From the NCBI RefSeq assembly GCF_041886205.1, contig NZ_CP169030.1: a stretch of 64,000 bases of DNA; one strand, written 5' to 3'. The DNA comes from Escherichia coli. Its GTDB lineage: Bacteria > Pseudomonadota > Gammaproteobacteria > Enterobacterales > Enterobacteriaceae. The translations under genes were made by a program, and so were the position numbers. The notes below the pieces were generated by a model. The model was not told where the DNA came from and did not search any database. It was given only the letters and a program-made list of their open reading frames with translations. Position 1 is the first letter of the stretch. Each line of letters starts with the position of its first letter. Of this stretch, positions 1 through 64,000 are shown piece by piece.

Positions 1-978
1 GTGGATAAGTCGTCCGGTGAGCTGGTGACACTGACACCAAACAATAACAACACCGTACAACCTGTGGCGCTGATGCGTCTGGGCGTCTTTGTACCGACCC
101 TTAAGTCACTGAAGAACAGTAAAAAAAATACACTGTCACGCACCGATGCCACGGAAGAACTGACGCGTCTTTCCCTGGCCCGTGCAGAAGGATTTGATAA
201 GGTTGAGATCACCGGCCCCCGGCTGGATATGGATAACGATTTCAAGACCTGGGTGGGGATCATTCATTCCTTTGCCCGCCATAACGTGACTGGTGACAAA
301 GTTGAACTGCCTTTTGTCGAGTTTGCAAAACTGTGTGGTATACCCTCAAGCCAGTCATCACGCAGGCTGCGTGAGCGCATCAGCCCTTCCCTGAAACGCA
401 TTGCCGGTACCGTGATCTCCTTTTCCCGCACCGATGAGAAGCACACCCGGGAATACATCACCCATCTGGTACAGTCAGCCTACTACGATACTGAACGGGA
501 TATTGTTCAGTTACAGGCTGATCCCCGACTTTTTGAACTGTACCAGTTTGACAGAAAGGTCCTTCTTCAGCTTAAGGCGATTAATGCCCTGAAGCGACGG
601 GAGTCCGCCCAGGCACTTTACACCTTTATAGAGAGCCTGCCCCGGGATCCGGCACCGATATCGCTGGCGCGGCTGCGTGCCCGCCTCAATCTGAAGTCTC
701 CTGTATTTTCCCAGAACCAGACGGTCAGACGGGCAATGGAGCAGTTGCGAGAGATTGGATATCTTGATTACACGGAGATCCAGCGGGGGCGGACAAAATT
801 CTTCTGTATTCACTACCGGCGTCCCCGGTTAAAAGCGCCGAATGATGAGAGTAAGGAAAATCCGTTGCCACCTTCACCTGCGGAAAAAGTCAGTCCGGAG
901 ATGGCGGAGAAACTTGCCCTGCTTGAAAAACTGGGTATCACGCTGGATGACCTGGAAAAACTCTTCAAATCCCGCTGA
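1..978 (+). CDS. repA: RepFIB-type plasmid replication initiator RepA
   Basis: 325-aa ORF with GTG start exactly at the window edge; translation matches my recollection of IncFIB RepA ([17 protein letters not shown]...); followed by a repeat-rich non-coding region. Confidence 0.85.
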
Positions 979-989
979 ACATAAACTGT

Positions 990-1250
990 AATCAGTGAAG
1001 AGTGCTCCTTTACTGACTACAACTTATATTATCAGGTGCAGTGAGTGGTCTGCTCACTGCAGTTTATATTCAGTTTCCTGCAGTGCTGCCTGTGGCTGAG
1101 CTGCCATCTGCCTGTCCCTTACGTGAGTCACCCCGTAACCTGATGCTGAGGCATTGCTCCCTTCATAAAACATGGTTTACTCACTACAGCTTATCTACCT
1201 GCTCCAGCTTATGTTATGTCTGTTCTGCTGACCACTGCTTATATAAGGAA
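990..1250. repeat. repA-downstream repeat region (putative iterons); contains palindrome GCAGTGAG..CTCACTGC and reiterated CTTAT(A/G)T-containing motifs
   Basis: Read directly; exact iteron units not resolved by eye. Confidence 0.3.
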
Positions 1251-1256
1251 GTGCCG

Positions 1257-1997
1257 TTACTTCAGGGGAGGCAGTGTACGCAGGATCTCCGCAGCATCCC
1301 GCCCGTCACCTGTGAAAGGCACTGCCAGCGTGGCAGCCATATCCAGCGCAAACACTCTGGTATAAACCTCCATCGAACGTGGATCCCTGTGACCAGCCAG
1401 TGCCTGGATGACTTTCCGGGGCTGGCGGTGATAGAGCATGTGCATGATATAGCTGTGCCGGAAGGTATGTGGTGTGACCGGAATCGAAAAGTGCACCCCG
1501 TCAGCTTCGGCCCGCTTCACTGCCTGTTTCAGCCAGTTCCGCATCGTTTCATCCGTCACAGCCCATAACGGTGCACGGCGCCGGGGCCGGGTGGTGATCA
1601 TCCAGCTCTCCATCTGCCTGACATAGCTTATATCCGTCAGCGGGACCAGGCGGACTTCATCTTTTGGAGGGCGCCCGCGTCGCGCACGCACTTTTTCGGA
1701 CAGGATCCGCACAAACGGTCTTACACCATCCAGATCAAATGATTCCGGTGTCAGCATCCGGGCTTCGCCAATACGCATTCCGGTATTCCAGAGGGTGGCG
1801 AACAGCATATGGTGACGCTGATCCGGCATATAGAAAAGAAGGGCACTCACTTCCGGGGCCAGCAGGTAGGCCGGTGTGGCCCCCGTGGAAGTGGCCATTC
1901 TTCTCAGGGAGAGCGCTGTTGCAAAATCCACCCCCGGCGCAATGGGTAACAGGGAGACGCGTTCTGGTGAATTCTGCAGGGGAATGACATTGTTCAT
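1257..1997 (-). CDS. tyrosine site-specific recombinase (phage integrase family)
   Basis: 246 aa; C-terminal HTFRHSY...[15 protein letters not shown] fits the R-H-R-Y catalytic region of tyrosine recombinases. Confidence 0.8.
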
Positions 1998-2752
1998 GAG
2001 TTATTTTTCACGTAGCACACGCACTGTTTATGGATACAGGTATTCTGACCTGAACGCCCGGATCCTTCCACGACAATAAATCGCAGCGCGCGGATCCTTT
2101 TGTTTGCTTATCACGCATTATTGCGGGTAAAACCAAATACGTAAAGGTACGTTTTGCAGCAGGGATCCCGTATTAAGCCAGTCGTGGCGCGGGCTGAGGG
2201 CTGGTTTGCCGTTTTTGGGAGAATTGGGGTAATGCCAGGATGAATGGGATCAGAGAAAACAGAGAAAGGGAACAGAAAGGGAGAAGGTGCACCACGTGTA
2301 TTCTGGCCCGGGACGTCACCGCCCCCTGACAGTTTGACTTTACACAGGAAGGTTGCAGACTCAGCATAATGACTGATTTATATGCAATCCTGCCCATGAT
2401 TAATATAAATCATAATAATGATTATGCAGAAAATCACTTTCGATAAGATGTATATAATTACTACATTTCCATATAGCATTTTCCGCATAAAATAAGAAAA
2501 TATATGTAACTAAAATGTATCAAGTCTGAGATATGATATTATATTAGTGCCTTATTCATTGCCTGATATCCTCTTTCCGTAACCTGCATGTACATGAATC
2601 TTACTCATGATTGCCACTCTCTTATTTATCCTAAGTCCTGTCCCCTCTGAACTGGCGTTTCCTGCGCTCAACTGATATCAAAAGAGGGTTAGCAGGCCCT
2701 GACATCAAAGCACTGATGTTATTTAATGTCGGGAGTAATATTTTATTTAATA

Positions 2753-4252
2753 TCAGTTAGTGTCTCCGGTACCACTTCCCTGACACGTTATATCTTCAGA
2801 TTTCCCCGGAAACAGGAGGTGACGAACAACAGCCTCATCCACACATAAATTAGAGCCAGCTAGCGCCAGCGTATGCCCGTCACCGTTAATAGTCAGTAAC
2901 GGAGCTGAAAATTTATCTGCCATTTTACGGGCATTTATCCAGGGAGTTGTCGGATCATATTTGTGTGCCACAAACAGTAAACCGGATGGTAAAACAGTAT
3001 TCTTCAGGCGTGTCTGTTGCAGATCGCGATGAATTGGCCATAATTCACAAAATTCAGGTAAATCGGACTGTTCCCTCTCAAAATTAACGGCCGGAAATGC
3101 GTCAGCAAGAGCTTTTTTTCGCGATTTTCGTTGTTCCTGTGATAATTGTTCATCACTCTGATCAACACATAATATTACACCCAGAGCATCACTGACTTTT
3201 TCCGATGCTATGGAAGAATTAAGTGCAGTTTCAATTTCATTGCTGACAATACCCTGAGAGAACTGACGTACGGCCGTTGCAAGTGTTGGCCATGATGAGC
3301 GCCATAACAGAAGCTCTGTCGTTAATGATATGAGATCATCTGAAGATATACTTTCCCCCCTGCTGTCTGTTAAAGGAGAATTATGTAATTTTAATAAAAG
3401 CTGATGGAACTGATGTATTGCCTGATTCCTGTCTGAAGAAAGTGGACAACTTTTTGTCCTGGCACACCATGCAGCAAAACGATCAAACGTTTCCTGATAA
3501 CTGTGGGCCTGCCTGAGTTTCCATGAAAAATTATCATTTAAATCATCAATATCAACGACACCGTCAAAAACTATAGATCTGATACTGGATGGAAAGCGTT
3601 CGGCATATAAGGCTGCAATCTGTGTACCGTATGAATATGCTACAGCTGTCAGTTGTTTATCTCCCAGAGCTTGTCTGATGCGTTCAATATCATATACAGC
3701 CTCATGAGATCCAATATGGCGAATGACTTCAGCTCCTGTATTATGGATACAGGCATTAATTTTCTGTAAAATTAGTTGCTTTTCACTTACATTCACCAAT
3801 CTTTCTTGATTGGATTGCTGGCAGTTTATGGCAGGAAAGGACTGACCGACACCTCGTGGATCAAAACCGATAATATCCCATGATTCCCGAAGATTTGTGA
3901 CCGGCCAGTCAAAATTGATATAAGGATTAATTCCGGGTAATCCAGGTCCGCCACTTATTATAATAACACTCCCTTTACGTTTACTTTTTGCCGGCAACTT
4001 TGTCATCGCCAGTCTGACAAGTGGTATATTTTCATCTGACACATCCTCACCTGTGTCGGTATATTTTAGCGGTACAGATAGATATCCGCATAACAACTCA
4101 GGTGAAGAGCTTTCTTTACCAAACCAGTCACTGTATGGGCTGGTCATACAGGATTGCCACTCGATCTGTCTGGCAGACACAGTTCCGCAAAGAAAAACAG
4201 AAAAGATAAAGAATACTAAAGTCCTTCTTAAAGGCTTCATTATCACACGCAT
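2753..4252 (-). CDS. secreted alpha/beta-hydrolase-fold peptidase (S33 prolyl/tripeptidyl aminopeptidase-like)
   Basis: 499 aa; N-terminal signal peptide (MKPLRRTLVFFIFSVFLCGTVSA); GGPG oxyanion-like motif and AYSYGT nucleophile-elbow-like motif; start codon uncertain (M1 or M5). Confidence 0.55.
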   Translation of the reverse strand: MRVIMKPLRRTLVFFIFSVFLCGTVSARQIEWQSCMTSPYSDWFGKESSSPELLCGYLSVPLKYTDTGEDVSDENIPLVRLAMTKLPAKSKRKGSVIIISGGPGLPGINPYINFDWPVTNLRESWDIIGFDPRGVGQSFPAINCQQSNQERLVNVSEKQLILQKINACIHNTGAEVIRHIGSHEAVYDIERIRQALGDKQLTAVAYSYGTQIAALYAERFPSSIRSIVFDGVVDIDDLNDNFSWKLRQAHSYQETFDRFAAWCARTKSCPLSSDRNQAIHQFHQLLLKLHNSPLTDSRGESISSDDLISLTTELLLWRSSWPTLATAVRQFSQGIVSNEIETALNSSIASEKVSDALGVILCVDQSDEQLSQEQRKSRKKALADAFPAVNFEREQSDLPEFCELWPIHRDLQQTRLKNTVLPSGLLFVAHKYDPTTPWINARKMADKFSAPLLTINGDGHTLALAGSNLCVDEAVVRHLLFPGKSEDITCQGSGTGDTN

Positions 4253-4344
4253 TGCATCTCCTGCATTGGTAAATTATTACCCTGACCAACAGACAGAATC
4301 CCCGGCGGTATAATTCTCACCGGGGATGATGACAGTTAAAGTTG

Positions 4345-5292
4345 TTAAAACGTGTACTTCAGACCGGCCGTCGTAATGAAGTTGTAATTTTCAATTCCAG
4401 CCCCGTTATTATTATGCTCCGAAGTATTATCACTACGGTCGTAAAGAGATGTATCCCCTTTTTTATTTGTGAGACGACTCCATACACCCTCGATGTACAC
4501 TTTTGCCTCTGGGGTAATATAGTAACCGGCATTAACTGCAACAGAATAGTAATTCTGGTTTATTACTTTGCTTCGGAATGTAGTTTGTCTTACATAATGC
4601 TCATCATTATCAGATCCCCTGACCCACCCGCTGTATTTAAATGCACCACCAAACTCAAAATTATCGTAACGGTAGTTTCCTGTCAGACCGACATAAGGAA
4701 TTTTAAAATGTTGTTTATAACCAATCACTTTTATTTTATCAGGTAACGCTCCCGTTTCATTCCGGAAACCACCATTCTCACTATAAATATAAGTTCCTCC
4801 TGTAGCATTAAAACTGTAACGGCTTTCCTGATAACCTGCCATAATAGCAAGGCGATAATCAGATTCTTTTAAAAACCAGCCTTTAACGTTCAAATCAAAT
4901 TCGTTGGCATAATTAAGACGTGTATCAGGATGCCTGCTTTCATCTGTCCATGTTCCGGGAGTCCCGGAATCCATCCAGTCCTGATCAACCATATTCCCCC
5001 CCCGACTATTGAGAGTGGTCCAGCCAGCTGCACCAACAGATAACCATGGATTCAGCTCCCAGTTAACGGCGCCTTTAAGAATGGCGGCGTTACTGTATTT
5101 CCAGTCCAGTTGGCTGACTTTACGTCCACCTTCTTCAGGCTCATAAACCCGTTCTTTTGTTTTGCCACTCAGTGTACCTAAATTAATCTCTGTACTTATT
5201 TTCTCCGGGCCGAAGAAATCAGAAGCAGAAGCTTCCTGAGAACTGAATACCACAGGTGCTGCAAGCATAATTGCCAGAAGCTTAGTTTGCAT
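4345..5292 (-). CDS. ompT: omptin-family outer-membrane protease (plasmid OmpT-like)
   Basis: 315 aa; clearly homologous but not identical to E. coli OmpT by recall (shared DQDWMDS, TWTDESRHPDT and C-terminal GLKYTF). Confidence 0.85.
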   Translation of the reverse strand: MQTKLLAIMLAAPVVFSSQEASASDFFGPEKISTEINLGTLSGKTKERVYEPEEGGRKVSQLDWKYSNAAILKGAVNWELNPWLSVGAAGWTTLNSRGGNMVDQDWMDSGTPGTWTDESRHPDTRLNYANEFDLNVKGWFLKESDYRLAIMAGYQESRYSFNATGGTYIYSENGGFRNETGALPDKIKVIGYKQHFKIPYVGLTGNYRYDNFEFGGAFKYSGWVRGSDNDEHYVRQTTFRSKVINQNYYSVAVNAGYYITPEAKVYIEGVWSRLTNKKGDTSLYDRSDNTSEHNNNGAGIENYNFITTAGLKYTF

Positions 5293-5940
5293 AACAATGA
5301 CTCCCTTCTGTCACTTCTACATATGTATATGATTCTTTTGATGTACACCGGTAAGTCAATTATCAGTACTTAATTTGTTTAGCTTTTGTTTAACCTAATA
5401 GTTTGTTTTTGTGAGGTATATCAATATATCTAAATGATATGCGGTAATGGTGTGTATGTCATCTGAACATTCTTTATGGATAGTCTGTATAGACAGAACT
5501 TAATGTTAACATGGCTATTTGTTTATATAGATAGTCATTTTTATCTTAATACATCTGGCACATTATCTATTTGATATACTGATATGGTTCTGTAATGAGG
5601 TAAGAGTTTAGCTACTAAATGGAGGGCCTGACGCAACTACAGGATATGAGGTGAAAATATCGTCCTGATATGGCATAGTGAAATATTATAGTCGCTTTCT
5701 TAACTTATCCGGGCCTGGATAAAGTCCTCAGTTTTTTCTGATGGATTGTTGGATTTTTTAAGATTTTTTTATCTTTTTACTTCAAAAAAGATCTTGTAAT
5801 TATTGCAGTAAGTTGCATTGATAATGATTTTGCTATTGTATACAAAAAAACAGACCTCATAGCATAGCACTTTTAAATTTGTATATTACAATATACATAA
5901 AAGTCATGTCAATTATCACTTAAGGTTTGTTAAAAATCAT

Positions 5941-8900
5941 ATGAGCCATAAATTTTATTATGTTATCTCTTTCCTTCTCTCTCTGGCATCATCACCTTCG
6001 ATAGGTGATGAAATGAATTGCCAACGTTATTTTTGTTTTGTTAATGGCATTGTTGAAATAAGGACTGCTCCCGAAGAATATCAAAACAAGCCAGTTCTGG
6101 TTGGTTCACAAAGTGACGGGCTATTAATTATTGATAATCATGCGGATATTGAGGATGGTATATTTTCCACACTTCATATTGGTAATGGATATAATGGTGC
6201 TGTTGATGTTATTAATGGTGCTGCTTTACATATGGATAATCGTTCAGGAAGCGCACCTCTTATTGTAGGTGCATTCGGTAATGATATTGCAGGAAAACTT
6301 AATATTTCTGGCAGAAACAGTATAGTATCATATAGAGATACGCCCAGCAGTTCTGGACATAACGAATCTATTTATGTCGGTTTTGGGCTTGGTGCAACAG
6401 GATGGATTAATATTTTTAATGGTGGAGTATTTGAAGTTTTAAATAGTACTAATATATATGTAGGTTCAGATACTCCTGGTGGGGGAGATGGCAGTATCGT
6501 GATTGATGGCAGCAACAGCAAGATGACCGCAGATTTTTCTGAGGCATATGTCGGGCTTTATGGTAATGGTGATATTTCCTTAAAAAATGGAGGTCAGTTA
6601 TCTGCCAGTAACTTATATATAGGAGGTAATGGTAGAGCCATTGTTAATATAAGCGGTACTGATTCCAGATTAATTGCAAATATGATAACCATATCAGGAA
6701 GTTCTGGTGCGCCGGGCATTTACATAGCAGATCAAGGAATTCTTAATGTAGATAACTACATCAATATAACTACGGCAAATGACACAAAAGGGAAATTATT
6801 CATCAATAGCGACATGCCTGGAACTATTGAATCTAAAGGGATTCTTTTTGGTGTTGGGAAGGCAGAGTTGATTTTTAAACATAACTCTGACAATTATGCT
6901 TTTTCATCACCTTTAATTTCTAAAAACACAGGTAATGGTATAGTTAATGCAGAGAGTGGCGAGACGCATCTCACGGGAGATAATACCGATTATAGTGGTT
7001 TGTTGAATATTTTACCCACGGCAAGTATTGATATCAGTAGTCAAAAAAATATCGGCAAGTCAGTAATTGTTAATAATGGGGTGCTGCAAATAACCAGCCA
7101 GGATGACTGGACATTCAATAATAATATGACTGGTAACGGTTATCTTAATGTTCATACTGGTGGACATAATTTTGCTTTCCAGAATTCAACGAATACACAG
7201 GAATTTACAGGTACGCTGGCATTGTCTGATACACTCTTTGACTTGAGTGACGACAATACCACTGCACTAACTTCAGCACTAGTGCTTGCTGGGGTCGGGA
7301 GTGTGATAACTGCAGGTACTGGAACTCAGGTTATTAACGGATTTTCATTTGACGGTGGAGCCGTAAATTTCGGTGCCGTAACTCAGGGAGCTCAGCAAAC
7401 TGAATCCCAGATTCAGGTTACTGACAATCTGTATATCAATGGAAATGGTGCTGTACGGGTTTCAACACCCACAGATGTGAATGGTATTCCACAGGTCATT
7501 AATTCTTCACTTTCATTGCTGGAACAGGATGACAGTAATGCCACCATTAAACTTGTAGATGCAAGTTCCGCAGTTGTAAAGGGGAATGGTGGAAACCTTC
7601 AACTGCAGGATGCCTCCGGGCAAGTAATATCCTCAGGTAAGCAAAGGAATATAGTTCAACAGGGAAAAAATGTTGCTAAGGGGGTATACGATTATCGTCT
7701 GACATCAGGGCCCCATAATGATGGACTGTATATAGGTTATGCTCTGACTCAGCTTGATTTGCTAGCCTCTGGTGTTGATGCACTCGTGCTTGATGCTGCA
7801 GGTACAACTGGAAATGCAGCAGACATGAGTGCCCGTATCACAGGTGCCGGAGACCTGGCTTTCAACAGTCAGAAAGGAGAAACCGTTTCTCTGTCGAATC
7901 AGGATAATGATTACACAGGAGTTACAGCTATCCGCGGTGGTAATGTCCTCATGAACAGCAACAGTGTTCTGGGACAGACCAGCGAGATTCGTCTGGCTAC
8001 TGATACCCGGCTGGACATGAACGGTCATAGCCAGACTGTTGGTAAGCTTAATGGTGCTGCAGGTTCTGTACTGAACATCAATGGCGGGAATTTGACCCTG
8101 ACTGATGATGGCGTATCTGCCGGTACTCTGACTGGAGGTGGCTTCCTGAATATCAGCGGCGGCGTCCTCGATATTACAGGAGGCAACCACACTTTTGCTG
8201 TCAGCACCATAATAGCAAAAGATGCAACTGTCCGAATGAACGATGTTTCCGGACTGGGTACTGGTAACATCAGTAACGCTGGGACATTATCTCTTACTCA
8301 TGCCTCAGGCTTGCTAAGTAATAATCTGAGTGGTTCTGGTACAGTATCTTTGATCAATAGTGATACCCAGATTTCAGGAAATAACAGTAACTACTCAGGG
8401 CTGTTTGTAGTAGATACCAGCTCTCAGTTGACTGCCACTGGAGCGCAGAATCTTGGGATTGCTTCCGTGAGTAACCGTGGAATCTTGCAGCTGAACAACA
8501 CAACAGACTGGCAACTTATAAATAATGTTACTGGAACCGGTAATGTCCGTAAAACCGGTTCCGGTTCACTGACTGTCCGAAGCAATGCTGCCTGGAGCGG
8601 ACAGACAGATATTGATGACGGCTCTCTGATTCTTGGGCAATCTGATGCACCTGTCATGCTCGCCAGTAGCCTGGTCAATATTGCAAAGAACGGTAAACTT
8701 ACCGGATTTGGTGGCGTAGTAGGGAACGTAACCAATAGTGGAAGCCTTGACCTGCGATCGGCGGCTCCGGGAAATATTCTGACGATTGGAGGTAACTACA
8801 CCGGTAATAATGGCACGCTGCTCATTAACACAGTGCTGGATGATAGCTCTTCTGCAACCGACAAACTGGTAATTAAAGGCGATGCGTCCGGTAAGACCCG

Positions 8901-10128
8901 AGTGGCTGTTACGAATGTTGGTGGTTCAGGCGCTAATACGCTGAATAGTATTGAAGTTATTCATGTTGATGGTAATGCAGCTAACGCTGAATTTATTCAG
9001 GCCGGACGTATAGCGGCCGGCGCTTATGACTATACTCTTGGACGTGGGCCGGGAAGCAACTATGGAAACTGGTATCTGAGCAGTAGTAAAAATACTCCAG
9101 AACCAAGGCCTGATCCTGAACCTACTCCGGAAGGGCATGATAACAACCTGCGTCCGGAGGCTGGCACATACACCACAAACCTCGTTGCTGCGAACACCAT
9201 GTTTGTGACCCGCCTTCATGAACGTCTGGGGCAGACGCAATACGTCGATGCAATTACCGGAGAACCGAAAGCAACCAGTATGTGGATGCGCCATGAAGGA
9301 GGACATAACCGCTGGCGCGACGGTTCTGGTCAACTGAAAACTCAAAGTAATCGTTATGTGATTCAACTGGGTGGTGATATCGCACAATGGGATTGGGGTG
9401 GAACTAACCGCTGGCATCTGGGGGTTATGGCTGGTTACGGTAACAACCATAGCAGTACAGGTGCAGTACGCACCGGATACCATTCAAAAGGCAGCGTAAA
9501 TGGTTACAGTACCGGGCTGTATGCTACCTGGTATGCTGATGATGAGACTCATAACGGAGCTTATCTGGATACCTGGGCTCAGTACGGCTGGTTCGATAAC
9601 CATGTGAAAGGTGACGGACTGCCGGGTGAATCCTGGAAATCAAAAGGACTTACCGCCTCACTGGAAACAGGTTATGCCTGGAAAATCGGGGAATTCAGCA
9701 GCAACTATGGCAATCTGAACGAATGGTATGTTCAGCCTCAGGCCCAGCTTGTCTGGATGGGGGTTAAAGCTGATGAACTCTATGAAAGTAACGGTACTCT
9801 TATTGAAAGCACCGGAGACGGTAATGTCCATACCCGTCTGGGCGTGAAAACCTGGATTAAAAGGCTCAATAAAATGGATGATGGTAAATCACGTGAGTTC
9901 AGCCCATTTGTGGAGGTGAACTGGTTGCATAATACCCGTGATTTTGGGGTTCGTATGAACGGCGAACCGGTGTATCAGGATGGTACCCGTAATATCGGAG
10001 AGGTCAAAACTGGTGTGGAAGGTCAAATAAATCCCCATCTGAACCTGTGGGGGAATGTGAGAGTTCAAGTTGGTGATAAAGGGTATAACGACACCTCAGC
10101 CATGCTGGGTGTGAAGTATACATTCTGA
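5941..10128 (+). CDS. AIDA-type (type Va) autotransporter, 1395 aa
   Basis: Long Gly/Asn/Thr-rich beta-helix-like passenger; C-terminal region with autotransporter beta-barrel hallmarks ending in KYTF; AT-rich. Confidence 0.75.
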   Translation: MSHKFYYVISFLLSLASSPSIGDEMNCQRYFCFVNGIVEIRTAPEEYQNKPVLVGSQSDGLLIIDNHADIEDGIFSTLHIGNGYNGAVDVINGAALHMDNRSGSAPLIVGAFGNDIAGKLNISGRNSIVSYRDTPSSSGHNESIYVGFGLGATGWINIFNGGVFEVLNSTNIYVGSDTPGGGDGSIVIDGSNSKMTADFSEAYVGLYGNGDISLKNGGQLSASNLYIGGNGRAIVNISGTDSRLIANMITISGSSGAPGIYIADQGILNVDNYINITTANDTKGKLFINSDMPGTIESKGILFGVGKAELIFKHNSDNYAFSSPLISKNTGNGIVNAESGETHLTGDNTDYSGLLNILPTASIDISSQKNIGKSVIVNNGVLQITSQDDWTFNNNMTGNGYLNVHTGGHNFAFQNSTNTQEFTGTLALSDTLFDLSDDNTTALTSALVLAGVGSVITAGTGTQVINGFSFDGGAVNFGAVTQGAQQTESQIQVTDNLYINGNGAVRVSTPTDVNGIPQVINSSLSLLEQDDSNATIKLVDASSAVVKGNGGNLQLQDASGQVISSGKQRNIVQQGKNVAKGVYDYRLTSGPHNDGLYIGYALTQLDLLASGVDALVLDAAGTTGNAADMSARITGAGDLAFNSQKGETVSLSNQDNDYTGVTAIRGGNVLMNSNSVLGQTSEIRLATDTRLDMNGHSQTVGKLNGAAGSVLNINGGNLTLTDDGVSAGTLTGGGFLNISGGVLDITGGNHTFAVSTIIAKDATVRMNDVSGLGTGNISNAGTLSLTHASGLLSNNLSGSGTVSLINSDTQISGNNSNYSGLFVVDTSSQLTATGAQNLGIASVSNRGILQLNNTTDWQLINNVTGTGNVRKTGSGSLTVRSNAAWSGQTDIDDGSLILGQSDAPVMLASSLVNIAKNGKLTGFGGVVGNVTNSGSLDLRSAAPGNILTIGGNYTGNNGTLLINTVLDDSSSATDKLVIKGDASGKTRVAVTNVGGSGANTLNSIEVIHVDGNAANAEFIQAGRIAAGAYDYTLGRGPGSNYGNWYLSSSKNTPEPRPDPEPTPEGHDNNLRPEAGTYTTNLVAANTMFVTRLHERLGQTQYVDAITGEPKATSMWMRHEGGHNRWRDGSGQLKTQSNRYVIQLGGDIAQWDWGGTNRWHLGVMAGYGNNHSSTGAVRTGYHSKGSVNGYSTGLYATWYADDETHNGAYLDTWAQYGWFDNHVKGDGLPGESWKSKGLTASLETGYAWKIGEFSSNYGNLNEWYVQPQAQLVWMGVKADELYESNGTLIESTGDGNVHTRLGVKTWIKRLNKMDDGKSREFSPFVEVNWLHNTRDFGVRMNGEPVYQDGTRNIGEVKTGVEGQINPHLNLWGNVRVQVGDKGYNDTSAMLGVKYTF

Positions 10129-10761
10129 CTATGGTTTTCTGTAAATTCAAAATATACTTAGTTTATTTTGAGTCAAGTTTAATCATAAATTAAATGGCTG
10201 ATAATTTCATACTAATTACTGACAAAACAGAATTAAGAATAACAACAAGAAGTAAATACAAATAAAATAGCATAAATATAATTATTTTTATCCATTCATG
10301 TCATCTGTAATATACATAAAGATATTAATGTGTTTAATCTGAATCAGGTGCTCTCAGAATATCAATTTATTATATATGGTAACTATCTGTTCAGTAAATA
10401 ACATACTCATCTTTAAGTTGATGATGTAGTAAGAAACACCACTGCGCAACTTGTTCTGGCTATTATTGTTAACATTGTTTATGGATAGACATGCTTTGGT
10501 ATTTTGAATATAAAGAAAAATAAGCAATTTCACAAACAAATTCAGATAAGTAGTCATAGCAAAAGAGAGCCCCTCTTTGGGAGTTTGCACGAAAGTTAAC
10601 ATTTTTTTTGTCATAAAATACATAGCATTACGATGGCGCTTGATGATTTGTGCTCAAACTGAAAAGAATATTCTGATTTTTCGTGATGTTGAGGGTATTC
10701 TGTAAAAAAACGTTATCTATTTCCTCAGTTTTAATTTTGTTTTATTTTTACTTTATCTATT

Positions 10762-22216: not shown

Positions 22217-22819
22217 ATGTATTGTATAAATACTGATTGCACATATACAAAGATTGCAATAGAGCAGCTACTGCACGAAAAGTATTTTGATGACAGGCGT
22301 TATTGCCATAGTATTAAGATCTATGATTTAAGGTTTTTTAAAATAGAGGATGTTGCCTACAAATTAATACAGTTATTTAAGGAGAGAAGAAAAGAAAATA
22401 TAATATTTCTCTGTTCCGATAGGTTTATACACAGCAAAGAAAAACCAAGAAACATTTTTTTTCTGGATACAAAAGATAGCATACGCAACTGGAGTAGACA
22501 TTTAAAAAAACTTCGTTATTGTAATAGTAACTTGCTTATATGCTTTTTATTTTTATGTGGCCTCTACCATATATCTGTATTTACAGGAAAAAAACAGGTG
22601 ATTATTGCCTGTATAAAAAAAGGATTTTCTTTTGCTGAAATTGTGAATTTTCTTAACATTAATGCGAGAACATTAGTTAATTATCTTGGGGGGCTTACAA
22701 CTTATTTTATTCTTCCATATAGTGATTCTTTATATAAATATATTATAGATAATATTATAGCATCATCTACCGAAGAGTATCATATTCTTTTGACAAATCA
22801 AAGGAGATATTATGTTTAA
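22217..22819 (+). CDS. putative transcriptional regulator with LuxR/GerE-like C-terminal HTH
   Basis: 200 aa; weak HTH-like segment KGFSFAEIVNFLNINARTLVNYLGGL. Confidence 0.4.
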   Translation: MYCINTDCTYTKIAIEQLLHEKYFDDRRYCHSIKIYDLRFFKIEDVAYKLIQLFKERRKENIIFLCSDRFIHSKEKPRNIFFLDTKDSIRNWSRHLKKLRYCNSNLLICFLFLCGLYHISVFTGKKQVIIACIKKGFSFAEIVNFLNINARTLVNYLGGLTTYFILPYSDSLYKYIIDNIIASSTEEYHILLTNQRRYYV

Positions 22820-23225
22820 TAGGCGCGTCTTATTTCTGTCTGTTTTTTCCTGTGCTGTATTCATGTTATCAGGTTGTTCATCTAATAGATTTGCCTCCAG
22901 GGATGCAAATGCTACGTATGTTAATACGCAGCTAAAAATAATACCTCGATCCCAGGAGAAAATACAAGCTCAATCACAATGCTCAAGGAGCTTTTCGCTA
23001 CTGCAAAAATTAAACACGGATAAGTTTAGCATGTATAGAAATCAGTTCGATGAGATAAATGATGCATACTTTTTTTATAAAAGAAATGTTGATTTAATGA
23101 ATAAAGACTCTAAAGAGTTAATGGCAAGCGTTCTTGATTCTAAACTAGATATGGTATGTGTACGAGTTGATAACGCCTCATTTGTAGGTATTTATGGGAA
23201 AATGAAAAAAGTTATGGACTTATAA
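22812..23225 (+). CDS. lipoprotein (paralog A)
   Basis: 137 aa; lipobox LSGC; AGGAGA Shine-Dalgarno upstream; C-terminal LMNKDSKELMASVLDSKLDMVCVRVDNASF shared with paralog B. Confidence 0.5.
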   Translation: MFNRRVLFLSVFSCAVFMLSGCSSNRFASRDANATYVNTQLKIIPRSQEKIQAQSQCSRSFSLLQKLNTDKFSMYRNQFDEINDAYFFYKRNVDLMNKDSKELMASVLDSKLDMVCVRVDNASFVGIYGKMKKVMDL

Positions 23226-23399
23226 ACAGGAATGAGGGCTTACTGCCCTCATTATCAATTTATGTTATTTTGGATCGCATCACTGTGTTGGTTTTCTCTA
23301 ATTGTGTTATGGGGGACTGGATTTTATTCATTGCTCTTTTATATCATTTCTGTATTACTGATAATCATTTTATATACTTTATATTTTATTGGAGAGAAT

Positions 23400-23795
23400 A
23401 TGTTTTCTAAAGGAAAAATAAAGGAAAGTGATTCGACCACGACAATTATTTCAAAAAATACTTCGTTTGTTGGCGATATTAGTTCTGGTGAAAAAATAAT
23501 AATTCACGGAAAAATTAATGGTAATATAAATACTAACAATGGTGTGGTATTTATTGATAAAGGAGGAGTTGTTAATGGTAGGGTTTTATGTGAAAAAATG
23601 ATTTTAAATGGTGAATTGTATGGTGAATGCTGTTGCTCCACGTTAGATGTTTATGAAAATGGTTTTTTACAAGGAGAAGTTAGCTATCGATTTCTGGAGA
23701 TTCGCAATGGCGGATGTATTACAGGGATTGTAAACAAGGTGACTGACGAAGTGCAAAACAATGTATCTGAGTTAGTAAAAGCGAGAGAAAGTTAA
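23400..23795 (+). CDS. bactofilin (CcmA-like polymer-forming protein)
   Basis: Beta-helical repeat pattern ([30 protein letters not shown]...) typical of bactofilin domain; start chosen at ATG 23400 preceded by GGAGAG; longer ORF from 23232 would add a hydrophobic N-terminus. Confidence 0.55.
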
Positions 23796-23949
23796 AAATA
23801 TGAAATTCGAGAATGTTATCTTACTCCTTGTTCTTGTCATTATGTTTTATTTTGTAATAACAAATTTAATTGAAGCGAATGATTACTACAAAGAAATACA
23901 TGTATATTCCGATGTATACAAGTGATTACATTTAATGTAATGATTACGT

Positions 23950-24372
23950 GTGGATAATATGATGATTATATTTCGATATTTAATTATTATTATTTTAAGC
24001 GTATACATGACAGGGTGTACTAATAATAATTTAAAGAAAGAAGATATCCCCGAAGATATGTTCGCAATAATTTATGGTTCGGATAGCATAAAAAAATATG
24101 AACACGGACAGATGGAGCTTACAAAAAATATCAACAGTGGATGTATTGAAGCCTTGGTTTTTTTAAGTGAAGAGGACCCCGAGAAATATAGCGATTATAT
24201 AAATGATTATCATAAAATTGCAGAGGGGTATCGTTTTCTTGATGATAACAGAACATTCATGAATAAAGATTCAATTGAATTATTGGTAAGAGGGTTAAAT
24301 GTTAAAAAGGATGTCCTCTGCTCAAGAGTAAAGTTTGAAAGCTTTCAGCACCTTAAAAACAAATTCCAATAA
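23950..24372 (+). CDS. lipoprotein (paralog B)
   Basis: 140 aa; lipobox MTGC; C-terminal region paralogous to 22812-23225 product. Confidence 0.5.
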   Translation: MDNMMIIFRYLIIIILSVYMTGCTNNNLKKEDIPEDMFAIIYGSDSIKKYEHGQMELTKNINSGCIEALVFLSEEDPEKYSDYINDYHKIAEGYRFLDDNRTFMNKDSIELLVRGLNVKKDVLCSRVKFESFQHLKNKFQ

Positions 24373-24469
24373 TAGAAAAAACAAATGCCAAGGTAATGCA
24401 ATTCAGTTATTGCAGAAAATATACTTTATCTATCATCCTCACATTAGATGGGGATGATTAATATATTTC

Positions 24470-24698
24470 ATGAGACTCTTTATGAATACTATAAAAATAA
24501 AGCTAAACCTAATTGATTATGATTCAATTGTAAATATTGAACTTCCCTGTCTTCTATCTGAAATAGAGATAGAGTTATTATCTCAATTACTGAAGGGGTA
24601 TTCTGTAAATGAGATTTCCAAGCGAAGAAACAGAAGTATAAAAACAGTCTCGTGCCAAAAAATGAAATTATATAAAAAACTTAACGTAAAAAGCGATC
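24470..24698 (+). pseudogene. 5' part of a pdeL(yahA)-like gene: LuxR-type HTH domain, interrupted by IS629-like element
   Basis: LSEIEIELLSQLLKGYSVNEISKRRNRSIKTVSCQKMKLYKKLNVKSDL is a clear LuxR HTH; reading frame continues in frame into the EAL ORF once the IS and its 3-bp duplication are removed. Confidence 0.65.
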
Positions 24699-24740
24699 TG
24701 AACCGCCCCGGGTTTCCTGGAGAGTGTTTTATCTGTGAAC

Positions 24741-25631
24741 TCAGGCTGCCAGATCATCGTTTCCGATGGAAGCATAATAAGCTTTTTCTGCTTCTGCCGG
24801 AGGAGTATGGCCCAGCCTTTCCAGCAATCGTCGATTGTTATACCAGTCCACCCACGTGAGTGTGGCCAGTTCCACTTCTGCACGGTTTTTCCAGCTCTTA
24901 CGGTGTATTACCTCCGCTTTGTAAAGACCATTGATGCTCTCCGCCATCGCGTTGTCATACGAGTCGCCTGTACTTCCTGTTGATGCCAGTAATCCGGCTT
25001 CCTTAAGCCGCTGTGTGTAGGCCAGCGATACATACTGAGAACCTTTATCACTGTGATGGACCGTGCCGGACGGTCGACGGGCCCATAACGCCTGCTCCAG
25101 TGCATCCAGCACGAATGTCGTTTCCATGGACGATGAGACCCGCCACCCCACGATGTATCCGGCAAACACATCAATGATGAACGCCACATAGACGAAGCCC
25201 CGCCATGTGCTGACGTAAGTAAAATCAGCCACCCACAGCTGGTCAGGTCGTTCTGCCACGAACTGACGGTTTACGCGGTCGCCTGCGGCAACGGCTTTCC
25301 GGCTGATGGTCGTACGGACCTTTTTACCCCGGAGAACACCGGCAAGTCCCATAACCGCCATGAGACGTGCCACAGTGCATCTGGCCACTCTGATACCTTC
25401 CCGTAACAACTGACGCCAGACTTTACGCACACCGTATACCTTGTGATTTTCATCGTATACGCGCTGTATCTCTTTCTTCAGCCAGTCATCGCGCTGCGCA
25501 CGGGCACTGCGTTTATCCGGATGATGTCGCTGTTGCTGACAGTGGTAATACGTTGACGGGGCAATATGCAGTTCGCTGCATAGCGGTCCGACCCCGTACT
25601 GCTCACGCAGCTTATCCAGCAGTGGCATCAT
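24741..25631 (-). CDS. IS3-family transposase OrfB (IS629-like)
   Basis: 296 aa DDE transposase. Confidence 0.8.
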
Positions 25632-25954
25632 TTTTTCCAGAGGCGGTCGAACTCCGCCTTCGCAAAATAAGCGGAAGCCTGGCGAAGGATATCGTTACTG
25701 CGGCGCAGTTCACGATTTTCACGTTCCAGCTCTTTCAGACGCTGACGTTCAGCGGTGGTGAGCCCTCCATCACCGCCCCCGGTATCCCGCTCATGCTGGC
25801 GAACCCAGACACGCAGAGTCTCCGGCGTACAGCCAATCTTTGGAGCAATGGAACAAATTGTCGCCCATTGTGAGTCATATTCGCTCTGACTTTCCAGAAC
25901 CATACGGACTGCCCGTTGACGGACTTCGGGGGAAAAACGAGTATTTTTAGTCAT
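25628..25954 (-). CDS. IS3-family transposase OrfA (IS629-like)
   Basis: 108 aa HTH protein [19 protein letters not shown]... Confidence 0.8.
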
Positions 25955-26008
25955 CCTGTTTACCTCTTTCTCAGGAAGTTTAGTCTCCAGGATTCCCGGG
26001 GCGGTTCA

Positions 26009-26856
26009 ATCTGACTTTATGGCGAGATGTTTTTTTAAGATTTAAAGTCTACCTACAACCTAAAAATATCATCTGTGATAATTTTAATAGCTCTGTTTTA
26101 CCAGTTGTTTCATCTAAAGGGGAGAGTATGGCGCACTACAACATATATTACCAACCGATCTATAACGCAAAAAATGGAAATATTGCTGGATGTGATGTTA
26201 CTATTGCGTTAAAAAATTCAGATGGTAGTGCTTTTGCACTAGATTCTGACAGAATTAATTATAACCCCAATGATAACAAAGTATCTTATTTGTTTGGACA
26301 TATCAACAAACTATTCTCACCGATTAAAAATAATCTTCCACATGGTTTTTTTATTACGATAAACATTAATCCTGAAGATATTCTTACCTGTGATATCGAA
26401 AGGGAGTGTTTACATTTTATTAAAGTTTTCGGAACGGAACGGATAAGACTTGTCTTGCAGTTTTCAACTAAAGAAGAACTTTACATAATAAGAAGATACC
26501 AGTCTTCTTTAAGACGTATCAGAAATAATAATGTTTATTTATCGCTTAATGATTTCGGTATGGGATATGCTGAGCTTTCACACTTGCAAAACATACCTTT
26601 CTCCTATGTAAACCTACATAAAACAATGTTCCATGATATAGAAAGCAATAGTTTAACAGATATAATAGCAACTACAATTATTGATTTATCAAAACAACTG
26701 CATATAGATGTTATTGCTGATGGTATAGAAACGAAGAAACAGGCAGGTTATATGATTGAAAGAGGAGTTAAATATTTAAAAGGCATTGCATTATCATCAC
26801 CGCTACCTGCAGATGCATTTGTACGAAAATTGTTAGCTTCATTAAAACAAGTCTAA
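26009..26856 (+). pseudogene. 3' part of the pdeL-like gene: EAL domain (c-di-GMP phosphodiesterase); an internal ATG at 26128 could still give a stand-alone EAL protein
   Basis: YQPIY motif near start of EAL domain; no stop codons between IS end and 26128 in the same frame as the upstream HTH. Confidence 0.65.
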
Positions 26857-26897
26857 AAATCAGAACCACCCATATAGCGGGTGGTTCTGATTTTTTT
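26857..26897. terminator. Rho-independent terminator hairpin (CAGAACCACCC-loop-GGGTGGTTCTG followed by T7)
   Basis: Read directly after stop of EAL ORF. Confidence 0.6.
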
Positions 26898-27313
26898 AAT
26901 ATCACCTGGTAAATATTATACCATTTTCATTTGATATGAATTTTCTTAAAATTGATATCAGCGAAGATTATAATTTTCGAGTGCGCAAAACCTGTCTGAT
27001 TTGTTAAACAACAAAAAGATTAAGGGTTTATTGGTATGAAATAAGAAAAAAACCTCCTTTGAATTCAAAGGAGGAGAAAAATAAGGCTTACTTCAAGTCA
27101 CCCCCACTATCAATGGAAGTTTCTTATTTATACATGTTCTTAATGTTAAATATGATGTGTAAATTCCTAAATTTAAATCTATTGCCCATTTTGGGGTAAA
27201 TTTCTTTGCTCGAGTAGGCAGCCTGACGGCTGCGGCTTGTCATGGTCTGCCATTACCGTTATAAAAATAAACAATGTCATTGCCTTTCAGGTGGTTAACT
27301 TCCCCGCTATGTC

Positions 27314-27646
27314 GTGAAGCTTCACAACGATGACTTCTTTGACGAAGAAGACGTAGAAGTTCTGCGCTTTGATAGTTTTGACGATGCAGTTGAGTGCTGC
27401 GCAGACCTGGGTATTCCGTTCTTTCTGGATGCAGGAAACAAAAAGCTGGTCTTCTGGTTTGTTCGTGTCGATGACGAAGGGTATCCGGAAATAGCCCGCT
27501 GTACGGAACGAGAGTTTGCGACCATTCTTGCCGGTATCAGCGCCGGCGGTATGTACTGCCAGGAATGCGGCACTGTTCACTGGCCGGATGGAGTTACCCC
27601 GCCTTCTGATGCTTCCCCGTTTTGCAGACATCTTGCAGCAGGGTAA
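27314..27646 (+). CDS. hypothetical protein (110 aa) upstream of IS91-family transposase fragments
   Basis: ORF only; acidic N-terminus; function unknown. Confidence 0.3.
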   Translation: MKLHNDDFFDEEDVEVLRFDSFDDAVECCADLGIPFFLDAGNKKLVFWFVRVDDEGYPEIARCTEREFATILAGISAGGMYCQECGTVHWPDGVTPPSDASPFCRHLAAG

Positions 27647-28680
27647 CCGCTGGCTTAACTGGCTGGAGAAGCAGCCGGAAGGGGCAGTGCGTCTGGTGGT
27701 GATTGAGTCAGTGACAAAAATCACGGCGTGCGGGATCACGCTGATGGGGTACACGCAGTGGTGCTGTTCATCACCGGACTGTTGCCACACCAAAAAGGGC
27801 TGCTTCCGGTGTAAAAGCCGTTCCTGCCCACACTGCGGAGTGAAGGCTGGCGCACAGTGGATACAGTATCTGCTGAGTCTGGTCCCCGACTGCCCGTGGC
27901 AGCATATTGTGTTCACACTTCCGTGCCAGTACTGGTCCCTGGTGTTCCACAACCGGTGGTTACTGGCAGAGATGAGCCGTATCGCAGCCGACGTGATCGC
28001 CAGACAGATGTGGAGCCGGGGATATTCACGGTAATCCACACCTGGGGACGTGACCAGCAGTGGTATCCGCATATCCATTTATCGACAACAGCCGGAGGCG
28101 TGACGTCGGCTCTGACCTGGAAAAACCTTCATTTTTACGCCCGTAAGGTGATGAGCATGTGGCGTTACCGGATAACGCGGTTGCTGTCACGGAAATACCC
28201 GGACCTGGTGGTACCGGATGAGCTGGCAGCAGAAGGAAGCAGCAGACGGGAATGGAATCACTTCCTGGACAGTCATTACCGCCGTGGCTGGAATGTCAAC
28301 GTCTCCAGGGGGATGGATAACGCCACACATGTGGCGGTGTACTTTGGCTCTTACCTGAAAAAACCGCCGGTTCTGATGAGCCGTCTGGAGCATTATGCCG
28401 GTCGGGATGAAATTGGTCTGCGTTACAACAGTCACCGGACAAAACGGGAAGAATACTTGGTGATGAGTGGCGATGAATTCATGGAAAGGTTCTCCTGGCA
28501 TGTGGCGGATAAGGGGTTCCGGATGGTGAGTACTACGGGTTCCTGAGTCCGGTGAAGCGCCGGTTGCTGGAAGAGGTGGTGTACGTCATAACGGAGACGG
28601 TGAGAAAAACGGTGAAACAAATCAGGTGGAGAGGGATGTATCAACGATTACTGAAGGTTGACCCGCTGAAGTGTGTGCTG
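27516..28680 (+). pseudogene. IS91-family (HUH rolling-circle) transposase, frameshifted and truncated by IS21
   Basis: Cys-rich zinc-binding segment (CKSRSCPHCG) and HUH-like segment (HTWGRDQQWYPHIHL) split over at least three frames. Confidence 0.5.
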
Positions 28681-28740
28681 TGTCAACGCCACGATTTTTA
28701 ACCGTTATTTGCCATTTTCATGCCCGCTAAAATACTTTCG

Positions 28741-30710
<1,970 letters not shown>

Positions 30711-30821
30711 GTTGATGTCCTTTCTGGTGTGGGAACCTTAAGGAAACAACATGTTGGGTGGAGCGGACAATCCAAATGGTGAATTACCGTCTTATATCAC
30801 TGGCGCTAACAGATCTGTAAT

Positions 30822-33004
30822 ATGAAGATACTGAGGCAGCTGTGGAACCAGAAAGGGCTTGATGCGGCAGTTGAAGATGTACCTGAGGATCGATACGGTT
30901 TCGGTAATATCGCAGAAAATATATCCCGTTCCATCCTTACTCTTCCTCTGGAGGCTTCAAATGTTGTCGGAATAGAAGGTGCATGGGGATCGGGTAAAAC
31001 AAGCCTCCTTAATCTGATCCTGAGAAACCTTGCCCTGAAAAAAGATGCTCACACGCATGTGCTGCATATTTCTCCCTGGCTGAGTGGTGGCAGTCCGGTT
31101 GAAGCGCTCTTTCTTCCGGTTGCCACGGTTATCCAGCAGGAAATGGAAATACGCTATCCCCCGAAGGGCTTCAAAAAGCTCTGGCGTAAATATCTGTTGT
31201 CACCGGAAGCTCAAAAAGTGATTGAGTATGCTCAGGATACTTCATCGCGCGTCCTTCCACTGGTTCAATATATCGGACAGTTTTCCAGCATTATTAACTG
31301 GATAGCAGGCGGAATAAAGGTATTTTCAGACAGCCGTCTGGCTGTTGATCAGAAAACCACGACAAAGCTTCGGGCTGAAATTGCAGGACAACTGGTGAGT
31401 CTGGATCTGAAGTTCATTGTTGTCATGGATGATCTGGACCGACTGGAGCCATCCCAGGTGGCGGAAGTGTTCAGGCTTGTGCGTGCAGTAGCCGATCTGC
31501 CCCGCTTTACCCATATTCTCTGTTATGACAGGCAGATTATCACTCATGCCGTTGAACATGCGCTGAATATCGAAGATGGCAGCCGTTATCTCCAGAAAAT
31601 CATTCAGCTTAGTTTTAAATTACCCCGACCTGAAGCCTTTGATTTACGTAATGAATTTCGCCAGCGGGCTGAGGCTCTATATCAGCAAATTAATAATCAA
31701 CCGCCAGACTCTGGAATGGTAAGGGATCTCATCGCGGTGACTGATACCTATGGTGCCGCACTTTCGACGCCACGGGAAATCCATCAGGCCATTAATTCCC
31801 TGATTTGTGCCTGCTTCAGCTTATACGGGTGACAAACCCGGCTCTGTATGACTGGACAGAGCATTACCTGACAGAACGGTCCGTGATTGAAACCGGTCAG
31901 GGTATGCTTTCTGACGGAGAGAAAGCAGACTTCCGGGAGGGGCTTATCAGATGTATGAAGACGTTCAGGGCATCAAATGCAGACTCGTTTCTGACACTTG
32001 CAGACTGGATCCCAGGTATCAGTGGACATAATGATGAATATCTGAATCTTTTTGAGCCCGTCAGTGAGGATTTTCGTCATATCCAGACGACCGGTAAACG
32101 ACTCAGCAGCCTGACGCACTGGCGATATTATTTTGCCTTCTCCTCACCACAGAATGTTCTGCCACCTGAATTCTTCAGACAGCTTTTTGAACAGGCTGGC
32201 GTATCGGAAAAACAGCAGCAGCTTTCTGAATTGCTGCTCTCAAAAATCAACAGTGTGGGCAGTCTGTCCGGAACCTGGTTTGAACATATACTGAGCAGAC
32301 TGACTCCAGGCCTGATAAGAGAACGTAATTTCGAAGAGTGCGCAGGACTGGTTCATTTTTTCTTCGATCACACCGATGAGGTGAGCACTCGCTTCAGTAT
32401 CCGTAACCCATGGTTTTCCCTGCGTGAAATGGCCATTAATGAGGTTGTACGGCATCTGCTGAAGCATATGCAGGATATTGATGAGACCAGAACGATCACG
32501 CTTATGGAAAAACTGATCGTTACGGGTGCTTCGCCGTTCTGGATAGCCGATTTTATGCGGGATCTTATCTGGGAACATGGACTTGCTCAGAATGCAGTAC
32601 CTTCGCCTTCAGACGCTCTTTTCAGTCGCGATATTACGGAACGGTTGCGTGACAGGTTTGCGGAACGTATGAATCAACCAGAACTTCAGCAACAGCTTCT
32701 CCTGCGCAAGTCTCTTCTCGGGTATCTCTACGCCTGGAGAGACATGAGTTCAGGTGAAACCGTGAAGCAATGGGTCAGAGAAGTTACTACCACTGATGAA
32801 GGCCTTGTTAACCTGTTGATACGATTACAGACCAGTGTCTTCAGCTCCCACCGAGGGGCATATCGCCGGATTGCGCGTGACCAGGTCAGTCCGTTCTTTG
32901 ATGACTGGCCAGCAGTCGAAGAGAAGTTGAAGGTTATGCTGTCCGGCAACGAGCTGACTCCGGAGCAGGAAGCGCTCAAAACAGCGCTGGAAAATGACGA
33001 CTGA
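30822..33004 (+). pseudogene. KAP-family P-loop NTPase, split by a frameshift near 31805-31832 (about 730 aa if repaired)
   Basis: Walker A GAWGSGKTS, Walker B FIVVMDDLDR and PREIHQAINSL motif in ORF 30822-31832; continuation in the next frame at 31805-33004; IS21 ends 10 bp upstream of the ATG. Confidence 0.6.
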
Positions 33005-33013
33005 CCAAAAATT

Positions 33014-33036
33014 AAGGCCGCTTAGCGGCCTTTTTC
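33014..33036. terminator. bidirectional terminator hairpin between convergent genes (AAGGCCGC-TTA-GCGGCCTT then T-run)
   Basis: Read directly. Confidence 0.5.
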
Positions 33037-33053
33037 TTACTAAATGAAGGAGA

Positions 33054-33953
33054 TCAGGCGCTTAATGCTTTATCCTTGTCAAAAGGAACACCGGCATACG
33101 CAAGCTCACTCAGCAGTTTGCGTTTCCATCCACCATGCTCATCAAGCTCGGTATAGAGAACCCCGGCAAGATCTGAAGGGATTTCGATATCTCCCTTCCT
33201 GAGTACAAGTACTTTCCCGCGTCCAAGCTTCCCGGCGAAATATCCGAGCTCATACAGGACATTCTGGCGTGCGCGGAGACGTGTGCTTTCAGATGCCAGA
33301 GCACTGCCGCTATCGTCGGGCGTCATCAGCACGATGGCAAAACTGACATCCCCTGACTCTGCTTCAAATTTCTCGATAATCGTCCTGGAGCCGTCAGGAC
33401 GTTCTGAAAGAATGATTTCCTCAAGACCTATCCGGGATATAAAACGGGCAACAGACTGAAGGGCATCATTATCATGGCCATGAACAATAAAAATTTTTCG
33501 GGAAACCGGCCGAAACACTGCAGGCTCAGGATCGTGTTGGTTTTCCACATACAACTGGTAATCGCGCACGAACGGGGCAACTAATGACGACGTGAATTTT
33601 CGAATGGATTCAATAATGTTTCGATCATAGAAAAATGTATGACAGAAATTAAAGGAAAAATTGTTATCGTCTGCCATTTTCTCGATCAGCAGCAACTTCA
33701 GGCCCAAAATATCAGCGGGCTCATCAGGCCACTGTAGAACAGCGGAACCAGCCATGCTGGATTCAGTATCTTCACTCCTGGCCAGAAAGGTATCAAGTTC
33801 AACATTGCGGGTCAGATGTGCATTAACTGACTGCAGATTCTCTGAGTTCAAGAGCCGGGCCAATTGCTTAAGAGGTTGCTGATAGTTCTGAACGTCAGCG
33901 CGCTGAAGGTCGAATACGCAATTTTTAAGTGACTGAAAGATATCAATTGCCAT
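33054..33953 (-). CDS. protein with C-terminal TIR-like (COG4271-type) domain and unknown N-terminal domain
   Basis: 299 aa; C-terminal KIFIVHGHD ... AIVLMTPDD ... RARQNVLYELGYFAGKLGRGKVLVL matches recalled hallmarks of the TIR-like domain found in CBASS/Pycsar-type effectors. Confidence 0.5.
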   Translation of the reverse strand: MAIDIFQSLKNCVFDLQRADVQNYQQPLKQLARLLNSENLQSVNAHLTRNVELDTFLARSEDTESSMAGSAVLQWPDEPADILGLKLLLIEKMADDNNFSFNFCHTFFYDRNIIESIRKFTSSLVAPFVRDYQLYVENQHDPEPAVFRPVSRKIFIVHGHDNDALQSVARFISRIGLEEIILSERPDGSRTIIEKFEAESGDVSFAIVLMTPDDSGSALASESTRLRARQNVLYELGYFAGKLGRGKVLVLRKGDIEIPSDLAGVLYTELDEHGGWKRKLLSELAYAGVPFDKDKALSA

Positions 33954-34233
33954 CCTGCCCGCTCTCCTGTCTTTGTTGTTCTGCTCTGTCCAGAATCTGT
34001 TGGCGCAGATTTTCTTTCATGTGTTCGATTAATGGGCTGACCATCGGATTAGTGGCATAACCAGAAGCGCGTTCGTACACCATGGAATAGGCTTCCTGAA
34101 TCGCGTTCTCAATGCTGACAGGATCGTTAGCATCGAAGTGGACATCATAACTTCCGTTTAATGCCTCTGTTGCTCTCTCAACCTCTTTTAGCTGTTTCTG
34201 CATTTTGTCTAAACCTGTGATTTTGACGCTCAT
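33943..34233 (-). CDS. small hypothetical protein (96 aa), translationally coupled to the TIR-like gene
   Basis: Stop overlaps downstream start by 11 nt; helical, charged; no recognisable domain. Confidence 0.4.
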   Translation of the reverse strand: MSVKITGLDKMQKQLKEVERATEALNGSYDVHFDANDPVSIENAIQEAYSMVYERASGYATNPMVSPLIEHMKENLRQQILDRAEQQRQESGQDGN

Positions 34234-34380
34234 AACAACCTCCGGACTAAGTGAGATGTATCAACCTTTATAGATAGCACGTTGGAGATGTGGGGTAAGG
34301 GATATCACTCAAATTCCATGTAATTTCATTAAGATCAGACTTAACCTTTTTTCGGATCTCAGATAAAAAAGAAAGAAATA

Positions 34381-34511
34381 GAGATATGCTAAACATATGC
34401 CTGGCATCTACATATGCTACCGCTATACATATGCCACACATCTGCCTATACTAAACATATGCACACACCCGGTGCTTTGAATATTCCGGATATGTTTCAC
34501 ATATCCATATG
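34381..34511 (+). promoter_or_regulatory. array of five or more direct ACATATGC-type repeats upstream of vapB (putative operator)
   Basis: ACATATGC at 34392, 34409, 34426, 34454 plus variants AGATATGC (34381) and CCATATGC (34504); read directly. Confidence 0.4.
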
Positions 34512-34528
34512 CTCGGGAGAGAAAAAAC

Positions 34529-34759
34529 ATGAGAACCGTATCGATATTTAAAAATGGCAACAACCGCGCCATCCGTCTGCCTCGTGATCTGGATTTTGAG
34601 GGGGTGAGCGAGCTCGAGATCGTCCGGGAAGGGGACAGCATCATCCTGCGCCCCGTCCGGCCAACCTGGGGATCATTCCTAGAGTACGAAAAAGCCGATC
34701 CAGATTTTATGGCGGAGCGCGAGGATGTTGTCAGCGACGAAGGGCGATTTAACCTGTGA
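34529..34759 (+). CDS. vapB: VapB-type antitoxin (AbrB/SpoVT fold)
   Basis: 76 aa; overlaps vapC start by 4 nt; resembles VagC/VapB of enterobacterial plasmids by recall. Confidence 0.8.
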   Translation: MRTVSIFKNGNNRAIRLPRDLDFEGVSELEIVREGDSIILRPVRPTWGSFLEYEKADPDFMAEREDVVSDEGRFNL

Positions 34760-35172
34760 ACAAGACTTATATGCTTGATACCTGTATCTGCTCGTTCATC
34801 ATGCGTGAACAGCCAGAAGCCGTCCTGAAGCGTCTGGAGCAGGCGGTGCTACGCGGCCACCGTATAGTGGTCTCGGCCATCACCTACTCTGAAATGCGCT
34901 TCGGGGCTACCGGCCCAAAGGCCTCACCACGTCACGTCCAACTGGTCGATGAATTCTGCGCCCGCCTCGATGCCATCCTGCCCTGGGATCGCGCCGCAGT
35001 AGACGCCACCACGAAGATTAAAGTGGCACTGCGGCTGGCCGGGACGCCGATCGGCCCGAACGACACGGCGATTGCCGGGCACGCCATCGCCGCCGGGGCG
35101 ATACTGGTAACGAATAATACAAGAGAATTTGAGCGAGTGCCTGACCTGGTGCTGGAAGACTGGGTGAAGTAA
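34756..35172 (+). CDS. vapC: VapC PIN-domain toxin
   Basis: 138 aa; N-terminal MLDTCI with acidic Asp typical of PIN domains. Confidence 0.8.
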   Translation: MNKTYMLDTCICSFIMREQPEAVLKRLEQAVLRGHRIVVSAITYSEMRFGATGPKASPRHVQLVDEFCARLDAILPWDRAAVDATTKIKVALRLAGTPIGPNDTAIAGHAIAAGAILVTNNTREFERVPDLVLEDWVK

Positions 35173-35210
35173 GACACTCTTTTCAAAGTCAGGAGATAAG
35201 GGCACCAAGA

Positions 35211-35235
35211 AACAGCCCGTATACGGGCTGTTTTA
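35211..35235. terminator. terminator hairpin after vapC (CAGCCCGTATACGGGCTG then TTTT)
   Basis: Read directly. Confidence 0.55.
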
Positions 35236-35333
35236 ACAGATATCTACAGTAAGCGGTCCTAAACTGTAGGGTATCTTCGAAGATCAGACTATCAGGGAGC
35301 TAAAGCCTATCTTCCGGCGGCAAAAACAGTGGC

Positions 35334-37472
35334 TCAAGCGATACGGGCAACCGAGCTCTGGTTTGCTGCCGGTGGCAGGGCGATGAGCTTGTCACATTCC
35401 ATAATCACGTACTCCGGGATGAGATCGAATCTGGACGGATCTAGTTGACAGATGAACTCATTTTCAATGTGGTACGTTTCGTTAACGAATTTTCGTATTA
35501 CCGGATGGTCCTGATCCAGTTCCAGTAAACGGAATACCTGCAGTTTTTCATAGCCGTTACGACAGCGACGGTACAGGTTTTTTATTTCATCTGGGCTGCT
35601 GACGAGAGCCTGAAGTCGCGGGTAATCAAAACTGTCCACATACTCCCGGATATCCCGCAAGGCCTGCTGAATTTTCTCAGGAGCCATTTTGGGATAGCCC
35701 GAGCCCGCAGCGGCAGGCTCGCGATAATCCAGCGGGACGACGCGTCGATGGAATAGATTGGATAGAAGCTGATAAGCATCACCACGTTCGTCAACGATTT
35801 CAAAGTAGCGACGAAGATAGATGAGCTTAATGATCTCCTCACAGTCTGCTGACGCGGTGATGGATTTGCAGATCTGCATGAATGTCATGATATCGCCGTC
35901 GTTAACAGGTAATTCTTCTATGACTCCAGCAGACAGGCGCAGGCAGGAGGCGGTCACCTGATTACTGAACAACCTTCTGACTGACTTCAGCGTGTCAATC
36001 ACAGGCTCCACGTCATGCGTCAGCATAAGTACAGTCCGGTTCTTCAGGCATTCACCACTTGCACGTCTGAACAGCATTTCAAGAATGGCAAACTTCTTGT
36101 TTTTATCAAAAGAAGATATGGGATCATCAAGGATAATCAGTCCCGGGTTTTTTGACAGGCATTCATACATGAATAACACAATCGCAAAGGCGTTCCGTTC
36201 TCCATAGCTGAGATGCTGGCTACCGCCGCTGACGTACCCGTCAAAATCTATGTGTCGTAGCCTGAGTTTTCTCTGCTCTCCCTCGCCGGCTATATCCACC
36301 CTGTATTTATAGCCTGCATAAGTGAGGAAATTATTGATGTTTGTTTTGTGCTGTGCGATCAGCCGGATCATGCTGTCCCGGTGCCGGTTAATTTTTCCCT
36401 GCAGCGGTCCGGCAAGGTTTATCAGGTCCATAAGGGCCGCGTTCAGTCTGTCGGTGATCCCCTGCATGAGTTCGGATTGCAGATCAGGGAAGAACTGCAG
36501 GTCAATCAACCTGGCAGTGAGCACCTCCCGAACGTTCTGCTGTTCCTGCAGGCTGAAAACATTCAGGCCTCTCAGCGCAGTGAGTTTCTCTGTCAGCGTA
36601 TCGGTCTGGCGTTTCAACGCCACTAGGTACTCGATATGTTCGGCTTCCGGACCGTTCTGAAGCATAGTAATGGCCAGAAGGCGTTCTCTGGCGCTCTCCG
36701 TCAGGTAATTACCGAGGTTTTCCACCAGTCTGATGATAGCGGTCAGGTTTTTAATGGTGGATTTATCGTATTCCTCTCTGACTTGGCGAATTTGTGCTTC
36801 CTTTCCCGTGATATCACCGGTACAGAACGGACAGCAGCCATCCGAAAGGGGCGAAAACTCGAGTCCCTTTGTCTGCCAGTCAATCCATTCCACGCGGCGT
36901 TCACTGCGGATGTAGGGTTGATAGTTCTCAAGACCAGCCGGAATGTGGTGTATTTTATTTCCGCCTGACAGACCTCTCATGCCGGTTGAAGAACGTGAAA
37001 TCCCGGAACTGGTTGATCTGAAAGCATTACTGAGTTCCTGTAGATGGTCTATCAGAGAGTTCAGCTCAGTGTGATCCGTGAAAACAGCCCGGATCTTTTG
37101 CGTCATTTCTTCTATTTCACGCTCTCTTTCCGCATGGGCTTGATTGCGGATAAGAATATTAAAGCTATCACTGATGAGCTCGTCCGGTTGGAACGTAAAC
37201 TGACTGACGTACTCCTCGTTGAAGCACATCACGTCCCCAATCCCGTCAGCACCGATGACAATGGGCCCGGTGCTATCGGGGTTTTCTCCGCGCAGCCGGA
37301 AGGGTATCAGTGCCTGTAGTCCCTGAATGTCGTCCCGCGCCGCACAGCTTATGGCCCGTGACAGCGTACTTTTTCCAGTACCATTTGGCGCAAACTTAAT
37401 GTTCAGTTTATCGGCAGTGAGGGTGATATGTGCTCGTACGATGTTATTGCAGTGGCGTATTTCAATGTCCAT
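35334..37472 (-). CDS. RloC/Rad50-like ABC ATPase with CxxC motif in the inter-lobe insert and an uncharacterised C-terminal domain
   Basis: 712 aa; Walker A APNGTGKST near N-terminus; CCPFCTG about residue 213; signature-like LSYGERN, Walker B LIILDDPISSFD and H-loop LTHD about residues 415-480; roughly 230 aa beyond the ATPase. Confidence 0.55.
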   Translation of the reverse strand: MDIEIRHCNNIVRAHITLTADKLNIKFAPNGTGKSTLSRAISCAARDDIQGLQALIPFRLRGENPDSTGPIVIGADGIGDVMCFNEEYVSQFTFQPDELISDSFNILIRNQAHAEREREIEEMTQKIRAVFTDHTELNSLIDHLQELSNAFRSTSSGISRSSTGMRGLSGGNKIHHIPAGLENYQPYIRSERRVEWIDWQTKGLEFSPLSDGCCPFCTGDITGKEAQIRQVREEYDKSTIKNLTAIIRLVENLGNYLTESARERLLAITMLQNGPEAEHIEYLVALKRQTDTLTEKLTALRGLNVFSLQEQQNVREVLTARLIDLQFFPDLQSELMQGITDRLNAALMDLINLAGPLQGKINRHRDSMIRLIAQHKTNINNFLTYAGYKYRVDIAGEGEQRKLRLRHIDFDGYVSGGSQHLSYGERNAFAIVLFMYECLSKNPGLIILDDPISSFDKNKKFAILEMLFRRASGECLKNRTVLMLTHDVEPVIDTLKSVRRLFSNQVTASCLRLSAGVIEELPVNDGDIMTFMQICKSITASADCEEIIKLIYLRRYFEIVDERGDAYQLLSNLFHRRVVPLDYREPAAAGSGYPKMAPEKIQQALRDIREYVDSFDYPRLQALVSSPDEIKNLYRRCRNGYEKLQVFRLLELDQDHPVIRKFVNETYHIENEFICQLDPSRFDLIPEYVIMECDKLIALPPAANQSSVARIA

Positions 37473-37825
37473 TTATCTGTCCTTTGCCAGTTATTCCGGG
37501 GGGATTCATATCCTTCCGCAAAATGTGCCCGCATGCTGTGATGCAGATACATAATACATTTCGTTTATACCATTGCTTACACCTCTCCGAGGTGTTCATA
37601 TCAGAAACAAAGATTAGGTCGATCCGACTTAGCCGGAAACCGGATCTGCGCGGCAGAAAAGACGCAAATGATATGATAATTAAGAAATATACATAAAATC
37701 ATATCAGATATGATTTTAATCATTAAAAATGAAACAATATCTGATATTATCAGAAATCAAAAGCACACAAATCATACATGATATGATTTTTACCTGTCAG
37801 AACATTATCAGATGGAGCGTGCAGG

Positions 37826-38083
37826 ATGGATCAGGAAATGACGTTTTCACTCAGCTATGAACAACTGACCCGGTTTGCGGAACGACGCATCCGGGAATGC
37901 AATCTGGACAGCCAGGGCGCGATTTATCTCTGCGAGTCAGCCAAAGCCGGAGCCGTGCTGATCTTCTGGCATGAACTGGCCATAAATGGCTATGCCTCAA
38001 TGAATGCCATAAAGAGACAGGAGCTCATTGACGCCGACTTTCAGCGCCTCAGAAAGCTCATCTGGCCGGAGGATGACAGGTAA
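37826..38083 (+). CDS. hypothetical protein (85 aa)
   Basis: ORF; stop overlaps next start. Confidence 0.35.
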   Translation: MDQEMTFSLSYEQLTRFAERRIRECNLDSQGAIYLCESAKAGAVLIFWHELAINGYASMNAIKRQELIDADFQRLRKLIWPEDDR

Positions 38084-38673
38084 TGACCCAGAGCCGCCGA
38101 CCGTCGCCACTGCAGCGGAGAGTGCTGATTGTGCTGGCTGCCCTTGATGAAAAACGGCCAGGACCCGTGCTGACGCGGGACATAGAACGGGTGCTGGAGC
38201 GAAGCGGGGAAGCCCCGGTCTACGGGCCAAACCTGCGCGCCTCCTGCCGTCGTCTGGAGGATGCCGGCTGGCTGCGTACCCTGCGCGCTCCGAACCTGCA
38301 GCTGGCAGTGGAGCTGACGGACGCCGGCCGGGCCGTGGCACAGCCTCTGCTGCTGGCAGAACAGGACCGCCTCCGGGCAGAACAGCGTGCGGCAGAAGTC
38401 GTCGTACTGCCGCTGGTCCCGGCAGCAGGTCTGCACGCAGACGGCACTTCTGCCACTGATCTGGCGGTGGAGCTGAACGGCATAACGTATCAGGCCTGCC
38501 GTGGGGATTTTGTGGTGCGTCTCGACGGCAGCACCTGTCTGCAGTTATGGAATAAAGAAGGCAGAGTGGTACGCCGGGAGGGCGATCCGCTGGAAGTGGC
38601 GCAGTGGCTGCAGGCCTGTCATGATGCCGGAATAGAAGTTCGTGTACAGGTTAATGAAAGCGTCACTCCGTAA
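38083..38673 (+). CDS. hypothetical protein with N-terminal winged-helix-like segment (196 aa)
   Basis: ORF in GC-rich plasmid backbone; domain guess only. Confidence 0.35.
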   Translation: MTQSRRPSPLQRRVLIVLAALDEKRPGPVLTRDIERVLERSGEAPVYGPNLRASCRRLEDAGWLRTLRAPNLQLAVELTDAGRAVAQPLLLAEQDRLRAEQRAAEVVVLPLVPAAGLHADGTSATDLAVELNGITYQACRGDFVVRLDGSTCLQLWNKEGRVVRREGDPLEVAQWLQACHDAGIEVRVQVNESVTP

Positions 38674-38690
38674 AAACATGCCAGCACGGT

Positions 38691-39038
38691 TTACACGTCA
38701 TCCCATGATGGCAGCCGGTTAACTTTCCTGCGCCACCAGTGGAAAGAGGCCATGAGCAGTCCGAACAAAAAACCACCCGTGATACTTATAATAATGGCCT
38801 CACCTGCCACCATTCCTGACGGCCTCCAGTAGATAAACCACATTGCACATCCCCAGGAAATGCCCCATAAGCCCCCCGTCAGCACCGTGACCTGCCAGAA
38901 CGGCATAAAGGGTAATGGCGGAAGCCGGATACCCAGCCGCCAGAGAATACGCAGAAGAGGAGGGGCATAATTGCTCCGCCACATCTTTTTGCTGTCCATC
39001 AGGGCAATGGCCCGGGCTTTTTTCTGCTCAAAGGTCAC
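38691..39038 (-). CDS. hypothetical membrane protein (115 aa)
   Basis: Two hydrophobic helices; Trp/Arg-rich. Confidence 0.35.
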   Translation of the reverse strand: MTFEQKKARAIALMDSKKMWRSNYAPPLLRILWRLGIRLPPLPFMPFWQVTVLTGGLWGISWGCAMWFIYWRPSGMVAGEAIIISITGGFLFGLLMASFHWWRRKVNRLPSWDDV

Positions 39039-39166
39039 AGGAGCACCTCCGTTCCATGATGTAAACGTGACACAGCTTATTGTTATTGATTATTATTATC
39101 ATGCTGTGATTATGTTGTCATGCATCAGTACACTGACAAAAGTGCAAAAGAAAGGAAAACAGGCAG

Positions 39167-39502
39167 ATGAACAGAAAATATTATTTTAATAATATGTGGT
39201 GGGGATGGGTGACGGGGGGATATATGCTGTATATGTCATGGGATTATGATTTTAAATACAGATTACTGTTCTGGTGTATTTCTCTCTGCGGAATGGTTTT
39301 GTATCCGGTTGCAAAATGGTATATTGAAGATACAGCTCTGAAATTTACCCGGCCTGATTTCTGGAACAGCGGTTTTTTTGCTGATACACCTGGAAAAATG
39401 GGATTGCTTGCTGTTTATACGGGTACTGTTTTCATATTATCTCTTCCGTTAAGTATGATATATATTCTTTCTGTTATTATAAAAAGGCTGTCTGTAAGAT
39501 AG
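39167..39502 (+). CDS. iia: colicin Ia immunity protein
   Basis: 111-aa membrane protein matching my recollection of colicin Ia immunity (MNRKYYFNNMWWGWVTGGYMLYMSWDY...); convergent with colicin remnant. Confidence 0.8.
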   Translation: MNRKYYFNNMWWGWVTGGYMLYMSWDYDFKYRLLFWCISLCGMVLYPVAKWYIEDTALKFTRPDFWNSGFFADTPGKMGLLAVYTGTVFILSLPLSMIYILSVIIKRLSVR

Positions 39503-39523
39503 ACAGCCTGTCTTATATTTTAT

Positions 39524-39638
39524 TTAAATACCCCAGAACTTATTCGCTTTTTCCACAAGCGATTCATCAATCAGCGCACCGGTGACAGCCATCAGTAAAC
39601 CATACCCGATAATGCCTAAAGCGCTTCCGGTAAGAATA
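39524..39638 (-). pseudogene. cia: 3' remnant of colicin Ia structural gene (last 38 codons)
   Basis: Minus-strand translation ...ILTGSALGIIGYGLLMAVTGALIDESLVEKANKFWGI-stop matches the channel-domain C-terminus; abuts IS903-like inverted repeat. Confidence 0.7.
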
Positions 39639-40695
39639 GGCTTTGTTGAATAAATCAGATTTCGGGTAAGTCTCCCCCGTAGCGGGTTGTGTTTTCAGGC
39701 AATACGCACGCTTTCAGGCATACCTGCTTTCGTCATTTTGTTCAGCGCTCGTACCAGGGCCATAGCCTCTGCAACCTGACCATCGTAGTCACGCAGCGTC
39801 AGTGAACCCCCGAACAGCTGTTTTACCCGGTACATCGCCGTTTCCGCTATCGAGCGACGGTTGTAATCTGTTGTCCATTTCCACCGCGCATTACTCCCGG
39901 TCATTCGCTGATTAGCCACTGCACGGTTACGGTCTGCATATTCACCGGGCCAGTAACCCGCACCTTTTCGGGGAGGGATAAGCGCGCTGATTTTCTTACG
40001 CCGCAGTTCATCGTGACATAGCCGGGTATCGTAAGCGCCATCGGCGGCGGCTGACCTGATTTTCCGGTGGGTTTGCCGGATTAACCCGGGGAAGGCCTCT
40101 GAGTCCGTAACGTTGTTCAGCGACAGGTCAGCGCAGATGATTTCATGTGTTTTACTGTCAACGGCGAGATGCAGCTTACGCCAGATACGGCGGCGTTCCT
40201 GGCCATGCTTTTTGACTTTCCACTCGCCTTCACCGAAGACCTTCAGCCCGGTGGAATCAATTACCAGGTGTGCGATTTCACCCCGGGTGGGCGTTTTGAA
40301 ACTGACATTAACCGACTTTGCCCGCCTGCTGACACAGCTGTAATCCGGGCAGCGTAGCGGAACGTTCATCAGAGAAAAAATGGAATCAATAAAGCCCTGC
40401 GCAGCGCGCAGGGTCAGCCTGAATACGCGTTTAATGACCAGCACAGTCGTGATGGCAAGGTCAGAATAGCGCTGAGGTCTGCCTCGTGAAGAAGGTGTTG
40501 CTGACTCATACCAGGCCTGAATAGCTTCATCATCCAGCCAGAAAGTTATGGAGCCACGGTTGATGAGGGCTTTATTGTAGGTGGGCCAGTTGGTGATTTT
40601 GAACTTTTGCTTTGCCACGGAACGGTCTGCGTTGTCGGGAAGATACGTGATCTGATCCTTCAACTCAGCAAAAGTTCGATTTATTCAACAAAGCC
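39639..40695 (-). mobile_element. IS903-like element (IS5 family, 1057 bp)
   Basis: 18-bp terminal inverted repeats GGCTTTGTTGAATAAATC at 39639-39656 and 40678-40695 (reverse complement); 9-bp flanks differ (GTAAGAATA vs CGTAATTCA). Confidence 0.85.
39695..40663 (-). CDS. IS903-group transposase
   Basis: 322-aa DDE transposase. Confidence 0.85.
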   Translation of the reverse strand: MKDQITYLPDNADRSVAKQKFKITNWPTYNKALINRGSITFWLDDEAIQAWYESATPSSRGRPQRYSDLAITTVLVIKRVFRLTLRAAQGFIDSIFSLMNVPLRCPDYSCVSRRAKSVNVSFKTPTRGEIAHLVIDSTGLKVFGEGEWKVKKHGQERRRIWRKLHLAVDSKTHEIICADLSLNNVTDSEAFPGLIRQTHRKIRSAAADGAYDTRLCHDELRRKKISALIPPRKGAGYWPGEYADRNRAVANQRMTGSNARWKWTTDYNRRSIAETAMYRVKQLFGGSLTLRDYDGQVAEAMALVRALNKMTKAGMPESVRIA

Positions 40696-40810
40696 CGTAA
40701 TTCATTTTATCTCCTACAAGATTATTTAATGGAATGAAAAATATCTGGCCTGATAATAATGTTCCAGAATTAATATCTGCAGGCTATGTTAAGTTGTCCC
40801 CACACACAAT

Positions 40811-41086
40811 CTACCTGTTTTCTCGTGTGTGCCACAGGCGCAATACATAAATAGTCTGGCCATTAAGTTCGTAACGGATTTCGTACTCGCCAGCAAAAAT
40901 CCGTCTGACCTCCCTGGGTTCAAACTGAAACAACTGTTCTCCCATACGTGGATGAGTTAACAGAATGACCGGTGCCTGTGTCAGGGATTGCACCGTTCTG
41001 GCGGCCGCAGGTTTACTGGCCAGCACCAGAAAATCATATAACCGCGCCAAATCAGAAAGCGCCTTACTGGTCCACTTCAGTTCCAT
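40811..41086 (-). CDS. ParE/RelE-family toxin
   Basis: 91 aa; C-terminal YVLRLWHTRE typical of ParE/RelE fold. Confidence 0.7.
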   Translation of the reverse strand: MELKWTSKALSDLARLYDFLVLASKPAAARTVQSLTQAPVILLTHPRMGEQLFQFEPREVRRIFAGEYEIRYELNGQTIYVLRLWHTRENR

Positions 41087-41370
41087 CAGCGTGGCACCGG
41101 TAACGGATTGTCAGTACTGAGGCTGTCCGCCCAGGCCTGTACAGCCTGATGGTCGATAACCTGTCCGGATGTCACATCGTCCAGGGCTTCCAGCGTCAGG
41201 CGATTACGCTCCTCCTCCTGGGCAAGCCATGCAGAAAGCGCCTGTTTGATAACCCAGCCCCGGGAGCGTTCCAGCCTGGCGGCCATCTGGTCGACTTTAT
41301 CAGCCATAGGTAATGGCACATGCGCGGTAATGACTTTTGTTGCTTGTGCACTATTGTTTTTCATTTGCAT
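41086..41370 (-). CDS. ribbon-helix-helix antitoxin (ParD/CopG-like)
   Basis: 94 aa; overlaps toxin start by 1 nt. Confidence 0.65.
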   Translation of the reverse strand: MQMKNNSAQATKVITAHVPLPMADKVDQMAARLERSRGWVIKQALSAWLAQEEERNRLTLEALDDVTSGQVIDHQAVQAWADSLSTDNPLPVPR

Positions 41371-41466
41371 ATCCGATTAGTTGTTAATCATATTTAATCA
41401 TAGTGATTACATTCAGACCGAACAAGGCAAATAATGCGCATCTGCGCATGTAAGGCAGCATACGGA

Positions 41467-41520
41467 GGTTACATGTAACACAGGTGTAAAACCGCCAAAG
41501 CCCGGCGTAAGCCGGTACGG
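41467..41520. repeat. 54-bp GC-rich element with internal palindrome CCGGC..GCCGG, copy 1
   Basis: GGTTACATGT...GTAAAACCGCC(A/G)AAGCCCGGCGTAAGCCGGTACGG; second copy at 63652-63705. Confidence 0.6.
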
Positions 41521-41565
41521 TCGTCCGAATATCACCAGTCCCACTCCGGCCCTGCGAGGCCATGT

Positions 41566-41603
41566 GGGGGGAACCGCAGAATTCGGAAAAAATCGTACGC
41601 TAA
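41566..41603 (+). repeat. 38-bp terminal inverted repeat (mcp end) GGGGGAACCGCAGAATTCGGAAAAAATCGTACGCTAAG
   Basis: Read directly. Confidence 0.85.
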
Positions 41604-41755
41604 GCTAACGGTGTTCTCGTGACAGCTCTTTGACTAGGCTTTCTAAGGCCATTCTGATAGCCCTGACTTCCTGAAAAGCCATGGCTAAAATTTGTGCGGC
41701 TAAAAGGGATAACCGATGGTAAAGTAAGTTATCCCTGTCGAGATACTGAAAAGCG

Positions 41756-43333
41756 TTATCCTCGTTTTTCCCAAAACTGTTTTGCCAGTTCGCTCAGAGC
41801 GCTAGTTAACTGAGCGACAGATTTCGCACTTTGCAAATTATTCTGCCCGGTCTGTACATTGGTATCAGCAGCATCGCGTATATTGATAATACTGCGGTTT
41901 ATGTCTTCACTTACTGCTCCCTGCTGCTCGACCGCAGTCGCTATTTGCGCGTTCATGTCGGTAATTTCGTTAACGCGTTGGCCAATTCCATCAAGAGCTG
42001 TAGCTGCTTCCTCTGCGTGAGCTACACTCGTGTGCGCTTGCCGACTACTTTGCTCCATGACTGTAACAGCGGATTGCGCTCGCTCTTGTAGAGCGCTGAT
42101 CATGCTTTGAATATCCGTTGTCGATTGCTGTGTGCGAGCAGCAAGACTGCGAACCTCATCGGCGACAACAGCAAAACCACGCCCCTGCTCACCAGCACGC
42201 GCGGCCTCAATTGCTGCGTTGAGTGCCAACAAATTCGTTTGCTCGGCGATCCCTCGTATAACGTCAAGAACTTTTGATATCTCGTTACTTTGACCTTCAA
42301 GCTCATGAATAACCTGAGTGGCTTGCCTAATTTCACCTTCAAGGGCAGTGATTGACTGGCTTGTGTGGGCTACCAGACGCTGGCCAGATGCCGTCTCAGT
42401 GTCTGCTCTTCCGGCCGCATCTGCAGCATGCTGTGCATTGCTCGCAACCTCTTGAATGCTTGCCACCATTTGGTTTACTGCCGTTGCTATTTGATCTGTC
42501 TCTGCCTGCTGCTCAACTGTAAGTACATTGCTTGACTCAATATCCTTTAGTAGGCCTCGGGTGTGTTCGCTAAGCCGATTTGATGCATCACCTATGCGAC
42601 CTACTATGGCGCCTGTTTCAGCTTGCATCATTCGTAAAGCAAACTCTATTTGGCCAAACTCATCGGTGCGCCCAGTGTAGAGGGATTGACTTAATGGGTT
42701 ATTGGAAATATTCTTGGCTCTTTCAACCAGTCTTCCAAGAGGAGAGAGAATAGCCAAAACACTAACAGAGCTTAAGCTTCCTGACATTAAAGTGGCTAAC
42801 AATAAGCTGCTTATTGATGTATCAGTAAGCATGCCGGCAGCCATTGCGCTTGATATAATACTACCCCATATGAGCAAGAGTATTTTCACGGAAAAGCTAG
42901 CAGCCAATTTCGGCCTCGCGGCCTTCCCGCTTCTCAATTGAGCATATAATTTTTCCGCAGCCAAAACCTGCTCAGGTTCAGGCTTGGTCCTTACAGACTG
43001 GTATTCAACAATCGAACCATTCTTAGCTATTGGCGTTACATAAGCACTTACCCAATAGTGGTCGCCATTTTTACAGCGATTTTTTACTAGCCCCATCCAT
43101 GAGCGGCCAGATTTTAATGTACTCCACATATGCTCAAATGCAGCAGGCGGCATATCTGGGTGTCTTACGATGTTGTGAGGCTGGCCTAATAGTTCTTCCT
43201 CAGTGAAACCACTGATTTTAATGAAGTCAGGATTAACGTACGTGATATGGCTTTGAGGGGAGGTAGTCGAAAGAATATTGGCATCTTTTGGGAGTTCTAA
43301 GTTTCGACCCGTCACTGGTAAATTCTGGCGCAT
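41756..43333 (-). CDS. methyl-accepting chemotaxis protein with PAS domain (Tn1721 orfI-like)
   Basis: 525 aa; PAS-like N-terminus, transmembrane segments, MCP signalling domain. Confidence 0.8.
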
Positions 43334-43625
43334 AAGAACCTCAAGGGTTGGCTGTTTTATTTTATTGTTTTCGGCATTAAGCCCAATTTCTTGAGCGTTA
43401 CGATAAAGCTAGCATGGAAACGATAGGTGCAAGCAAGTTAAGGGTTGCATCGCGCATGTCAATCTAGGCTATACCCTAACTTGATGTCAGGCAGGGCCGC
43501 GCCGCTTCGTCAGAATAGAGTCTGCTTTCCCATTTTTTGACACATGCCCGCGAAGGTTATAGATTTCAGCCTGACAGAAATGGGCTTTGAGGCACAACGG
43601 AACAGAAAGTGCACTTAAGCCGCCT

Positions 43626-43650
43626 TGTCATTTTCAGAAGACGACTGCAC
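43626..43650 (+). repeat. Tn402 IRt (TGTCATTTTCAGAAGACGACTGCAC)
   Basis: Read directly. Confidence 0.85.
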
Positions 43651-43766
43651 CAGTTGATTGGGCGTAATGGCTGTTGTGCAGCCAGCTCCTGACAGTTCAA
43701 TATCAGAAGTGATCTGCACCAATCTCGACTATGCTCAATACTCGTGTGCACCAAAGCGAGGTGAGC

Positions 43767-45446
43767 ATGGCGACGGACACCCCACGGATTCCAGAACAAG
43801 GCGTGGCCACTCTGCCTGATGAGGCTTGGGAGCGTGCGCGCCGTCGTGCGGAGATCATCAGTCCGTTGGCGCAGTCGGAGACGGTCGGGCACGAAGCGGC
43901 CGATATGGCGGCTCAGGCGCTGGGCTTGTCTCGGCGCCAGGTATACGTTCTGATCCGGCGTGCCCGGCAAGGCAGCGGCCTCGTGACGGATCTGGTGCCC
44001 GGCCAGTCCGGTGGAGGTAAAGGTAAGGGGCGCTTGCCGGAACCGGTCGAGCGCGTCATCCACGAGCTACTGCAAAAGCGGTTCCTGACCAAGCAGAAGC
44101 GCAGCCTAGCGGCCTTTCACCGCGAAGTCACTCAGGTGTGCAAGGCTCAAAAACTGCGAGTGCCGGCGCGCAATACCGTGGCCTTACGGATCGCTAGCCT
44201 TGACCCGCGCAAGGTCATCCGCCGGCGGGAAGGCCAGGATGCCGCTCGTGACCTACAAGGTGTGGGCGGCGAGCCTCCTGCCGTGACCGCGCCGCTGGAG
44301 CAGGTGCAGATAGACCATACGGTCATCGACCTGATCGTGGTCGATGACCGCGACCGGCAACCTATTGGCCGCCCGTACCTGACCCTCGCCATCGACGTGT
44401 TCACCCGCTGCGTGCTCGGCATGGTCGTCACGCTGGAAGCGCCGTCTGCCGTTTCGGTTGGCCTGTGCCTCGTGCATGTCGCCTGCGACAAGCGCCCTTG
44501 GCTGGAAGGACTGAACGTGGAAATGGATTGGCAGATGAGCGGCAAGCCCTTGCTGCTCTACCTAGACAACGCGGCCGAGTTCAAGAGCGAGGCCCTGCGC
44601 CGGGGTTGCGAGCAGCATGGCATCCGGCTGGACTATCGCCCGCTGGGACAGCCGCACTATGGCGGCATCGTGGAACGGATCATCGGCACGGCGATGCAGA
44701 TGATTCACGACGAACTGCCGGGAACGACCTTCTCCAACCCTGACCAGCGCGGCGACTACGATTCCGAAAACAAGGCCGCCCTGACGCTGCGCGAGCTAGA
44801 GCGCTGGCTCACATTGGCGGTCGGCACCTACCACGGTTCGGTGCACAACGGCCTGCTCCAACCGCCGGCCGCGCGCTGGGCCGAGGCCGTGGCGCGTGTC
44901 GGCGTACCGGCCGTCGTCACACGCGCTACTTCGTTCCTGGTCGATTTTCTGCCGATCCTCCGGCGCACGCTGACCCGCACCGGCTTTGTCATCGACCACA
45001 TCCACTACTACGCCGATGCGCTCAAGCCGTGGATTGCGCGGCGTGAACGCTGGCCGTCCTTTCTGATCCGGCGCGATCCGCGCGACATCAGCCGTATCTG
45101 GGTCCTGGAACCGGAGGGACAGCATTACCTGGAAATTCCCTACCGTACCTTGTCGCATCCGGCTGTCACCCTCTGGGAACAACGGCAGGCGCTGGCGAAA
45201 CTGCGGCAGCAAGGGCGCGAACAGGTGGATGAGTCGGCGCTGTTCCGCATGATCGGCCAGATGCGTGAGATTGTGACCAGCGCGCAGAAGGCCACACGCA
45301 AGGCGCGGCGTGACGCGGATCGCCGCCAGCACCTCAAGACATCAGCTCGGCCGGACAAGCCCGTTCCGCCGGATACGGATATTGCCGACCCGCAGGCAGA
45401 CAACTTGCCACCCGCCAAACCGTTCGACCAGATTGAGGAGTGGTAG
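43767..45446 (+). CDS. tniA: TniA transposase (DDE)
   Basis: 559 aa starting MATDTPRIPEQG, as recalled for Tn402 TniA. Confidence 0.85.
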   Translation: MATDTPRIPEQGVATLPDEAWERARRRAEIISPLAQSETVGHEAADMAAQALGLSRRQVYVLIRRARQGSGLVTDLVPGQSGGGKGKGRLPEPVERVIHELLQKRFLTKQKRSLAAFHREVTQVCKAQKLRVPARNTVALRIASLDPRKVIRRREGQDAARDLQGVGGEPPAVTAPLEQVQIDHTVIDLIVVDDRDRQPIGRPYLTLAIDVFTRCVLGMVVTLEAPSAVSVGLCLVHVACDKRPWLEGLNVEMDWQMSGKPLLLYLDNAAEFKSEALRRGCEQHGIRLDYRPLGQPHYGGIVERIIGTAMQMIHDELPGTTFSNPDQRGDYDSENKAALTLRELERWLTLAVGTYHGSVHNGLLQPPAARWAEAVARVGVPAVVTRATSFLVDFLPILRRTLTRTGFVIDHIHYYADALKPWIARRERWPSFLIRRDPRDISRIWVLEPEGQHYLEIPYRTLSHPAVTLWEQRQALAKLRQQGREQVDESALFRMIGQMREIVTSAQKATRKARRDADRRQHLKTSARPDKPVPPDTDIADPQADNLPPAKPFDQIEEW

Positions 45447-46357
45447 CCGTGGACGAATATCCCATCATCGACCTGTCCCACCTGCTGCCGGCGGCCCAGG
45501 GCTTGGCCCGTCTTCCGGCGGACGAGCGCATCCAGCGCCTTCGCGCCGACCGCTGGATCGGCTATCCGCGCGCAGTCGAGGCGCTGAACCGGCTGGAAGC
45601 CCTTTATGCGTGGCCAAACAAGCAACGCATGCCCAACCTGCTGCTGGTTGGCCCGACCAACAATGGCAAGTCGATGATCGTCGAGAAGTTCCGCCGCACC
45701 CACCCGGCCAGCTCCGACGCCGACCAGGAGCACATCCCGGTGTTGGTCGTGCAGATGCCGTCCGAGCCGTCCGTGATCCGCTTCTACGTCGCGCTGCTCG
45801 CCGCGATGGGCGCGCCGCTGCGCCCACGCCCACGGTTGCCGGAAATGGAGCAACTGGCTCTGGCACTGCTGCGCAAGGTCGGCGTGCGCATGCTGGTGAT
45901 CGACGAGCTGCACAACGTGCTGGCCGGCAACAGCGTCAACCGCCGGGAATTCCTCAACCTGCTGCGCTTCCTCGGCAACGAACTGCGCATCCCGTTGGTT
46001 GGGGTAGGCACGCGCGACGCCTACCTAGCCATCCGCTCCGATGACCAGTTGGAAAATCGCTTCGAGCCGATGATGCTGCCGGTATGGGAGGCCAACGACG
46101 ATTGCTGCTCACTGCTGGCCAGCTTCGCCGCTTCGCTCCCGCTGCGCCGGCCTTCCCCAATTGCCACGCTGGACATGGCTCGCTACCTGCTCACACGCAG
46201 CGAGGGCACCATAGGGGAACTGGCGCACTTGCTGATGGCGGCGGCCATCGTCGCCGTGGAGAGCGGCGAGGAAGCGATCAACCATCGCACACTCAGCATG
46301 GCCGTTTACACCGGACCCAGCGAGCGGCGGCGGCAATTCGAGCGGGAACTGATGTGA
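45440..46357 (+). CDS. tniB: TniB ATP-binding protein
   Basis: Walker A GPTNNGKS; exact start codon uncertain. Confidence 0.8.
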   Translation: MVAVDEYPIIDLSHLLPAAQGLARLPADERIQRLRADRWIGYPRAVEALNRLEALYAWPNKQRMPNLLLVGPTNNGKSMIVEKFRRTHPASSDADQEHIPVLVVQMPSEPSVIRFYVALLAAMGAPLRPRPRLPEMEQLALALLRKVGVRMLVIDELHNVLAGNSVNRREFLNLLRFLGNELRIPLVGVGTRDAYLAIRSDDQLENRFEPMMLPVWEANDDCCSLLASFAASLPLRRPSPIATLDMARYLLTRSEGTIGELAHLLMAAAIVAVESGEEAINHRTLSMAVYTGPSERRRQFERELM

Positions 46358-47571
46358 AGCCTGCGCCGCGCTGGCCGCTGCATCCCGCCCCGAAAGAAGG
46401 CGAGGCGCTGTCCTCATGGCTCAACCGCGTGGCCCTTTGCTATCACATGGAGGAGCCCGACCTGCTGGAGCACGATCTTGGTCACGGCCAGGTCGATGAC
46501 CTGGACACCGCGCCACCACTCTCGCTGCTGGCGTTGCTTTCCCAGCGGAGCGGCATCGAGCTGGACCGGCTGCGCTGTATGAGTTTCGCCGGATGGGTGC
46601 CTTGGCTACTGGACAGCCTTGATGACCAGATTCCAGACGCCTTGGAAACCTATGCGTTTCAGCTCTCGGTGTTGCTGCCAAGACTCCGCCGTAAGACGCG
46701 ATCCATCACGAGCTGGCGTGCCTGGCTGCCCAGCCAGCCGATAAACCGCGCCTGTCCGCTCTGCCTGAGCGATCCGGAGAACCAAGCCGTACTGCTCGCG
46801 TGGAAGCTGCCCCTGATGCTGAGCTGCCCGCTGCATGGCTGCTGGCTGGAATCCTATTGGGGCGTGCCAGGGCGGTTTCTCGGCTGGGAGAACGCCGACG
46901 CCGAACCGCGCACCGCCAGCGACGCGATTGCGGCGATGGACCAGCGTACCTGGCAGGCACTGACAACCGGTCACGTGGAGCTGCCGCGCCGACGCATCCA
47001 CGCCGGATTGTGGTTTCGACTTCTTCGCACGCTGCTCGATGAGCTGAACACCCCGCTTTCCGCGTGCGGAACCTGCGCGGGGTATCCCCGCCAAGTCTGG
47101 GAAGGCTGCGGGCATCCGCTGCGTGCTGGGCAAAGTCTGTGGCGACCGTATGAAACCCTGAATCCGATAGTACGGTTACAGATGCTGGAGGCGGCGGCAA
47201 CGGCAATCAGCTTGATTGAGGTGAGGGACATCAGCCCGCCAGGCGAGCAGGCAAAGCTATTCTGGTCCGAGCCCCAAACCGGGTTCACCAGTGGCCTGCC
47301 GACGAAAGCGCCGAAGCCCGAGCCCATCAATCACTGGCAGCGTGCAGTCCAGGCCATCGACGAGGCCATCATTGAAGCGCGACACAACCCCGAGACGGCA
47401 CGCTCGCTGTTCGCGTTGGCTTCCTATGGTCGGCGCGATCCCGCTTCCTTGGAACGGTTGCGCGCCACCTTCGTGAAGGAAGGCATCCCGCCGGAATTTC
47501 TGTCACATTACCTGCCTGATGCACCCTTTGCATGTCTTAAACAAAATGACGGGTTAAGTGACAAATTTTGA
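46354..47571 (+). CDS. tniQ: TniQ
   Basis: 405 aa from GTG at 46354; ORF-track extension from 46084 judged spurious. Confidence 0.75.
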   Translation: MKPAPRWPLHPAPKEGEALSSWLNRVALCYHMEEPDLLEHDLGHGQVDDLDTAPPLSLLALLSQRSGIELDRLRCMSFAGWVPWLLDSLDDQIPDALETYAFQLSVLLPRLRRKTRSITSWRAWLPSQPINRACPLCLSDPENQAVLLAWKLPLMLSCPLHGCWLESYWGVPGRFLGWENADAEPRTASDAIAAMDQRTWQALTTGHVELPRRRIHAGLWFRLLRTLLDELNTPLSACGTCAGYPRQVWEGCGHPLRAGQSLWRPYETLNPIVRLQMLEAAATAISLIEVRDISPPGEQAKLFWSEPQTGFTSGLPTKAPKPEPINHWQRAVQAIDEAIIEARHNPETARSLFALASYGRRDPASLERLRATFVKEGIPPEFLSHYLPDAPFACLKQNDGLSDKF

Positions 47572-47617
47572 CGGATAGAGCTTTCCGGCTCACACTGTCA
47601 CATAATCGAACGTATAC

Positions 47618-48256
47618 GTGACGGGTGAAAAGGTGCTGATCGGCTACATGCGGGTATCGAAGGCGGACGGATCCCAGTCCACCAATTTGCAACGCGATGC
47701 GCTCATCGCCGCTGGTGTGAGCCTTGCGCACCTTTACGAGGATCTGGCCTCGGGCAGGCGCGATGATCGCCCAGGGTTGGCTGCTTGCCTGAAGGCGCTT
47801 CGTGAAGGGGACACGCTGATCGTGTGGAAGCTCGATCGGCTTGGCCGTGATCTGCGCCACCTGATCAACACCGTGCACGACCTAACTGCGCGTAGCGTGG
47901 GCCTGAAGGTCCTGACCGGTCACGGTGCGGCGGTCGACACGACGACTGCCGCCGGCAAGCTTGTGTTCGGTATTTTTGCCGCGCTGGCCGAGTTCGAGCG
48001 TGAGTTGATTTCCGAGCGAACAGTCGCTGGACTTATCTCGGCGCGCGCTCGCGGCAGGAAAGGGGGGCGCCCCTTCAAGATGACCGCCGCCAAGCTACGC
48101 CTGGCGATGGCCAGCATGGGGCAACCGGAAACCAAGGTGGGCGATCTCTGCGAAGAACTCGGGATTACCCGGCAGACGCTCTACCGGCACGTGTCGCCCA
48201 AGGGCGAACTGCGGCCAGACGGCGTAAAGCTGCTCTCCCTCGGTTCAGCCGCATAA
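47618..48256 (+). CDS. tniR: TniR (TniC) serine resolvase
   Basis: 212 aa; N-terminal LIGYMRVSKADGSQ serine-recombinase motif. Confidence 0.8.
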   Translation: MTGEKVLIGYMRVSKADGSQSTNLQRDALIAAGVSLAHLYEDLASGRRDDRPGLAACLKALREGDTLIVWKLDRLGRDLRHLINTVHDLTARSVGLKVLTGHGAAVDTTTAAGKLVFGIFAALAEFERELISERTVAGLISARARGRKGGRPFKMTAAKLRLAMASMGQPETKVGDLCEELGITRQTLYRHVSPKGELRPDGVKLLSLGSAA

Positions 48257-48460
48257 ATGGAGGCGACCTGGAACGGGGCGCTGTTCAGTGCGGCAACGAT
48301 CCGATTACCGGTGTCGACCCAGAGCAGCCGTAGAGCTTTTGGGAAAGCTGTCGTTCAACGTTTGACGTGAGGGGCCGCCGTAGCGGCGAAGCCGCGAAGG
48401 GAACCCGCAAGCGCAGCTTGTGGGCGGTCCCTCTCGACGGAATGGTTAGATGCGACCGTT

Positions 48461-48793
48461 TTAGTGAACACTTGCCTTAGATAGCAAGTTGAGCACAGCA
48501 ACGCCGCTGATAATGAAGCCGACACCAACAAATCCCCACATATCTAGTTTTTGACCATGCAAAACCCATGCAATCGCAGTGACCAAGACGATCCCGAGGC
48601 CCGACCAAACTGCGTAGGCGATTCCAACAGGAATCGATTTGAGTGTCAGCGACAGGAAATAAAAAGCAGCAGCGTATCCCGCTACGACGATAAAAGACGG
48701 TACTAACCTAGTAAAGCCCTCACTAGACTTGAGCGCAGAGGTTGCAATGACCTCAAAAATAATGGCCGTAGCCAGAAATAACCAATTTTTCAA
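48461..48793 (-). CDS. qac: SMR-family quaternary-ammonium efflux protein on a gene cassette (qacE-related, full length)
   Basis: 110 aa (TTG start) immediately downstream of attI1; intact SMR C-terminus ...[10 protein letters not shown] rather than the qacEdelta1 tail. Confidence 0.75.
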
Positions 48794-48895
48794 AATATTT
48801 CTCCATGGAGTTCCGCGAAGAAATTTTAGGTTCGATTTAAGAAAAAAAACAGTCTTGTTGCTGGCCGAAATTTGTGCGCACAGCAAAGCATCTAA

Positions 48896-48960
48896 CTTTG
48901 TTTTAGGGCGACTGCCCTGCTGCGTAACATCGTTGCTGCTCCATAACATCAAACATCGAC
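48896..48960 (-). promoter_or_regulatory. attI1 integron recombination site (copy 1, intact)
   Basis: GCCCTAAAACAAAG|TTA junction read on minus strand at 48893-48909. Confidence 0.65.
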
Positions 48961-49031
48961 CCACGGCGTAACGCGCTTGCTGCTTGGATGCCCGAGGCAT
49001 AGACTGTACAAAAAAACAGTCATAACAAGCC

Positions 49032-50045
49032 ATGAAAACCGCCACTGCGCCGTTACCACCGCTGCGTTCGGTCAAGGTTCTGGACCAGTTGCGTGAGCGC
49101 ATACGCTACTTGCATTACAGTTTACGAACCGAACAGGCTTATGTCCACTGGGTTCGTGCCTTCATCCGTTTCCACGGTGTGCGTCACCCGGCAACCTTGG
49201 GCAGCAGCGAAGTCGAGGCATTTCTGTCCTGGCTGGCGAACGAGCGCAAGGTTTCGGTCTCCACGCATCGTCAGGCATTGGCGGCCTTGCTGTTCTTCTA
49301 CGGCAAGGTGCTGTGCACGGATCTGCCCTGGCTTCAGGAGATCGGAAGACCTCGGCCGTCGCGGCGCTTGCCGGTGGTGCTGACCCCGGATGAAGTGGTT
49401 CGCATCCTCGGTTTTCTGGAAGGCGAGCATCGTTTGTTCGCCCAGCTTCTGTATGGAACGGGCATGCGGATCAGTGAGGGTTTGCAACTGCGGGTCAAGG
49501 ATCTGGATTTCGATCACGGCACGATCATCGTGCGGGAGGGCAAGGGCTCCAAGGATCGGGCCTTGATGTTACCCGAGAGCTTGGCACCCAGCCTGCGCGA
49601 GCAGCTGTCGCGTGCACGGGCATGGTGGCTGAAGGACCAGGCCGAGGGCCGCAGCGGCGTTGCGCTTCCCGACGCCCTTGAGCGGAAGTATCCGCGCGCC
49701 GGGCATTCCTGGCCGTGGTTCTGGGTTTTTGCGCAGCACACGCATTCGACCGATCCACGGAGCGGTGTCGTGCGTCGCCATCACATGTATGACCAGACCT
49801 TTCAGCGCGCCTTCAAACGTGCCGTAGAACAAGCAGGCATCACGAAGCCCGCCACACCGCACACCCTCCGCCACTCGTTCGCGACGGCCTTGCTCCGCAG
49901 CGGTTACGACATTCGAACCGTGCAGGATCTGCTCGGCCATTCCGACGTCTCTACGACGATGATTTACACGCATGTGCTGAAAGTTGGCGGTGCCGGAGTG
50001 CGCTCACCGCTTGATGCGCTGCCGCCCCTCACTAGTGAGAGGTAG
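49032..50045 (+). CDS. intI1: class 1 integron integrase IntI1 (copy 1)
   Basis: 337 aa; matches recalled IntI1 sequence. Confidence 0.95.
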
Positions 50046-50222
50046 GGCAGCGCAAGTCAATCCTGGCGGATTCACTACCCCTGCGCGAAGGCCATCGGTG
50101 CCGCATCGAACGGCCGGTTGCGGAAAGTCCTCCCTGCGTCCGCTGATGGCCGGCAGCAGCCCGTCGTTGCCTGATGGATCCAACCCCTCCGCTGCTATAG
50201 TGCAGTCGGCTTCTGACGTTCA

Positions 50223-50247
50223 GTGCAGCCGTCTTCTGAAAACGACA
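50223..50247 (+). repeat. Tn402 IRi (internal copy)
   Basis: GTGCAGCCGTCTTCTGAAAACGACA read directly. Confidence 0.85.
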
Positions 50248-50329
50248 TTTGAACCGGGAACCTTCCCTTTTTGGCTAGGCGTGAAACAATGGTCATTTTC
50301 CCTATACCCAAAATGACCAGGAGGCCCGC

Positions 50330-50407
50330 ATGAAAGTCGCACGCATCTACCTGCGCGTGAGCACGGAGGAACAAGACCTAAGCCGGCAGGATGCCATCGT
50401 GGAGAGC
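50330..50407 (+). pseudogene. 5' fragment of a serine resolvase gene (MKVARIYLRVSTEEQDLSRQDAIVES), truncated by the 88-bp repeat
   Basis: 26 codons with serine-recombinase N-terminal motif, then abrupt junction. Confidence 0.5.
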
Positions 50408-50495
50408 TTAAATAAGACCGTCCCGTAAATTTCAGCCGAATCCGACAAAAAGGCGTGAAGATTTCCTTTAAATAGAGAGACCGAAGGTCATCCTT
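50408..50495 (+). repeat. 88-bp direct repeat flanking the tet(M) segment, copy 1
   Basis: TTAAATAAGACCGTCCCGTAAATTTCAGCCGAATCCGACAAAAAGGCGTGAAGATTTCCTTTAAATAGAGAGACCGAAGGTCATCCTT; identical at 52999-53086. Confidence 0.85.
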
Positions 50496-50968
50496 TTCCT
50501 AAAAAAGGGGGGGGCCATGGTTCCAAGATGTAAAATCGAGGGCTAATTCAGGCTATACTTGAACTATCCTTAATGGAATCTTTAGCCAGCGGTATCAACG
50601 AAGCAAGAAACATCGAAGACTAATTAAAAGAATCCATACATAACGGAAAGAGCCGATAAAATGAGATTGTATTAATCTCATTTTATCGGCTCTGCGTCTT
50701 TGCGTCTGGCTCTGTAATCGCAGTTACTTTGAACTGCTTTATTTCAATTAAATTTTCTTGTCTGCATTTCGGACAATAGAGGGGGAATTTTTTTAATTCA
50801 GTATCTTCCCTTATCTTTAATCGTGTTTTATTTCCACATACAGGACACAATATCCACTTGTAGTTTATAATAACTATCTCCTCCTTTACACTTTAATTCA
50901 AATCTTTATTAAAAAATATTTCATCTTATTTAACAAGAAACCATATTTATATAACAACATAAAATACA

Positions 50969-52888
50969 CTAAGTTATTTTATTGAACATATATCGTACTT
51001 TATCTATCCGACTATTTGGACGACGGGGCTGGCAAACAGGTTCACCGGTAGTAACATGGTACCCTTTTAACTCTGTTAAACAAACACTACGTCCATTTGT
51101 AAAGAAAGTTAAATCACTACGATATTCTTGAATACACCGAGCAGGGATTTCTCCACTAAGAATGACCTCATTATTTTTCAATTGAGTGTCTACGATGTTC
51201 GCACAATATTTAGGAGCATCGTTGTATGCTCGTGAAAGATATTCCTGTGGCGCATAAATTTTAAAACTAAGATATGGCTCTAACAATTCTGTTCCAGCTT
51301 TTTTTAAGACTTGTTCCAATACAATAGGAGCAAGCATCCGAAAATCTGCTGGGGTACTAACAGGGCTATAGTATAAGCCATACTTAAAACAGATTTTACA
51401 GTCCGTCACATTCCAACCATACAATCCTTGTTCACAGCCATAGCGTATCCCTTCCATAACTGCATTTTGAAATGATTGATTTAAGTATCCAAGAGAAACC
51501 GAGCTCTCATACTGCATTCCACTTCCCAACGGAAGCGGTGATACAGATAAACCAATGGAAGCCCAGAAAGGATTTGGCGGCACTTCGATGTGAATGGTAT
51601 ATTCTGCATTTTTTAACGGTCTCTCCATATAAATGACTGTAGGCTCTTTTAGTTCTATCTCCACATGATACTTTTCTTGCAACAGTGCACTAATCACTTC
51701 CATTTGTACTTTCCCTAAGAAAGAAAGTATAATTTCATGTGTCGTAGAATCCACGTAATATCGTAGAAGCGGATCACTATCTGAGATTTCCAAAAGGGCA
51801 TCAAGCAACATTTCTCTCTGTTCAGGTTTACTCGGTTCAACAGTTGTTTGTAGTAGAGGGTGCGGATTTTCAATCTTTTTTCTCTGTGGCAATAGTTTTG
51901 TATCTCCAAGAACACTATTTAACTTCAAAAACTCATTTTGCAAAATAACAATTTCCCCGGAATAAGCCTTATCGATTTTACATAATTCACCATTTATTGA
52001 AGTATACATTTCTGTAATTTTTATTTTTTCCTTTTCCGATATTCTAACCGAATCTCGCAAATGCAGTACGCCACTATAAAGACGTATATATGCAAGACGT
52101 TGTCTTTTTTTTGTATATTCAATTTTGAAAACATTTCCGCAAAGTTCAGACTGACCTCGATGTGTTGATGAATAAAATTTATTCGTAATCACTTCTATAA
52201 GGTTATCAATCCCTATATTGTTTTTTGCACTTCCATGATAAAGAGGGAACAGAGAACAATTCTGAAATCTTATGCTTTCCTCTTGTTCGAGTTCCAATGC
52301 TTCTAATGATTTACCGGACATATATTTCTCTAAAAGGTCATCGTTTCCCTCTATTACCGTATCCCATTGTTCAGATTCGGTAAAGTTCGTCACACACATA
52401 TTAGGATACAGTTCTACCTTCTGTTTGATTACAATTTCGGCAGAAAGTTTCTCTTTAATATCCTGATAAACCGTTGATAAATCAATTCCATTTTGGTCAA
52501 TCTTATTGATAAAAAAGATTGTGGGAATCCCCATTTTCCTAAGTGCATGAAATAATATACGAGTTTGTGCTTGTACGCCATCTTTTGCAGAAATCAGTAG
52601 AATTGCCCCATCTAAAACTGATAATGAACGATATACTTCTGCTAAGAAATCCATATGTCCTGGCGTGTCTATGATGTTCACCTTCGTATTTTCCCACTGA
52701 AAAGAGGTTATTCCTGTCTGAATTGTAATTCCTCTCTGACGTTCTAAAAGCGTATTATCCGTCCTCGTTGTACCTTTGTCCACGCTTCCTAATTCTGTAA
52801 TCGCTCCACTGTTATATAATAAGCTTTCTGTTAAGGTAGTTTTTCCCGCATCAACATGAGCTAAAACTCCAATATTAATAATTTTCAT
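50969..52888 (-). CDS. tet(M): Tet(M) ribosomal-protection tetracycline resistance protein
   Basis: 639 aa from [39 protein letters not shown]...; translational GTPase fold; very close to recalled Tet(M). Confidence 0.95.
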
Positions 52889-52903
52889 GTGATTTTCCTC
52901 CAT

Positions 52904-52990
52904 TCAAAAGCCCAAAAGGGCATAAAAATCCCAGTGATAAATACTCTTATCACTGGGATTTTTATGCATAACCATAGGCATACAAAGCAT
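52904..52990 (-). CDS. tet(M) leader peptide (Tn916 orf12-like attenuation leader)
   Basis: 28 codons MLCMPMVMHKNPSDKSIYHWDFYALLGF directly upstream of tet(M). Confidence 0.7.
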   Translation of the reverse strand: MLCMPMVMHKNPSDKSIYHWDFYALLGF

Positions 52991-52998
52991 ACAGATAT

Positions 52999-53086
52999 TT
53001 AAATAAGACCGTCCCGTAAATTTCAGCCGAATCCGACAAAAAGGCGTGAAGATTTCCTTTAAATAGAGAGACCGAAGGTCATCCTT
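52999..53086 (+). repeat. 88-bp direct repeat flanking the tet(M) segment, copy 2
   Basis: Identical to 50408-50495. Confidence 0.85.
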
Positions 53087-53131
53087 GAAGAAGGAGTCCT
53101 CGGTGAGATTCAGAATGCCGAACACCGTCAC
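53087..53131 (-). pseudogene. sul1: sul1 5' fragment (codons 2-16: VTVFGILNLTEDSFF) fused to truncated attI1
   Basis: Minus-strand GTGACGGTGTTCGGCATTCTGAATCTCACCGAGGACTCCTTCTTC matches recalled sul1 start; joined at ...CAGCAGG|GTGACGG. Confidence 0.7.
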
Positions 53132-53247
53132 CCTGCTGCGTAACATCGTTGCTGCTCCATAACATCAAACATCGACCCACGGCGTAACGCGCTTGCTGCT
53201 TGGATGCCCGAGGCATAGACTGTACAAAAAAACAGTCATAACAAGCC

Positions 53248-54261
53248 ATGAAAACCGCCACTGCGCCGTTACCACCGCTGCGTTCGGTCAAGGTTCTGGA
53301 CCAGTTGCGTGAGCGCATACGCTACTTGCATTACAGCTTACGAACCGAACAGGCTTATGTCCACTGGGTTCGTGCCTTCATCCGTTTCCACGGTGTGCGT
53401 CACCCGGCAACCTTGGGCAGCAGCGAAGTCGAGGCATTTCTGTCCTGGCTGGCGAACGAGCGCAAGGTTTCGGTCTCCACGCATCGTCAGGCATTGGCGG
53501 CCTTGCTGTTCTTCTACGGCAAGGTGCTGTGCACGGATCTGCCCTGGCTTCAGGAGATCGGAAGACCTCGGCCGTCGCGGCGCTTGCCGGTGGTGCTGAC
53601 CCCGGATGAAGTGGTTCGCATCCTCGGTTTTCTGGAAGGCGAGCATCGTTTGTTCGCCCAGCTTCTGTATGGAACGGGCATGCGGATCAGTGAGGGTTTG
53701 CAACTGCGGGTCAAGGATCTGGATTTCGATCACGGCACGATCATCGTGCGGGAGGGCAAGGGCTCCAAGGATCGGGCCTTGATGTTACCCGAGAGCTTGG
53801 CACCCAGCCTGCGCGAGCAGCTGTCGCGTGCACGGGCATGGTGGCTGAAGGACCAGGCCGAGGGCCGCAGCGGCGTTGCGCTTCCCGACGCCCTTGAGCG
53901 GAAGTATCCGCGCGCCGGGCATTCCTGGCCGTGGTTCTGGGTTTTTGCGCAGCACACGCATTCGACCGATCCACGGAGCGGTGTCGTGCGTCGCCATCAC
54001 ATGTATGACCAGACCTTTCAGCGCGCCTTCAAACGTGCCGTAGAACAAGCAGGCATCACGAAGCCCGCCACACCGCACACCCTCCGCCACTCGTTCGCGA
54101 CGGCCTTGCTCCGCAGCGGTTACGACATTCGAACCGTGCAGGATCTGCTCGGCCATTCCGACGTCTCTACGACGATGATTTACACGCATGTGCTGAAAGT
54201 TGGCGGTGCCGGAGTGCGCTCACCGCTTGATGCGCTGCCGCCCCTCACTAGTGAGAGGTAG
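53248..54261 (+). CDS. intI1: class 1 integron integrase IntI1 (copy 2)
   Basis: Identical 337-aa translation to copy 1; at least one silent nucleotide difference (49121 T vs 53337 C). Confidence 0.95.
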
Positions 54262-54438
54262 GGCAGCGCAAGTCAATCCTGGCGGATTCACTACCCCTGC
54301 GCGAAGGCCATCGGTGCCGCATCGAACGGCCGGTTGCGGAAAGTCCTCCCTGCGTCCGCTGATGGCCGGCAGCAGCCCGTCGTTGCCTGATGGATCCAAC
54401 CCCTCCGCTGCTATAGTGCAGTCGGCTTCTGACGTTCA

Positions 54439-54463
54439 GTGCAGCCGTCTTCTGAAAACGACA
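54439..54463 (+). repeat. Tn402 IRi (outer copy) followed by target duplication CGCCT
   Basis: Read directly. Confidence 0.85.
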
Positions 54464-54485
54464 CGCCTTCAACCAAGGAGACATC

Positions 54486-55046
54486 GTGCAGGGGCACCGC
54501 ATCGGCTACGTCCGGGTCAGCAGCTTTGACCAGAACCCGGAACGCCAGCTGGAACAAACCCAGGTGAGCAAGGTGTTCACCGACAAGGCATCGGGCAAGG
54601 ACACCCAGCGCCCCCAGCTCGAAGCGCTGCTGAGCTTCGTCCGCGAAGGCGATACAGTGGTGGTGCACAGCATGGATCGGCTGGCCCGCAACCTCGATGA
54701 CCTGCGTCGCTTGGTACAGAAGCTGACTCAGCGCGGCGTGCGCATCGAGTTCCTGAAGGAGGGCCTGGTGTTCACTGGCGAGGACTCGCCGATGGCCAAC
54801 CTGATGCTGTCGGTGATGGGGGCCTTCGCTGAGTTCGAGCGCGCCCTGATCCGCGAGCGGCAGCGTGAGGGCATCGCCTTGGCCAAGCAGCGTGGCGCGT
54901 ACCGGGGCCGCAAGAAAGCCCTGTCCGATGAGCAGGCTGCTACCCTGCGGCAGCGAGCGACGGCCGGCGAGCCCAAGGCGCAGCTTGCCCGCGAGTTCAA
55001 CATCAGCCGGGAAACCCTCTACCAGTACCTCCGCACGGACGACTGA
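54486..55046 (+). CDS. tnpR: Tn3-family serine resolvase TnpR
   Basis: 186 aa MQGHRIGYVRVSSFDQNPERQ...; IRi lies only 22 bp upstream, i.e. within the expected res region. Confidence 0.9.
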   Translation: MQGHRIGYVRVSSFDQNPERQLEQTQVSKVFTDKASGKDTQRPQLEALLSFVREGDTVVVHSMDRLARNLDDLRRLVQKLTQRGVRIEFLKEGLVFTGEDSPMANLMLSVMGAFAEFERALIRERQREGIALAKQRGAYRGRKKALSDEQAATLRQRATAGEPKAQLAREFNISRETLYQYLRTDD

Positions 55047-55049
55047 CAC

Positions 55050-58016
55050 ATGCCGCGTCGCTTGATCCTCTCGGCCACGGAGCGGGACACCCTGCTTGCG
55101 CTGCCGGAAAGCCAGGATGACCTGATCCGCTACTACACCTTCAACGACTCCGACCTGTCGCTGATCCGCCAGCGACGCGGCGACGCCAACCGCCTCGGCT
55201 TCGCCGTGCAGCTCTGCCTGCTGCGCTACCCCGGTTACGCGCTGGGAACCGACAGCGAGCTGCCCGAGCCGGTCATCCTGTGGGTGGCGAAGCAAGTCCA
55301 GGCCGAGCCGGCGAGCTGGGCAAAGTACGGCGAGCGCGACGTGACCCGTCGCGAGCATGCCCAGGAACTGCGCACCTACCTGCAACTGGCCCCGTTCGGC
55401 CTGTCCGACTTCCGCGCCCTGGTGCGCGAGCTAACCGAGCTGGCCCAGCAGACCGACAAAGGCTTGCTGCTGGCCGGTCAGGCCCTGGAGAGCCTACGGC
55501 AGAAACGACGCATCCTGCCGGCGCTGAGCGTGATTGACCGGGCCTGCTCGGAAGCCATTGCGCGAGCCAATCGGCGGGTCTACCGCGCCCTGGTCGAACC
55601 ACTCACGGACTCGCATCGGGCCAAGCTGGACGAGCTGTTGAAGCTCAAGGCCGGCAGCAGCATCACCTGGTTGACCTGGCTGCGCCAGGCACCGCTGAAA
55701 CCCAACTCTCGGCACATGCTGGAACACATCGAGCGGCTGAAGACATTTCAGTTGGTGGACTTGCCCGAAGGCCTGGGCCGGCACATCCACCAGAACCGCC
55801 TGCTCAAGCTGGCCCGCGAGGGTGGGCAGATGACGCCCAAAGACCTCGGTAAGTTCGAGCCGCAGCGCCGCTACGCGACCCTGGCCGCCGTGGTGCTGGA
55901 GAGCACCGCGACCGTGATCGATGAGCTGGTCGATCTGCATGACCGCATCCTGGTCAAGCTGTTCAGCGGCGCGAAGCACAAGCATCAGCAGCAGTTCCAG
56001 AAGCAGGGCAAGGCGATCAACGACAAGGTGCGCCTGTACTCCAGGATCGGCCAGGCGCTGCTGGAAGCGAAGGAAAGCGGCAGCGACCCCTATGCCGCCA
56101 TCGAGGCGGTGATTCCCTGGGACGAGTTCACCGAGAGCGTCAGCGAGGCCGAGCTGCTGGCCCGGCCGGAAGGCTTCGACCACCTGCACCTGGTCGGCGA
56201 GAACTTCGCCACCCTGCGCCGTTACACGCCGGCCTTGCTGGAGGTGCTGGAACTGCGCGCCGCGCCGGCCGCGCAAGGCGTGCTGGCAGCCGTGCAGACC
56301 CTGCGTGAGATGAACGCCGACAACCTGCGCAAGGTGCCGGCCGATGCACCCACGGCCTTCATCAAGCCGCGCTGGAAGCCGCTGGTGATCACCCCGGAAG
56401 GCCTCGACCGGAAATTCTACGAAATCTGCGCCCTGTCCGAGCTGAAGAACGCCCTGCGCTCCGGCGACATCTGGGTCAAGGGCTCGCGGCAGTTCCGCGA
56501 CTTCGACGACTACCTGCTGCCGGCCGAGAAGTTCGCCGCACTCAAGCGCGAGCAGGCCCTGCCCCTGGCGATCAACCCGAACAGCGACCAGTACCTGGAA
56601 GAGCGTTTGCAGCTGCTGGACGAGCAGTTGGCCACCGTCACCCGCCTGGCCAAGGACAACGAGCTGCCCGATGCCATCCTCACCGAGTCAGGGCTGAAAA
56701 TCACCCCGCTGGATGCGGCGGTGCCGGATCGGGCGCAGGCGCTGATCGACCAAACCAGCCAGTTACTGCCGCGCATCAAGATCACCGAACTGCTGATGGA
56801 CGTGGACGACTGGACGGGCTTCAGCCGCCACTTCACCCACTTGAAGGACGGGGCCGAGGCCAAAGACAGGACGTTGCTGCTGTCCGCAATCCTCGGTGAT
56901 GCGATCAACCTCGGGCTGACCAAGATGGCCGAGTCGAGCCCCGGCCTGACCTACGCCAAGCTGTCCTGGCTGCAAGCCTGGCACATCCGCGACGAAACCT
57001 ATTCGGCGGCCTTGGCCGAGCTGGTCAACCACCAGTATCGCCACGCCTTTGCCGCCCACTGGGGCGACGGCACGACCTCATCCTCCGATGGCCAGCGCTT
57101 CCGCGCGGGTGGCCGGGGCGAGAGCACCGGGCACGTCAACCCGAAGTACGGTAGCGAGCCGGGACGGCTGTTCTATACCCATATCTCCGACCAGTACGCG
57201 CCGTTCAGCACCCGCGTGGTGAATGTCGGCGTCCGCGATTCCACCTATGTGCTCGACGGCCTGCTGTACCACGAGTCCGACCTGCGGATCGAGGAGCACT
57301 ACACCGACACGGCCGGCTTCACCGATCACGTCTTTGCCCTGATGCACCTGCTAGGCTTCCGCTTCGCGCCGCGCATCCGCGACCTCGGCGAAACCAAGCT
57401 GTACGTGCCGCAGGGCGTGCAAGCCTACCCGACGTTGCGCCCGCTGATCGGCGGCACCCTGAACATCAAGCACGTGCGTGCCCACTGGGACGACATCCTG
57501 CGCCTGGCCAGCTCGATCAAGCAGGGCACCGTCACCGCCTCGCTGATGCTGCGCAAGCTCGGCAGCTACCCGCGCCAGAACGGACTGGCCGTGGCCCTGC
57601 GCGAGCTGGGCCGGATCGAGCGCACGCTGTTCATCCTGGACTGGCTGCAAAGTGTTGAACTGCGCCGCCGCGTGCATGCCGGCCTGAACAAAGGTGAGGC
57701 GCGCAACTCGCTGGCCAGGGCGGTGTTCTTCAACCGCCTTGGGGAAATCAGGGATCGGAGCTTCGAGCAGCAGCGCTACCGGGCCAGCGGCCTCAACCTG
57801 GTGACGGCGGCTATCGTGCTGTGGAACACGGTGTACCTGGAACGCGCCACCCAGGGGTTGGTCGAGGCCGGCAAGCCGGTGGACGGCGAGCTGCTGCAAT
57901 TCCTGTCGCCGCTGGGCTGGGAGCACATCAACCTAACCGGCGATTACGTCTGGCGGCAGAGCCGCAGACTGGAAGACGGGAAGTTTCGGCCCTTACGGAT
58001 GCCCGGAAAACCTTAG
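55050..58016 (+). CDS. tnpA: Tn3-family transposase TnpA
   Basis: 988 aa; reads toward the terminal inverted repeat. Confidence 0.9.
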
Positions 58017-58049
58017 CGTACGATTTTTTCCGAATTCTGCGGGCTCCCC
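58012..58049 (-). repeat. 38-bp terminal inverted repeat (tnpA end) GGGGAGCCCGCAGAATTCGGAAAAAATCGTACGCTAAG
   Basis: Read directly as reverse complement; overlaps tnpA stop. Confidence 0.85.
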
Positions 58050-58567
58050 TTGTTTGTACGATTCGATATCGATACTGCGTAATGGCCGGTACTTCCCTGT
58101 ACCCAGCTTAAGATTATTACGCCAGACATCATCCCCATTAAGATTGATATGCTCCCAGCCCAACGGCGAAAGGTGAGTGCAGTTGGTCATTAATCGGGAG
58201 CTTTTTTCGTTTCAGGGACTCAATGGCTCTTTCTATGTATACCGTGTTCCATAATTTTTCACTCCGTTGAAAACGGAGTACGTGGCAATCGTATCAGTGA
58301 TACAGTTGAGGCAATTGACACGAATACCCTTTCCGGTATTGATGGCATCAGTTGAAGAGCATGTTATTCTCTTGAGCTATTTGTGCCACACAGGCGCGGG
58401 GGGCGTTTTTTACCACGGGGACTTCGGGCATAAAAACAAGGGGCCGCAAACACGGCCCTTAATTCAGATCTAACCGGGTACGCTATCTGTTGCCCTGGAA
58501 AATTGATCTGACAACTCAGTAAAGATCAATACGGTTCTGACGAGCAGCTTACCTGCCTGTTTGCGTT

Positions 58568-59863
58568 TCAGAGCTTATTCTCTGCTGTCTGATAGCCACG
58601 GCTGAGACGAACAAACAGCATTGCCGTTGCGGCGAGTCCGCATAGCGCCGCGCACATGAGCCACCACCCCGGAGAACTCTTATCGCCGGTCAACTGGACC
58701 AATGCGGTGGAGATAGCAGGCGTCAGGCCGCCGAAAATCGCAGTCGCAAGACTAAAGGCCAGCGAAAAACCCACGGTTCGGACATAAACCGGCATCACTT
58801 CGGTCAGGGCCGCCACCATCGCACCGTTATACATGCCAAAAAAGAACGAGAACCAGAGCAGCACCAACGTCATGCGGGTGAAGTCAGGGGCAGCGGTAAG
58901 CCAGTTCATCACCGGCCAGGTGGTGACGAGGGCGAGCAAGGTGATGCCCATCAGCACCGGGCGTCGCCCGATCCGATCAGAGATAGCGCCGCCAATCGGC
59001 AGCCAGATGAAGTTAGAAATCCCTACCAGCATGGTGACAACCAGGCTGTCACGTGCGCTCAGGTTCAACACCGTTCTCCCGTAAGTGGGGGTATAGACAG
59101 TAATAAAATAAAAGGTCGTGGTCGTCATCGCTACCAGCAGGGTACCCGCGGTGATGATGCGCCAGTTTTTAGCAATGGTGGTAAAAATTTCCCGGGTGTC
59201 CGGACGGTGTTTACGTTGTAAAAAGGCTTCAGTTTCCTGTAGCGAACGTCGAAGAACAAAAATCAGCGGAATAATCATGCAGCCAATGAAGAACGGGATT
59301 CGCCAACCCCATTCGGAGATTTCATCGTGTCCCAGCGTGACATTCAGACCGTAGCCGATCAGCGCGGCGACGACAATCGCCACCTGCTGGCTGGCCGATT
59401 GCCAACTGGTGTAAAAGCCTTTATTGCCTGGTGTAGCGATCTCAGAAAGATAAACAGAGACGCCGCCCAGTTCGACGCCAGCAGAAAATCCCTGTAGCAG
59501 ACGCCCCACCAGGACCAGCACGGGAGCCAGCAGGCCGATAGTCTGATAACCCGGCACGAGGGCGATGAGCAGCGTGCCGCAGCCCATAATCGCCAGGGTG
59601 ACCATCAGCCCTTTCCGTCGGCCGATTCTGTCGATATATGCGCCCAACACCACGGCCCCGATAGGGCGCATTAAAAATCCGGAGCCAAAAACGGCAAAAG
59701 TAAGCATTAATGCGGCAAACTCACTTTCGGCAGGAAAAAACGTCTTTGCGATATAAGTGGCGTAAAAACCAAACAGGAAAAAATCGAACTGTTCGAGAAA
59801 ATTACCGCTGGTCACACGCAGTATTGCGCCGAACGTGCCAGCGCGCGATGGTTGTTGAGTCAT
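58568..59863 (-). CDS. tcuC: MFS transporter, tricarballylate/citrate-type (TcuC-like)
   Basis: 431 aa, 12-TM MFS; located downstream of tcuA/tcuB. Confidence 0.65.
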
Positions 59864-59917
59864 TGAAGTTGCTCCACTGTCTTATCAGAATTATGTATAG
59901 AGGTAAGAGTTTGCGGG

Positions 59918-61057
59918 TTAGTCGCCTGAGACCCCCGCCTGTTTTCCACGTCGCTTCTCAATCGCCCATTTGAGTAAAGACGCGCAGCGGTAAAATCCGT
60001 GGGCAAATTTTCCGTATGGAATGGTCAAAAAAAGCGCCATGACCACGCCAAGATGGATGGCAAGCAGGATCCCCATCCATGAGGTGTCTCTTCCCGCCAG
60101 CAAACCTATACCGGTCAGGCTGGTCAGGAGCAGCAGTAAAATAAAACCGCGATCCATCGGTTTCTGTCGCGCGTCGCCATGCAGTGGCGAGCGCTTAAGG
60201 TTTAACCACAGCAGGCCTGCCGGGCCGACAATTAAACCGATTCCTCCGAGCGTGCCAAGCATGACCGGCACGCTGAAGAACGGGTAGGGGGCTTCCCAAC
60301 CGGCGAAGTAGTGGTAACCCGTCGCCACCACGGTCGCGGCGAAACAGAGCATAAAGCCGTAGAAGGTGAAATGGTGGAAACGACGACGCATCAATGTGAA
60401 AGCATCGTCCGCCTCGTTGCAGCCTTTGCCATGACCGCCGTCGAGGTATTTCAGCGTCAGCGCGTTGTGCGACGCTTCGGCAATTTCCGCCGGACGCGGC
60501 CCGACGTGAGAGATCTCGCGCCAGAAGCGGATCACCCCTGCCATTAGTAAACCGATCGCCAGCATGAAAACCGATCCAAACATCCATGCCAGCAGGTTGT
60601 GCGGGAAGATTTGGTAGAAATCACCGGCCAGCGGCGGATGGAGTAGCGATCCCTTCATCCCCATCGCGAGGAGTAAAAAGAGGATCAGACTAAAGACCAG
60701 TGCCAGCGTCACGGTGACGCCAGCCTGGCGATACAGCGCCCCGAAGGCCGCCGGTTGCGCGTAGTGTTGATACGTTTCCAGACGCACTTCCGCCATTGCT
60801 TTCGGCACGTTAATCGCAAACTCATGGGGTGGAGCATACTGGCAGGCGTGCAGGCAGGCGCCGCAGTTATGGCACAGGTTTGCCAGATAGTTAATGTCGG
60901 CTTTGCCAAATTCCAGTCGCTGAGTCATCGCCGGGAACACGGCGCAAAACCCTTCGCAATAGCGACAGGCATTACACACCTGCATCACCCGCTCGACTTC
61001 AGCTTCTGGCTCGGTGAGAATTTTGGCCTCGATGATCAGTTTTTCAAGCTGCTTCAT
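59918..61057 (-). CDS. tcuB: TcuB-like Fe-S membrane protein
   Basis: 379 aa from ATG at 61055-61057 (MKQLEKLI...); two Cys clusters [11 protein letters not shown] and [11 protein letters not shown]; overlaps tcuA stop. Confidence 0.7.
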
Positions 61058-62447
61058 GATGCGCCTCCTTACGTGCTGCCTGCGCGGCTTCTTTACCTGC
61101 GATGCGACCAAACGTGGTGCCGATGGACATGCCGACACCGGCGGTATAGCCCTTGCCCAGTACGTTGCCAGCCATCATCTCACCGGCAACGAACAGGTTA
61201 CGGCTGGGGGTGCCTGCGAAGTGAACCGCAGCGTGTTCATTCACTTTCAGTCCCAGGTAGGTAAAGGTGATCCCCGGTCGCAGGGCATAACCGTAGTAAG
61301 GGGGCGTATTAATAGGCCGCGCCCAGTGCGTTTTCGGTGGCGTCAGGCCCTGAGTCGCGCAGTTATCCAGCTTCGTGTGATCAAACTGACCCGGCTGACA
61401 GGCCTGATTGTAGTGCTCCACGGTATGGGTAAAGCGTTCGGGATCCAGCCCCAACTGGCGGGCCAGTTCACTCAGCGTATTGGCCTGTGCGCCGGGGAAA
61501 ACCGGCGGCATAAAGTGACCGATCGCTTTGCTGTCGATAATGGAGTAGCCAATCTGCCCCGGCTGTTGGGCAACCAGACGCCCCCAGATGGCATAGCGTT
61601 TCGGCCAGAAATCTTCGCCTTCATCGTAAAAGCGCTCCGCGTCCCGGTTGACTACCACACCCAGTGAGACGCAATCCACGCGGGTACAAATGCCGCCGTC
61701 GTACAACGGAGCCCGGGCATCAATCGCCACACAGTGGGACTGAGACGGATCGCCGATAATGTCAGCACCGGCATCGATCATAAACTTGAGCAAGACGCCC
61801 TGATTAAAGCGGGTGCCGCGAATGAGGAAGTTATCGGCTGGCCATTCGCCACGAGCGTTCTCTCCCCAGGCGTCGCGCAGCCATTCGCGGTTGGATTCAA
61901 ATCCACCGGCGGCGAGTACGCAGGCTTTCGCCTCAATGCGCTCGTGGCCTGCCAGGGCTGCGATGAATTCGCCGTTGTGCAATTCAAGTGCCTGTACCGG
62001 CGTGTTGTAGCGAATCTGTACCCCCAGCTTTTCTGCGCTGCGGTAATAGGCGTTCACGAGGGCTTTACCGCCGCCCATGAAGAAGGCATTGGTACGCGCC
62101 ACGTGCAGCGCGCCAGAGAGCGGAGGCTGAAAATTAACGCCGTGATGACGCATCCAGTCGCGACACTGGGAAGAGGTCCGGATCACCAGTCGCGCCAACG
62201 CTTCATTGGTATTGCCTTCGGTGACACGCCAGAGATCCTGCCAGAACTCCTCTTCGGGATAACTCTCGACCAGCACATCCTGTGGCGCATCGTGCATACA
62301 GCGTAAATTGCGCGTGTGTTGGGAATTCCCGCCGCGCCATTCCCGGGGCGCAGCCTCTAACAGCAGCACGGAAGCTCCTGCCTCACGGGCGGTTAAGGCG
62401 GCACATAACGCGGCATTACCACCGCCAATCACCAGTACATCAACCAT
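61044..62447 (-). CDS. tcuA: TcuA-like FAD-dependent tricarballylate dehydrogenase
   Basis: 467 aa; N-terminal [14 protein letters not shown] dinucleotide-binding motif. Confidence 0.7.
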
Positions 62448-62543
62448 CGTCTACTCCATTACCATTTAACTATTTGTTAAATTTGTAATTGAAATGTATA
62501 CGTATGATTGTATGGGCGCTATAACGAATAGCTAAAGATGGGT

Positions 62544-63470
62544 TTAGGGAGCGTAAAGGGTTGCGCCCGGCCAATGACCGGTTTCAACGAGTTCACGCAT
62601 GACTTTTGTGAGTATTACGCGGACTGCAAGACCGGCAGGGGTGAGTTCATCGTCCGACAGACTGACCAGAAAATTGGGGCGGCTGAGGACAGGATTATGG
62701 ACGCCGATCACTCTTAGCGCTTCCCTCTCAAGATGCGAAATGGCTGCACCGGGTTGCAGCGTGGCGCCGAGTCCGCTGCTAACGGCGCGCATCAGTAACG
62801 TCAGGCCGTCAATTTCCGTGGCAATATCGACCTTCAGTCCGTGTTCCTGACAGATGGCTTCCAGTCTGCCACGCAGGCCGTGTCCCTGGCTTGGCATGAT
62901 CAGGGGAATATTCGCCAGTTGAGCAGGCGTTATGGTGTCATCCGGAATATCCGCCAGCAGCTCGTGTGTGCCAATCAGAAACAGGCGCTCCTCAAGAACC
63001 GGTCTGGCGTTCCAGCGCAGGATTTTCTCTTTTTGAAACACGACCGCCAGATCAATCTGGCGCGTGTTGATCATCCGTTCCAGATTACCCGACAGGCTTT
63101 CCACCACATGCAGGCGAACGTCGGCGTAATGTTCCCGCATGGCATGAATAAACGGTATTCCCAGGATGGAGGCGGTGCTGGGGGCCATGCCGACGCTGAC
63201 GTGTCCAGAGAGACGCGCCTCGCGAGAGGCCAAGATCGCATCATCGGCGTGGCGTAGCGCCAATTGTGCCTGCGAGTAAAAAGCCAGACCGGCGTTAGTG
63301 GGCGTGACGCCGCGCGAGGTTCGTTGCAACAGACGAATGGAGAGTTCATTCTCCAGCCTCGTCATCTGTTGACTAAGTGCTGAGACACCGATACCGAGAT
63401 CAAGCGCCGCAATGCCCATACTACCGGTTTCCACAATACGAACAAAATAACGTAGCTGGCGAAGTTCCAT
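62544..63470 (-). CDS. tcuR: LysR-family transcriptional regulator (TcuR-like)
   Basis: 308 aa; N-terminal LysR HTH MELRQLRYFVRIVETGS. Confidence 0.7.
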   Translation of the reverse strand: MELRQLRYFVRIVETGSMGIAALDLGIGVSALSQQMTRLENELSIRLLQRTSRGVTPTNAGLAFYSQAQLALRHADDAILASREARLSGHVSVGMAPSTASILGIPFIHAMREHYADVRLHVVESLSGNLERMINTRQIDLAVVFQKEKILRWNARPVLEERLFLIGTHELLADIPDDTITPAQLANIPLIMPSQGHGLRGRLEAICQEHGLKVDIATEIDGLTLLMRAVSSGLGATLQPGAAISHLEREALRVIGVHNPVLSRPNFLVSLSDDELTPAGLAVRVILTKVMRELVETGHWPGATLYAP

Positions 63471-63651
63471 TGCGATTCTCCGGAGAAGGCTGGGATATTT
63501 ACATTAAATCAACATGCTGTCAGAAGAAAGCACTAAGTAGAGAATGGCGCGCATAACAAAACAACCGACAGGTTGACTTTTCAGAATAGGGGCAGTTTGG
63601 TGATCGTCACCAGTATATGCAGCGTCAGCTGCATGGAAGGCGGCACGCTGT

Positions 63652-63705
63652 GGTTACATGTGATACCGGAGTAAAACCGCCGAAGCCCGGCGTAAGCCGG
63701 TACGG
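63652..63705. repeat. 54-bp GC-rich palindromic element, copy 2
   Basis: About 85 percent identical to 41467-41520. Confidence 0.6.
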
Positions 63706-64000
63706 ATTGACAGATTTCACCTTACCCATCCCTTGCCCTGCCAGACCATACCTGCTTTCAGCCATGACAGAGCTTTTGTGCGCGGTCGGAGTGGTCCCGA
63801 CGAGGGTTTACCCGAAGTCGGGGCGTATCTCCGCGTTAGCGGGCCATCAGGGCCGCTTACGAGCGTGTACTCAATACTTCCAGCGAGAAGACTGACAGCG
63901 ATGAAGATGTAGTTACAACATTCATAATTAAAAGCGACTCTGTTCCGGCCCTTTGGGCCGGGGCGGGGCCGCTTTTCAGTTATGAGGGTGGGGCTTTGTG

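Follow-up and report, generated by a model that had tools for sequence, protein, structure and literature searches.

The gap between the replication initiator gene repA and the convergent gene int raises the question of whether it holds a functional part of the plasmid replicon and, if so, whether that part starts replication or restrains it. A sequence-only reading of the window, by which we mean the whole 64-kb stretch of DNA analyzed here, had described positions 990-1250 as a repeat-rich region following RepFIB repA, but had not been able to delimit canonical iterons by eye because the copies are unevenly spaced and of mixed orientation. We found that the gap of 278 bp holds repeats, with six ~20-bp copies resembling ATAAGCTGTAGTSAGTAA, and the iterons were mapped in a 20-nt register (Table 1).

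The product of repA contains the Pfam domain Rep3_N (WH1; E = 3.5e-11), a winged-helix domain typical of iteron-binding initiators. Thousands of IncFIB plasmids carry it under the annotation of a RepB family plasmid replication initiator, and it is 99-100% identical to the RepA proteins of the related loci L001, L006, L007, and L009. The iteron cluster was found directly 3' of this RepFIB (Rep3/RepE-type) initiator gene. The true start of repA is a CTG codon located 14 codons upstream of the annotated GTG (PMC11983097) and lies outside the window. Together with this CTG start, the ribosome-binding site, the promoter, and the whole origin (iterons B-D'', DnaA box, and GATC cluster) are located upstream of the window (compare L001, positions 2020-2062). 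Megablast matched this stretch in 3,352 PLSDB plasmid records, almost all of them from Escherichia and typed IncFIB, and over its first 24.7 kb the window shares 99.1% identity with the F plasmid, which places the region in the RepFIB replicon of an F-like plasmid.

Table 1. Features of the repA-int region, with positions in the window. Sequences of minus-strand iterons are given as read on that strand.
Feature	Position	Strand	Description
repA (RepFIB initiator)	1-978	+	ORF from annotated GTG start to TGA stop at 976-978; 325 aa
Iteron E	979-998	+	ACATAAACTGTAATCAGTGA; directly follows the repA stop codon; oriented like the origin iterons
Iteron F	1010-1029	-	ATATAAGTTGTAGTCAGTAA; tail-to-tail with E, forming a long inverted repeat
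F'	1031-1048	+	Degenerate inverted half-iteron; good tail GCAGTGAGTGG, poor head; left arm of the palindrome
Palindrome	1037-1061	+	GCAGTGAG-7 nt-CTCACTGC; F' tail facing G tail; terminator-like hairpin, then GTTTATATTC
Iteron G	1050-1069	-	ATATAAACTGCAGTGAGCAG; 23.5 bits (10-copy matrix)
G-H spacer	1070-1176		Divides the E-F-G group from the H-I-J group
Iteron H	1177-1196	-	AGATAAGCTGTAGTGAGTAA; best copy, one mismatch to consensus
Iteron I	1195-1214	-	ACATAAGCTGGAGCAGGTAG; good head, weak tail; abuts H, 18 bp start-to-start
Iteron J	1225-1244	-	ATATAAGCAGTGGTCAGCAG; 22.3 bits (10-copy matrix)
J'	~1241-1260	+	Decayed head-to-head inverted partner of J; 6-bp deletion between 1251 and 1252 relative to F/pO157
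int (tyrosine recombinase gene)	1257-1997	-	246-aa ORF, convergent with repA; Pfam Phage_integrase, E = 1e-14
Iteron K	1614-1633	-	ATATAAGCTATGTCAGGCAG; inside int codons D-I-S-Y-V-R-Q; 12.6 bits (10-copy matrix), weaker copy

In what follows, int is regarded as the neighbor of the iteron control region and as the host of K; we do not claim that it belongs to the control region. An ORF of 175 aa at 1041-1568 on the plus strand, which runs antisense through int and crosses the iterons, was treated as spurious. Further along the window, F-type backbone cargo occupies 2753-16071 in the same arrangement as in F, with a secreted alpha/beta hydrolase (TAP-like; 2753-4252, minus strand), an ORF with the size and position of ompP (4345-5292, minus strand), and two very large autotransporter genes (5941-10128 and 10762-16071, plus strand). 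Insertion sequences and transposons make up a mosaic at 24741-58016, which carries genes for a KAP-family NTPase (30822-31832) and an AAA_13 ATPase (35334-37472), a PAS-MCP gene (41756-43333), a Mu/Tn7-like transposition set with TniQ (43731-47571), a gene for a Tet(M)-like ribosomal-protection GTPase (50969-52903), and a Tn3-family transposase gene (55050-58016). A class 1 integron and tet(M) are annotated on the best plasmid matches to this mosaic.

Repeats between repA and int

The motif CTTAT(A/G)T, of which the sequence-only reading had noticed several examples after repA, was indeed present at 1023, 1208, and 1238. These are three of the 13 plus-strand occurrences in 64 kb, and by our own arithmetic ~0.05 occurrences would be expected in 261 bp; the near-variants CTTATCT and TTTATAT were found at 1190 and 1063, respectively. 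A repeat search showed that the motifs are the ends of a longer unit. It returned a 24-nt repeat family at 1006-1029, 1046-1069, 1173-1196, and 1221-1244, to which an 11-nt core, CTACAGCTTAT, added a further copy at 1202-1212, as well as a copy in inverted orientation at 975-995, next to the repA stop codon. When the 20-nt consensus TTACTSACTACAGCTTATAT was searched with at most three mismatches, two matches (F and H) were obtained, as compared with none in 100 dinucleotide-preserving shuffles.

The relation of these repeats to origin iterons was examined with a weight matrix for which only the five origin iterons upstream of repA in the sister plasmid L001 were used, so that the matrix owes nothing to the region being tested. 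When both strands of the 64-kb window were searched with it, six of the 20 best positions were found to fall within the 266 bp of 979-1244, where the rate outside predicts ~0.06 matches (Poisson P ~5e-11, own arithmetic). The highest score in the window, 23.4 bits, belonged to H, followed by E with 22.3 bits (26.2 bits with a 10-copy matrix) and F with 18.1 bits; I ranked sixth (15.5 bits), G 13th (10.6 bits), and J 20th (9.4 bits). The maximum of this matrix in simulated sequence was 14.3 ± 2.2 bits, with 19.9 bits as the highest value. The ranking shows that the downstream repeats and the origin iterons of this replicon family have their sequence in common. Some of the labelled copies may be less than strong sites, as the origin-only matrix gives G and J no more than 9-11 bits and the tails of I and K are weak. 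Lone matrix matches at 2843-2862 (+), 33824-33843 (-), and 50957-50976 (+) probably arose by chance, as they lie within the null range; their scores were 12.2-17.4 bits (origin-only matrix) and 14.5-17.3 bits (10-copy matrix).

The copies are also related to one another in larger arrangements. The core of I, CTCCAGCTTAT, belongs to a direct-repeat family, F' has G and H as inverted-repeat partners (81% complementary), and F together with F' forms a direct repeat with J plus J' (73%). The inverted pairs comprise E/F and F'/G, which are tail-to-tail, and F/F' and J/J', which are head-to-head. Tandem Repeats Finder reported nothing in 900-1400, because the copies are unevenly spaced (40, 127, 18, and 30 bp), occur in both orientations, and are not arranged head-to-tail.

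Other types of element were also sought in the region. With a permissive threshold, the sole Rfam match was one to mir-802 at the E/F palindrome, which is at chance level (E = 0.077; 23 bits, the gathering score being 86), and a promoter scan of 850-1400 found no sigma-70-like site. The scan likewise located no counterpart in the E/F region of the 'EFp' promoter of the P307 literature. In the G-H spacer, RNA folding on either strand was no better than that of shuffles, and no Rfam family, promoter-like site, or terminator-like site was found there. As this spacer is also poorly conserved and carries indels, we do not propose a hidden element in it.

Homology and conservation of the iterons

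The region was compared with the F plasmid (NC_002483.1) and a pO157-like plasmid, both of which carry the P307 nomenclature. The RepFIB replicon of F was located by megablast; NC_002483.1 does not contain RepFIB at the coordinates printed in PMC11983097. The alignment of this region with the two plasmids needed no rearrangement and, save for one 6-bp indel, no gap; its mean column identity was 97%. Far from lacking an iteron match on alignment, the outcome that the sequence-only reading had named as speaking against it, the copies E, F, G, H, I, and J coincided with the copies labelled so in Suppl. Fig. S2 of PMC11983097, and their identity to the labelled F and pO157 iterons was 96-99%. K corresponds to the 21 nt, TCTGCCTGACATAGCTTATAT, that are missing from the 'K' line in a machine-read copy of the same figure (PMC11983097).

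Thus, the suggestion of a downstream iteron or incompatibility region of RepFIB is borne out, in that the repeats match both the origin iterons and the published repeats E-K of F and pO157. The span proposed for it, 990-1250, was the right region but slightly narrow, as it cuts E and misses K. The RepFIB repeats of P307, F, and pO157, named E-J and K in the nomenclature of the Bergquist laboratory, occupy the same position as the present set, from the repA stop into int. They also agree with it in initiator family and in the order and orientation of the copies, the likeness having been measured on F and pO157. For P307, in vivo footprinting was reportedly carried out by Spiers et al. in 1993.

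Only minor allelic differences separate this region from F and pO157. They comprise a G->A change in E at 991 (TGTAGTCAG -> TGTAATCAG), a G->A change in F at 1022 (ACAGCTTAT -> ACAACTTAT), an A in iteron G (1061) where the F plasmid has T, a T instead of A in J (1237), and a 6-bp deletion in J', after 1251. Both G->A changes are absent from the nine related loci that we aligned, and the A at 991 is specific to the window. The best identity among the 3,352 plasmid matches was 99.4%; therefore, no PLSDB record combines both G->A changes.

An alignment of ten replicons, i.e. the window and the nine related loci, showed that conservation is selective for the repeats. In the comparison with the diverged lineage (RepA ~92% identical), represented by L004, which keeps all copies, the iteron columns were 81% identical and the spacers 44%; over all spacer columns, the identity to this lineage was 36-44%. 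The G-H spacer is free to vary and has lost 44 bp in L007. The number of iterons changes by deletions and insertions of whole units with breakpoints inside the repeats (L003, L005, L006, and L004), apparently through recombination between repeats. F and G are fused in L003, H and J are fused in L005 and L006, and an extra copy is present in L004 and L003. Unit-sized changes were seen at L003 1611-1646, L005 1792-1827, L006 1778-1797, and L004 1192-1295.

Two of the weaker copies deserve comment. The head-to-head palindromic J/J' pairs, which are decayed in the window, are intact in the diverged lineage, where the counterpart of J' at the same position scores 23.6-25.5 bits (L002-L005). K lies in an island of 25 invariant columns across F, the pO157-like plasmid, L004, L002, and L005, including a decayed Salmonella int. 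Judged from this pattern, K looks like a site under a dual constraint of coding and protein binding.

Control cluster, origin, or recombination site

Upstream of repA, L001 carries five head-to-tail units resembling ACATAAGCTGTGGCATGTTA with a spacing of 21, 21, 21, and 23, which form the origin array, together with a perfect DnaA box, TTATCCACA, and seven GATC sites. The search for 21-bp repeats that the sequence-only reading had recommended therefore suits this upstream array, but not the downstream set, which lacks a 21-bp periodicity. The downstream copies do not have the arrangement of a classical phased array (head-to-tail, ~21-22 bp), since their spacing is 40, 127, 18, and 30 and E is inverted; thus, they represent a control cluster and not an origin-type array. 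In addition, no DnaA box and no GATC were found in the downstream cluster, which fits a control region rather than an origin. We consider it very probable that 979-1260 and 1614-1633 together are the downstream control iterons E-K of the IncFIB (RepFIB) replicon of an F-like plasmid, and the counterpart of incC.

In the mechanism that we propose, RepA, the Rep3/RepE-type winged-helix initiator encoded just upstream, would bind each ~20-bp unit, and RepA at the downstream units would pair with RepA at the five phased origin iterons (B, C, D, D', and D''). The pairing could take place in cis by looping or with a sister or competitor plasmid ('handcuffing'). It would block initiation, and the downstream sites may also titrate RepA. 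Copy number would thereby be set, and the block would act as a strong incompatibility determinant. For the present plasmid, the occupancy of the sites by RepA, the pairing with the origin in cis or in trans, and the resulting control of copy number and incompatibility are predictions from sequence.

Published work on the related replicons is consistent with such a role. The repeats have been termed Rep protein binding sites, and the upstream block has been tied to the origin and the downstream block to replication control (PMC11983097). When cloned alone, the EFGHIJ block displaced the FIB replicon of pO157, but the upstream block did not (PMC11983097, Table 3); this displacement in trans was shown for the pO157 block, which is 96% identical to the block described here. 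The downstream segment also worked best in plasmid-curing cassettes (PMC11983097). Handcuffing is given as the likely mechanism, as in the FIA replicon, and is still termed predicted for FIB (PMC11983097).

The RepFIA (RepE) replicon of mini-F offers an analogy, since it has the same plan of a Rep3-family initiator gene with origin iterons upstream and a second cluster, incC, downstream. The incC copies of mini-F form a regular direct array. The RepFIB downstream set differs from incC in iteron sequence and initiator, and also in its uneven spacing, the presence of both orientations, the palindromic pairs, and the placement of one copy inside the neighboring gene. The analogy to incC, in which the downstream cluster blocks replication via Rep-mediated pairing with the origin, has been drawn with reference to Uga et al. 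1999 (PMC11983097).

The IncFIB(K) replicon of Klebsiella shares with the present one the five phased upstream iterons and the DnaA box, the rep gene, downstream iterons in both orientations, and a convergent int. Its unit, ATTGACTGYGRTATGYAT, occurs in the five phased upstream copies, which lie beside the DnaA box, as well as in the mixed-orientation downstream copies, the first of which overlaps the rep stop codon. The iteron core is different (ATTGACTG in IncFIB(K) vs ATAAGCTG here), and there is no iteron at the K position in int, where nine of the 20 bases differ, including two amino-acid changes, and the flanks are identical. RepA is 60% identical to the IncFIB(K) RepA, whereas Int is 93% identical to the IncFIB(K) Int (L013 2591-3331). 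The convergent position of int is common to IncFIB and IncFIB(K), and int is conserved far more than the initiator.

This comparison bears on the possibility that the repeats, or the palindrome with its 8-7-8 layout, are recombination sites at which Int acts in multimer resolution or integration, and not Rep sites. The region abuts the 3' end of int, the linkage of int and rep is conserved across FIB and FIB(K), and inverted 8-bp arms around a 7-bp spacer resemble the core site of a tyrosine recombinase in outline. However, the repeats change with RepA, following in IncFIB(K) that replicon's own origin iterons, while Int stays 93% identical, which indirectly supports binding by RepA and marks them as probable Rep sites and not recombinase sites. 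Moreover, the repeats persist in loci where int is frameshifted or decayed (L002, L005, and L006), and they match the origin iterons, which lie beyond repA at a distance of 1.1 kb. Hence we regard a role as Int sites as very improbable. The same low probability is assigned to the cluster being a second replication origin instead of a negative control element. The cluster does contain multiple copies of a Rep site of the origin kind, but it has neither a DnaA box nor a collection of GATC sites, its spacing and orientation are irregular, and the elements of an origin, i.e. the five phased iterons, the DnaA box, and the seven GATC sites, are found on the upstream side in L001, in agreement with the division of roles between the two blocks in PMC11983097.

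The palindrome and the meaning of the locus

The palindrome pointed out by the sequence-only reading could be confirmed, with GCAGTGAG at 1038-1045 and CTCACTGC at 1053-1060 and 7 nt between them. The repeat search extended its arms to 16 nt (1030-1045 and 1053-1068; 81% complementary), and its right arm is entirely iteron G. In our view, what matters first about it is that both arms derive from iterons; a function as the repA terminator is a plausible addition. The possibility that it is primarily a rho-independent terminator of repA, with the likeness to iterons being secondary, is a serious one that we nevertheless find somewhat doubtful; a terminator is compatible with the control iterons as an added role. 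It is the only terminator-like site in 850-1400, is located 59 nt past the repA stop on the plus strand, and has GTTTATATTC after it. The RNA hairpin has a folding energy of -17.7 kcal/mol (z = -2.8), and its pairing is kept in 94% of cells across the ten replicons, with one double-sided change (CG->UA). That change is a single event in one lineage, though, and in the diverged lineage the tail is ACAGCTTATATAAG, which is not T-rich, and the stem is shortened to GGTGAG/CTCACT. Two changes seen in L006 and L008, GTGAG->GTCAG and CTGC->CTGT, make the stem weaker without compensation and switch between two variants of bona fide iterons; the variants of F' across plasmids, GTGAG and GTCAG, are these two iteron-type variants. 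The hairpin formed by E and F had a z of -4.4, and its pairing was likewise retained in 94% of cells across the ten replicons.

The inverted pairs might be more than debris of iterons and, by analogy with the RepE operator, be dedicated sites for RepA dimers that couple occupancy to the termination or read-through of repA transcripts and to transcription coming from int. We consider such a function unlikely, but if it did exist, the inverted pairs and the coding-embedded K would form an undissected regulatory layer.

The control iterons E-K are a textbook-type element that has been known for about 30 years and was taken up again in 2025, and the finding is thus already known and holds no novelty; it leaves the understanding of the RepFIB system unchanged. 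Its value for the window is one of annotation only, as the iterons are unannotated in database records and the coordinates now delimit them. The region that they mark is a main determinant of FIB incompatibility and copy-number control, and IncFIB is among the commonest replicons on resistance and virulence plasmids.

Follow-up and report, generated by a model that had tools for sequence, protein, structure and literature searches.

The window, the whole 64,000-nucleotide stretch of Escherichia coli plasmid DNA that was analysed, begins with a RepFIB replication region followed by the genes and features below.

1..978, plus strand: repB, RepFIB replication initiator, 99.7% amino acid identity to F RepB WP_000361610.1
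1257..1997, minus strand: int, tyrosine recombinase adjoining RepFIB, 99.2% identical to the F protein
2118..2252 (approximate, transferred from the F annotation), minus strand: Ser/Thr kinase pseudogene remnant, a RefSeq pseudogene at the equivalent place in F (EMG2)
2707..5441, minus strand: omptin-hydrolase cassette of about 2.7 kb (promoter with PhoP box, ompP, hairpin, yuaR), delimited by conserved match and synteny
2753..4252, minus strand: yuaR, predicted exported S33-family (Hip1 / tripeptidyl-peptidase-like) alpha/beta serine hydrolase, 499 aa, UniProt YUAR_ECOLI cluster
4300..4326, minus strand: GC-rich hairpin directly after the ompP stop, then a T-rich tail; ten-pair stem, folding z=-2.4
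4345..5292, minus strand: ompP, F-plasmid omptin outer-membrane protease, 315 aa, 100% amino acid identity to F OmpP
5376..5392, plus strand: perfect PhoP box TGTTTA-N5-TGTTTA, 84-100 bp upstream of ompP, on the strand opposite to that gene
5941..10128, plus strand: ychA (UniProt name YuaQ), predicted classical (type Va) autotransporter, 1395 aa, 99.5% identical to F
10762..16071, plus strand: second predicted autotransporter, 1769 aa, 97.7% identical to F protein WP_040078930.1
11892..13527, plus strand: 372-bp (124-aa) tandem repeats in the passenger of the second autotransporter, found with Tandem Repeats Finder

A first-pass annotation had singled out positions 2753 to 10128 as a cluster of a secreted S33-like hydrolase, a plasmid-type omptin and an autotransporter, set in low-GC DNA next to the replicon. 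That description of the contents holds: the three ORFs are intact at exactly the coordinates assigned to them, the family matches agree, GC content is 30-47% across 2000-8000 versus 51-58% in the replication region (1-2000), and RepFIB repB and int adjoin on the left. The novelty implied for the arrangement did not survive comparison with the classical F plasmid. Window positions 2001-10500 match plasmid F (NC_002483) at 99.6% nucleotide identity over 100% of their length by BLAST, so that the region is identical to a well-described plasmid, the outcome that the annotation itself had named as speaking against it. Plasmid records covering at least 80% of the same interval number 74; the matching plasmids are typed IncFIB, and the best BLAST hits come from cattle or bovine sources.

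The agreement extends beyond the flagged genes. Positions 1-17000 are colinear with F in a single alignment at 98.8% nucleotide identity, and repB, int, yuaR, ompP, ychA and ycbB follow in the order annotated in NC_002483 and NZ_CP099589 (F, strain EMG2). Genes, order, orientation and spacing are all shared with the classical F plasmid (NC_002483 / AP001918); the 648-nt spacer between ompP and ychA is 100% identical, and the proteins differ from their F counterparts by no substitutions in OmpP, two in YuaR and seven in YchA. The second autotransporter carries 40 substitutions relative to F, which cluster in its N-terminal passenger and its repeats. From about 17 kb onward, outside the cargo region, the layout departs from that of F, with rearrangements and a resistance region that holds tet(M), a class 1 integron and TnAs1; with these differences the plasmid is a relative of F and not F itself. 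Browning et al. 2023 (PMC9997739) grouped ycbB, ychA, ompP and IncFIB as one block of F. The flagged stretch, gene identities included, is thus very probably the usual accessory region that the classical F plasmid and its relatives associated with cattle have beside RepFIB. This is ordinary cargo, present in databases since the F plasmid was sequenced, and a reading as a new island is unsupported. The cargo comprises two independent parts, a minus-strand two-gene cassette and, placed divergently from it, two autotransporters.

The same annotation had likened the omptin to the ompT of ColV-type plasmids and proposed that the hydrolase replaces the usual ColV neighbors hlyF and mig-14. A ColV/ColBM virulence region that kept its ompT and exchanged those neighbors would account for some of the layout. 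In a ColV-type plasmid the same slot holds, in this order, repB, int, a hypothetical gene, mig-14, hlyF (encoding an SDR) and ompTp; the omptin gene is on the same strand, roughly 5.2-6.2 kb away from where repB begins, and the first 2240 nt or so are 95% identical to the window. In this positional sense the comparison was apt: hlyF and mig-14 do fill the equivalent ColV slot, and homology ends near 2240, with DNA homology to the ColV-type plasmid confined to 1-2240 and its breakpoint inside the kinase-pseudogene remnant. The omptin itself, however, is about as distant from ColV OmpTp/ArlC (70.2% identity) as from chromosomal OmpT (70.5%) and matches F OmpP at 100%, so the proposed resemblance fails; no DNA homology to the ColV plasmid was found between 2240 and 4344 or beyond 5232. 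Nor does the hydrolase replace anything, since yuaR in that place is the canonical F layout. Because such hydrolases accompany omptins in four lineages, chromosomal ompT among them, the ColV trio is better seen as a different arrangement than as an ancestor that was edited. An edited ColV region is accordingly highly improbable, and with an omptin of 70.2% identity flanked by yuaR and ychA a ColV-type OmpTp/ArlC locus is ruled out. The ColV / ColBM / AIEC locus called arl, mig-14 (arlA), hlyF (arlB) and ompTp (arlC), does share with the window a plasmid omptin with an upstream PhoP box, placed alike relative to RepFIB repB and int; it differs in an omptin only 70% identical, in partners that are an SDR enzyme and Mig-14 instead of an S33 hydrolase, and in having no autotransporters. 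Antimicrobial peptide resistance is associated with ArlC/OmpTp (PMC6854850), and the host associations differ as well, ArlC being associated with chickens and OmpP with cattle (PMC10088187). As for int, its matches to XerC/XerD-type NCBIfam models all fall below cut-off.

OmpP is identical over all 315 residues to F OmpP (WP_001193612.1) and scores 615.7 bits against omptin family model NF008222 (cut-off 537) across residues 1-315; the OmpT structure 1I78 is matched with E=8e-149. Catalytic residues Asp83, Asp85, Asp210 and His212, in mature OmpT numbering, correspond to D103, D105, D230 and H232 of the OmpP precursor. As judged from these matches the protein is an omptin (Pfam PF01278; MEROPS A26) with every catalytic residue present. 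An identical protein, cloned from the F' of XL1-Blue, cleaves an RK FRET peptide and C18G, and does not cleave LL-37 (PMC6854850). OmpP is a 10-stranded outer-membrane omptin that, by published experiments, cuts small unstructured cationic peptides at dibasic sites. Its expression is PhoP-dependent, with a reverse-strand PhoP site (bioRxiv 10.1101/2020.02.28.965145), and a GWAS found ompP to be associated with cattle (PMC10088187), which fits the bovine sources of the best BLAST hits.

YchA has the features expected of a classical (type Va) autotransporter: a match to the TIGR01414 beta-barrel model (391 bits, residues 942-1395) and, by Pfam, an AC_1 autochaperone at 929-1018 together with PATR repeats. 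Its predicted architecture is an N-terminal passenger, probably of the beta-helix type, an autochaperone and a C-terminal 12-strand barrel. The label AIDA-type given in the first-pass annotation is apt for one end of the protein only. Residues 935-1395 match the AIDA-I transport unit 4MEE with E=2e-94, and the two proteins share the type Va architecture, a closely related C-terminal transport unit and the AC_1 autochaperone; against the full-length adhesin model NF033176, however, YchA reaches 335 bits versus a cut-off of 1200. That match is limited to residues 926-1395, and identity with the full-length AIDA-I adhesin was rejected. In Pfam searches of residues 1-1020, only PATR, AC_1 and Pertactin were found. 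Translation from 5941 yields the N-terminus MSHKFYYVISFLLSLASSPSIG, whose hydrophobicity, judged from the sequence, is moderate (Kyte-Doolittle maximum of 1.94 over 12 aa). A signal-like sequence is missing when translation begins instead at 6020, the other annotated start, and 5941 alone provides a candidate signal peptide. The site of a published ychA primer is at 6386-6422.

The second autotransporter has its TIGR01414 barrel at 1325-1769 and would be ycbB / YuaO, a name reached by elimination. Members of its cluster are 1645 or 1769 aa long, a difference of 124 aa, and the gene is shorter in CP057595; the number of repeat copies thus appears to vary between plasmids. The end of the flagged stretch at 10128 excludes this gene (10762-16071), which is part of the same F cargo block. 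Each autotransporter would insert its C-terminal beta-barrel in the outer membrane and display a beta-helical passenger, and both are presumed to be adhesins or aggregation factors.

YuaR belongs by sequence and predicted fold to the Hip1 / tripeptidyl-peptidase (TAP-like) subgroup of family S33. Pfam finds Abhydrolase_1 (4.9e-35) and the TAP-like Abhydrolase_4 (8.7e-14), and Mycobacterium tuberculosis Hip1 (Rv2224c, CaeA), which with the Streptomyces TPP A/B/C enzymes (MEROPS S33) forms a set of full-length homologs, aligns with E=9e-51 over residues 27-480. Ser207 (in a YSYGT elbow), Asp433 and His460 do not vary among 26 sequences that span E. coli to Mycobacterium, and they align with the Hip1 motifs, so that the triad appears intact and in the same Ser-Asp-His order as in Hip1; G102-P103-G104 and eight cysteines are likewise invariant in the 26, and G101 nearly so. 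The AF2 model (pLDDT 87) has Hip1 as its best fold match (TM 0.78-0.84, E=1e-32). An AGGAG precedes the ATG at 4252 by 5 nt, and the N-terminus, read from the sequence, looks like a signal peptide with predicted cleavage at MRVIMKPLRRTLVFFIFSVFLCGTVSA|RQ. Comparable Sec type I signals, none with a lipobox, are present in all the proteobacterial homologs examined. YuaR would be exported through Sec and is probably disulfide-bonded; both it and Hip1 are cysteine-rich exported proteins, with 10 cysteines in mature YuaR versus 11, and 5 predicted disulfides, in Hip1. The differences are an identity of 27-28%, the highest to any characterized relative, and a Gram-negative host with a Sec type I signal versus the mycobacterial cell-envelope association of Hip1, whose substrate GroEL2 is specific to mycobacteria. 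The annotation had allowed that the hydrolase might be a common housekeeping enzyme; it is not, since K-12 lacks a chromosomal copy.

We infer that YuaR is an active periplasmic or secreted peptidase or esterase, and the choice between these activities turns on its relatives. Hip1 is a proven serine protease with a Ser-Asp-His triad, and enzymes of the Hip1 type cleave proteins as well as short peptides, Ala-Pro-Ala-pNA for example (PMC4022732). Hip1 nonetheless has esterase activity as well and was first named carboxylesterase A (PMC4022732). YuaR might then be an esterase, a lipase or another alpha/beta-hydrolase acting on a lipid or small molecule, as would also be suggested by the next-best fold matches, the non-protease enzymes TnmK1 and TnmK2, by the widespread annotation of homologs as pimeloyl-ACP methyl ester carboxylesterase, and by the score of 38.7 bits against the prolyl aminopeptidase equivalog TIGR01249 (cut-off 259.75). 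This last match is partial, covering residues 167-286, and YuaR was rejected as a prolyl aminopeptidase. We regard a non-protease as unlikely: the best matches, in sequence and in fold, are all to Hip1, and YuaR has both the TAP-like C-terminal domain and the GGPG motif that are typical of S33 peptidases. The functions of YuaR, YchA and the second autotransporter are assigned by homology alone, because no experimental report on any of them was found in the literature searched, and are less certain than the identification of the region and its genes.

Less familiar than the region itself is that genes of the ompP-yuaR type stay linked as a conserved pair across many E. coli. The segment 2707-5441 matches one chromosomal and one metagenomic copy continuously at 86.4-86.5% nucleotide identity, within unrelated flanks, and the order omptin then hydrolase, on one strand and with a spacer of 92-188 bp, is kept in four diverged lineages with different flanks. 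Of 5426 complete E. coli genomes, 1221 (about 22%), O157:H7 included, have a hydrolase gene beside ompT in the chromosome. Such a chromosomal pair (for example WP_001201843.1 and WP_001226373.1 of O157:H7) shares several features with that of the window: a homologous S33 hydrolase with a signal peptide is encoded behind the omptin on one strand, a PhoP box precedes the omptin gene by some 85-100 bp, and a hairpin comes after the omptin stop. It differs in sequence (omptin 70.5% and hydrolase 76% identical), in a spacer of 186 bp versus 92 bp, and in its chromosomal location and flanks.

Control signals recur with the genes. The box at 5376-5392 is the sole perfect PhoP match in the 64 kb window, where 0.02 would be expected, and in the loci retrieved each omptin gene is preceded by a PhoP box at that distance. 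The ten-pair stem of the hairpin at 4300-4326 is present in both the MFE and the centroid fold, and its arms CCCCGG...CCGGGG are kept in the four lineages (CCGGAG in ENA_L018). A consensus terminator scan did not call this hairpin; it is likely the omptin terminator, possibly a leaky one. The promoter with the PhoP box would drive ompP, with the conserved hairpin following it and yuaR 92 bp downstream, and yuaR would be transcribed by read-through from the ompP promoter. Should the hairpin be an efficient terminator, yuaR would require a separate promoter; none was recognized in the omptin-hydrolase spacers.

Taken further, the omptin and the Hip1-like hydrolase might form one functional PhoP-controlled module, in which cationic host peptides or surface proteins are cut first by the omptin and the resulting fragments are trimmed or inactivated by the exported S33 peptidase, which might instead process an envelope substrate shared with the omptin. 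Synteny kept in four lineages amid unrelated flanks, short spacers lacking a recognizable promoter, a single PhoP box upstream of the pair and the peptide- and protein-cleaving activity of Hip1-type enzymes (PMC4022732) are all consistent with this. The two proteins diverge in step, their pairwise identities correlating at r=0.92, although the four lineages are few independent points and the pairs behind r are non-independent; dN/dS is 0.06-0.20 for omptin and hydrolase genes alike, which places both under purifying selection. Linkage alone, on the other hand, may reflect joint mobilization and not joint function, and a conserved terminator-like hairpin stands between the genes. K-12, ST131 and other strains retain ompT without the hydrolase, K-12 having appY in its place, and OmpT, OmpP and ArlC are each active when expressed alone (PMC6854850). 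Hydrolase homologs at about 50% identity occur with no omptin nearby, which limits the pairing to the E. coli lineage. A functional module is therefore a doubtful, tentative reading of the conserved pair. That the pair constitutes a so far undescribed two-protease module under PhoP, found on F-type plasmids and at chromosomal ompT and contributing to colonization of the host (cattle), is somewhat less probable still. Were it so, the S33 peptidase would work with the omptin, for instance finishing the degradation of cationic host peptides or processing envelope or host proteins.

As a finding the region matters little, OmpP being biochemically characterized and laboratory F' strains carrying this exact DNA. 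YuaR and its chromosomal paralog beside ompT are of more interest, as intact, selected and predicted-exported relatives of an immunomodulatory protease of M. tuberculosis, Hip1; no study of either was found in the literature searched, and the tight, co-diverging linkage of YuaR-type hydrolases to omptins offers a concrete and cheaply testable hypothesis. The cattle-associated ompP-type F plasmid (GWAS, PMC10088187) here also bears the tet(M) / integron resistance region.

The genes flagged by the first-pass annotation at 2753-10128, described there as a hydrolase, an omptin and an AIDA-type autotransporter clustered beside the RepFIB replicon, are all intact and lie at exactly those coordinates in our list of open reading frames. 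The left neighbors and the drop in GC content agree as well, so the observation itself is correct. The gene positions stand, but the range is incomplete on its right end, where a second autotransporter was omitted.

1-978, plus strand: RepB initiator, left of the flagged genes
1257-1997, minus strand: tyrosine recombinase (int), left of the flagged genes
2753-4252, minus strand: 499-aa hydrolase (yuaR), intact
4345-5292, minus strand: 315-aa omptin (ompP), intact
5941-10128, plus strand: 1395-aa autotransporter (ychA/YuaQ), intact
10762-16071, plus strand: second autotransporter, 1769 aa, just beyond the flagged range on the right

GC content is 51-58% across 1-2000 and drops to 30-47% from 2000 to about 8000, with only 30% in the spacer between ompP and the first autotransporter. 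DNA homology between a ColV-type plasmid and the window stops at about 2240, inside a Ser/Thr kinase pseudogene remnant, annotated in the F plasmid, that lies between int and yuaR at about 2118-2252; this breakpoint marks the left edge of lineage-specific cargo. A search for inverted repeats across 1900-17600, as ends of an island or transposon, returned only short, chance-level matches, and an Rfam search of 1-17000 returned no match.

Megablast of 2001-10500 against 72,556 plasmids gave full-length matches at 99.6-99.9%, and most of the closest plasmid records came from cattle. Among these matches is the classical E. coli K-12 F plasmid (NC_002483), at 99.6% over 100% of the query, and window 1-17000 aligns to F as a single colinear block at 98.8%. 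F and the F of strain EMG2 both carry, in this order, repB, int, kinase pseudogene remnant, alpha/beta hydrolase, ompP, autotransporter, autotransporter. Substitutions relative to F number one in RepB, two in Int, two in the hydrolase (K69E and T467S), none in OmpP, seven in the first autotransporter and 40 in the second, these last mostly within its N-terminal passenger and its repeats; between ompP and the first autotransporter, the 648-nt spacer is 100% identical. The window's exact protein sequences are already present in public collections, where "Putative hydrolase YuaR" is UniProt's name for the hydrolase and "YuaQ" its name for the first autotransporter. With one mismatch, the primer published for "ychA (adhesin AidA precursor)" matches 6386-6422, which identifies ychA as the first autotransporter, and Browning et al. 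describe ycbB, ychA, ompP and IncFIB as one block of F (PMC9997739). Because of this near-identity in DNA, gene order and proteins, the flagged region is an already known region of the F plasmid. The gene identities proposed for the island hold while its novelty does not: identity to a well-described plasmid region is what the first-pass annotation itself had named as refuting it.

The omptin scores 615.7 bits on its curated family model, whose cut-off is 537, matches the sequence of the OmpT crystal structure at E=8e-149, and keeps catalytic residues D103, D105, D230 and H232, corresponding to OmpT D83, D85, D210 and H212. Identity is 100% to F OmpP, 70.5% to chromosomal OmpT and 70.2% to ColV-type OmpTp/ArlC; since the last two are about equal, the suggested resemblance to the ColV-type omptin is nothing special. 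In published assays, OmpP cut an RK FRET peptide and C18G, and Magainin II less efficiently, but did not cleave mCRAMP, LL-37 or RNase 7; ompP was found in none of 58 clinical E. coli isolates (PMC6854850). Host association has been reported for ompP with cattle and for arlC with chickens (PMC10088187).

The hydrolase had also been read as replacing the usual ColV neighbors hlyF and mig-14. The equivalent slot of the ColV-type plasmid does hold repB, int, a hypothetical gene, mig-14, hlyF (SDR) and ompTp, but the replacement reading is very unlikely, as the hydrolase follows omptins elsewhere too, including chromosomal ompT. Of 5426 complete E. coli genomes, 1221 (O157:H7 included) have it beside chromosomal ompT; there the hydrolase is 76% and the omptin 70% identical to those of the window. 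The pair occurs as well in a chromosomal island of YC21-F17 and matching metagenomic contigs (86% nucleotide identity over window 2707-5441), in contigs adjoining an afa-type usher, and on pIncF-MU4, where the omptin is interrupted by an IS3 family element. All lineages of the pair have the omptin first, both genes on the same strand, a spacer of 92-188 bp and unrelated flanks. Pairwise identities of omptin and hydrolase co-vary across lineages (r=0.92, for ten comparisons that are not independent), and dN/dS ranges from 0.06 to 0.14 in the omptin and from 0.12 to 0.20 in the hydrolase.

Homologs of the hydrolase sharing about 50% identity, from Salmonella, Budvicia and Serratia, were considered as further cases of linkage; they have no omptin nearby, so the linkage is confined to the E. 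coli lineage. In Budvicia diplopodorum (L013, 1341-6455), a 55%-identical hydrolase adjoins an EptA-type phosphoethanolamine transferase and a Fic protein. Resistance to cationic peptides is also linked to EptA-type enzymes. The neighborhood may be a coincidence. In K-12, appY occupies the place expected for the hydrolase: ompT follows nfrA, ybcH and envY and precedes appY, with no hydrolase (L009, 7160-9112). The O157:H7 chromosome (L008, 5164-9738) carries ompT and hydrolase in an island adjoining minCDE that also contains an HTH gene and the pseudogene of an autotransporter barrel, and homology between the two ompT contexts ends at the ompT stop codon.

Dependence on PhoP has been published for ompP, ompT and arlC, with a conserved reverse-strand PhoP site (bioRxiv 10.1101/2020.02.28.965145). 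In the window, TGTTTAGCTTTTGTTTA at 5376-5392 forms a perfect PhoP box, situated 84-100 bp upstream of ompP. No other perfect match occurs in the 64 kb, where 0.02 would be expected, and a box stands at equal distance upstream of the omptin gene in all omptin loci examined. A CRP-site match at 5410-5425, also upstream of ompP, is not meaningful, as the scan (TGTGA-N6-TCACA, up to two mismatches) gave 20 matches in total against 27.7 expected. In the ColV-type plasmid NZ_CP048026 (L003), the box upstream of ompTp is at 6237-6253, and a second perfect box, at 4819-4835, lies 53-69 bp upstream of hlyF, which may thus also be PhoP-controlled. Immediately past the stop codon of the omptin, all four lineages keep a GC-rich hairpin (window about 4300-4326). 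A consensus scan for a separate yuaR promoter found none in the O157 spacer and nothing convincing in the F spacer; on these sequence features, at least part of yuaR transcription would be read-through from the PhoP-controlled promoter of the omptin.

The "S33-like" label for the hydrolase is upheld by domain, structural, residue and fold evidence. Pfam finds Abhydrolase_1 (4.9e-35) and the TAP-like C-terminal Abhydrolase_4 (8.7e-14), and the best match among solved structures is Mycobacterium tuberculosis Hip1 (carboxylesterase A; E=9e-51, residues 27-480). Hip1, a serine protease of the cell envelope belonging to the Streptomyces tripeptidyl-peptidase type, has the triad S228/D463/H490 and 11 cysteines and acts both as a protease and as an esterase (PMC4022732). 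In homolog alignments of 17 and 26 sequences, ranging from E. coli to Mycobacterium, S207 (in a YSYGT elbow), D433, H460, G102-P103-G104 and eight cysteines are invariant in both, and G101 is nearly so. An AlphaFold2 model from the 26-sequence alignment (mean pLDDT 87, pTM 0.87) has six Hip1 entries as its best PDB fold matches (TM 0.76-0.84, E about 1e-32), followed by TnmK1 and TnmK2 and then, much weaker, by prolyl aminopeptidases; the prolyl aminopeptidase equivalog model fails for YuaR, at 38.7 bits against a cut-off of 259.75. AGGAG 5 nt before the ATG at 4252 supports the 499-aa start. Judged from sequence, every proteobacterial homolog examined begins with a Sec type I signal peptide, and a lipobox is absent from all of them; the ten cysteines of mature YuaR suit an oxidizing compartment.

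For ompP, PhoP-dependent expression is established, as is the cleavage of small cationic peptides by OmpP, a protease of the outer membrane. Homology suggests that YuaR would be exported by Sec, fold with disulfides and hydrolyze peptides (or esters) by Ser207. Action of OmpP and YuaR on shared substrates is speculative. The searched literature mentions yuaR in no paper, contains no study of the hydrolase or the pairing under yuaR, yuaQ, yuaO or the O157 locus tags, and does not mention omptins together with S33 or tripeptidyl peptidases, which is absence of evidence only. An uncharacterized Hip1-like hydrolase accompanying E. coli omptins is the modest lead that remains.

Neither autotransporter is part of the conserved omptin-hydrolase cassette. 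A three-gene cassette was considered, but the autotransporter pseudogene that lies upstream of ompT in O157 matches ychA at 29%, at the level of the barrel, and is otherwise unrelated to it. In YchA/YuaQ, residues 942-1395 form the C-terminal barrel (TIGR01414, 391 bits), Pfam finds an AC_1 autochaperone and PATR repeats in residues 1-1020, and the transport unit closely resembles the AIDA-I one (4MEE, E=2e-94). It fails the AIDA-I model, at 335 bits against a cut-off of 1200 with the match confined to residues 926-1395, and its best family match, ECSE_1600, is also under cut-off. YchA/YuaQ is thus a classical autotransporter whose translocator is AIDA-like and whose passenger is uncharacterized. 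Public annotations place its start at 5941 or 6020 (1395 or 1371 aa). The form starting at 6020 begins MNCQRYFCFVNG, and only the 5941 form is signal-like at its N-terminus, which makes 5941 the more plausible start for an autotransporter. In the second autotransporter, repeat number varies among related plasmids (1645 or 1769 aa); the repeats in the window are as follows.

11892-13527: tandem repeats, 372-bp (124-aa) unit, about 4.4 copies

Both autotransporters have type Va architecture; by homology, their passengers would be displayed on the surface and probably serve adhesion or aggregation.

The window's plasmid is a relative of F, not F itself, given its rearranged F-type backbone and a resistance region. 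Between 16000 and 40000, F-type backbone and accessory genes include a hypothetical gene (16817-17512), a bactofilin-like protein, an EAL-domain protein, IS21, a P-loop NTPase, vapBC and an AAA ATPase. This arrangement is that of bovine plasmids such as NZ_CP074368 and differs from classical F, in which the P-loop NTPase genes are found on the opposite side of repB. The multiresistance region, about 40000-58100, matches parts of other plasmids from E. coli and Salmonella at 100% identity and contains the following.

Within about 40000-58100: IS903B and relE/copG
41756-43333: PAS-domain chemotaxis protein
about 43767-47571: tniA/B/Q module
about 48464-48793: qacG2
49032-50045 and 53248-54261: intI1, two copies
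about 50972-52990: tet(M) and leader peptide
55050-58016: TnAs1 transposase

Follow-up and report, generated by a model that had tools for sequence, protein, structure and literature searches.

An ordinary, decayed and immobile copy of an IS91-family insertion sequence, already known and annotated in RefSeq, occupies positions 27210-28680 (plus strand) of the window, the 64,000-nucleotide stretch of Escherichia coli DNA analysed here, which belongs to an F-like plasmid. With high confidence, we read this region as the dead remnant of an IS91-type rolling-circle element, an ISEc37-like isoform, with an inferred history of four steps. Its identity, anatomy and lesions were observed directly, as were the empty insertion site, the absence of oriIS (where transposition starts) and the lack of a target duplication around the adjoining IS21. 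The remnant did not deliver the defence-type genes that lie beyond this IS21.

The family assignment, first made in a sequence-only reading of the window, is borne out, well beyond chance, by protein domains and by nucleotide identity. Pfam matches, both exceeding the curated gathering scores, were obtained for Zn_Tnp_IS91 (E 1.2e-16, ORF 27516-28034, plus strand) and Y2_Tnp (E 2e-31, ORF 27857-28546, plus strand), so that both the N-terminal zinc-binding domain and the Y2 HUH nuclease domain typical of the family are present, and the DNA is about 91% identical to ISEc37-type copies over 1.47 kb (compared with the copy in NZ_CP051000.1). In a megablast search of complete E. coli genomes, a 1541-nt query (27200-28740) was 100% identical to plasmids of strains JNU, C41 and ZYB62 and matched hundreds more plasmids at about 91%, with some of these copies labelled ‘IS91-like element ISEc37 family transposase’. 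The RefSeq annotation of the identical plasmids gives, in order, a ‘hypothetical protein’, an ‘IS91 family transposase, frameshifted, incomplete, missing C-terminus’ and the istB and istA genes of IS21. The 770 records at 95-99% that looked like closer intact relatives were rejected as such, as a cleaner 524-nt query returned only the three identical plasmids and a single closer copy, itself another fragment, in pAL.H8 (96%). The parts of the remnant and its right-hand neighbours are as follows:

27210-28680, plus strand: IS91-family (ISEc37-like) remnant, approximately positions 1-1540 of an 1829-bp element, with the left end and the indels set by a six-way alignment
27210-27265, plus strand: terIS end, conserved in all copies (6/6), the left flanks of which diverge, its features matching IS91 (PMC13181058)
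27297-27646, plus strand: damaged orf121, from alignment gaps and a tblastn match of Orf121 residues 19-120 at 27299-27604
27609-27997, plus strand: tnpA fragment 1, TnpA residues 1-130 with the Cys-rich zinc-binding domain, from Pfam (Zn_Tnp_IS91, 1.2e-16), tblastn and translation
27998-28529, plus strand: tnpA fragment 2, residues 135-312 approximately, in a second frame, with the HUH and YFGSY motifs, from Pfam (Y2_Tnp, 2e-31), alignment and motif positions
28531-28680, plus strand: tnpA fragment 3, residues 313-363 in a third frame, ending at the IS21, from alignment and tblastn
28681-30811, minus strand: complete IS21 of 2131 bp, with istA at 29538-30710 and istB at 28741-29541, named as in RefSeq annotation of identical DNA
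30812-33004, plus strand: right IS21 flank, with 10 nt left from the end of pifC and then pifA (ATG at 30822), from alignment to pO83_CORR and ZYB62 and the annotation of F

The six-way alignment comprised the window copy and five full-length relatives from different contexts. The relatives are 1829 bp long, start with T-CGAGTAGGCAGCCTGACGGCTGC and end with TTCCTATCGAT (GGGGTTTTAATTCCTATCGAT), followed by GAAC (in three copies), CAAG or GAAG. Their orf121 has 121 codons and their tnpA 395, the TGA of the former and the ATG of the latter overlapping (TGATG), and their intact TnpA carries HPHIH at residue 157 and YFGSY at residue 249. IS91 itself has the order terIS-orf121-tnpA-oriIS, and its target beside oriIS is CTTG or GTTC, with T always in the second position (Fauconnier et al. 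2026, PMC13181058). The remnant shares with the prototype IS91 (X17114), a rolling-circle insertion sequence with orf121, the terIS with its CTCG and palindrome, the TATAAA −10 box of the orf121 promoter and the C105-X2-C108 motif of Orf121, and the lineage of its relatives matches IS91 in the 121-codon orf121, the TGATG overlap with tnpA and the CTTG/GTTC target. ISEc37, first described on pECTm80, is reported to be 95% identical to IS91, and it is through this identity that the remnant is tied to X17114 (PMC3332091). ISEc37 and ISEc37-like copies on E. coli and Shigella plasmids have the same terIS sequence, orf121-tnpA order and TnpA motifs as the window copy, which differs from ISEc37 in four internal deletions, the replacement H157Y and a missing 289-bp end that includes oriIS; the nucleotide identity of about 91% indicates a diverged isoform and, unlike IS91, the window copy is non-functional. 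An intact ISEc37-like copy lies inside istB of an IS21, itself interrupting traI, in NZ_CP011417.1 (3561-7358). Plasmid pCFSAN029787_01 was considered as an instance of a shared IS91-IS21 association and set aside as unrelated, the nesting being the reverse (IS91 within istB).

The left end of the remnant is intact in the six-way alignment. In IS91, terIS consists of a 5'-CTCG cleavage tetranucleotide next to a subterminal palindrome, and the TATAAA −10 box of the orf121 promoter lies inside the terIS region (PMC13181058). The same arrangement is found here upstream of the genes: a T is followed by CGAG at 27211-27214, the complement of the 5'-CTCG cleavage tetranucleotide, and beside it lies the palindrome GCAGCC-TGAC-GGCTGC at 27218-27233, which forms a 6-bp hairpin in the centroid DNA fold. 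TATAAA at 27260-27265 corresponds to the −10 box of the orf121 promoter, an assignment made by position alone and by analogy to IS91 (PMC13181058); a simple sigma-70 scan did not call this promoter. The element thus starts at 27210/27211 and not at 27314, as had been proposed together with an end at 28680 that proved exact. Of the two ends that the earlier reading had asked to be identified, the ter end is therefore located, whereas the ori end is absent from this copy. The terIS boundary is ambiguous by 1-2 nt. The same T precedes the CGAG terminus in 6/6 copies, the left flanks of which are otherwise unrelated, and also precedes CAAG in the empty site of F, so that either the boundary is ambiguous by one base or the target preference reaches a fifth base. 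A second, inverted terIS end (89% over 66 nt) was observed in pF8704-2_3 (NZ_CP051000.1), 1.9 kb upstream of a complete ISEc37 (1073-1138 and 3001-3088). Between this terIS pair lie a small hypothetical gene and one for a YopT-type cysteine protease, and the second end may have been left behind by a further IS91 copy or by one-ended transposition.

Downstream of terIS, a 54-nt deletion at 27296/27297 has removed the orf121 ATG and the first 18 codons, and a second deletion, of 1 nt near 27602, puts the TGATG stop/start overlap out of frame, so that orf121 reads through it to 27646; the relatives are intact at these positions. The leftover 110-amino-acid ORF (27314-27646) is the ‘hypothetical protein’ of the RefSeq annotation. 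It had been taken for part of the transposase, and tblastn and the alignment identify it instead as damaged orf121, homologous to Orf121 residues 19-120 with 91% identity. It covers most of Orf121, including the C-X2-C at residues 105/108 of the intact 121-amino-acid protein, which is the motif reported for IS91 Orf121 (C105-X2-C108, PMC13181058). Similar orf121 indel variants occur in a minority of IS91 isoforms (Fauconnier et al., PMC13181058). The truncated Orf121 might still be produced, given the strong −10 box of the orf121 promoter in the apparently intact terIS, and might act in trans on active IS91 copies in the same cell, damping transposition or sharpening termination at terIS, or the orphan terIS might stop a rolling-circle event coming from a foreign upstream oriIS, although we regard any such residual role as very doubtful.

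The transposase gene is broken in turn. Three overlapping plus-strand ORFs in different frames are seen in the ORF listing and on reading positions 27000-29000, and a tblastn search with an intact 395-amino-acid TnpA places residues 1-130 at 27609-27998 (frame 3), 135-315 at 27998-28540 (frame 2) and 313-363 at 28531-28683 (frame 1), with the Cys-rich domain in the first and the HUH domain in the middle fragment; zinc-finger and HUH segments had indeed been described as spread over three frames. The gene is distributed in this way because of two frameshifting deletions seen in the six-way alignment, one of 13 nt at 27997/27998, by which TnpA residues 131-134 are lost, and one of 1 nt near 28529. 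Both catalytic motifs of the family, HUH and YxxxY, lie in the middle fragment, the HUH region as YPHIH at 28064-28078 (H-I-H at 28070-28078) and the two-tyrosine motif as YFGSY at 28340-28354. TnpA residue 157, the first H of HPHIH just before the HUH, is Y in the window (28064-28066) and H in 5/5 full-length relatives.

Homology to the full-length copies ends at 28680-28682, where the IS21 starts (TGTCAACGCC). The last 289 bp, encoding TnpA residues 364-395 and containing the whole 187-bp oriIS region, are absent, and no 3' part of IS91, other ISEc37-like DNA, IS91-type transposase coding sequence or second IS21 was found by blastn and tblastn elsewhere in the 64-kb window. With its oriIS end missing, the copy is a truncated member of the family, not a non-member. 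The suspected inactivity is accordingly confirmed by four internal deletions, a tnpA frame broken twice and the loss of the C-terminal 32 residues together with oriIS. Having neither a transposase nor oriIS, the remnant would, by the published mechanism, be immobile, that is, unable to move, to be moved in trans or to mobilise its neighbours. The right end of IS91 was reportedly found to be essential by Mendiola et al. in 1994.

To the left of the remnant, positions 1-27211 of the window are collinear with plasmid F, from 37.6 down to 10.4 kb, over a stretch containing RepFIB, ompP, autotransporters, IS remnants, a bactofilin gene and an EAL gene. Plasmid F and three natural F-like plasmids have an empty site, TTTGCT/CAAGGG, exactly at the terIS boundary (the slash marking this boundary): they read GGGGTAAATTTCTTTGCT/CAAGGGTAATTG where the window reads TTTGCT/CGAGTAGG. 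The CAAG after the boundary reads 5'-CTTG on the complementary strand, which is the canonical target of IS91. Since the homology to F ends exactly at terIS, in a canonical target that is empty elsewhere, the element arrived alone, by a normal two-ended insertion. The empty site is compatible with insertion free of target duplication, the right end of the window copy being gone. Within the collinear stretch, a 1310-bp IS3-family (IS629/IS1203-like) element at 24699-26008, with ends TGAACCGCCCCGGG and a 3-bp duplication (ATC), splits the EAL-domain gene of F into an N-terminal part (ORF starting at 24470) and the EAL domain (26128-26856). F lacks this insertion, and ZYB62 and pC4101 carry an EAL gene annotated as intact.

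In F and the F-like plasmids, the empty site is followed by 29 nt, to which are joined only the first 8 codons of tcuR, which encodes a LysR regulator, and the region upstream of that gene (9249-9451 and 5112-5462 in the two sequences retrieved, L011 and L012). In the window, by contrast, tcuR is complete and lies 36 kb away (within 62544-63619). The tcuR arrangement of F looks like a deletion derivative, and the plasmid of the window thus does not derive in a simple way from an arrangement of the F-like kind. The 29-mer is absent throughout the window, and its 9-nt resemblance to the IS91 terIS region (TTGTCATGG) was judged to be due to chance. The tcuR-tcuABC (tricarballylate) cluster of the window is complete (58568-63470).

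To the right, the remnant abuts an element that has the length (2131 bp), gene pair and terminal repeats (TGTCAACGCCA and TGTTAGCGCCA) of IS21 and is labelled as such in RefSeq; its ORFs encode a 390-amino-acid IstA and a 266-amino-acid IstB. It differs from a simple IS21 insertion in that no target-site duplication is present, the flanks being GCTG on the left and GATC on the right, and we therefore consider it a rearrangement joint. The remnant had been described as truncated by IS21, and the copy does abut and end at this element, but the missing 3' part does not continue beyond it. Instead, alignment to the intact pifC-pifA of pO83_CORR shows that pifC is gone except for its last 10 nt and that the pifA ATG is intact. 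Both IS21 junctions are confined to the same three sibling plasmids among 72,556 PLSDB records, and in these records no intermediate plasmid was found with a single IS21 junction, with an intact IS91 at this position or with a duplication-flanked IS21 in IS91 or pifC. As for a reciprocal product, no second IS21, pifC or IS91 3' part was found in the window, in a 17.5-kb region of ZYB62 or in the first 100 kb of pC4101, and the latter two sequences likewise yielded no other IS91-type transposase.

PifA is the founding bacterial KAP NTPase, and the pif locus of F is known for the exclusion of phage T7. The product of pifA in the window is likewise a KAP-family NTPase (Pfam KAP_NTPase, 1.3e-43), and the locus is 98-99% identical to that of IncF plasmids, differing from the pif locus of F in the loss of pifC but for 10 nt and in a 43-nt frameshifting deletion in pifA. 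The latter, at 31795, splits pifA (30822-33004) into ORFs of 336 and 399 amino acids; pO83_CORR and the sibling ZYB62 have an intact pifA. As a result of the deletion of pifC, which encodes the repressor of pifA, the IS21 now lies 10 nt upstream of the pifA ATG.

These features can be accommodated in a model of four steps, in which the succession of the events is inferred, as is the mechanism of recombination. First, a full 1.83-kb terIS-orf121-tnpA-oriIS element would have inserted by ordinary transposition into a 5'-CTTG target (TTTGCT/CAAGGG on the plus strand of the window) in an F-like backbone, just downstream of the EAL-domain gene. Next, during decay, small deletions would have hit the start of orf121, the translational coupling of orf121 and tnpA and, twice, the tnpA frame. 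An IS21 would then have come to sit in tnpA at about codon 363 and, lastly, an IS21-associated rearrangement would have swapped everything to its right for a block with pif, TIR and VapBC genes, at the cost of oriIS, the 3' end of tnpA and almost the whole of pifC. Most likely, two IS21 copies would have recombined in this last step, or replicons would have fused through IS21, with another IncF plasmid involved.

The main competitor for the last step is that the joint arose by one intramolecular, IS21-mediated adjacent deletion in a single ancestral plasmid, without recombination between copies or fusion of two IncF replicons. A single insertion sequence between two unrelated cut flanks, with no duplication, is the classic footprint of such a deletion. 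Were the gene order that of F, however, such a deletion, extending between pifC and the IS91 site, would take out RepFIC, tra and RepFIA. In the sibling plasmid pC4101, RepFIC, tra, sopAB and ccdAB are still present on the other side of the pif block, and the usual place of pif beside ccdAB is occupied by IS debris. The gene content of pC4101 and this debris indicate that the pif block was relocated or imported by recombination, with the IS21 at the joint, and they speak against one deletion in cis that started from a gene order like that of F. Moreover, the genes that follow the TIR gene and its hypothetical neighbour (vapBC and AAA ATPases) are in the order of pO83_CORR-type plasmids and not in that of F. 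A single adjacent deletion is therefore unlikely, and recombination between IS21 copies or a replicon fusion of two IncF plasmids is favoured.

It had also been suggested that an IS91-family element, before its decay, delivered the neighbouring KAP NTPase, TIR, VapBC and AAA ATPase genes by one-ended transposition. The remnant is only 2.1 kb from pifA, and in IS91 and IS1294 termination at terIS fails in 1-14% of events, with adjacent DNA being co-mobilised (PMC13181058). One-ended transposition, however, starts at oriIS and overruns terIS, so that the cargo comes to lie beyond terIS, upstream of orf121 (PMC13181058). In the window, pifA and the TIR and VapBC genes are on the oriIS side, joined to the remnant through an IS21 that lacks a target duplication and cuts pifC, and the terIS side holds the EAL gene in F backbone, with a canonical empty target site that speaks for normal termination at terIS. 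The pifC-pifA-TIR-hypothetical gene block is part of F and recurs in many IncF plasmids without an adjacent IS91; extended by VapBC and the AAA ATPases, the block is common in IncF plasmids, again with no IS91 nearby, and the combination IS91-IS21-pifA is found only in the three sibling plasmids, not as a recurring unit of an insertion sequence and its cargo. With the wrong geometry, an IS21 joint in between, a block native to IncF plasmids and a normal empty site, delivery by this element is highly improbable.

As regards the further content of this side, positions 33000-38800 encode a TIR-domain protein, a small hypothetical protein, VapBC and AAA-family ATPases, in the order of pO83_CORR-type IncF plasmids and not in that of F. 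Positions 39001-64000 are 100% identical, in two pieces, to plasmid NZ_AP024116.1, which is not among the records holding either IS21 junction (coverage at least 80%). This resistance and accessory region contains a TnAs1-type Tn3-family transposase gene (55050-58016), tet(M), Tn402-like tni genes, a PAS-MCP gene and tcuRABC.

Two further readings can be given practically no weight. A simple insertion of IS21 into a contiguous IS91 copy, with the remainder just beyond it, would fit the exact stop of IS91 homology at the IS21 terminal repeat, but the far flank is pifC/pifA and not tnpA, the flanking GCTG and GATC form no duplication, and ISEc37 3' sequence is absent from the window and from the sibling DNA retrieved (the 17.5-kb ZYB62 region and the first 100 kb of pC4101). 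Similarly, that the frameshifts are sequencing artefacts or programmed sites in a functional transposase gene might be argued from two of the four indels, each a single base within a short run (CCC to CC and GG to G), but three independent and complete plasmid assemblies carry the identical sequence, the other lesions are of 13 and 54 nt, five relatives encode an uninterrupted 395-amino-acid TnpA and thus use no programmed frameshift in this lineage, and the C-terminal 32 TnpA residues and oriIS are physically absent.

The main value of these observations lies in annotation: the region should read as a truncated IS91/ISEc37-like pseudo-element, and its first ORF as an orf121 remnant instead of a ‘hypothetical protein’. 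The region is also a worked example of insertion sequence copies marking recombination joints in mosaic IncF plasmids, and a caution that an IS91-family relic beside defence genes need not imply one-ended capture. As IS91 transposition has a direction, from oriIS to terIS, a claim of capture can be tested from sequence alone, and here the claim fails.

Follow-up and report, generated by a model that had tools for sequence, protein, structure and literature searches.

Two blocks of phage-defence and toxin genes packed into 6.7 kb of an F-type resistance plasmid of Escherichia coli

The window, i.e., the whole stretch of 64,000 nucleotides analysed here (contig NZ_CP169030.1), belongs to an F-type E. 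coli resistance plasmid, and phage-defence and toxin genes are packed into 6.7 kb of it (positions 30812-37472). Together with its flanks, the region comprises the following features:

28741..30811, minus strand: IS21 (istB 28741-29541, istA 29538-30710, plus terminal sequence), the left boundary
30822..33004, plus strand: pifA pseudogene, ORFs 30822-31832 and 31805-33004 (PADLOC PifA)
31792..31806, no strand: deletion junction with 43 bp lost, imperfect direct repeats with core TTCCCTGATTT (BLAST offsets and sequence comparison)
33014..33032, no strand: terminator-like bidirectional hairpin, 8-bp stem with 6 GC pairs, T-rich tails on both strands
33054..33953, minus strand: TIR gene, 299 aa, PDC-S35 (Pfam PF10137, PADLOC)
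33943..34233, minus strand: yuaX, 96 aa, homologues in PF27363 (YuaX), 11-nt overlap with the TIR gene
34234..34528, no strand: yuaX/vapB divergent intergenic region with several imperfect inverted repeats
34529..35172, plus strand: vapBC, vapB 34529-34759 and vapC 34756-35172 (NCBIfam)
35210..35233, no strand: perfect palindrome of 24 nt, AAACAGCCCGTA/TACGGGCTGTTT, in the gap separating vapC from the convergent ATPase gene
35334..37472, minus strand: Rad50/SMC-like ABC ATPase, 712 aa, PDC-S06 (PADLOC PDLC04889)
37826..38673, plus strand: two conserved hypothetical genes (85 and 196 aa) transcribed away from the ATPase gene, in a flank common to related plasmids

All four modules named in the original prediction are present in the region, both as open reading frames and as profile matches with E-values far outside the chance range. 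Transcription is convergent in both pairs concerned (pifA/TIR and vapC/ATPase), and the hairpins expected between convergent genes are found in each of them. The palindrome downstream of vapC, which is not flagged by a stricter T-run terminator rule, is probably a bidirectional terminator, and promoters and operators are presumably located between the divergent yuaX and vapB. PADLOC recognizes PifA as a known system and PDC-S35 and PDC-S06 as candidate systems; vapBC, a type II toxin-antitoxin pair according to NCBIfam, matches no PADLOC model. Annotation thus bears out a clustering of defence-type genes, with three of the modules assigned to a known or candidate defence system and the fourth to a toxin-antitoxin pair rather than to non-defence functions.

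Concerning pifA, the expected KAP NTPase family is correct (PADLOC PifA), but the gene is not intact. The PADLOC model of 720 positions is matched at 2-314 and 329-718 (E around 2e-138 and 7e-136), and translation beyond codon 328 runs out of frame to a stop at 31832, with the remaining 399 codons in another frame. Sequence comparison attributes this frameshift to the 43-bp deletion, which lies between short imperfect direct repeats and has left one repeat copy behind. The deletion and one base mismatch are the only differences from the intact allele of F; the deletion aside, the window copy encodes WP_000698737.1, the protein found in F, pO83_CORR, pJNU-p1, and hundreds of plasmids. The deletion was not found elsewhere: wherever the site was matched, in 301 PLSDB plasmids and 273 E. 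coli genomes, it had the undeleted 134-bp form. Furthermore, IS21 stands in place of the regulator gene pifC and the pif promoter/operator, as the alignment with pO83_CORR at the pifC-pifA junction picks up only some 10 nt ahead of the pifA ATG; in NZ_CP083264, istA/istB are annotated at the identical junction. Intact PifA, a KAP NTPase associated with the membrane, senses phage gp1.2 or the capsid protein and then aborts T7-type infections. The window gene is the same as pifA of the F plasmid, where it forms the pifC-pifA operon responsible for T7/T3 exclusion by abortive infection, but in contrast to the latter it carries the unique deletion and lacks pifC and the pif operator/promoter. With its frame shifted by the deletion and with pifC and promoter lost to IS21, this copy is very probably non-functional, so that the only experimentally proven defence gene of the cluster is broken here. 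In current phage work, PifA serves as a defence gene (PMC11990801).

The predicted TIR-like pair consists of a TIR gene (Pfam PF10137, residues 153-271, E 8e-37; CAP12/PycTIR type) and the overlapping 96-aa yuaX, which together form a two-gene operon. The 299-aa protein matches PADLOC PDC-S35 (E 2e-65), five models of which are hit by the TIR domain, while its N-terminus (around residues 1-145) is a conserved domain of unknown function; it is 100% identical to a widespread allele (cluster of 783 member sequences). Its TIR subfamily is that of the NADase effectors Cap12 (CBASS TIR-STING) and PycTIR (Pycsar). In the alignment with the solved structures of Cap12 (9lmq, 7un8) and PycTIR (8jsj), the motif R-x-N-V-x-[FY]-E-[FL]-G including its glutamate is kept, E235 being invariant. 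Despite this similarity, there are clear differences from both systems: the window protein lacks a STING or cyclic-nucleotide-binding domain, no CD-NTase or cyclase gene lies nearby, it possesses its own 145-aa N-terminal domain and a dedicated YuaX, and its scores against the NCBIfam Cap12 models (42 and 36 bits) lie far under the cut-off of 450. YuaX shows 44% and 43% identity to the PF27363 proteins of Vibrio and Pseudomonas, whose genes lie directly upstream of those for TIR homologues, the Pseudomonas operon being located in a prophage. The same arrangement is found in Agrobacterium, beside OLD/UvrD Gabija-like genes, such that the PDC-S35 protein is always accompanied by a YuaX partner, here and in these distant taxa.

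The identification of VapBC is confirmed by the antitoxin, whose 95.5 bits exceed the TA_anti_VapB cut-off of 60, and by the toxin, which matches two tRNA(fMet)-endonuclease models (E 2e-35 and 3.5e-30). Both VapC matches are under the equivalog cut-offs (122 vs 140 and 104.6 vs 143), and the target specificity is therefore not established. Gene order, sizes, and the 4-nt overlap equal those of VapBC/MvpAT-type plasmid toxin-antitoxin systems with tRNA-fMet-cleaving PIN toxins; unlike these, the window allele accompanies the ATPase gene in 649 plasmids.

The 712-aa ATPase is a full-length match to the PDC-S06 model PDLC04889 (E 8.5e-286) and 100% identical to a widespread allele (cluster of 1,587 member sequences), whereas Pfam AAA_13 matches it only partially, at its motifs. 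Walker A, signature, Walker B, H-loop, and CPxC residues are invariant, the last forming the hook C213-P-x-C216 (CPFC) of the coiled-coil insert, and the AlphaFold model resembles SMC/Rad50 heads. The C-terminal domain (around residues 500-700) is helical, family-specific, and weakly HEPN-like; its only profile match is to its own PADLOC model, with no PrrC signal, and among 1.84 billion proteins searched by profile it was confined to the architecture of about 700 aa or fragments thereof. A single chain with ABC head, CxxC-tipped coiled coil, and C-terminal helical effector domain is also described for the anticodon nucleases RloC and PrrC and the ABC-HEPN fusions of the PrrC/RloC/APECO1_4465 group, and some homologues of the ATPase are, as in that group, attached to restriction-modification operons; in a member of the Desulfobulbaceae, the homologous gene overlaps the end of a methylase/ResIII operon. 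The invariant R553-x3-E557 and conserved histidines recall the R-x3-E...H triad (PMC2610378), but no canonical Rx4-6H motif is evident. Of the suggested RloC-like ATPase, the ABC head, the coiled coil, and the CxxC hook are thus found while a nuclease domain is not demonstrable, and the resemblance to RloC is one of architecture only.

The four modules, originally regarded as unrelated, are inherited as two blocks. Block A (pifA and yuaX/TIR) is present in 875 of the 893 PLSDB plasmids having the TIR pair, F included, and block B (vapBC and the ATPase gene) in 649 of the 660 having the ATPase. The full set of four modules is present in 188 PLSDB plasmids; among 5,426 complete E. coli genomes, 146 have it, nearly all on plasmids. 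F possesses block A only, as pifC-pifA-yuaX/TIR, many plasmids carry vapBC and the ATPase gene without the other block, and Klebsiella virulence plasmids have block A at around 87% nucleotide identity. Among related plasmids, the modules are accessory and variably present instead of being fixed core genes, and they are indeed gained and lost as units, but the units are the two blocks.

As predicted, IS21 abuts the left side, but the right side is not core plasmid backbone. The flanking hypothetical pair corresponds to WP_000343085/WP_000194575 in pO83_CORR and WP_000371891/WP_000194578 in pJNU-p1, and profile searches including PADLOC and NCBIfam found no family for it. Synteny with relatives breaks near 38767, followed by an orphan colicin-immunity-type gene and IS903. 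The assumed adjacency to resistance transposons is not found, the tni module being about 6 kb and the first resistance gene about 11 kb away, with IS903, a ParDE-like pair, and a chemoreceptor gene between the cluster and the resistance region. Nor does the cluster appear to travel with these transposons, as the nearest relatives have the same cluster without the resistance region: it lies outside them, shares only the replicon with them, and travels with the plasmid. A coupling of resistance genes with defence systems is known for IncF plasmids (10.1101/2025.07.25.666796).

The organization is best explained, with a probability of roughly 0.8, as an accessory "pif-side" segment of an F-like (IncFIB/FIC-type) plasmid, in which abortive-infection and toxin-type genes form a mosaic of two blocks that are gained and lost separately and ride on the conjugative plasmid. 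By analogy to the TIR domains of Cap12 and PycTIR, the TIR protein would most likely be an NAD+-consuming effector, which YuaX and/or the N-terminal domain may restrain until a trigger. In block B, VapBC is a PIN-toxin addiction module. The ATPase, by analogy most likely RloC-like, may sense a DNA or nucleotide signal with its Rad50-like head and zinc-hook coiled coil and then release a C-terminal effector activity, possibly that of a divergent HEPN-type RNase.

It is conceivable, though clearly less probable, that the cluster mainly serves plasmid maintenance and inter-plasmid competition rather than anti-phage immunity, with VapBC, and perhaps YuaX-TIR as a toxin-antitoxin system, killing plasmid-free segregants, and the ATPase and PifA acting on incoming DNA or serving other plasmid functions. 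VapBC is classically a plasmid-maintenance (addiction) module and absent from PADLOC, the overlapping small and large genes of yuaX-TIR recall type II toxin-antitoxin operons, and in F, block A adjoins ccdAB, a site-specific integrase gene, and the RepFIA/SopAB maintenance genes. Phage restriction is perhaps not the primary function of PifA, at least in a view quoted in PMC12632615; however, its exclusion of T7 is experimentally established and still in use (PMC11990801). The positions of TIR-pair homologues in a prophage and beside Gabija-like genes, and of an ATPase homologue inside a restriction-modification-like operon, are also contexts typical of defence genes, and the PDC families themselves were predicted as candidates from their embedding in BREX, DISARM, or type I restriction-modification loci (10.1101/2024.01.29.577857). 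No phage-defence phenotype for PDC-S06 or PDC-S35 is reported in the literature found. The BASEL phages were isolated on hosts with F deleted for pifA (PMC11990801), and as this F, according to its sequence, still has yuaX-TIR, the pair indirectly appears not to block many coliphages in that setting.

That the cluster in this plasmid is decaying cargo of little or no current function, kept by its position between mobile elements on a successful replicon, is improbable. The frameshift and lost promoter of pifA, the end of synteny beside the colicin-immunity-type gene and IS903, and insertions inside the cluster in relatives (ISEc23, IS903B, an IS21-family element) would fit such decay; yet the yuaX, TIR, vapBC, and ATPase reading frames remain intact, as do the terminator hairpins, the DNA holding yuaX and vapBC matches that of the closest plasmids at 100% identity, and the identity of the TIR protein and the ATPase to widespread alleles likewise speaks against it. 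Still less credible is a single three-gene system of pifA and yuaX-TIR, e.g., one in which the TIR pair would serve PifA as back-up or co-effector: their adjacency extends to the diverged Klebsiella lineage, but they are convergent with a terminator in between, yuaX-TIR is intact here while pifA is broken, the operons in Pseudomonas, Vibrio, and Agrobacterium have no KAP NTPase nearby, and pifA alone has been reported sufficient for T7 exclusion.

The preferred reading of a two-block segment thus describes a common, previously sequenced, and catalogued mosaic. PDC-S35, like PDC-S06, is catalogued by Payne et al. (guilt-by-embedding, PADLOC) as a single-gene candidate, but it looks like a two-gene unit, and the one small new point is that, across Proteobacteria, YuaX accompanies the TIR protein as a conserved partner.

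The four modules predicted between 30812 and 37472 are borne out by the ORF listing and by family scans, and IS21 does lie at one side of them, with its istB/istA genes abutting the left end. As predicted, both gene pairs are convergent and each gap contains a hairpin or a palindrome; no RNA families were found inside the cluster in the Rfam scan. PADLOC, run on the region, matched PifA and the two phage defence candidates PDC-S35 and PDC-S06, i.e., three defence or candidate-defence units are situated together with a toxin-antitoxin pair within 6.7 kb. The RefSeq annotation already gives a KAP NTPase, a TIR domain protein, VapBC, and an AAA ATPase. With a probability of about 80%, we regard the cluster as a mosaic accessory segment composed of two inherited blocks (pifA with yuaX/TIR, and vapBC with the ATPase gene) with abortive-infection or toxin-type products.

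Features of the cluster and its borders (window coordinates, strand, description):
28741-30710, IS21 istB/istA, left border of the cluster
30822-31832 and 31805-33004, plus strand, pifA halves as two ORFs (PADLOC PifA model)
33014-33032, bidirectional terminator-like hairpin between the convergent pifA and TIR genes
33054-33953, minus strand, TIR gene, 299 aa (Pfam PF10137, PADLOC PDC-S35)
33943-34233, minus strand, 96-aa gene (yuaX), overlapping the TIR gene (ORF and homology)
34529-34759, plus strand, vapB (NCBIfam NF040493)
34756-35172, plus strand, vapC (NCBIfam VapC models)
35210-35233, perfect 24-nt palindrome between vapC and the ATPase gene
35334-37472, minus strand, ABC-type ATPase, 712 aa (PADLOC PDC-S06, model PDLC04889)
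37826-38673, two conserved hypothetical genes, right of the cluster

Among the 72,556 plasmids of PLSDB (matches covering at least 80% of the query), 188 contain the whole cluster. The combination of pifA and yuaX/TIR is found in 875 plasmids and the yuaX/TIR query alone in 893, and vapBC plus the ATPase gene in 649, with 660 for the ATPase query alone. According to these counts, the units of inheritance are two blocks and not the four unrelated modules of the original prediction. The whole cluster occurs in 146 of the 5,426 complete E. coli genomes, almost always on plasmids, and its region is 99.9-100% identical to many F-like plasmids of E. coli, Salmonella, and Klebsiella. The F plasmid itself possesses pifC-pifA-yuaX/TIR and lacks vapBC and the ATPase gene, and Klebsiella virulence plasmids carry pifA-yuaX/TIR at around 87% identity in a different neighbourhood. 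Since gene content differs among related plasmids, the cluster genes are accessory, not fixed core genes.

Concerning the KAP NTPase of the original prediction, its identity is confirmed, in that, judged by its sequence, the gene is pifA itself, but the reading frame is broken by a deletion of 43 bp. PifA excludes T7/T3 by abortive infection, with gp1.2 or gp10 as the trigger. The PifA model of 720 positions is matched in two halves (2-314, E 2e-138; 329-718, E 7e-136; PADLOC), and outside the deletion the product is identical to WP_000698737.1, annotated in the F plasmid, pO83_CORR, and pJNU-p1. The deletion lies between imperfect direct repeats with the core TTCCCTGATTT; residue 328 is the last one in frame, translation terminates at 31832, and the intact 741-aa frame is absent. 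A probe of 91 nt across the junction, run against PLSDB and the complete E. coli genomes, matched 301 plasmids and 273 genomes, respectively, and the best-ranked matches of both searches consisted of two pieces spanning 134 bp, i.e., the undeleted form. Since a single 100% piece would rank first and none did, no other record in these two collections carries the deletion. The repressor gene pifC precedes pifA in F and pO83_CORR; in the window, IS21 ends around 10 nt upstream of the pifA ATG, such that pifA has lost both pifC and the pif promoter/operator. In F, the two genes form an operon and PifC controls the expression of PifA, an arrangement that the window copy lacks. The junction of IS21 and pifA is common to a few relatives, e.g., pJNU-p1. 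We conclude that the window pifA would be non-functional, provided that the deletion is real and not an assembly error, and T7/T3 exclusion by this gene is predicted to be lost. PifA is a classical defence gene and in use in current phage work (PMC11990801).

The TIR protein carries the CAP12/PycTIR TIR domain PF10137 in its C-terminal half (residues 153-271; Pfam E 7.9e-37), and the PDC-S35 model PDLC05005 covers residues 145-295 (PADLOC E 2.3e-65). Full-length homologues of around 50% identity are widespread in Proteobacteria, with more than 5,500 homologue clusters at E 1e-5. In the loci of Pseudomonas, Vibrio, and Agrobacterium, a small abutting or overlapping gene of PF27363 ('YuaX') invariably stands upstream of the TIR gene; the Pseudomonas locus is situated inside a prophage, and that of Agrobacterium adjoins OLD/UvrD Gabija-like genes. 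The 96-aa protein of the window had no significant match in Pfam, and its assignment to YuaX is based on the precomputed PF27363 labels of homologous neighbours and on pairwise BLASTP (44% identity to the Vibrio partner, 43% to the Pseudomonas partner). Since the small partner always precedes the TIR gene in these distant loci, YuaX-TIR constitutes a conserved two-gene unit, whereas PADLOC lists PDC-S35 as single-gene. A single functional system formed by pifA and yuaX-TIR is not our main reading, as no KAP NTPase stands beside the distant homologues of the pair in Pseudomonas, Vibrio, or Agrobacterium; common ancestry best accounts for the position of yuaX-TIR beside pifA.

The motif R-x-N-V-x-F-E-[FL]-G is kept in the alignment to the solved Cap12 and PycTIR structures, and E235, which is invariant in 19 diverse TIR homologues, aligns with the FEFG/LEFG glutamate of these chains; we take this FE[FL]G glutamate to be the catalytic residue of TIR NADases. 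Whereas Cap12 and PycTIR possess a fused STING or cNMP-binding sensor and a cognate cyclase gene, the window protein has neither: its conserved N-terminal 145 aa gave no sensor match in Pfam, NCBIfam, or PADLOC, and the ORF listing of the locus contains no CD-NTase or cyclase gene. The NCBIfam Cap12 equivalog scores (42 and 36 bits) are far under the cut-off of 450. Most likely, the TIR protein would be an NAD+-depleting effector, with YuaX and/or the protein's N-terminal domain suppressing its activity in the absence of a trigger. Possibly, yuaX-TIR, unnoticed so far beside pifA on the F plasmid itself, is a new type of abortive-infection or toxin-antitoxin system that consists of two genes and depletes NAD+; the TIR effector would then have a sensor of its own in the N-terminal domain and YuaX as its small partner, and no nucleotide second messenger would be involved. 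A search on yuaX, three protein accessions, and pifB, in a literature collection without the older F-plasmid pif papers, returned nothing relevant. The 'pifB' known from genetics might conceivably be yuaX/TIR; this identity is not claimed.

The PDC-S06 model PDLC04889 matches the 712-aa ATPase over residues 1-698 (PADLOC E 8.5e-286), and homologues with around 55% identity over their full length exist across very distant phyla (more than 3,600 homologue clusters). In an alignment of 30 sequences, Walker A (G30-T-G-K-S34), the signature (L420-S-x-G-E424), the Walker B/D-loop (D448-D449), and the H-loop (switch His, H485) are invariant, as is C213-P214-x-C216, which is flanked by long helices (around 110-200 and 221-385) and adjoins a low-confidence apical loop in the AlphaFold model (pLDDT 79). 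By Foldseek, this model matches SMC/Rad50 heads. Within the C-domain, R553, R554, E557, and Y666-H667-x-E-N-E are invariant in the same alignment, and H574 is found in at least 90% of the sequences.

RloC is a nuclease that cleaves tRNA anticodons or excises the wobble nucleotide. It is defined by an ATPase and zinc-hook architecture and possesses a C-terminal anticodon-nuclease domain, homologous to that of PrrC, with an Arg-x3-Glu...His triad (PMC2610378). The window ATPase resembles it in the ABC ATPase motifs and in a coiled-coil insert with CXXC (a putative zinc hook); for the triad, R553-x3-E557, H574, and H667 can be compared, on the basis of the published description and not of RloC sequences. 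In searches with the C-domain, PADLOC returned its own model alone, with no PrrC match at E up to 10, and a C-domain profile had 523 matches among 1.84 billion representative proteins, all those checked being members of the same family of around 700 aa or fragments, and none of them PrrC-like. A PDB sequence search found ABC transporter heads only. On these results, we do not identify the ATPase as an RloC. An identification as PrrC fails, since PrrC has around 400 aa, lacks a coiled coil, and is situated in a type Ic R-M (hsd) locus, hsd genes being absent from the window locus; the PADLOC PrrC match to the ATPase (E 3.5e-4) is confined to the ATPase signature region. The designation as RloC-like, as originally proposed, therefore holds for the ATPase motifs, the coiled coil, and the CXXC, but finds no C-domain sequence match to PrrC. 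The protein is RloC-like in architecture and probably in logic, while membership in the RloC family is not claimed; by analogy, we infer that it would work like RloC. As ABC-HEPN fusions exist beyond PrrC and RloC (Anantharaman et al., PMC3710099), it is plausible that the C-domain is a divergent HEPN RNase, and the PDC-S06 ATPase may be a functional RloC analogue with a previously unclassified C-terminal nuclease domain.

In a Desulfobulbaceae genome (GCA_020444465.1, 1-7100), the gene for an ATPase homologue of 55% identity shares 4 nt with the last part of an operon that contains a methyltransferase and a ResIII helicase/restriction gene; an integrase gene comes next. This R-M-embedded context resembles that of PrrC and of some RloC genes, and it fits the definition of the PDCs, which is by embedding in BREX, DISARM, or type I R-M loci (10.1101/2024.01.29.577857). 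The 145 PDCs are predicted candidates in that paper, and no reports of an anti-phage test for PDC-S06 or PDC-S35 were found in the literature searched.

By its family matches, the window vapBC is a type II toxin-antitoxin pair: VapB is of the AbrB/SpoVT type (NCBIfam NF040493, 95.5 bits, cut-off 60), VapC has a PIN domain (E 2e-35), and the two genes overlap by 4 nt. The VapC initiator-tRNA equivalog scores (122 and 104.6 bits) lie under the curated cut-offs of 140 and 143. At an identity of at least 99%, this vapBC allele is found in 734 plasmids of PLSDB, more distant alleles in thousands. A functional tie between the ATPase and vapBC was rejected, as vapBC flanks the ATPase gene from the other side in one Klebsiella plasmid and distant ATPase homologues lack vapBC; their linkage is best explained by common descent.

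To the right, the cluster is followed by the two hypothetical genes, a synteny break with the closest plasmids near 38767, a colicin-immunity-type gene, IS903, a ParDE-like pair, and a chemoreceptor, and then by a Tn402-like tni module, two intI1 copies flanking tet(M), and a Tn3-family transposase. The closest plasmids possess the cluster and its left flank without the window's resistance region. The cluster is therefore linked to resistance through the replicon only, and the proposal that it is adjacent to resistance transposons and may travel with them does not hold.

Several further observations concern these flanks. A 115-aa membrane-like protein (38691-39038, minus strand) has its sole match in a PHROG of unknown function (E 6e-39). 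The colicin-immunity-type protein (111 aa, 39167-39502, plus strand) belongs to the Pfam Microcin/colicin E1 immunity family (E 4.5e-7), with no colicin gene beside it. Just past IS903, a ParE toxin (91 aa, PF05016, E 8e-17) and its abutting 94-aa upstream partner (40811-41370, minus strand) form a fifth toxin-type module, outside the region originally predicted. A PAS-domain methyl-accepting chemotaxis gene occupies 41756-43333 and is followed, up to 48256, by genes of the transposition type, which comprise a DDE transposase-like ORF of 571 aa, several ORFs that overlap, and a serine recombinase (47618-48256); we presume a resemblance to Tn402/Tn5053-type tni modules, the NCBIfam matches being weak or absent. 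In the stretch 48461-54261, the two class 1 integron integrase genes score identically (49032-50045 and 53248-54261) and flank tet(M) (50969-52903); a duplicated intI1 around a ribosomal-protection gene is unusual. The stretch also contains a qac SMR gene (48461-49102), and at 48871-48942 Rfam matches an attI/AAC_AAD leader. IS remnants have piled up in the left flank, with an IS91-family transposase fragment directly left of IS21 (27287-28640; NCBIfam E 1e-38, partial) and an Rfam ALIL pseudoknot (IS3-family frameshift element) at 25557-25673.

Insertion sequences both flank and invade the cluster region: otherwise identical copies are cut by ISEc23, IS903B, or an IS21-family element (NZ_CP074368.1, NZ_CP178668.1, NZ_AP038231.1), and such erosion is therefore recurrent. 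Around 5 kb beyond the cluster, the closest relative carries a retron-associated AAA ATPase and an HNH endonuclease (NZ_CP083264.1, 20188-22175), such that the same plasmid region gathers further defence systems elsewhere; the retron-type system of pJNU-p1 lies a few kb past the cluster. The IS insertions and the retron neighbour fit a variable, defence-rich plasmid region. With several unrelated units, content varying among plasmids, and richness in mobile elements, the clustering is defence-island-like, as had been proposed.

The finding is real but ordinary. That defence systems are associated with resistance genes on plasmids of the IncF type has been reported (10.1101/2025.07.25.666796); new are the lesion of pifA, which is unique among the records searched, the organization in two blocks, and the conservation of YuaX as a partner. 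The cluster is a concrete case of F-type resistance plasmids bearing phage-defence and addiction genes, and as defence, addiction, and resistance genes lie on one plasmid, phage and antibiotic pressure can co-select the same replicon, a general point that earlier work on IncF plasmids makes as well. Annotation by name alone would overcount defence, since the one validated gene, pifA, is predicted to be dead in this plasmid, and exchange proceeds by blocks of two modules rather than gene by gene. The ABC ATPase gene (PDC-S06) and yuaX-TIR (PDC-S35), which even the laboratory F plasmid possesses, are very common plasmid genes that are still candidates. That one or both represent genuinely new defence mechanisms seems to us possible rather than likely; if true, either one would extend the known defence families by a further, very widespread one.

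Follow-up and report, generated by a model that had tools for sequence, protein, structure and literature searches.

An apparently decayed pifA gene beside IS21 on an IncF-type plasmid of Escherichia coli

The window analyzed here is a stretch of 64,000 nucleotides from an IncF-type plasmid of Escherichia coli (contig NZ_CP169030.1). Directly downstream of an IS21 element it carries two open reading frames on the plus strand, one specifying 336 amino acids and starting with ATG, the other specifying 399 amino acids and starting with TTG (Table 1). The two frames differ and overlap by 28 nt. Translation of the 336-aa ORF revealed a Walker A motif (GAWGSGKTS), a Walker B motif (KFIVVMDDLD), and the sequence PREIHQAINSL. 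A Pfam search placed the domain KAP_NTPase (PF07693) on residues 28-327 of this ORF with an E-value of 1.6e-43, covering model positions 2-286 of 293. The ORF thus shares the KAP_NTPase domain and both Walker motifs with the KAP family P-loop NTPases. A preliminary description of the same DNA had assigned the locus to this family on the strength of the three motifs and had reported the 336-aa and 399-aa ORFs; the assignment holds, and the coordinates given for both ORFs were exact.

Table 1. Coordinates of features in and around the split gene
Feature	Position	Strand	Basis or remark
IS91-family transposase pseudogene, truncated and frameshifted, left flank of IS21	27609-28680	+	RefSeq annotation of NZ_CP083264 mapped by blastn
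IS21, 2131 bp, TG...CA ends	28681-30811	-	Ends read in the sequence; RefSeq names IS21 in a 100%-identical plasmid
istB	28741-29541	-	IS21 gene, upstream of pifA
istA	29538-30710	-	IS21 gene, upstream of pifA
pifC remnant, last three codons GAT CTG TAA	30812-30820	+	Comparison with pifC-bearing plasmids
pifA 5' fragment (336-aa ORF)	30822-31832	+	Native residues 1-328 (KAP NTPase domain), then out-of-frame CACFSLYG and a TGA stop
Deletion junction, single kept copy of TTCCCTGATTT	31796-31806	+	Alignment to intact pifA
pifA 3' fragment (399-aa ORF)	31805-33004	+	Native residues 343-741 in the native frame; no ribosome-binding site at the 5' end
Bidirectional terminator-like hairpin, 8 pairs (6 G-C), between convergent pifA and TIR genes	33014-33032		Also in the intact locus

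Positions 30812-33004 were compared by megablast with 5426 complete E. coli genomes. Matches were obtained in 297 records, 275 of them at an identity of at least 99%, and nearly all of the latter were plasmid-borne. The matching records are annotated with one coding sequence for a "KAP family P-loop NTPase fold protein", immediately preceded by "pifC: transcriptional repressor PifC". On plasmid F (NC_002483), pifC is followed by a gene for WP_000698737.1, a protein of 741 amino acids. Plasmid p1 of strain JNU (NZ_CP083264) encodes a protein with this accession, and the window was 100% identical to that plasmid on either side of a 43-bp gap. With the PADLOC model for PifA (PDLC02361), the intact protein gave an end-to-end match of 963 bits that covered positions 2-718 of the 720 in the profile, and it contains KAP_NTPase at residues 28-331 (E = 6.3e-43). 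In the window, the 336-aa ORF matched positions 2-314 of the PADLOC model (461 bits) and the 399-aa ORF positions 329-718 (453 bits), and 14 consensus positions were absent. The identity to NZ_CP083264, the accession shared with plasmid F, and the end-to-end match to the PADLOC model together identify the locus as pifA, the "phage inhibition by F" gene of plasmid F, split in two.

The window contained the 336-aa and 399-aa ORFs instead of a single uninterrupted frame of about 741 codons. As the homologs consist of a single 741-aa coding sequence and none was organized as two genes, an arrangement of two separate genes is not the normal one and was ruled out, in agreement with the earlier proposal that one gene had been split. 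The pifC-pifA arrangement was not found in the window either: IS21 lies upstream of the gene, and the last 9 nt of pifC are left. A role of pifC as the regulatory gene of the pif operon is in line with its annotation as a transcriptional repressor gene and with the title of a 1985 paper by Miller et al. (cited in PMC5696584). Within the NTPase domain of pifA, weak similarity was seen to the PADLOC defense NTPases QatA and PDC-S20, with E-values from 1e-15 to 1e-9. These scores are far too low for membership in either family; the NCBIfam QatA model, for instance, gave 39 bits where 600 are required. No PDB chain was matched by the sequence of PifA at E <= 0.01.

PifA is a founding member of the KAP family, which was named after Kidins220/ARMS and PifA (PMC8594841, PMC13001434). 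Against phage T7 it acts by membrane depolarization and nucleotide leakage leading to abortive infection, and it is triggered by T7 gp1.2 and also by the capsid protein gp10 (PMC8594841, PMC13001434). Its range is very narrow, comprising T7 and one relative among the phages of the BASEL collection (PMC8594841, PMC13001434). The protein was reported to be devoid of the transmembrane helices typical of the KAP family (PMC13001434). PifC is described as the regulator of the pif operon that also inhibits transfer of IncP and IncW plasmids (PMC5696584, with Miller et al. 1985 cited there).

Comparison with intact homologs, by which the preliminary description had proposed to locate the indel, showed that 43 bp are missing between two copies of the repeat TTCCCTGATTT. 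The window sequence was identical to intact pifA over 995 nt from the left and over 1209 nt from the right; these stretches overlap by 11 nt, and the window is 43 bp shorter. In intact pifA the two TTCCCTGATTT copies lie 43 bp apart; they form the perfectly matching 11-nt core of a longer repeat of 15 nt, which has one mismatch. The window is short of one copy together with the spacer of 32 bp, i.e. codons 329-342 plus 1 nt, and the deleted PifA residues 329-342 read FLYPGMRDFVYFPD. In contrast to pifA of plasmid F, the window copy is consequently frameshifted. The frame changes at 31806/31807, which lies inside the interval of 31805-31832 suggested earlier, and the break is positioned right at the C-terminal boundary of the KAP NTPase domain. 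Because the deletion splits the frame, the window copy would be a pifA pseudogene rather than a functional member of the family.

A loss bounded precisely by short direct repeats bears the textbook mark of replication slippage or microhomology-mediated deletion. Promotion of the deletion by a hairpin was ruled out, as the intact 71-nt segment folded no better than its shuffled versions (-3.5 kcal/mol, z = -0.29). In view of the lack of a significant hairpin in the spacer, plain slippage between direct repeats would be enough. The preliminary description had also raised the possibility of a homopolymer sequencing error. Neither this nor another small-indel error accounts for the break, since the difference consists of one clean 43-bp block between 11-bp direct repeats.

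Searches with the 41-nt sequence spanning the deletion junction gave no match in 5426 complete E. coli genomes, 72,556 PLSDB plasmids, a GTDB set with one genome for each species, or JGI metagenome contigs. The 336-aa product, looked up as an exact sequence, had no record either. As a positive control for these short-query junction searches, the intact 61-bp segment was searched as a 61-mer and was found in 273 complete E. coli records. Even pifA alleles with only 90% identity were still exactly 2226 bp long. Since the junction was found in none of these four collections, the 43-bp deletion is most likely private to the window sequence and a recent mutation.

A singleton allele fits a private mutation, but it would also fit an artefact of assembly or sequencing, and the same is true of a junction unique in all four collections and of a product without a record. 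If the 43-bp gap were such an artefact, the real pifA would be intact, though still deprived of pifC and of its ribosome-binding site. We consider this quite unlikely. A loss of 43 bp is not of the homopolymer or base-calling error type, and a gap bounded precisely by direct repeats is what real slippage classically leaves behind. An 11-bp repeat would, moreover, be too short to collapse at the word sizes usual in assembly. The surrounding 11 kb contained no other indel relative to the closest relatives: upstream of the break, 5798 bp were 100% identical to NZ_CP083264, and downstream of it, 5213 bp differed from NZ_CP127254 by one mismatch.

The split gene could in principle have remained partly functional, either through the NTPase fragment alone or through this fragment together with a C-terminal fragment started internally. 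The 336-aa ORF indeed keeps nearly the whole KAP_NTPase domain, and an in-frame ATG at 31955, corresponding to native Met393, follows the sequence GGGAGGGG, for which a duplex energy of -10.3 kcal/mol was calculated. The spacing of about 12 nt between GGAGG and this ATG is long, however, and a protein started there would be devoid of residues 329-392. In addition, the 336-aa ORF itself is preceded by neither its promoter region nor a Shine-Dalgarno sequence, and no homolog is built as two genes. The deletion allele is a singleton, which argues that it is not maintained by selection. Residual function of the split gene is therefore regarded as very improbable.

The element upstream of pifA corresponds to IS21 in its istA and istB genes, its length of 2131 bp, and its TG...CA ends. 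Its right terminal repeat starts at 28681 (TGTCAACGCC...), and its left one ends at 30811 (...GGCGCTAACA), abutting pifA; in the best register, the two ends share 22 matches in the first 40 positions. The last base of the element at 30811 and the pifA ATG at 30822 are separated by 10 nt, just as the preliminary description had stated. In the intact comparison locus, a single nucleotide separates the end of pifC from the pifA ATG. Homology of the window to pifC-bearing plasmids begins at 30811/30812, and thus only the last three codons of pifC survive. On the opposite side of IS21, the window ORFs at 27516-28034 and 27857-28546 proved to be parts of the IS91-family transposase pseudogene.

For IS21-family insertions, 5-bp repeats have been reported (PMC10122671). 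No target-site duplication of 4-5 bp was found around the IS21 copy of the window: the flanks differ, with GCTG (or TGCTG) to the left of the element and GATC (or GATCT) to its right. Unlike a simple insertion, the window copy lies without such a duplication between two unrelated truncated genes, and both properties indicate that IS21 marks a deletion or recombination junction. Of the earlier view that IS21 had inserted upstream of the gene, the part stating that native upstream sequence has been replaced is correct. A simple insertion, on the other hand, is at odds with the location of the element within the final codons of pifC, the missing target-site duplication, and the truncated IS91-family transposase gene opposite. 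The sequence lost at the junction comprises the rest of pifC and all that preceded this gene, including the expected site of the pif promoter and operator. The pifA Shine-Dalgarno sequence was half replaced in the process, as GGAG is gone (native ACGGAGATC, window TAACAGATC). The calculated energy of the duplex with the 16S anti-Shine-Dalgarno sequence at pifA was -6.6 kcal/mol for the native and -1.5 kcal/mol for the window sequence. In comparison with pifA of plasmid F, the window copy therefore has neither pifC with the sequence preceding it nor a Shine-Dalgarno sequence of its own.

Among public plasmids, the identical IS21-pifA junction was present in NZ_CP083264, NZ_CP127254, and NZ_CP074368 only. 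In NZ_CP083264 and NZ_CP127254 pifA is intact at the junction, and in NZ_CP127254 IS21 itself is interrupted by IS100. In NZ_CP074368 (strain ZYB62), pifA is interrupted by ISEc23, an IS66-family element, about 86 nt after the ATG (locus positions 4124-6651). The IS21 junction is thus shared, in contrast to the 43-bp deletion, and from this distribution we infer that the IS21 event most likely preceded the deletion.

Two further candidates for carriers of the junction, NZ_CP119579 and NZ_CP070293, were rejected because IS21 resides elsewhere in them: in NZ_CP119579 it is located between vapB and vapC (locus positions 5044-7013), and in NZ_CP070293 inside the TIR gene (locus positions 3507-5476). 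Including the 3' end of pifC in the window, IS21 was thus observed at three sites in a pifA-TIR-vapBC region of about 4 kb. This could reflect a local hot spot or simply chance.

The preliminary description had further suggested that the gene might be expressed from an outward promoter of IS21. Of the two promoter elements of IS21, the -10 box is situated in the left terminal repeat and the -35 box in the right, and they make up a strong promoter only where copies lie in tandem (PMC10122671). In the window, pifA abuts the left, istA-proximal end of the element and is divergent from istA. The -10 box of the left terminal repeat reads into the element and away from pifA, and the outward-facing -35 box is located at the far end, 2.1 kb off, and points away from pifA. 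Expression from an outward IS21 promoter is unlikely as proposed, because the outward -35 box belongs to the right repeat and pifA is at the left end. A scan with the sigma-70 consensus detected no promoter into pifA. The scan was also blank for the native sequence in front of pifC, which is expected to include the pif promoter, so that its blank near pifA carries no weight. One weak site on the plus strand was found at 28709-28736, in the right end of IS21 and 2 kb upstream of the gene. Read-through into pifA from upstream, antisense through IS21, may occur.

We also considered whether the deletion was selected. In such a scenario, loss of PifC through IS21 would leave PifA unregulated and harmful, and knock-outs of pifA would be favored. 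Two of the four carriers of the IS21-pifA junction do have a second, independent pifA lesion, namely the 43-bp deletion in the window and ISEc23 in NZ_CP074368, while the two others keep a perfectly intact pifA. The authors of the BASEL study obtained no functional ectopic pifA construct, a failure that they did not blame on toxicity (PMC8594841). Truncation or disruption of pifA is, however, common: about 17% of the E. coli records are affected, with 50 of 297 covering less than 80% of the gene, and two of four is not distinguishable from this background (binomial P about 0.14). Further lesions, an IS903B insertion in pifA of NZ_CP178668 and a 1-bp deletion in pifA of NZ_CP191553, occurred in records in which pifC is retained or pifA is covered over its whole length. 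With promoter region and Shine-Dalgarno sequence lost, finally, less expression of pifA is predicted and not more. Selection for the deletion is unlikely on these grounds. If it had nevertheless taken place, orphaned pifA would have been purged repeatedly and independently in a small plasmid lineage, providing a natural example of a defense gene lost after its regulator.

Decay of pifA in two steps explains the observations best, and we assign it a probability of about 0.88. It would combine an IS21-associated loss of regulator, promoter region, and ribosome-binding site with a 43-bp slippage deletion. In the first step, a rearrangement associated with IS21 and shared with the three public plasmids would have placed the left end of the element in the last codons of pifC. 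The gene for the PifC repressor, the upstream sequence expected to hold its promoter and operator, and the GGAG in front of pifA would have been removed by this event. A later deletion of 43 bp between the 11-bp direct repeats, by replication slippage or microhomology-mediated deletion, would represent the second step. Translation would then end after the NTPase domain, yielding 328 native and 8 other residues, and the C-terminal 399 residues would be left without a start signal.

The suggestion in the preliminary description that the gene may be inactivated is in line with this reading: with the 43-bp deletion on the one hand and the loss of promoter region and Shine-Dalgarno sequence on the other, the gene is most likely inactive. 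Judged from these changes, pifA would be silent or non-functional, and the plasmid would be deprived of both T7 exclusion and a supply of PifC. Two predictions follow: phage T7 should not be excluded by the window plasmid, and the plasmid should supply no PifC, the regulator of the pif operon and inhibitor of IncP and IncW transfer. Gene and family are already known, and the window allele is an ordinary pseudogene. For annotation, the two ORFs are to be treated as one pifA pseudogene and not as two KAP NTPase genes. Surveys of defense systems may take from this example that matches to defense-gene models can be decayed copies.

Further genes were noted in the vicinity of pifA. A gene for a TIR-domain protein of 299 amino acids (33054-33953, minus strand) is convergent with pifA; it matched the PADLOC candidate PDC-S35 with an E-value of 2e-65 and also TIR effector models. 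It is overlapped by a 96-aa ORF (33943-34233, minus strand). The convergent TIR-domain gene and the 96-aa ORF are found downstream of pifA on plasmid F as well, where the same TIR protein accession, annotated as "nucleotide-binding", is encoded beside pifA and is followed by the 96-aa ORF under a different accession. An AAA-family ATPase of 712 amino acids (35334-37472, minus strand) matched the PADLOC candidate PDC-S06 end to end with 948 bits and exhibited weak LmuB-, PrrC-, and AbiL-like similarity. Together with vapBC (34529-35172), the pifA, TIR, and 712-aa ATPase genes form a small cluster of defense genes that is conserved on many IncF plasmids.

On the other side of IS21, an IS3-family element of about 1.3 kb (24702-26008; transposase ORF 24741-25631, minus strand) was present in the window and absent from the otherwise identical NZ_CP083264. 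By its coordinates it interrupts an EAL-domain gene annotated in that plasmid. Two large autotransporter genes on the plus strand, at 5941-10128 (1395 aa) and 10762-16071 (1769 aa), encode proteins with C-terminal beta-barrel domains; the 1395-aa protein is AIDA-I/MisL-like and stayed below every equivalog cut-off. A plasmid-borne gene at 41756-43333 (minus strand) specifies a methyl-accepting chemotaxis-like protein of 525 amino acids with a PAS domain, which was also below all equivalog cut-offs. The window furthermore carries tet(M), a ribosomal-protection tetracycline resistance gene (50969-52903, minus strand), which scored 1515 bits against a cut-off of 1420. It adjoins a Tn3-family transposase gene (55050-58016, plus strand), and a gene for a TcuC-like transporter is located at 58568-59863.

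Follow-up and report, generated by a model that had tools for sequence, protein, structure and literature searches.

Does a pair of overlapping genes on an Escherichia coli contig (NZ_CP169030.1) form a defence system of its own, and if so, which part would kill and which part would control the killing? The question arose in a 64,000-nt stretch of this contig (hereafter the window), where an earlier note, made from the sequence, had pointed out a gene for a 96-aa protein that runs into a gene for a 299-aa protein with a TIR-like C-terminal half, and had called the two a candidate uncharacterised defence module.

Layout and coding status of the gene pair

Both genes are encoded on the minus strand and share an 11-nt overlap (common stretch 33943–33953; Table 1), in keeping with the translationally coupled two-gene operon proposed before. 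The Shine-Dalgarno sequence ahead of yuaX, the gene of the 96-aa protein, is unchanged in the E. coli, F, Erwinia and Klebsiella alleles. Further upstream lies the sequence TGCTATCTATAA, a putative promoter element of the pair of the extended -10 type; its TG.TATC.ATA positions are identical across four diverged upstream regions, and a simple sigma-70 scan did not pick it up. An inverted repeat upstream of yuaX (34332–34360; GATCCG-N14-CGGATC in relatives, imperfect in the window) is likewise kept across the E. coli, F, Erwinia and Klebsiella alleles and may be an operator or an upstream terminator. At the other end, the bidirectional terminator described in the earlier note was recovered as a hairpin with an 8-bp stem, six GC pairs and T-runs on either strand, common to the pair and the convergent pifA.

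Against an 81%-identical Klebsiella allele, dN/dS is 0.074 for yuaX and also 0.074 for the 299-aa gene, both being whole-gene values with which per-domain values disagreed. Because dN/dS against the Klebsiella allele is ~0.07, both genes are regarded as real, coding and under purifying selection. Homologous pairs are present in ~60 species.

Table 1. Features of the gene pair and its neighbours in the window
Feature	Position	Strand	Remarks
Bidirectional intrinsic terminator, common to pair and convergent pifA	33014..33032	both	
299-aa gene (helical N-terminal domain + TIR-like effector)	33054..33953	minus	ATG start; ORF list
Cap12/Pycsar-type TIR-like domain	33141..33497	minus	residues 153–271
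E235 codon, predicted catalytic glutamate	33249..33251	minus	alignment to SfSTING
All-helical N-terminal domain	33504..33953	minus	residues 1–150; seven helices; YuaX partner
yuaX	33943..34233	minus	96 aa; ATG start; ORF list
Shine-Dalgarno GGAGG	34239..34243	minus	5 nt 5' of yuaX ATG; from sequence
Putative extended -10 element	34268..34279	minus	predicted
vapBC	34529–35172		beside the pair
ABC-type ATPase, 712 aa, earlier called RloC-like	35334–37472	minus	PDC-S06 full-length match, E = 8.5e-286

A TIR-like domain with a predicted NAD site

The C-terminal half of the 299-aa protein is a complete PF10137 domain (Pfam, E = 7.9e-37), and the motifs quoted in the earlier note for a TIR-like domain of the Cap12/Pycsar kind are all found in the translation: RKIFIVHGHD (153–161), FAIVLMTPDD (205–214) and RARQNVLYELGYF (227–239). 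Comparison of the family profile with solved structures gave matches that include Cap12 (9lmq, 7un8) and PycTIR (8jsj), and the best structural matches are Cap12 TIR domains. In the active SfSTING filament, the NAD site has R78, N80 and the catalytic E84 and is complete only upon filament packing (PMC9402430). These residues align to R229, N231 and E235, a mapping that goes through an 8-residue SEQRES offset which was itself deduced; R229 and N231 are slightly upstream of E235, within a RARQNVLYELG motif. All three are invariant in 32 of 32 homologs (48–90% identity). From this sequence evidence, the TIR-like domain is most likely an NAD+ glycohydrolase effector.

Structural relatives of the domain also include N-glycosidases of nucleotides and nucleosides (MilB, deoxyribosyltransferases), and the substrate therefore need not be NAD+. 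The NCBIfam Cap12 models match the TIR segment only, with 42 and 36 bits, and because 42 bits compares with a cut-off of 450 the domain is placed in a clade apart from Cap12. This distance would suit a module of the same architecture in which the TIR-like domain acts otherwise than by depleting NAD+, through cleavage of a different N-glycosidic substrate (nucleotide, nucleoside or modified base) or production of a signalling molecule, as would the finding that SDIC1, also a two-gene TIR system, is without a significant NAD+ drop (bioRxiv 10.1101/2024.01.28.577318). We nevertheless consider such a module quite improbable, as the TIR-like domain retains all of the R, N and E residues by which SfSTING positions NAD+ and its closest relatives by sequence and structure are NADases.

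The PADLOC model of PycTIR matches part of the TIR segment only (residues 189–271, E = 1e-9). A longer match, to residues 145–295, is that of the PADLOC model PDLC05005 for PDC-S35 (E = 2.3e-65), strong enough that PADLOC would flag the locus. The pair had been thought to match no system that could be named, and a profile match to a described family had been set down as evidence against its novelty; the PDC-S35 match nominally is such evidence. The claim of a candidate uncharacterised defence module stands all the same, because the 145 PDC candidates are explicitly untested (bioRxiv 10.1101/2024.01.29.577857) and the PDC-S35 model ignores the 96-aa partner.

YuaX and the helical N-terminal domain

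YuaX is acidic (pI 4.8) and consists of three helices (residues 6–25, 38–59 and 65–90; AF2, pLDDT ~90–95). All of its close and distant homologs bear the precomputed label PF27363 'YuaX', and the 96-aa protein is accordingly a member of this recent Pfam family, which is absent from the Pfam-A copy used in the profile search. Against PADLOC, NCBIfam and that copy of Pfam-A, YuaX returned nothing significant; weak matches to DUF3801 (E = 0.012) and to a PHROG small terminase (E = 2.8e-4, 40 residues) were rejected as not credible. No DNA-binding fold was recognisable. YuaX is predicted to be a regulatory or sensor subunit.

The N-terminal domain of the 299-aa protein, which the earlier note could not place, was without a match to a known fold in Pfam and fold searches. 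When the two proteins of the window were concatenated directly, imitating natural fusions (see below), AF2 gave a pTM of 0.81 for YuaX plus N-domain, despite a disordered linker, and of 0.57 for the whole chain. On the basis of pTM, the model suggests that YuaX packs onto the N-domain and that the TIR-like domain is loosely tethered.

Homologous loci, fusions and effector swapping

A family-profile scan of one genome per species yielded 80 loci. A YuaX homolog (E 1e-20 to 1e-51) is encoded directly upstream in ~61 N-domain loci, one truncated locus excepted, and at ~55 loci the gene junctions range from -2 to +14 nt, with stop and start overlapping or abutting. YuaX was found in none of the 20 loci where the same TIR-like domain has another N-terminus. 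Present with the N-domain and absent otherwise, YuaX thus tracks the N-domain and not the TIR-like domain. The sole N-domain-TIR locus that lacks YuaX (L058, 4961–5897) is a member of the fused clade, resembles a 5'-truncated fusion abutting an unrelated gene and is probably a decayed copy.

At four loci, and in more database proteins, YuaX, N-domain and TIR-like domain are joined in one ORF (~405 aa, short linker); the organisms include Bradyrhizobium, Rhodobiaceae and Rhabdaerophilum. Together with the AF2 pTM of 0.81, these natural fusions suggest contact between YuaX and the N-domain. A search of 1.84 billion representative proteins with the YuaX profile delineated a compact family of 519 clusters, in which the C-terminal part varies. 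In two proteins that are 48% identical over their full length (P0228, P0251), YuaX and N-domain are followed by two predicted C-terminal transmembrane helices. In another (P0314), they are followed by a PF09509 Hypoth_Ymh domain with an RNPKAH motif (E = 1.5e-32), which we take to represent a HEPN-type RNase family; this gene is complete and adjoins integrase and ParAB. Two more (P0294, P0337) continue into a conserved ~120-aa domain without an assigned function, and in a truncated protein (P0324) a canonical TIR_2 domain is joined straight to YuaX. By Foldseek, the N-domain also occurs in other uncharacterised proteins of 267–393 aa, and several of the organisms concerned also encode a YuaX-like protein of ~95 aa; an N-domain profile search of a 5.8-billion-protein set gave fragments only.

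Interchangeable killing domains on a constant module are the usual design of conflict systems, which places the TIR-like domain in an effector and not a signalling slot. That it fills the position held by membrane and HEPN killers in sister proteins counts against the other-substrate reading given above, and a signalling role would call for an effector acting downstream, and none is conserved. Among 34 diverse loci, there is no conserved third gene or recurrent neighbour family. The absence of a cyclase or known partner beside the pair, remarked on before for the window, extends to the ~60 related loci: neither a CD-NTase nor a pyrimidine cyclase was found near the pair in either. In two Marinobacterium species (L033, 6008–6901; L049, 6004–6897), a WYL-domain protein is encoded on the same strand ~70 nt after the pair and may be a lineage-specific regulator.

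Genomic neighbourhood

The neighbours listed in the earlier note, a KAP NTPase, vapBC and an RloC-like ATPase, are all in place, and two of them can be named more precisely. The KAP NTPase gene convergent with the pair encodes PifA (T7 exclusion) and is a pseudogene in the window: pifA (30811–33004) has a 43-nt deletion between short repeats near 31792–31806, with ORFs at 30822–31832 and 31805–33004. Homology to intact F-type loci begins only at 30811, and pifC is missing in the window. An IS21-family element on the minus strand (28741–30710; istA 390 aa, istB 266 aa) lies directly against the truncated pif region and probably accounts for the loss of pifC. Directly upstream of vapB (34529), an array of direct and inverted repeats with ACATATGC (34379–34513) is possibly the VapB operator region. 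The RloC-like ATPase matches PDC-S06, has weak similarity to LmuB and PrrC and adds one more uncharacterised candidate for defence to this plasmid island. Two overlapping hypothetical genes on the plus strand (37826–38673; 85 and 196 aa), conserved on IncF plasmids (WP_000343085, WP_000194575), had no PADLOC or NCBIfam match.

Convergent adjacency to pifA and the common terminator are kept in the E. coli F-type, Erwinia and Klebsiella plasmid alleles, as might be expected if the pair were an accessory of the F-plasmid Pif system (phage T7 exclusion) that acts with the KAP NTPase PifA. We hold this to be highly improbable. PifA adjoins the pair on enterobacterial plasmids only (E. coli F-type, Erwinia and the 81%-identical Klebsiella alleles); none of ~55 other species has a PifA homolog beside the pair, which as a family is not linked to PifA/PifC. 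In the window, the pair is intact though pifA is a pseudogene and pifC has probably been lost to the IS21 element, and pifA alone is reported as the T7-excluding F gene (Schmitt et al. 1991, as cited elsewhere).

A PADLOC scan of the 20 nearest neighbours at other loci gave six strong matches. Five are known defence proteins (type I and type III restriction-modification methyltransferases, GajA, AbiEii and a Mokosh-like helicase) and the sixth is a WYL-domain regulator. A Gabija-like pair adjoins the homologous locus on an Agrobacterium element, and a Pseudomonas island that holds the pair also has Hxs radical-SAM genes, a TIR protein, an AAA_13 ATPase, an SNF2 helicase and Abi_C. Known defence genes make up about one-third of the sampled neighbours, and the other two-thirds or so are without defence annotation. 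This larger share, and the fact that no phenotype is on record, would also agree with a housekeeping or regulatory module of mobile elements that has no part in conflict and hitch-hikes in variable regions. We deem such a module very unlikely, given that a constant module whose C-terminus alternates between TIR-like, transmembrane and HEPN-type domains carries a toxin/immunity signature and that the catalytic residues are strictly conserved.

Plasmid F and other carriers

Plasmid F (NC_002483) encodes the very same 299-aa protein (WP_000963206.1), again with YuaX encoded upstream and the pair convergent with pifA; YuaX of plasmid F is 94% identical to YuaX of the window. The locus belongs to the leading or maintenance region of IncF plasmids. 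The pair and its upstream region differ at 34 nucleotides between the window and plasmid F (L009). Of these, 33 lie in or upstream of yuaX (33943–34320 in the window, 41130–41506 in F), with nine synonymous and six non-synonymous codon changes in yuaX; the one in the 900-nt TIR gene is synonymous. This concentration indicates recombination with a breakpoint where the two genes join.

Among 72,556 PLSDB plasmids, 985 (~1.4%) carry the pair, ~600 of these carriers being Klebsiella plasmids whose allele has diverged yet remains intact. The pair with its immediate flanks is present at ≥80% coverage in 251 of 5,426 complete E. coli genomes and is nearly always plasmid-borne. It also occurs in two prophages, in one of them beside an integrase; sequenced isolate phages lack the full-length gene and have the TIR-like domain with unrelated N-termini only. 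On one E. coli IncF plasmid (L097, NZ_CP024144.1, 3233–4256), IS26 removed the TIR-like gene, and most of yuaX remains, adjoining vapBC.

The plasmid carriage raises the possibility of type II toxin-antitoxin addiction, in which YuaX would be a labile antitoxin that neutralises a TIR-like toxin and the main role would be stabilisation of F-type plasmids by post-segregational killing and not phage defence. A small upstream gene overlapping a larger downstream one is compatible with this, as are the position of the pair among ccdAB and vapBC on IncF plasmids, its frequency in PLSDB and the IS26 deletion, which keeps yuaX and loses the TIR gene. Truncated effector copies are common in protein clusters, which would fit as well, but many of the 'partial' proteins are contig-end artefacts and the counts may reflect this. 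However, YuaX is acidic and without a recognisable DNA-binding fold, which most type II antitoxins have; stable covalent fusions of YuaX to its partner fit poorly with a degradable antitoxin; and many copies reside in defence islands on chromosomes or in prophages. We therefore judge addiction as the main role to be unlikely.

Proposed mode of action

On a slight balance of probability, we regard the pair as an autonomous, horizontally mobile two-gene abortive-infection (toxin-antitoxin-like) module. The observations behind this are the domain identities, the conserved catalytic residues, the co-occurrence and fusion of YuaX and N-domain, the swapping of effectors, the lack of a signal-making enzyme and the context of mobile elements and defence islands. 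The defence function itself we infer, as we do the NADase activity, the toxicity, the trigger and the role of YuaX as inhibitor or co-sensor.

According to this model, control would lie with a single helical module made up of the three-helix YuaX and the seven-helix N-domain, and this module would gate a toxic C-terminal effector, which in the present case is the Cap12/Pycsar-type TIR-like domain. In the uninfected cell, the module would stop TIR-like domains from assembling into the oligomer that completes the active site. The restraint would be lifted by a phage protein or an infection-induced change, which YuaX/N-domain would sense directly as the most likely cue, or alternatively by loss of YuaX. 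NAD+ would then be depleted, growth would stop and phage spread would be blocked. On plasmids, the module could also penalise plasmid loss.

A further-reaching proposal is that YuaX and N-domain are a previously unrecognised direct infection-sensing or guard module of a new multi-effector defence family, in split and fused forms, with TIR-like, 2TM, HEPN-type and other killers. We consider this possible, with somewhat less than an even chance of being correct. If this guard-module reading is true, the classical F plasmid has a second, overlooked anti-phage system beside pifA, and the same system is present on ~600 Klebsiella virulence and resistance plasmids. Should phage proteins be recognised directly by the module, it would represent a new and compact way of linking sensor and effector. 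The literature searched is silent on toxicity, NADase activity or phage defence for the pair of yuaX and TIR-like gene. Phage work with F-bearing E. coli goes back decades, and to our knowledge the only exclusion known is PifA-dependent. Phage therapy and plasmid ecology could be influenced by the pair, given its presence on plasmid F and on ~1.4% of catalogued plasmids, large Klebsiella plasmids among them.

Comparison with known systems

Abortive-infection systems with TIR effectors are well known, and the pair differs from them by having no signal-generating enzyme. Its effector is of a known type, whereas the literature searched appears to contain no description of the control module, of its obligate small partner, of the split and fused forms or of the exchange of effectors; YuaX and the seven-helix domain, without a known fold relative, are reused with at least four killing domains.

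Cap12 (TIR-STING) and PycTIR have the PF10137 domain and the NAD-site residues in common with the 299-aa protein, and by analogy abortive infection through oligomerisation-activated NAD+ loss would be expected of both. They combine the domain with a cyclic-nucleotide sensor (STING, SAVED or cNMP-binding) and an adjacent cyclase; in their place, the pair has a novel helical N-domain and YuaX. Of the features of CBASS Cap12, the pair accordingly has the TIR-like PF10137 domain and lacks the sensor domain, a full-length model match and an adjacent CD-NTase; of those of Pycsar PycTIR, it lacks the cNMP-binding domain and an adjacent pyrimidine cyclase. In Thoeris, a ThsB-type TIR is the signal producer and is paired with a ThsA-type effector (SIR2/SLOG, Macro or other), whereas the TIR-like domain of the pair is in the effector slot and its partner is a 96-aa helical protein; the pair has no ThsA or ThsB match in PADLOC and does not show the pairing of signal producer and effector.

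With type II toxin-antitoxin systems, the pair shares the adjacent, coupled small gene and toxin gene and not the DNA-binding antitoxin. RES-Xre and MbcTA likewise have a small upstream neutraliser and a downstream NAD+-destroying toxin on mobile elements, a parallel that may hold by analogy. Their toxin folds (RES; ART-like phosphorylase) are unrelated to the TIR-like domain, and their antitoxins have defined DNA-binding or other known folds.

The pair matches both the PDC-S35 HMM and the YuaX family PF27363. PDC-S35 is a single-gene candidate that mainly describes the TIR-like half and excludes YuaX, the specific N-domain, the fusions and the alternative effectors. SDIC1 of Serratia is, like the pair, a two-gene TIR system in Enterobacterales; its TIR protein is toxic and defensive, the partner dampens toxicity and the immunity acts at the population level (bioRxiv 10.1101/2024.01.28.577318). 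SDIC1A (323 aa) has its TIR domain at the N-terminus (residues 1–103), in contrast to the C-terminal TIR-like domain of the pair, and the SDIC1 partner has a ubiquitin-conjugating-like fold and is encoded after the TIR gene, whereas yuaX precedes it. SDIC1 is undetected by PADLOC and was set apart from the pair by its description.

Of 32 TIR clusters from E. coli chromosomal DNA that were tested by Wang et al. (2024), 12 were defensive, and five of these were new two-gene systems (PMC11350192). [quoted passage not shown] The survey covered chromosomal DNA only, whereas the pair is overwhelmingly plasmid-borne; the pair may be among its clusters.

Direct phage sensing by YuaX and N-domain is hypothesised, and a parallel in design is CapRel(SJ46). 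The two have no sequence or fold relationship, and the CapRel toxin is a tRNA pyrophosphokinase. The likeness would be one of function: in each, a regulatory part, joined covalently or non-covalently, would restrain a toxic enzymatic domain and might recognise a phage protein directly, and both split and fused forms occur.

Follow-up and report, generated by a model that had tools for sequence, protein, structure and literature searches.

The window, that is, the whole 64-kb stretch of DNA that was analysed, carries a vapBC toxin-antitoxin operon of the vagCD type together with an array of short repeats directly before vapB (Table 1). The antitoxin encoded here matches VapB chains in the PDB, among them the DNA-bound 3zvk and 5l6l, the start of vapC and the stop of vapB overlap by 4 nt, and the pair is annotated in public records as either vapB/vapC or vagC/vapC. 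Defence-type genes (PifA, a TIR protein, and a PDC-S06 ATPase) are the neighbours in the window. Matches to the vapBC DNA were found in 4,889 plasmid records (PLSDB), mainly from Klebsiella, Escherichia, Salmonella, and Enterobacter, and the literature ranks vagCD with the most frequent toxin-antitoxin systems of IncF, IncH, and IncR resistance plasmids in E. coli and Klebsiella (PMC7326226). Plasmid matches without the upstream gene of the window begin at 34341-34343 (query 142-144), and the left edge of the vapBC cassette was therefore placed there; the columns of this edge are conserved in alignment A1, and the motif T[TC]CGGATC occurs ~30 bp ahead of the first repeat hexamer in 35 of 79 loci. 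The genes that flank the array and vapBC differ at every locus examined (nitroreductase, ccdAB, TrlF ATPase, DUF3800, nuclease, and others), and the array always lies beside vapB; this also holds for chromosomal contigs and for betaproteobacteria and other gammaproteobacteria. At the other end of the operon, the terminator-like hairpin is missing from the consensus scan list because its T-run is short; a 45-bp segment with this hairpin inside it (35206-35250) matches separately in another plasmid (H40).

Table 1. Features of the vapBC locus, with positions counted from the first nucleotide of the window.
Feature	Position	Strand	Description
Upstream gene	33943-34233	-	Divergent from vapB
Left edge of conserved vapBC cassette	34341-34382	+	T-run, TTCGGATC at 34351-34358, A/G-rich cagataaaaaagaaagaaatagag before first hexamer
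Putative site 1, GATATG-ctaaa-CATATG	34383-34399	+	Pair 11 bp apart; matches first pair of relatives, GATATG-N5-CATATC
Putative site 2, CATATG-cctgg-CATCTA	34394-34410	+	One mismatch to CATATGCCNNNCATCTG; hexamer 34394 common with site 1
Putative site 3, CATATG-ctacc-GCTATA	34411-34427	+	Degenerate second hexamer runs into -35 box
Predicted sigma-70 promoter	34424-34452	+	-35 TATACA 34424-34429, 17-bp spacer, -10 TATACT 34447-34452
Putative site 4, CATATG-ccaca-CATCTG	34428-34444	+	Family 17-mer CATATGCC-N3-CATCTG, 0 mismatches; over -35 box and spacer
Site 5, putative core operator, CCTATA-ctaaa-CATATG	34445-34461	+	Over -10 box and inferred start
Putative site 6, in 5' UTR	34488-34511	+	GGATATGT-ttc-ACATATCC (hexamers 34489, 34500) and abutting CATATG 34506
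Shine-Dalgarno sequence of vapB	34515-34521	+	GGGAGAG, read from sequence; 7 nt before ATG 34529
vapB (vagC-type antitoxin)	34529-34759	+	76 aa, AbrB/MazE fold; PF04014, E 3e-9; PDB VapB chains
vapC (vagD-type PIN-domain toxin)	34756-35172	+	138 aa; PF01850, E 3e-15
Terminator-like hairpin	35211-35234		AACAGCCCG-tata-CGGGCTGTT then TT; between vapC and convergent minus-strand ATPase gene

The initial annotation had proposed a repeat array before vapB, and its presence at 34381-34511 was confirmed: four exact copies of ACATATGC start at 34393, 34410, 34427, and 34455 within 70 bp of the plus strand, accompanied by the variants AGATATGC at 34382, ACATCTGC at 34438, and CCATATGC at 34505. Only two further copies of ACATATGC occur in the rest of the 64-kb window, and five of the window's 19 copies of CATATG fall in 34394-34511. 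With one mismatch allowed, 34383-34511 holds nine CATATG-like hexamers against ~0.65 expected per 130 bp (Poisson P ~3e-8) and is the densest cluster of such hexamers in the window, there being at most six per 130 bp elsewhere. The spacing pattern of the array was absent from every other hexamer cluster in the window, and its 17-mer has no second exact or one-mismatch copy there. A repeat finder also returned the perfect inverted repeat of site 6 (34488-34506), with 8-nt arms that are 100% complementary.

What is conserved is a palindromic hexamer, CATATG, flanked by a purine and a pyrimidine (R-CATATG-Y), rather than a strictly directional 8-mer, and the hexamer variants seen in the window and/or in relatives are CATCTG, CATATC, GATATG, CATAGG, and CATACG. 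Twelve lattice positions were assigned, starting at 34383, 34394, 34405, 34411, 34422, 34428, 34439, 34445, 34456, 34489, 34500, and 34506, with successive steps of 11, 11, 6, 11, 6, 11, 6, 11, 33, 11, and 6 bp. These follow a simple rule, in which two hexamers 11 bp apart form one 17-bp site and the next site abuts the first, producing an 11/6 alternation and a 17-bp period. Repeats of the kind first proposed are thus present; however, the 8-bp direct unit scattered over 130 bp gives way to a hexamer held on a strict 11/6-bp lattice. The twelve positions cover the predicted promoter, its upstream side, and the 5' UTR, and 17 bp separate the end of the array from the vapB ATG.

The predicted promoter scored 9 of 12 consensus matches in a consensus scan, its CTATACA and TATACT boxes are kept in enterobacterial relatives, and transcription would start near 34459-34461. 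Sites 1-3 lie upstream of it, whereas sites 4 and 5 together (34428-34461) cover the -35 box, the spacer, the -10 box, and the start, which places the array in the predicted promoter region of the toxin-antitoxin operon. Sites 1 and 2 share a hexamer because the window is without one 6-bp hexamer that is kept in its closest relative (L016). Likewise, a 34-bp block comprising two 17-bp units, kept in L002, L036, and others, is absent immediately 5' of the site 3 hexamer, and by this comparison the window carries a shortened version of the array. Site 6 is also found in the group of L002, L003, L016, L024, and L036. By eye, the motif does not fit the boxes of DnaA, PhoB, ArcA, or TorR; a one-mismatch DnaA-like 9-mer in the UTR of the window was rejected, as it is not conserved in L002.

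To place the array in a wider context, upstream regions were read from 14 plasmid relatives and from a one-genome-per-species scan that gave 76 loci, 64 of them usable; the proteins listed by the homologue search were all at least 86% identical, and diversity was taken from the contig scan. The register of the window's array was set by hand and by lattice positions, since MAFFT misaligned it at the 34-bp indel. Across 78 distinct vapB upstream regions, 75% of the adjacent hexamer spacings were 6, 11, or 17 bp, as opposed to 3% in shuffles, and the hexamer distances of up to 60 bp, summed over 11 loci, were nearly all 6, 11, 17, 23, 28, 34, 40, 45, 51, or 57 bp. The full-length consensus of the relatives reads GATATG-N5-CATATC CATATG-CC-N3-CATCTG CATAGG-N5-CATACG CATATG-N5-CATCTG CATATG, and the -35 box abuts the last site. 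Hexamer copy number ranges from 0-3 in distant homologs to at least 19 (L045), many relatives carrying just two to five, and the arrays of close relatives differ by indels of 6, 17, and 34 bp. Array length follows identity to the window VapB (rho 0.80); a possible difference in array length between plasmids and chromosomes is weak (P 0.05 overall, 0.19 among close relatives) and confounded with lineage.

Distant homologs (64-76% identity), from Shewanella, Oceanospirillaceae, Spongiibacter, Azoarcus, and betaproteobacterial MAGs, retain, where site 5 lies in the window, no more than one CATATG pair with a spacing of 11-12 bp, over the -10 box and +1, and in the betaproteobacterial loci this pair follows a clear TTGACA-17-TATGCT promoter. 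Because only that pair is kept at such distances, the site 5 pair was taken as the ancestral core and the remainder as an enterobacterial, largely plasmid-borne expansion. One enterobacterial group (L006-L010) has a -35/-10 spacer without a hexamer, which counts against the operator reading given below. When 29 distinct arrays were anchored on their first 12-mer only, the information content was 1.63 bits in downstream hexamer columns as opposed to 0.54 bits in the spacers (P = 7e-9), and the distal sites are, judging from this conservation, under selection.

The nature of the presumed binder was approached through a sister clade of VapB proteins (51% identity) from Thauera, Mycetohabitans, Paraburkholderia, Burkholderia, Rhizobium, Sinorhizobium, and a gammaproteobacterial MAG, spanning alpha-, beta-, and gamma-proteobacteria, in which the N-terminal hairpin reads F[KR]NGNSQA[VI]RIPA where the window VapB has FKNGNNRAIRLPR. 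All eight loci of this clade carry GTACA pairs, spaced by 11, 11, 11, 11, 11, 10, 12, and 15 bp and located -19 to -38 from the ATG, the same geometry and position as the CATATG pairs, and CATATG pairs were found in none of the eight. Two Photorhabdus loci were left out of this comparison because they looked degenerate: the VapB of L082 has an internal deletion, and the match of L081 begins at residue 7. On this alignment evidence, the sequence of the site covaries with the N-terminal hairpin of VapB.

The window VapB aligns without gaps to Rickettsia felis VapB2 (3zvk) over residues 3-22, with N9, R16, and P18 kept. In the R. felis complex, each VapB2 dimer reads a 10-bp internal palindrome, A-R-TATATA-Y-T, through contacts of Asn9 to the central pairs and Gln11 to the R/Y positions, and the VapB4C4 octamer places two VapB dimers in adjacent major grooves (PMC3326315); the Caulobacter VapBC1-DNA complex (5l6l) has the same arrangement (PMC5389673). 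The family logo, R-CATATG-Y with G/A at -1 and C/T at +6, parallels this pattern, and ACATATGC would for this reason represent one full putative VapB-dimer site; CATATG is a perfect palindrome, as expected for a two-fold symmetric antitoxin dimer. The spacing within a pair, 11-12 bp or one helical turn, is kept from enterics to betaproteobacteria, whereas it is ~14 bp in the solved VapBC-DNA complexes (PMC3326315). Positions 9 and 11, which contact bases in R. felis, are identical in the CATATG and GTACA clades, so that the change in specificity would come from positions 12, 13, 17, or 19 or from DNA shape.

The array is best explained as the autoregulatory operator of vapBC (vagCD-type), built as a head-to-tail row of 17-bp VapB or VapBC sites, a reading to which we assign a probability of about 0.78 from sequence comparison and analogy to characterised systems. 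VapB binding and the promoter are predictions for this family, for which a search of the literature yielded no binding, footprint, transcription-start, or reporter data. By homology to the solved VapBC-DNA complexes, one two-fold symmetric VapB dimer of the AbrB type would read each R-CATATG-Y element, and a VapB4-VapC4 hetero-octamer would sit on each 17-bp site, its two dimers reading the two hexamers in adjacent major grooves. Occupation of sites 4 and 5 would then exclude RNA polymerase, and the flanking sites might raise local occupancy and render repression tighter and more switch-like, possibly by cooperative side-by-side binding around the helix or by a DNA loop that joins the upstream sites to the one in the UTR. 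As in Salmonella vapBC, VapC is probably a co-repressor, and an excess of it would probably release the complex.

The geometry of such a row bears on how it might be filled. As 17 bp corresponds to ~1.6 turns, neighbouring complexes may point to different sides of the helix. Were the DNA unwound on binding to ~11.3 bp per turn, they might instead alternate on opposite faces, and 34 bp would then make up three turns, in keeping with a super-repeat of that length in which strong and weak sites follow one another. If each dimer covers 10 bp, the footprints of hexamers spaced by 6 bp would overlap, and simultaneous occupation of all sites may not be possible. Copy number itself changes in steps of 6, 17, and 34 bp, through recombination or slippage between repeats, and the extra copies may not be needed, given the many relatives that function with two to five hexamers. 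Of the cooperative VapB binding put forward in the initial annotation, VapB as the binder is favoured by comparison and structural homology (genomic context, promoter overlap, selection, and the GTACA clade), and cooperativity stands as a more tentative suggestion.

One alternative holds that only the promoter-proximal pair or pairs are functional, the copies further upstream and in the UTR having arisen neutrally, without a role, when repeats slipped or recombined unequally. A copy number that varies from 0 to 19 and tracks lineage, the indels that separate close relatives, and the sufficiency of one pair in distant homologs are all in line with it; however, neutral copies would be expected to decay uniformly, whereas the distal hexamer columns of the 29 distinct arrays are far better conserved than the spacers and the lattice phase is held over the whole array. 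We regard it as unlikely for the array as a whole, although neutral expansion may account for some copies. It is more unlikely still that the hexamers are bound by a regulator other than VapB, whether a global regulator of the host or one encoded by the plasmid. Nothing direct speaks for such a factor beyond a third-party precedent at one vapBC promoter, that of Fis at vapBC-1 of Haemophilus influenzae (PMC4803016), and against it the pair follows vapB over Enterobacterales, Shewanella, Oceanospirillaceae, betaproteobacteria, many plasmid types, and chromosomal contigs, the change of motif to GTACA coincides exactly with the change in the VapB hairpin, and the 17-mer is unique in the window.

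The initial annotation had also entertained an iteron-like site unrelated to vapBC, and a site for plasmid replication or partition could take this form, given the tandem short direct repeats on a plasmid and the promoter-overlapping repeat arrays of partition centromeres and of the omega sites of pSM19035 (PMC4803016). The resemblance to centromeres is nevertheless architectural only, as no rep or par genes adjoin the array here or at any other locus examined, the array accompanies vapB on large chromosomal contigs as well, and it does not recur elsewhere in the window. Iterons are typically phased at ~22 bp, unlike the 17-bp period found here, and we consider an origin or centromere function very improbable. 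Nor can the repeats be the terminator of the upstream gene, as had been raised against the array, because that gene is transcribed away from vapB, on the minus strand. The least credible reading of all is that the repeats stem from an overlapping structured RNA or small coding gene: three ORFs cross the array, at 34414-34551 (+), 34268-34441 (-), and 34423-34644 (-), and a hypothetical protein is annotated across it in some public records, but neither 17 nor 34 bp, the sizes of indels between relatives, is divisible by three, and the hexamer lattice, not codons, sets the conservation. Rfam gave no match in 34000-35400 at E up to 1, and the inverted repeat in the 5' UTR can form a hairpin, yet the UTR folds no better than shuffles (z -0.43).

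A more far-reaching proposal, which goes beyond repression and which we hold to be doubtful, is that the amplified operator of the enterobacterial plasmid lineage, with up to at least 19 sites, forms a platform for a continuous VapB-VapC nucleoprotein filament. Such a filament could soak up the complex and so fix the VapC:VapB ratio at which derepression begins, could shield the mobile cassette as a roadblock to read-through transcription, or could determine pairing or competition between plasmids that share the module; if it exists, plasmid addiction would be tuned by an array length that evolves rapidly. If, at the other extreme, the extra sites are without effect, the array would be an ordinary operator with unstable repeats.

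As an autoregulatory operator, the array is ordinary in principle, unusual in form, and part of a clinically widespread module. No description of a vagCD promoter, operator, or control region was found in the searchable literature; the original paper of 1992 and the functional paper of 2017 lay outside the search, and an earlier mention is possible. Toxin-antitoxin repeat arrays as such are known, and it is the phased, copy-number-variable tandem array of putative VapB sites that appears to be new in form. Models of VapBC regulation (conditional cooperativity) rest on one or two operators, and the natural range of 2 to at least 19 copies offers a ready allelic series for relating operator number to repression strength, switch sharpness, and plasmid stabilisation. 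The CATATG and GTACA clades likewise provide a simple system for the study of DNA-site choice by AbrB-type antitoxins.

The closest functional parallel is the vapBC operon of Salmonella LT2, in which VapBC footprints two inverted-repeat operators, vapO1 and vapO2, over the -10 and -35 boxes with an octamer on each, VapC acts as a co-repressor, and excess VapC releases the complex (PMC3378870). This agrees with the earlier statement that type II antitoxin operators usually comprise one or two inverted repeats, a generalisation that does not extend to the repeat arrays known from other systems, such as the omega heptads (PMC4803016). The window shares with Salmonella LT2 and with Shigella mvpAT an AbrB-type VapB, a PIN-domain VapC, and sites over the -10 and -35 boxes (predicted here), and with Salmonella vapO a site design of two short arms separated by roughly one turn of the helix. 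In a plasmid homolog 95% identical to Salmonella VapB, GTATATCC...CATATAC is found around the -35 box, with GGATATAC-gcttt-GTATATCC downstream of the -10 box, and site 6 of the window has the form of this Salmonella-type GGATATAC-N5-GTATATCC. Differences are nonetheless considerable: Salmonella has two separate operators, whereas the window has six abutting or overlapping putative sites on a 17-bp lattice and relatives have at least 19 hexamers; in Salmonella the arms are 13 bp apart rather than 11 bp, and the core is ATATAC rather than CATATG; and the window VapB has low identity to the Salmonella type (38.7 bits to 6ifm). The vapBC2 of pSLT was rejected as a member of the window's family, being of the mvpAT type according to the literature.

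R. felis VapBC2 (3zvk, with a 27-bp operator) and Caulobacter VapBC1 (5l6l) resemble the window system in the N-terminal hairpin, which aligns, and in a ~10-bp palindromic site with an ATAT centre and R/Y at the penultimate positions; their operators, however, consist of a single pair of half-sites ~14 bp apart, and no tandem array is described for them. More than two repressor sites over ~100 bp of promoter are found in the ccdAB and hipBA operators and in the direct-repeat arrays of MraZ, a member of the AbrB superfamily that binds a phased series of direct repeats. These systems differ from the window in fold or family, motif, and spacing and offer an analogy of mechanism only; a search of the literature for MraZ returned no match. 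The 'alternating palindrome' of mazEF likewise combines an antitoxin of the AbrB/MazE fold with overlapping alternative registers (PMC4803016), but it is a single short element with three arms and not a long phased array.

In architecture, the nearest counterpart is the omega heptads of pSM19035, which serve the regulator of epsilon-zeta and are, like the window array, a promoter-overlapping array of short repeats that is plasmid-borne and linked to a toxin-antitoxin system; many repeats are contiguous, one dimer binds each, and cooperative polymerisation along the array has been proposed (PMC4803016). The window array is thus unusual but not unprecedented in toxin-antitoxin regulation. Omega is a ribbon-helix-helix protein separate from the antitoxin, binds 7-bp heptads without a spacer, and doubles as a partition centromere protein (PMC4803016), whereas in the window the antitoxin itself would be the binding protein, and the spacing of the repeats alternates between 11 and 6 bp.

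Among the vapB loci of relatives compared with the window, the largest array of CATATG-type hexamers was that of L045, on an Enterobacteriaceae MGYG-HGUT-00110 contig, where 19 hexamers follow an unbroken lattice; the building block of this array is a 34-bp unit, CATCTGCATATG-ccatg-CAGATGCATAyC-ctgag, present at least three times, and within the unit CATCTG alternates with its own reverse complement, CAGATG. At L091, on a Pantoea scaffold, a full array stands ahead of a match that covers VapB residues 1-22 only, and the locus sequence stops at this match; the scaffold also has another copy at a different place, L053, which is complete, and L091 may be a remnant cassette. In public records, an opposite-strand CDS is annotated over the repeat array and the vapB start, but the 17- and 34-bp indels and lattice-type conservation of this region argue that it is probably a spurious gene call.

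Features of the vapBC cassette, its relatives and its neighbors
Feature	Location	Strand	Remarks
PifA-like ORFs, overlapping, in different frames	window 30822-31832 and 31805-33004	+	PADLOC PifA model
Defense-type gene beside vapBC (TIR-domain), with the 96-aa ORF	window 33054-34233	-	
Conserved left-edge element of vapBC cassette	window 34341-34359		
VapB C-terminus, residues ~61-76, AEREDVVSDEGRF	window 34709-34756		
Hairpin AACAGCCCG-tata-CGGGCTGTT, then TT	window 35211-35234		
Defense-type gene beside vapBC (ATPase)	window 35334-37472	-	
5′ UTR palindrome GGCCGGTCGGCC	L004/L005/L029		
5′ UTR palindrome GGGAATACTCCC	L006/L007/L021-L023		
5′ UTR palindrome ATCATGCATGAT	L008-L010/L051		
L045 array	~30-215 bp upstream of vapB		
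L091	Pantoea sp. BAV 3049 scaffold, 992598-994163		
‘Hypothetical protein’ CDS across array	L004 1083-1544	-	public annotation; likewise many Klebsiella records

The left-edge element of the cassette was also present in L004, L005, L007, L008, L014, L017, L029, L036, L045, and L053, ∼180-250 bp 5′ of vapB, and T[TC]CGGATC was found ∼30 bp ahead of the first hexamer in 35 of the 79 loci, often preceded by an inverted copy, AGATCCGG. The combination AGATCCGG-N12-14-(T-run)CGGATCT is a potential hairpin containing two GATC Dam sites, of which element the window has the right half only; farther 5′ than this hairpin element, many loci carry ACACCGCTACATCTTGTGTT...GGGCCGCTGCGCGCCGG. The left-edge element could mark the boundary of the cassette, serve as a recombination site or as an insulator, or be sensitive to Dam. 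Between the inferred transcription start and the Shine-Dalgarno sequence is a short palindrome that differs with the sub-lineage of the relatives, and an extra CATATG-type site occurs in the 5′ UTR of the window’s group only (window 34470-34506). These sub-lineage palindromes might form hairpins at the mRNA 5′ end or, instead, serve as alternative sites for a protein. Downstream, the convergent vapC and ATPase genes are separated by a hairpin that is likely a bidirectional terminator, missed by the consensus scan owing to its short T-run; another plasmid (H40) has an isolated match to a 45-bp segment that includes this hairpin.

The neighboring genes look like a plasmid-borne defense island, with a TIR-domain gene, an AAA_13 ATPase, and PifA around vapBC. 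The TIR-domain protein is CAP12/Pycsar-like (PF10137; PADLOC PDC-S35), and the start of its gene and the stop of a 96-aa ORF, for which a family match was not found, overlap. The 712-aa ATPase matches PADLOC PDC-S06 at 948 bits. The two PifA-like ORFs correspond to separate parts of the PADLOC PifA profile (positions 2-314 for the N-terminal part and 329-718 for the C-terminal part), and their counterpart on plasmid NZ_CP083264.1 is a single, undivided gene encoding a 741-aa P-loop NTPase; the window copy therefore looks frameshifted.

The C-terminus of VapB carries a pseudo-palindromic R-E-D...D-E-G-R motif, which may be relevant to the cross-linking of complexes along the array; such a motif has been reported to allow one VapB tail to reach two VapC active sites (PMC5389673).
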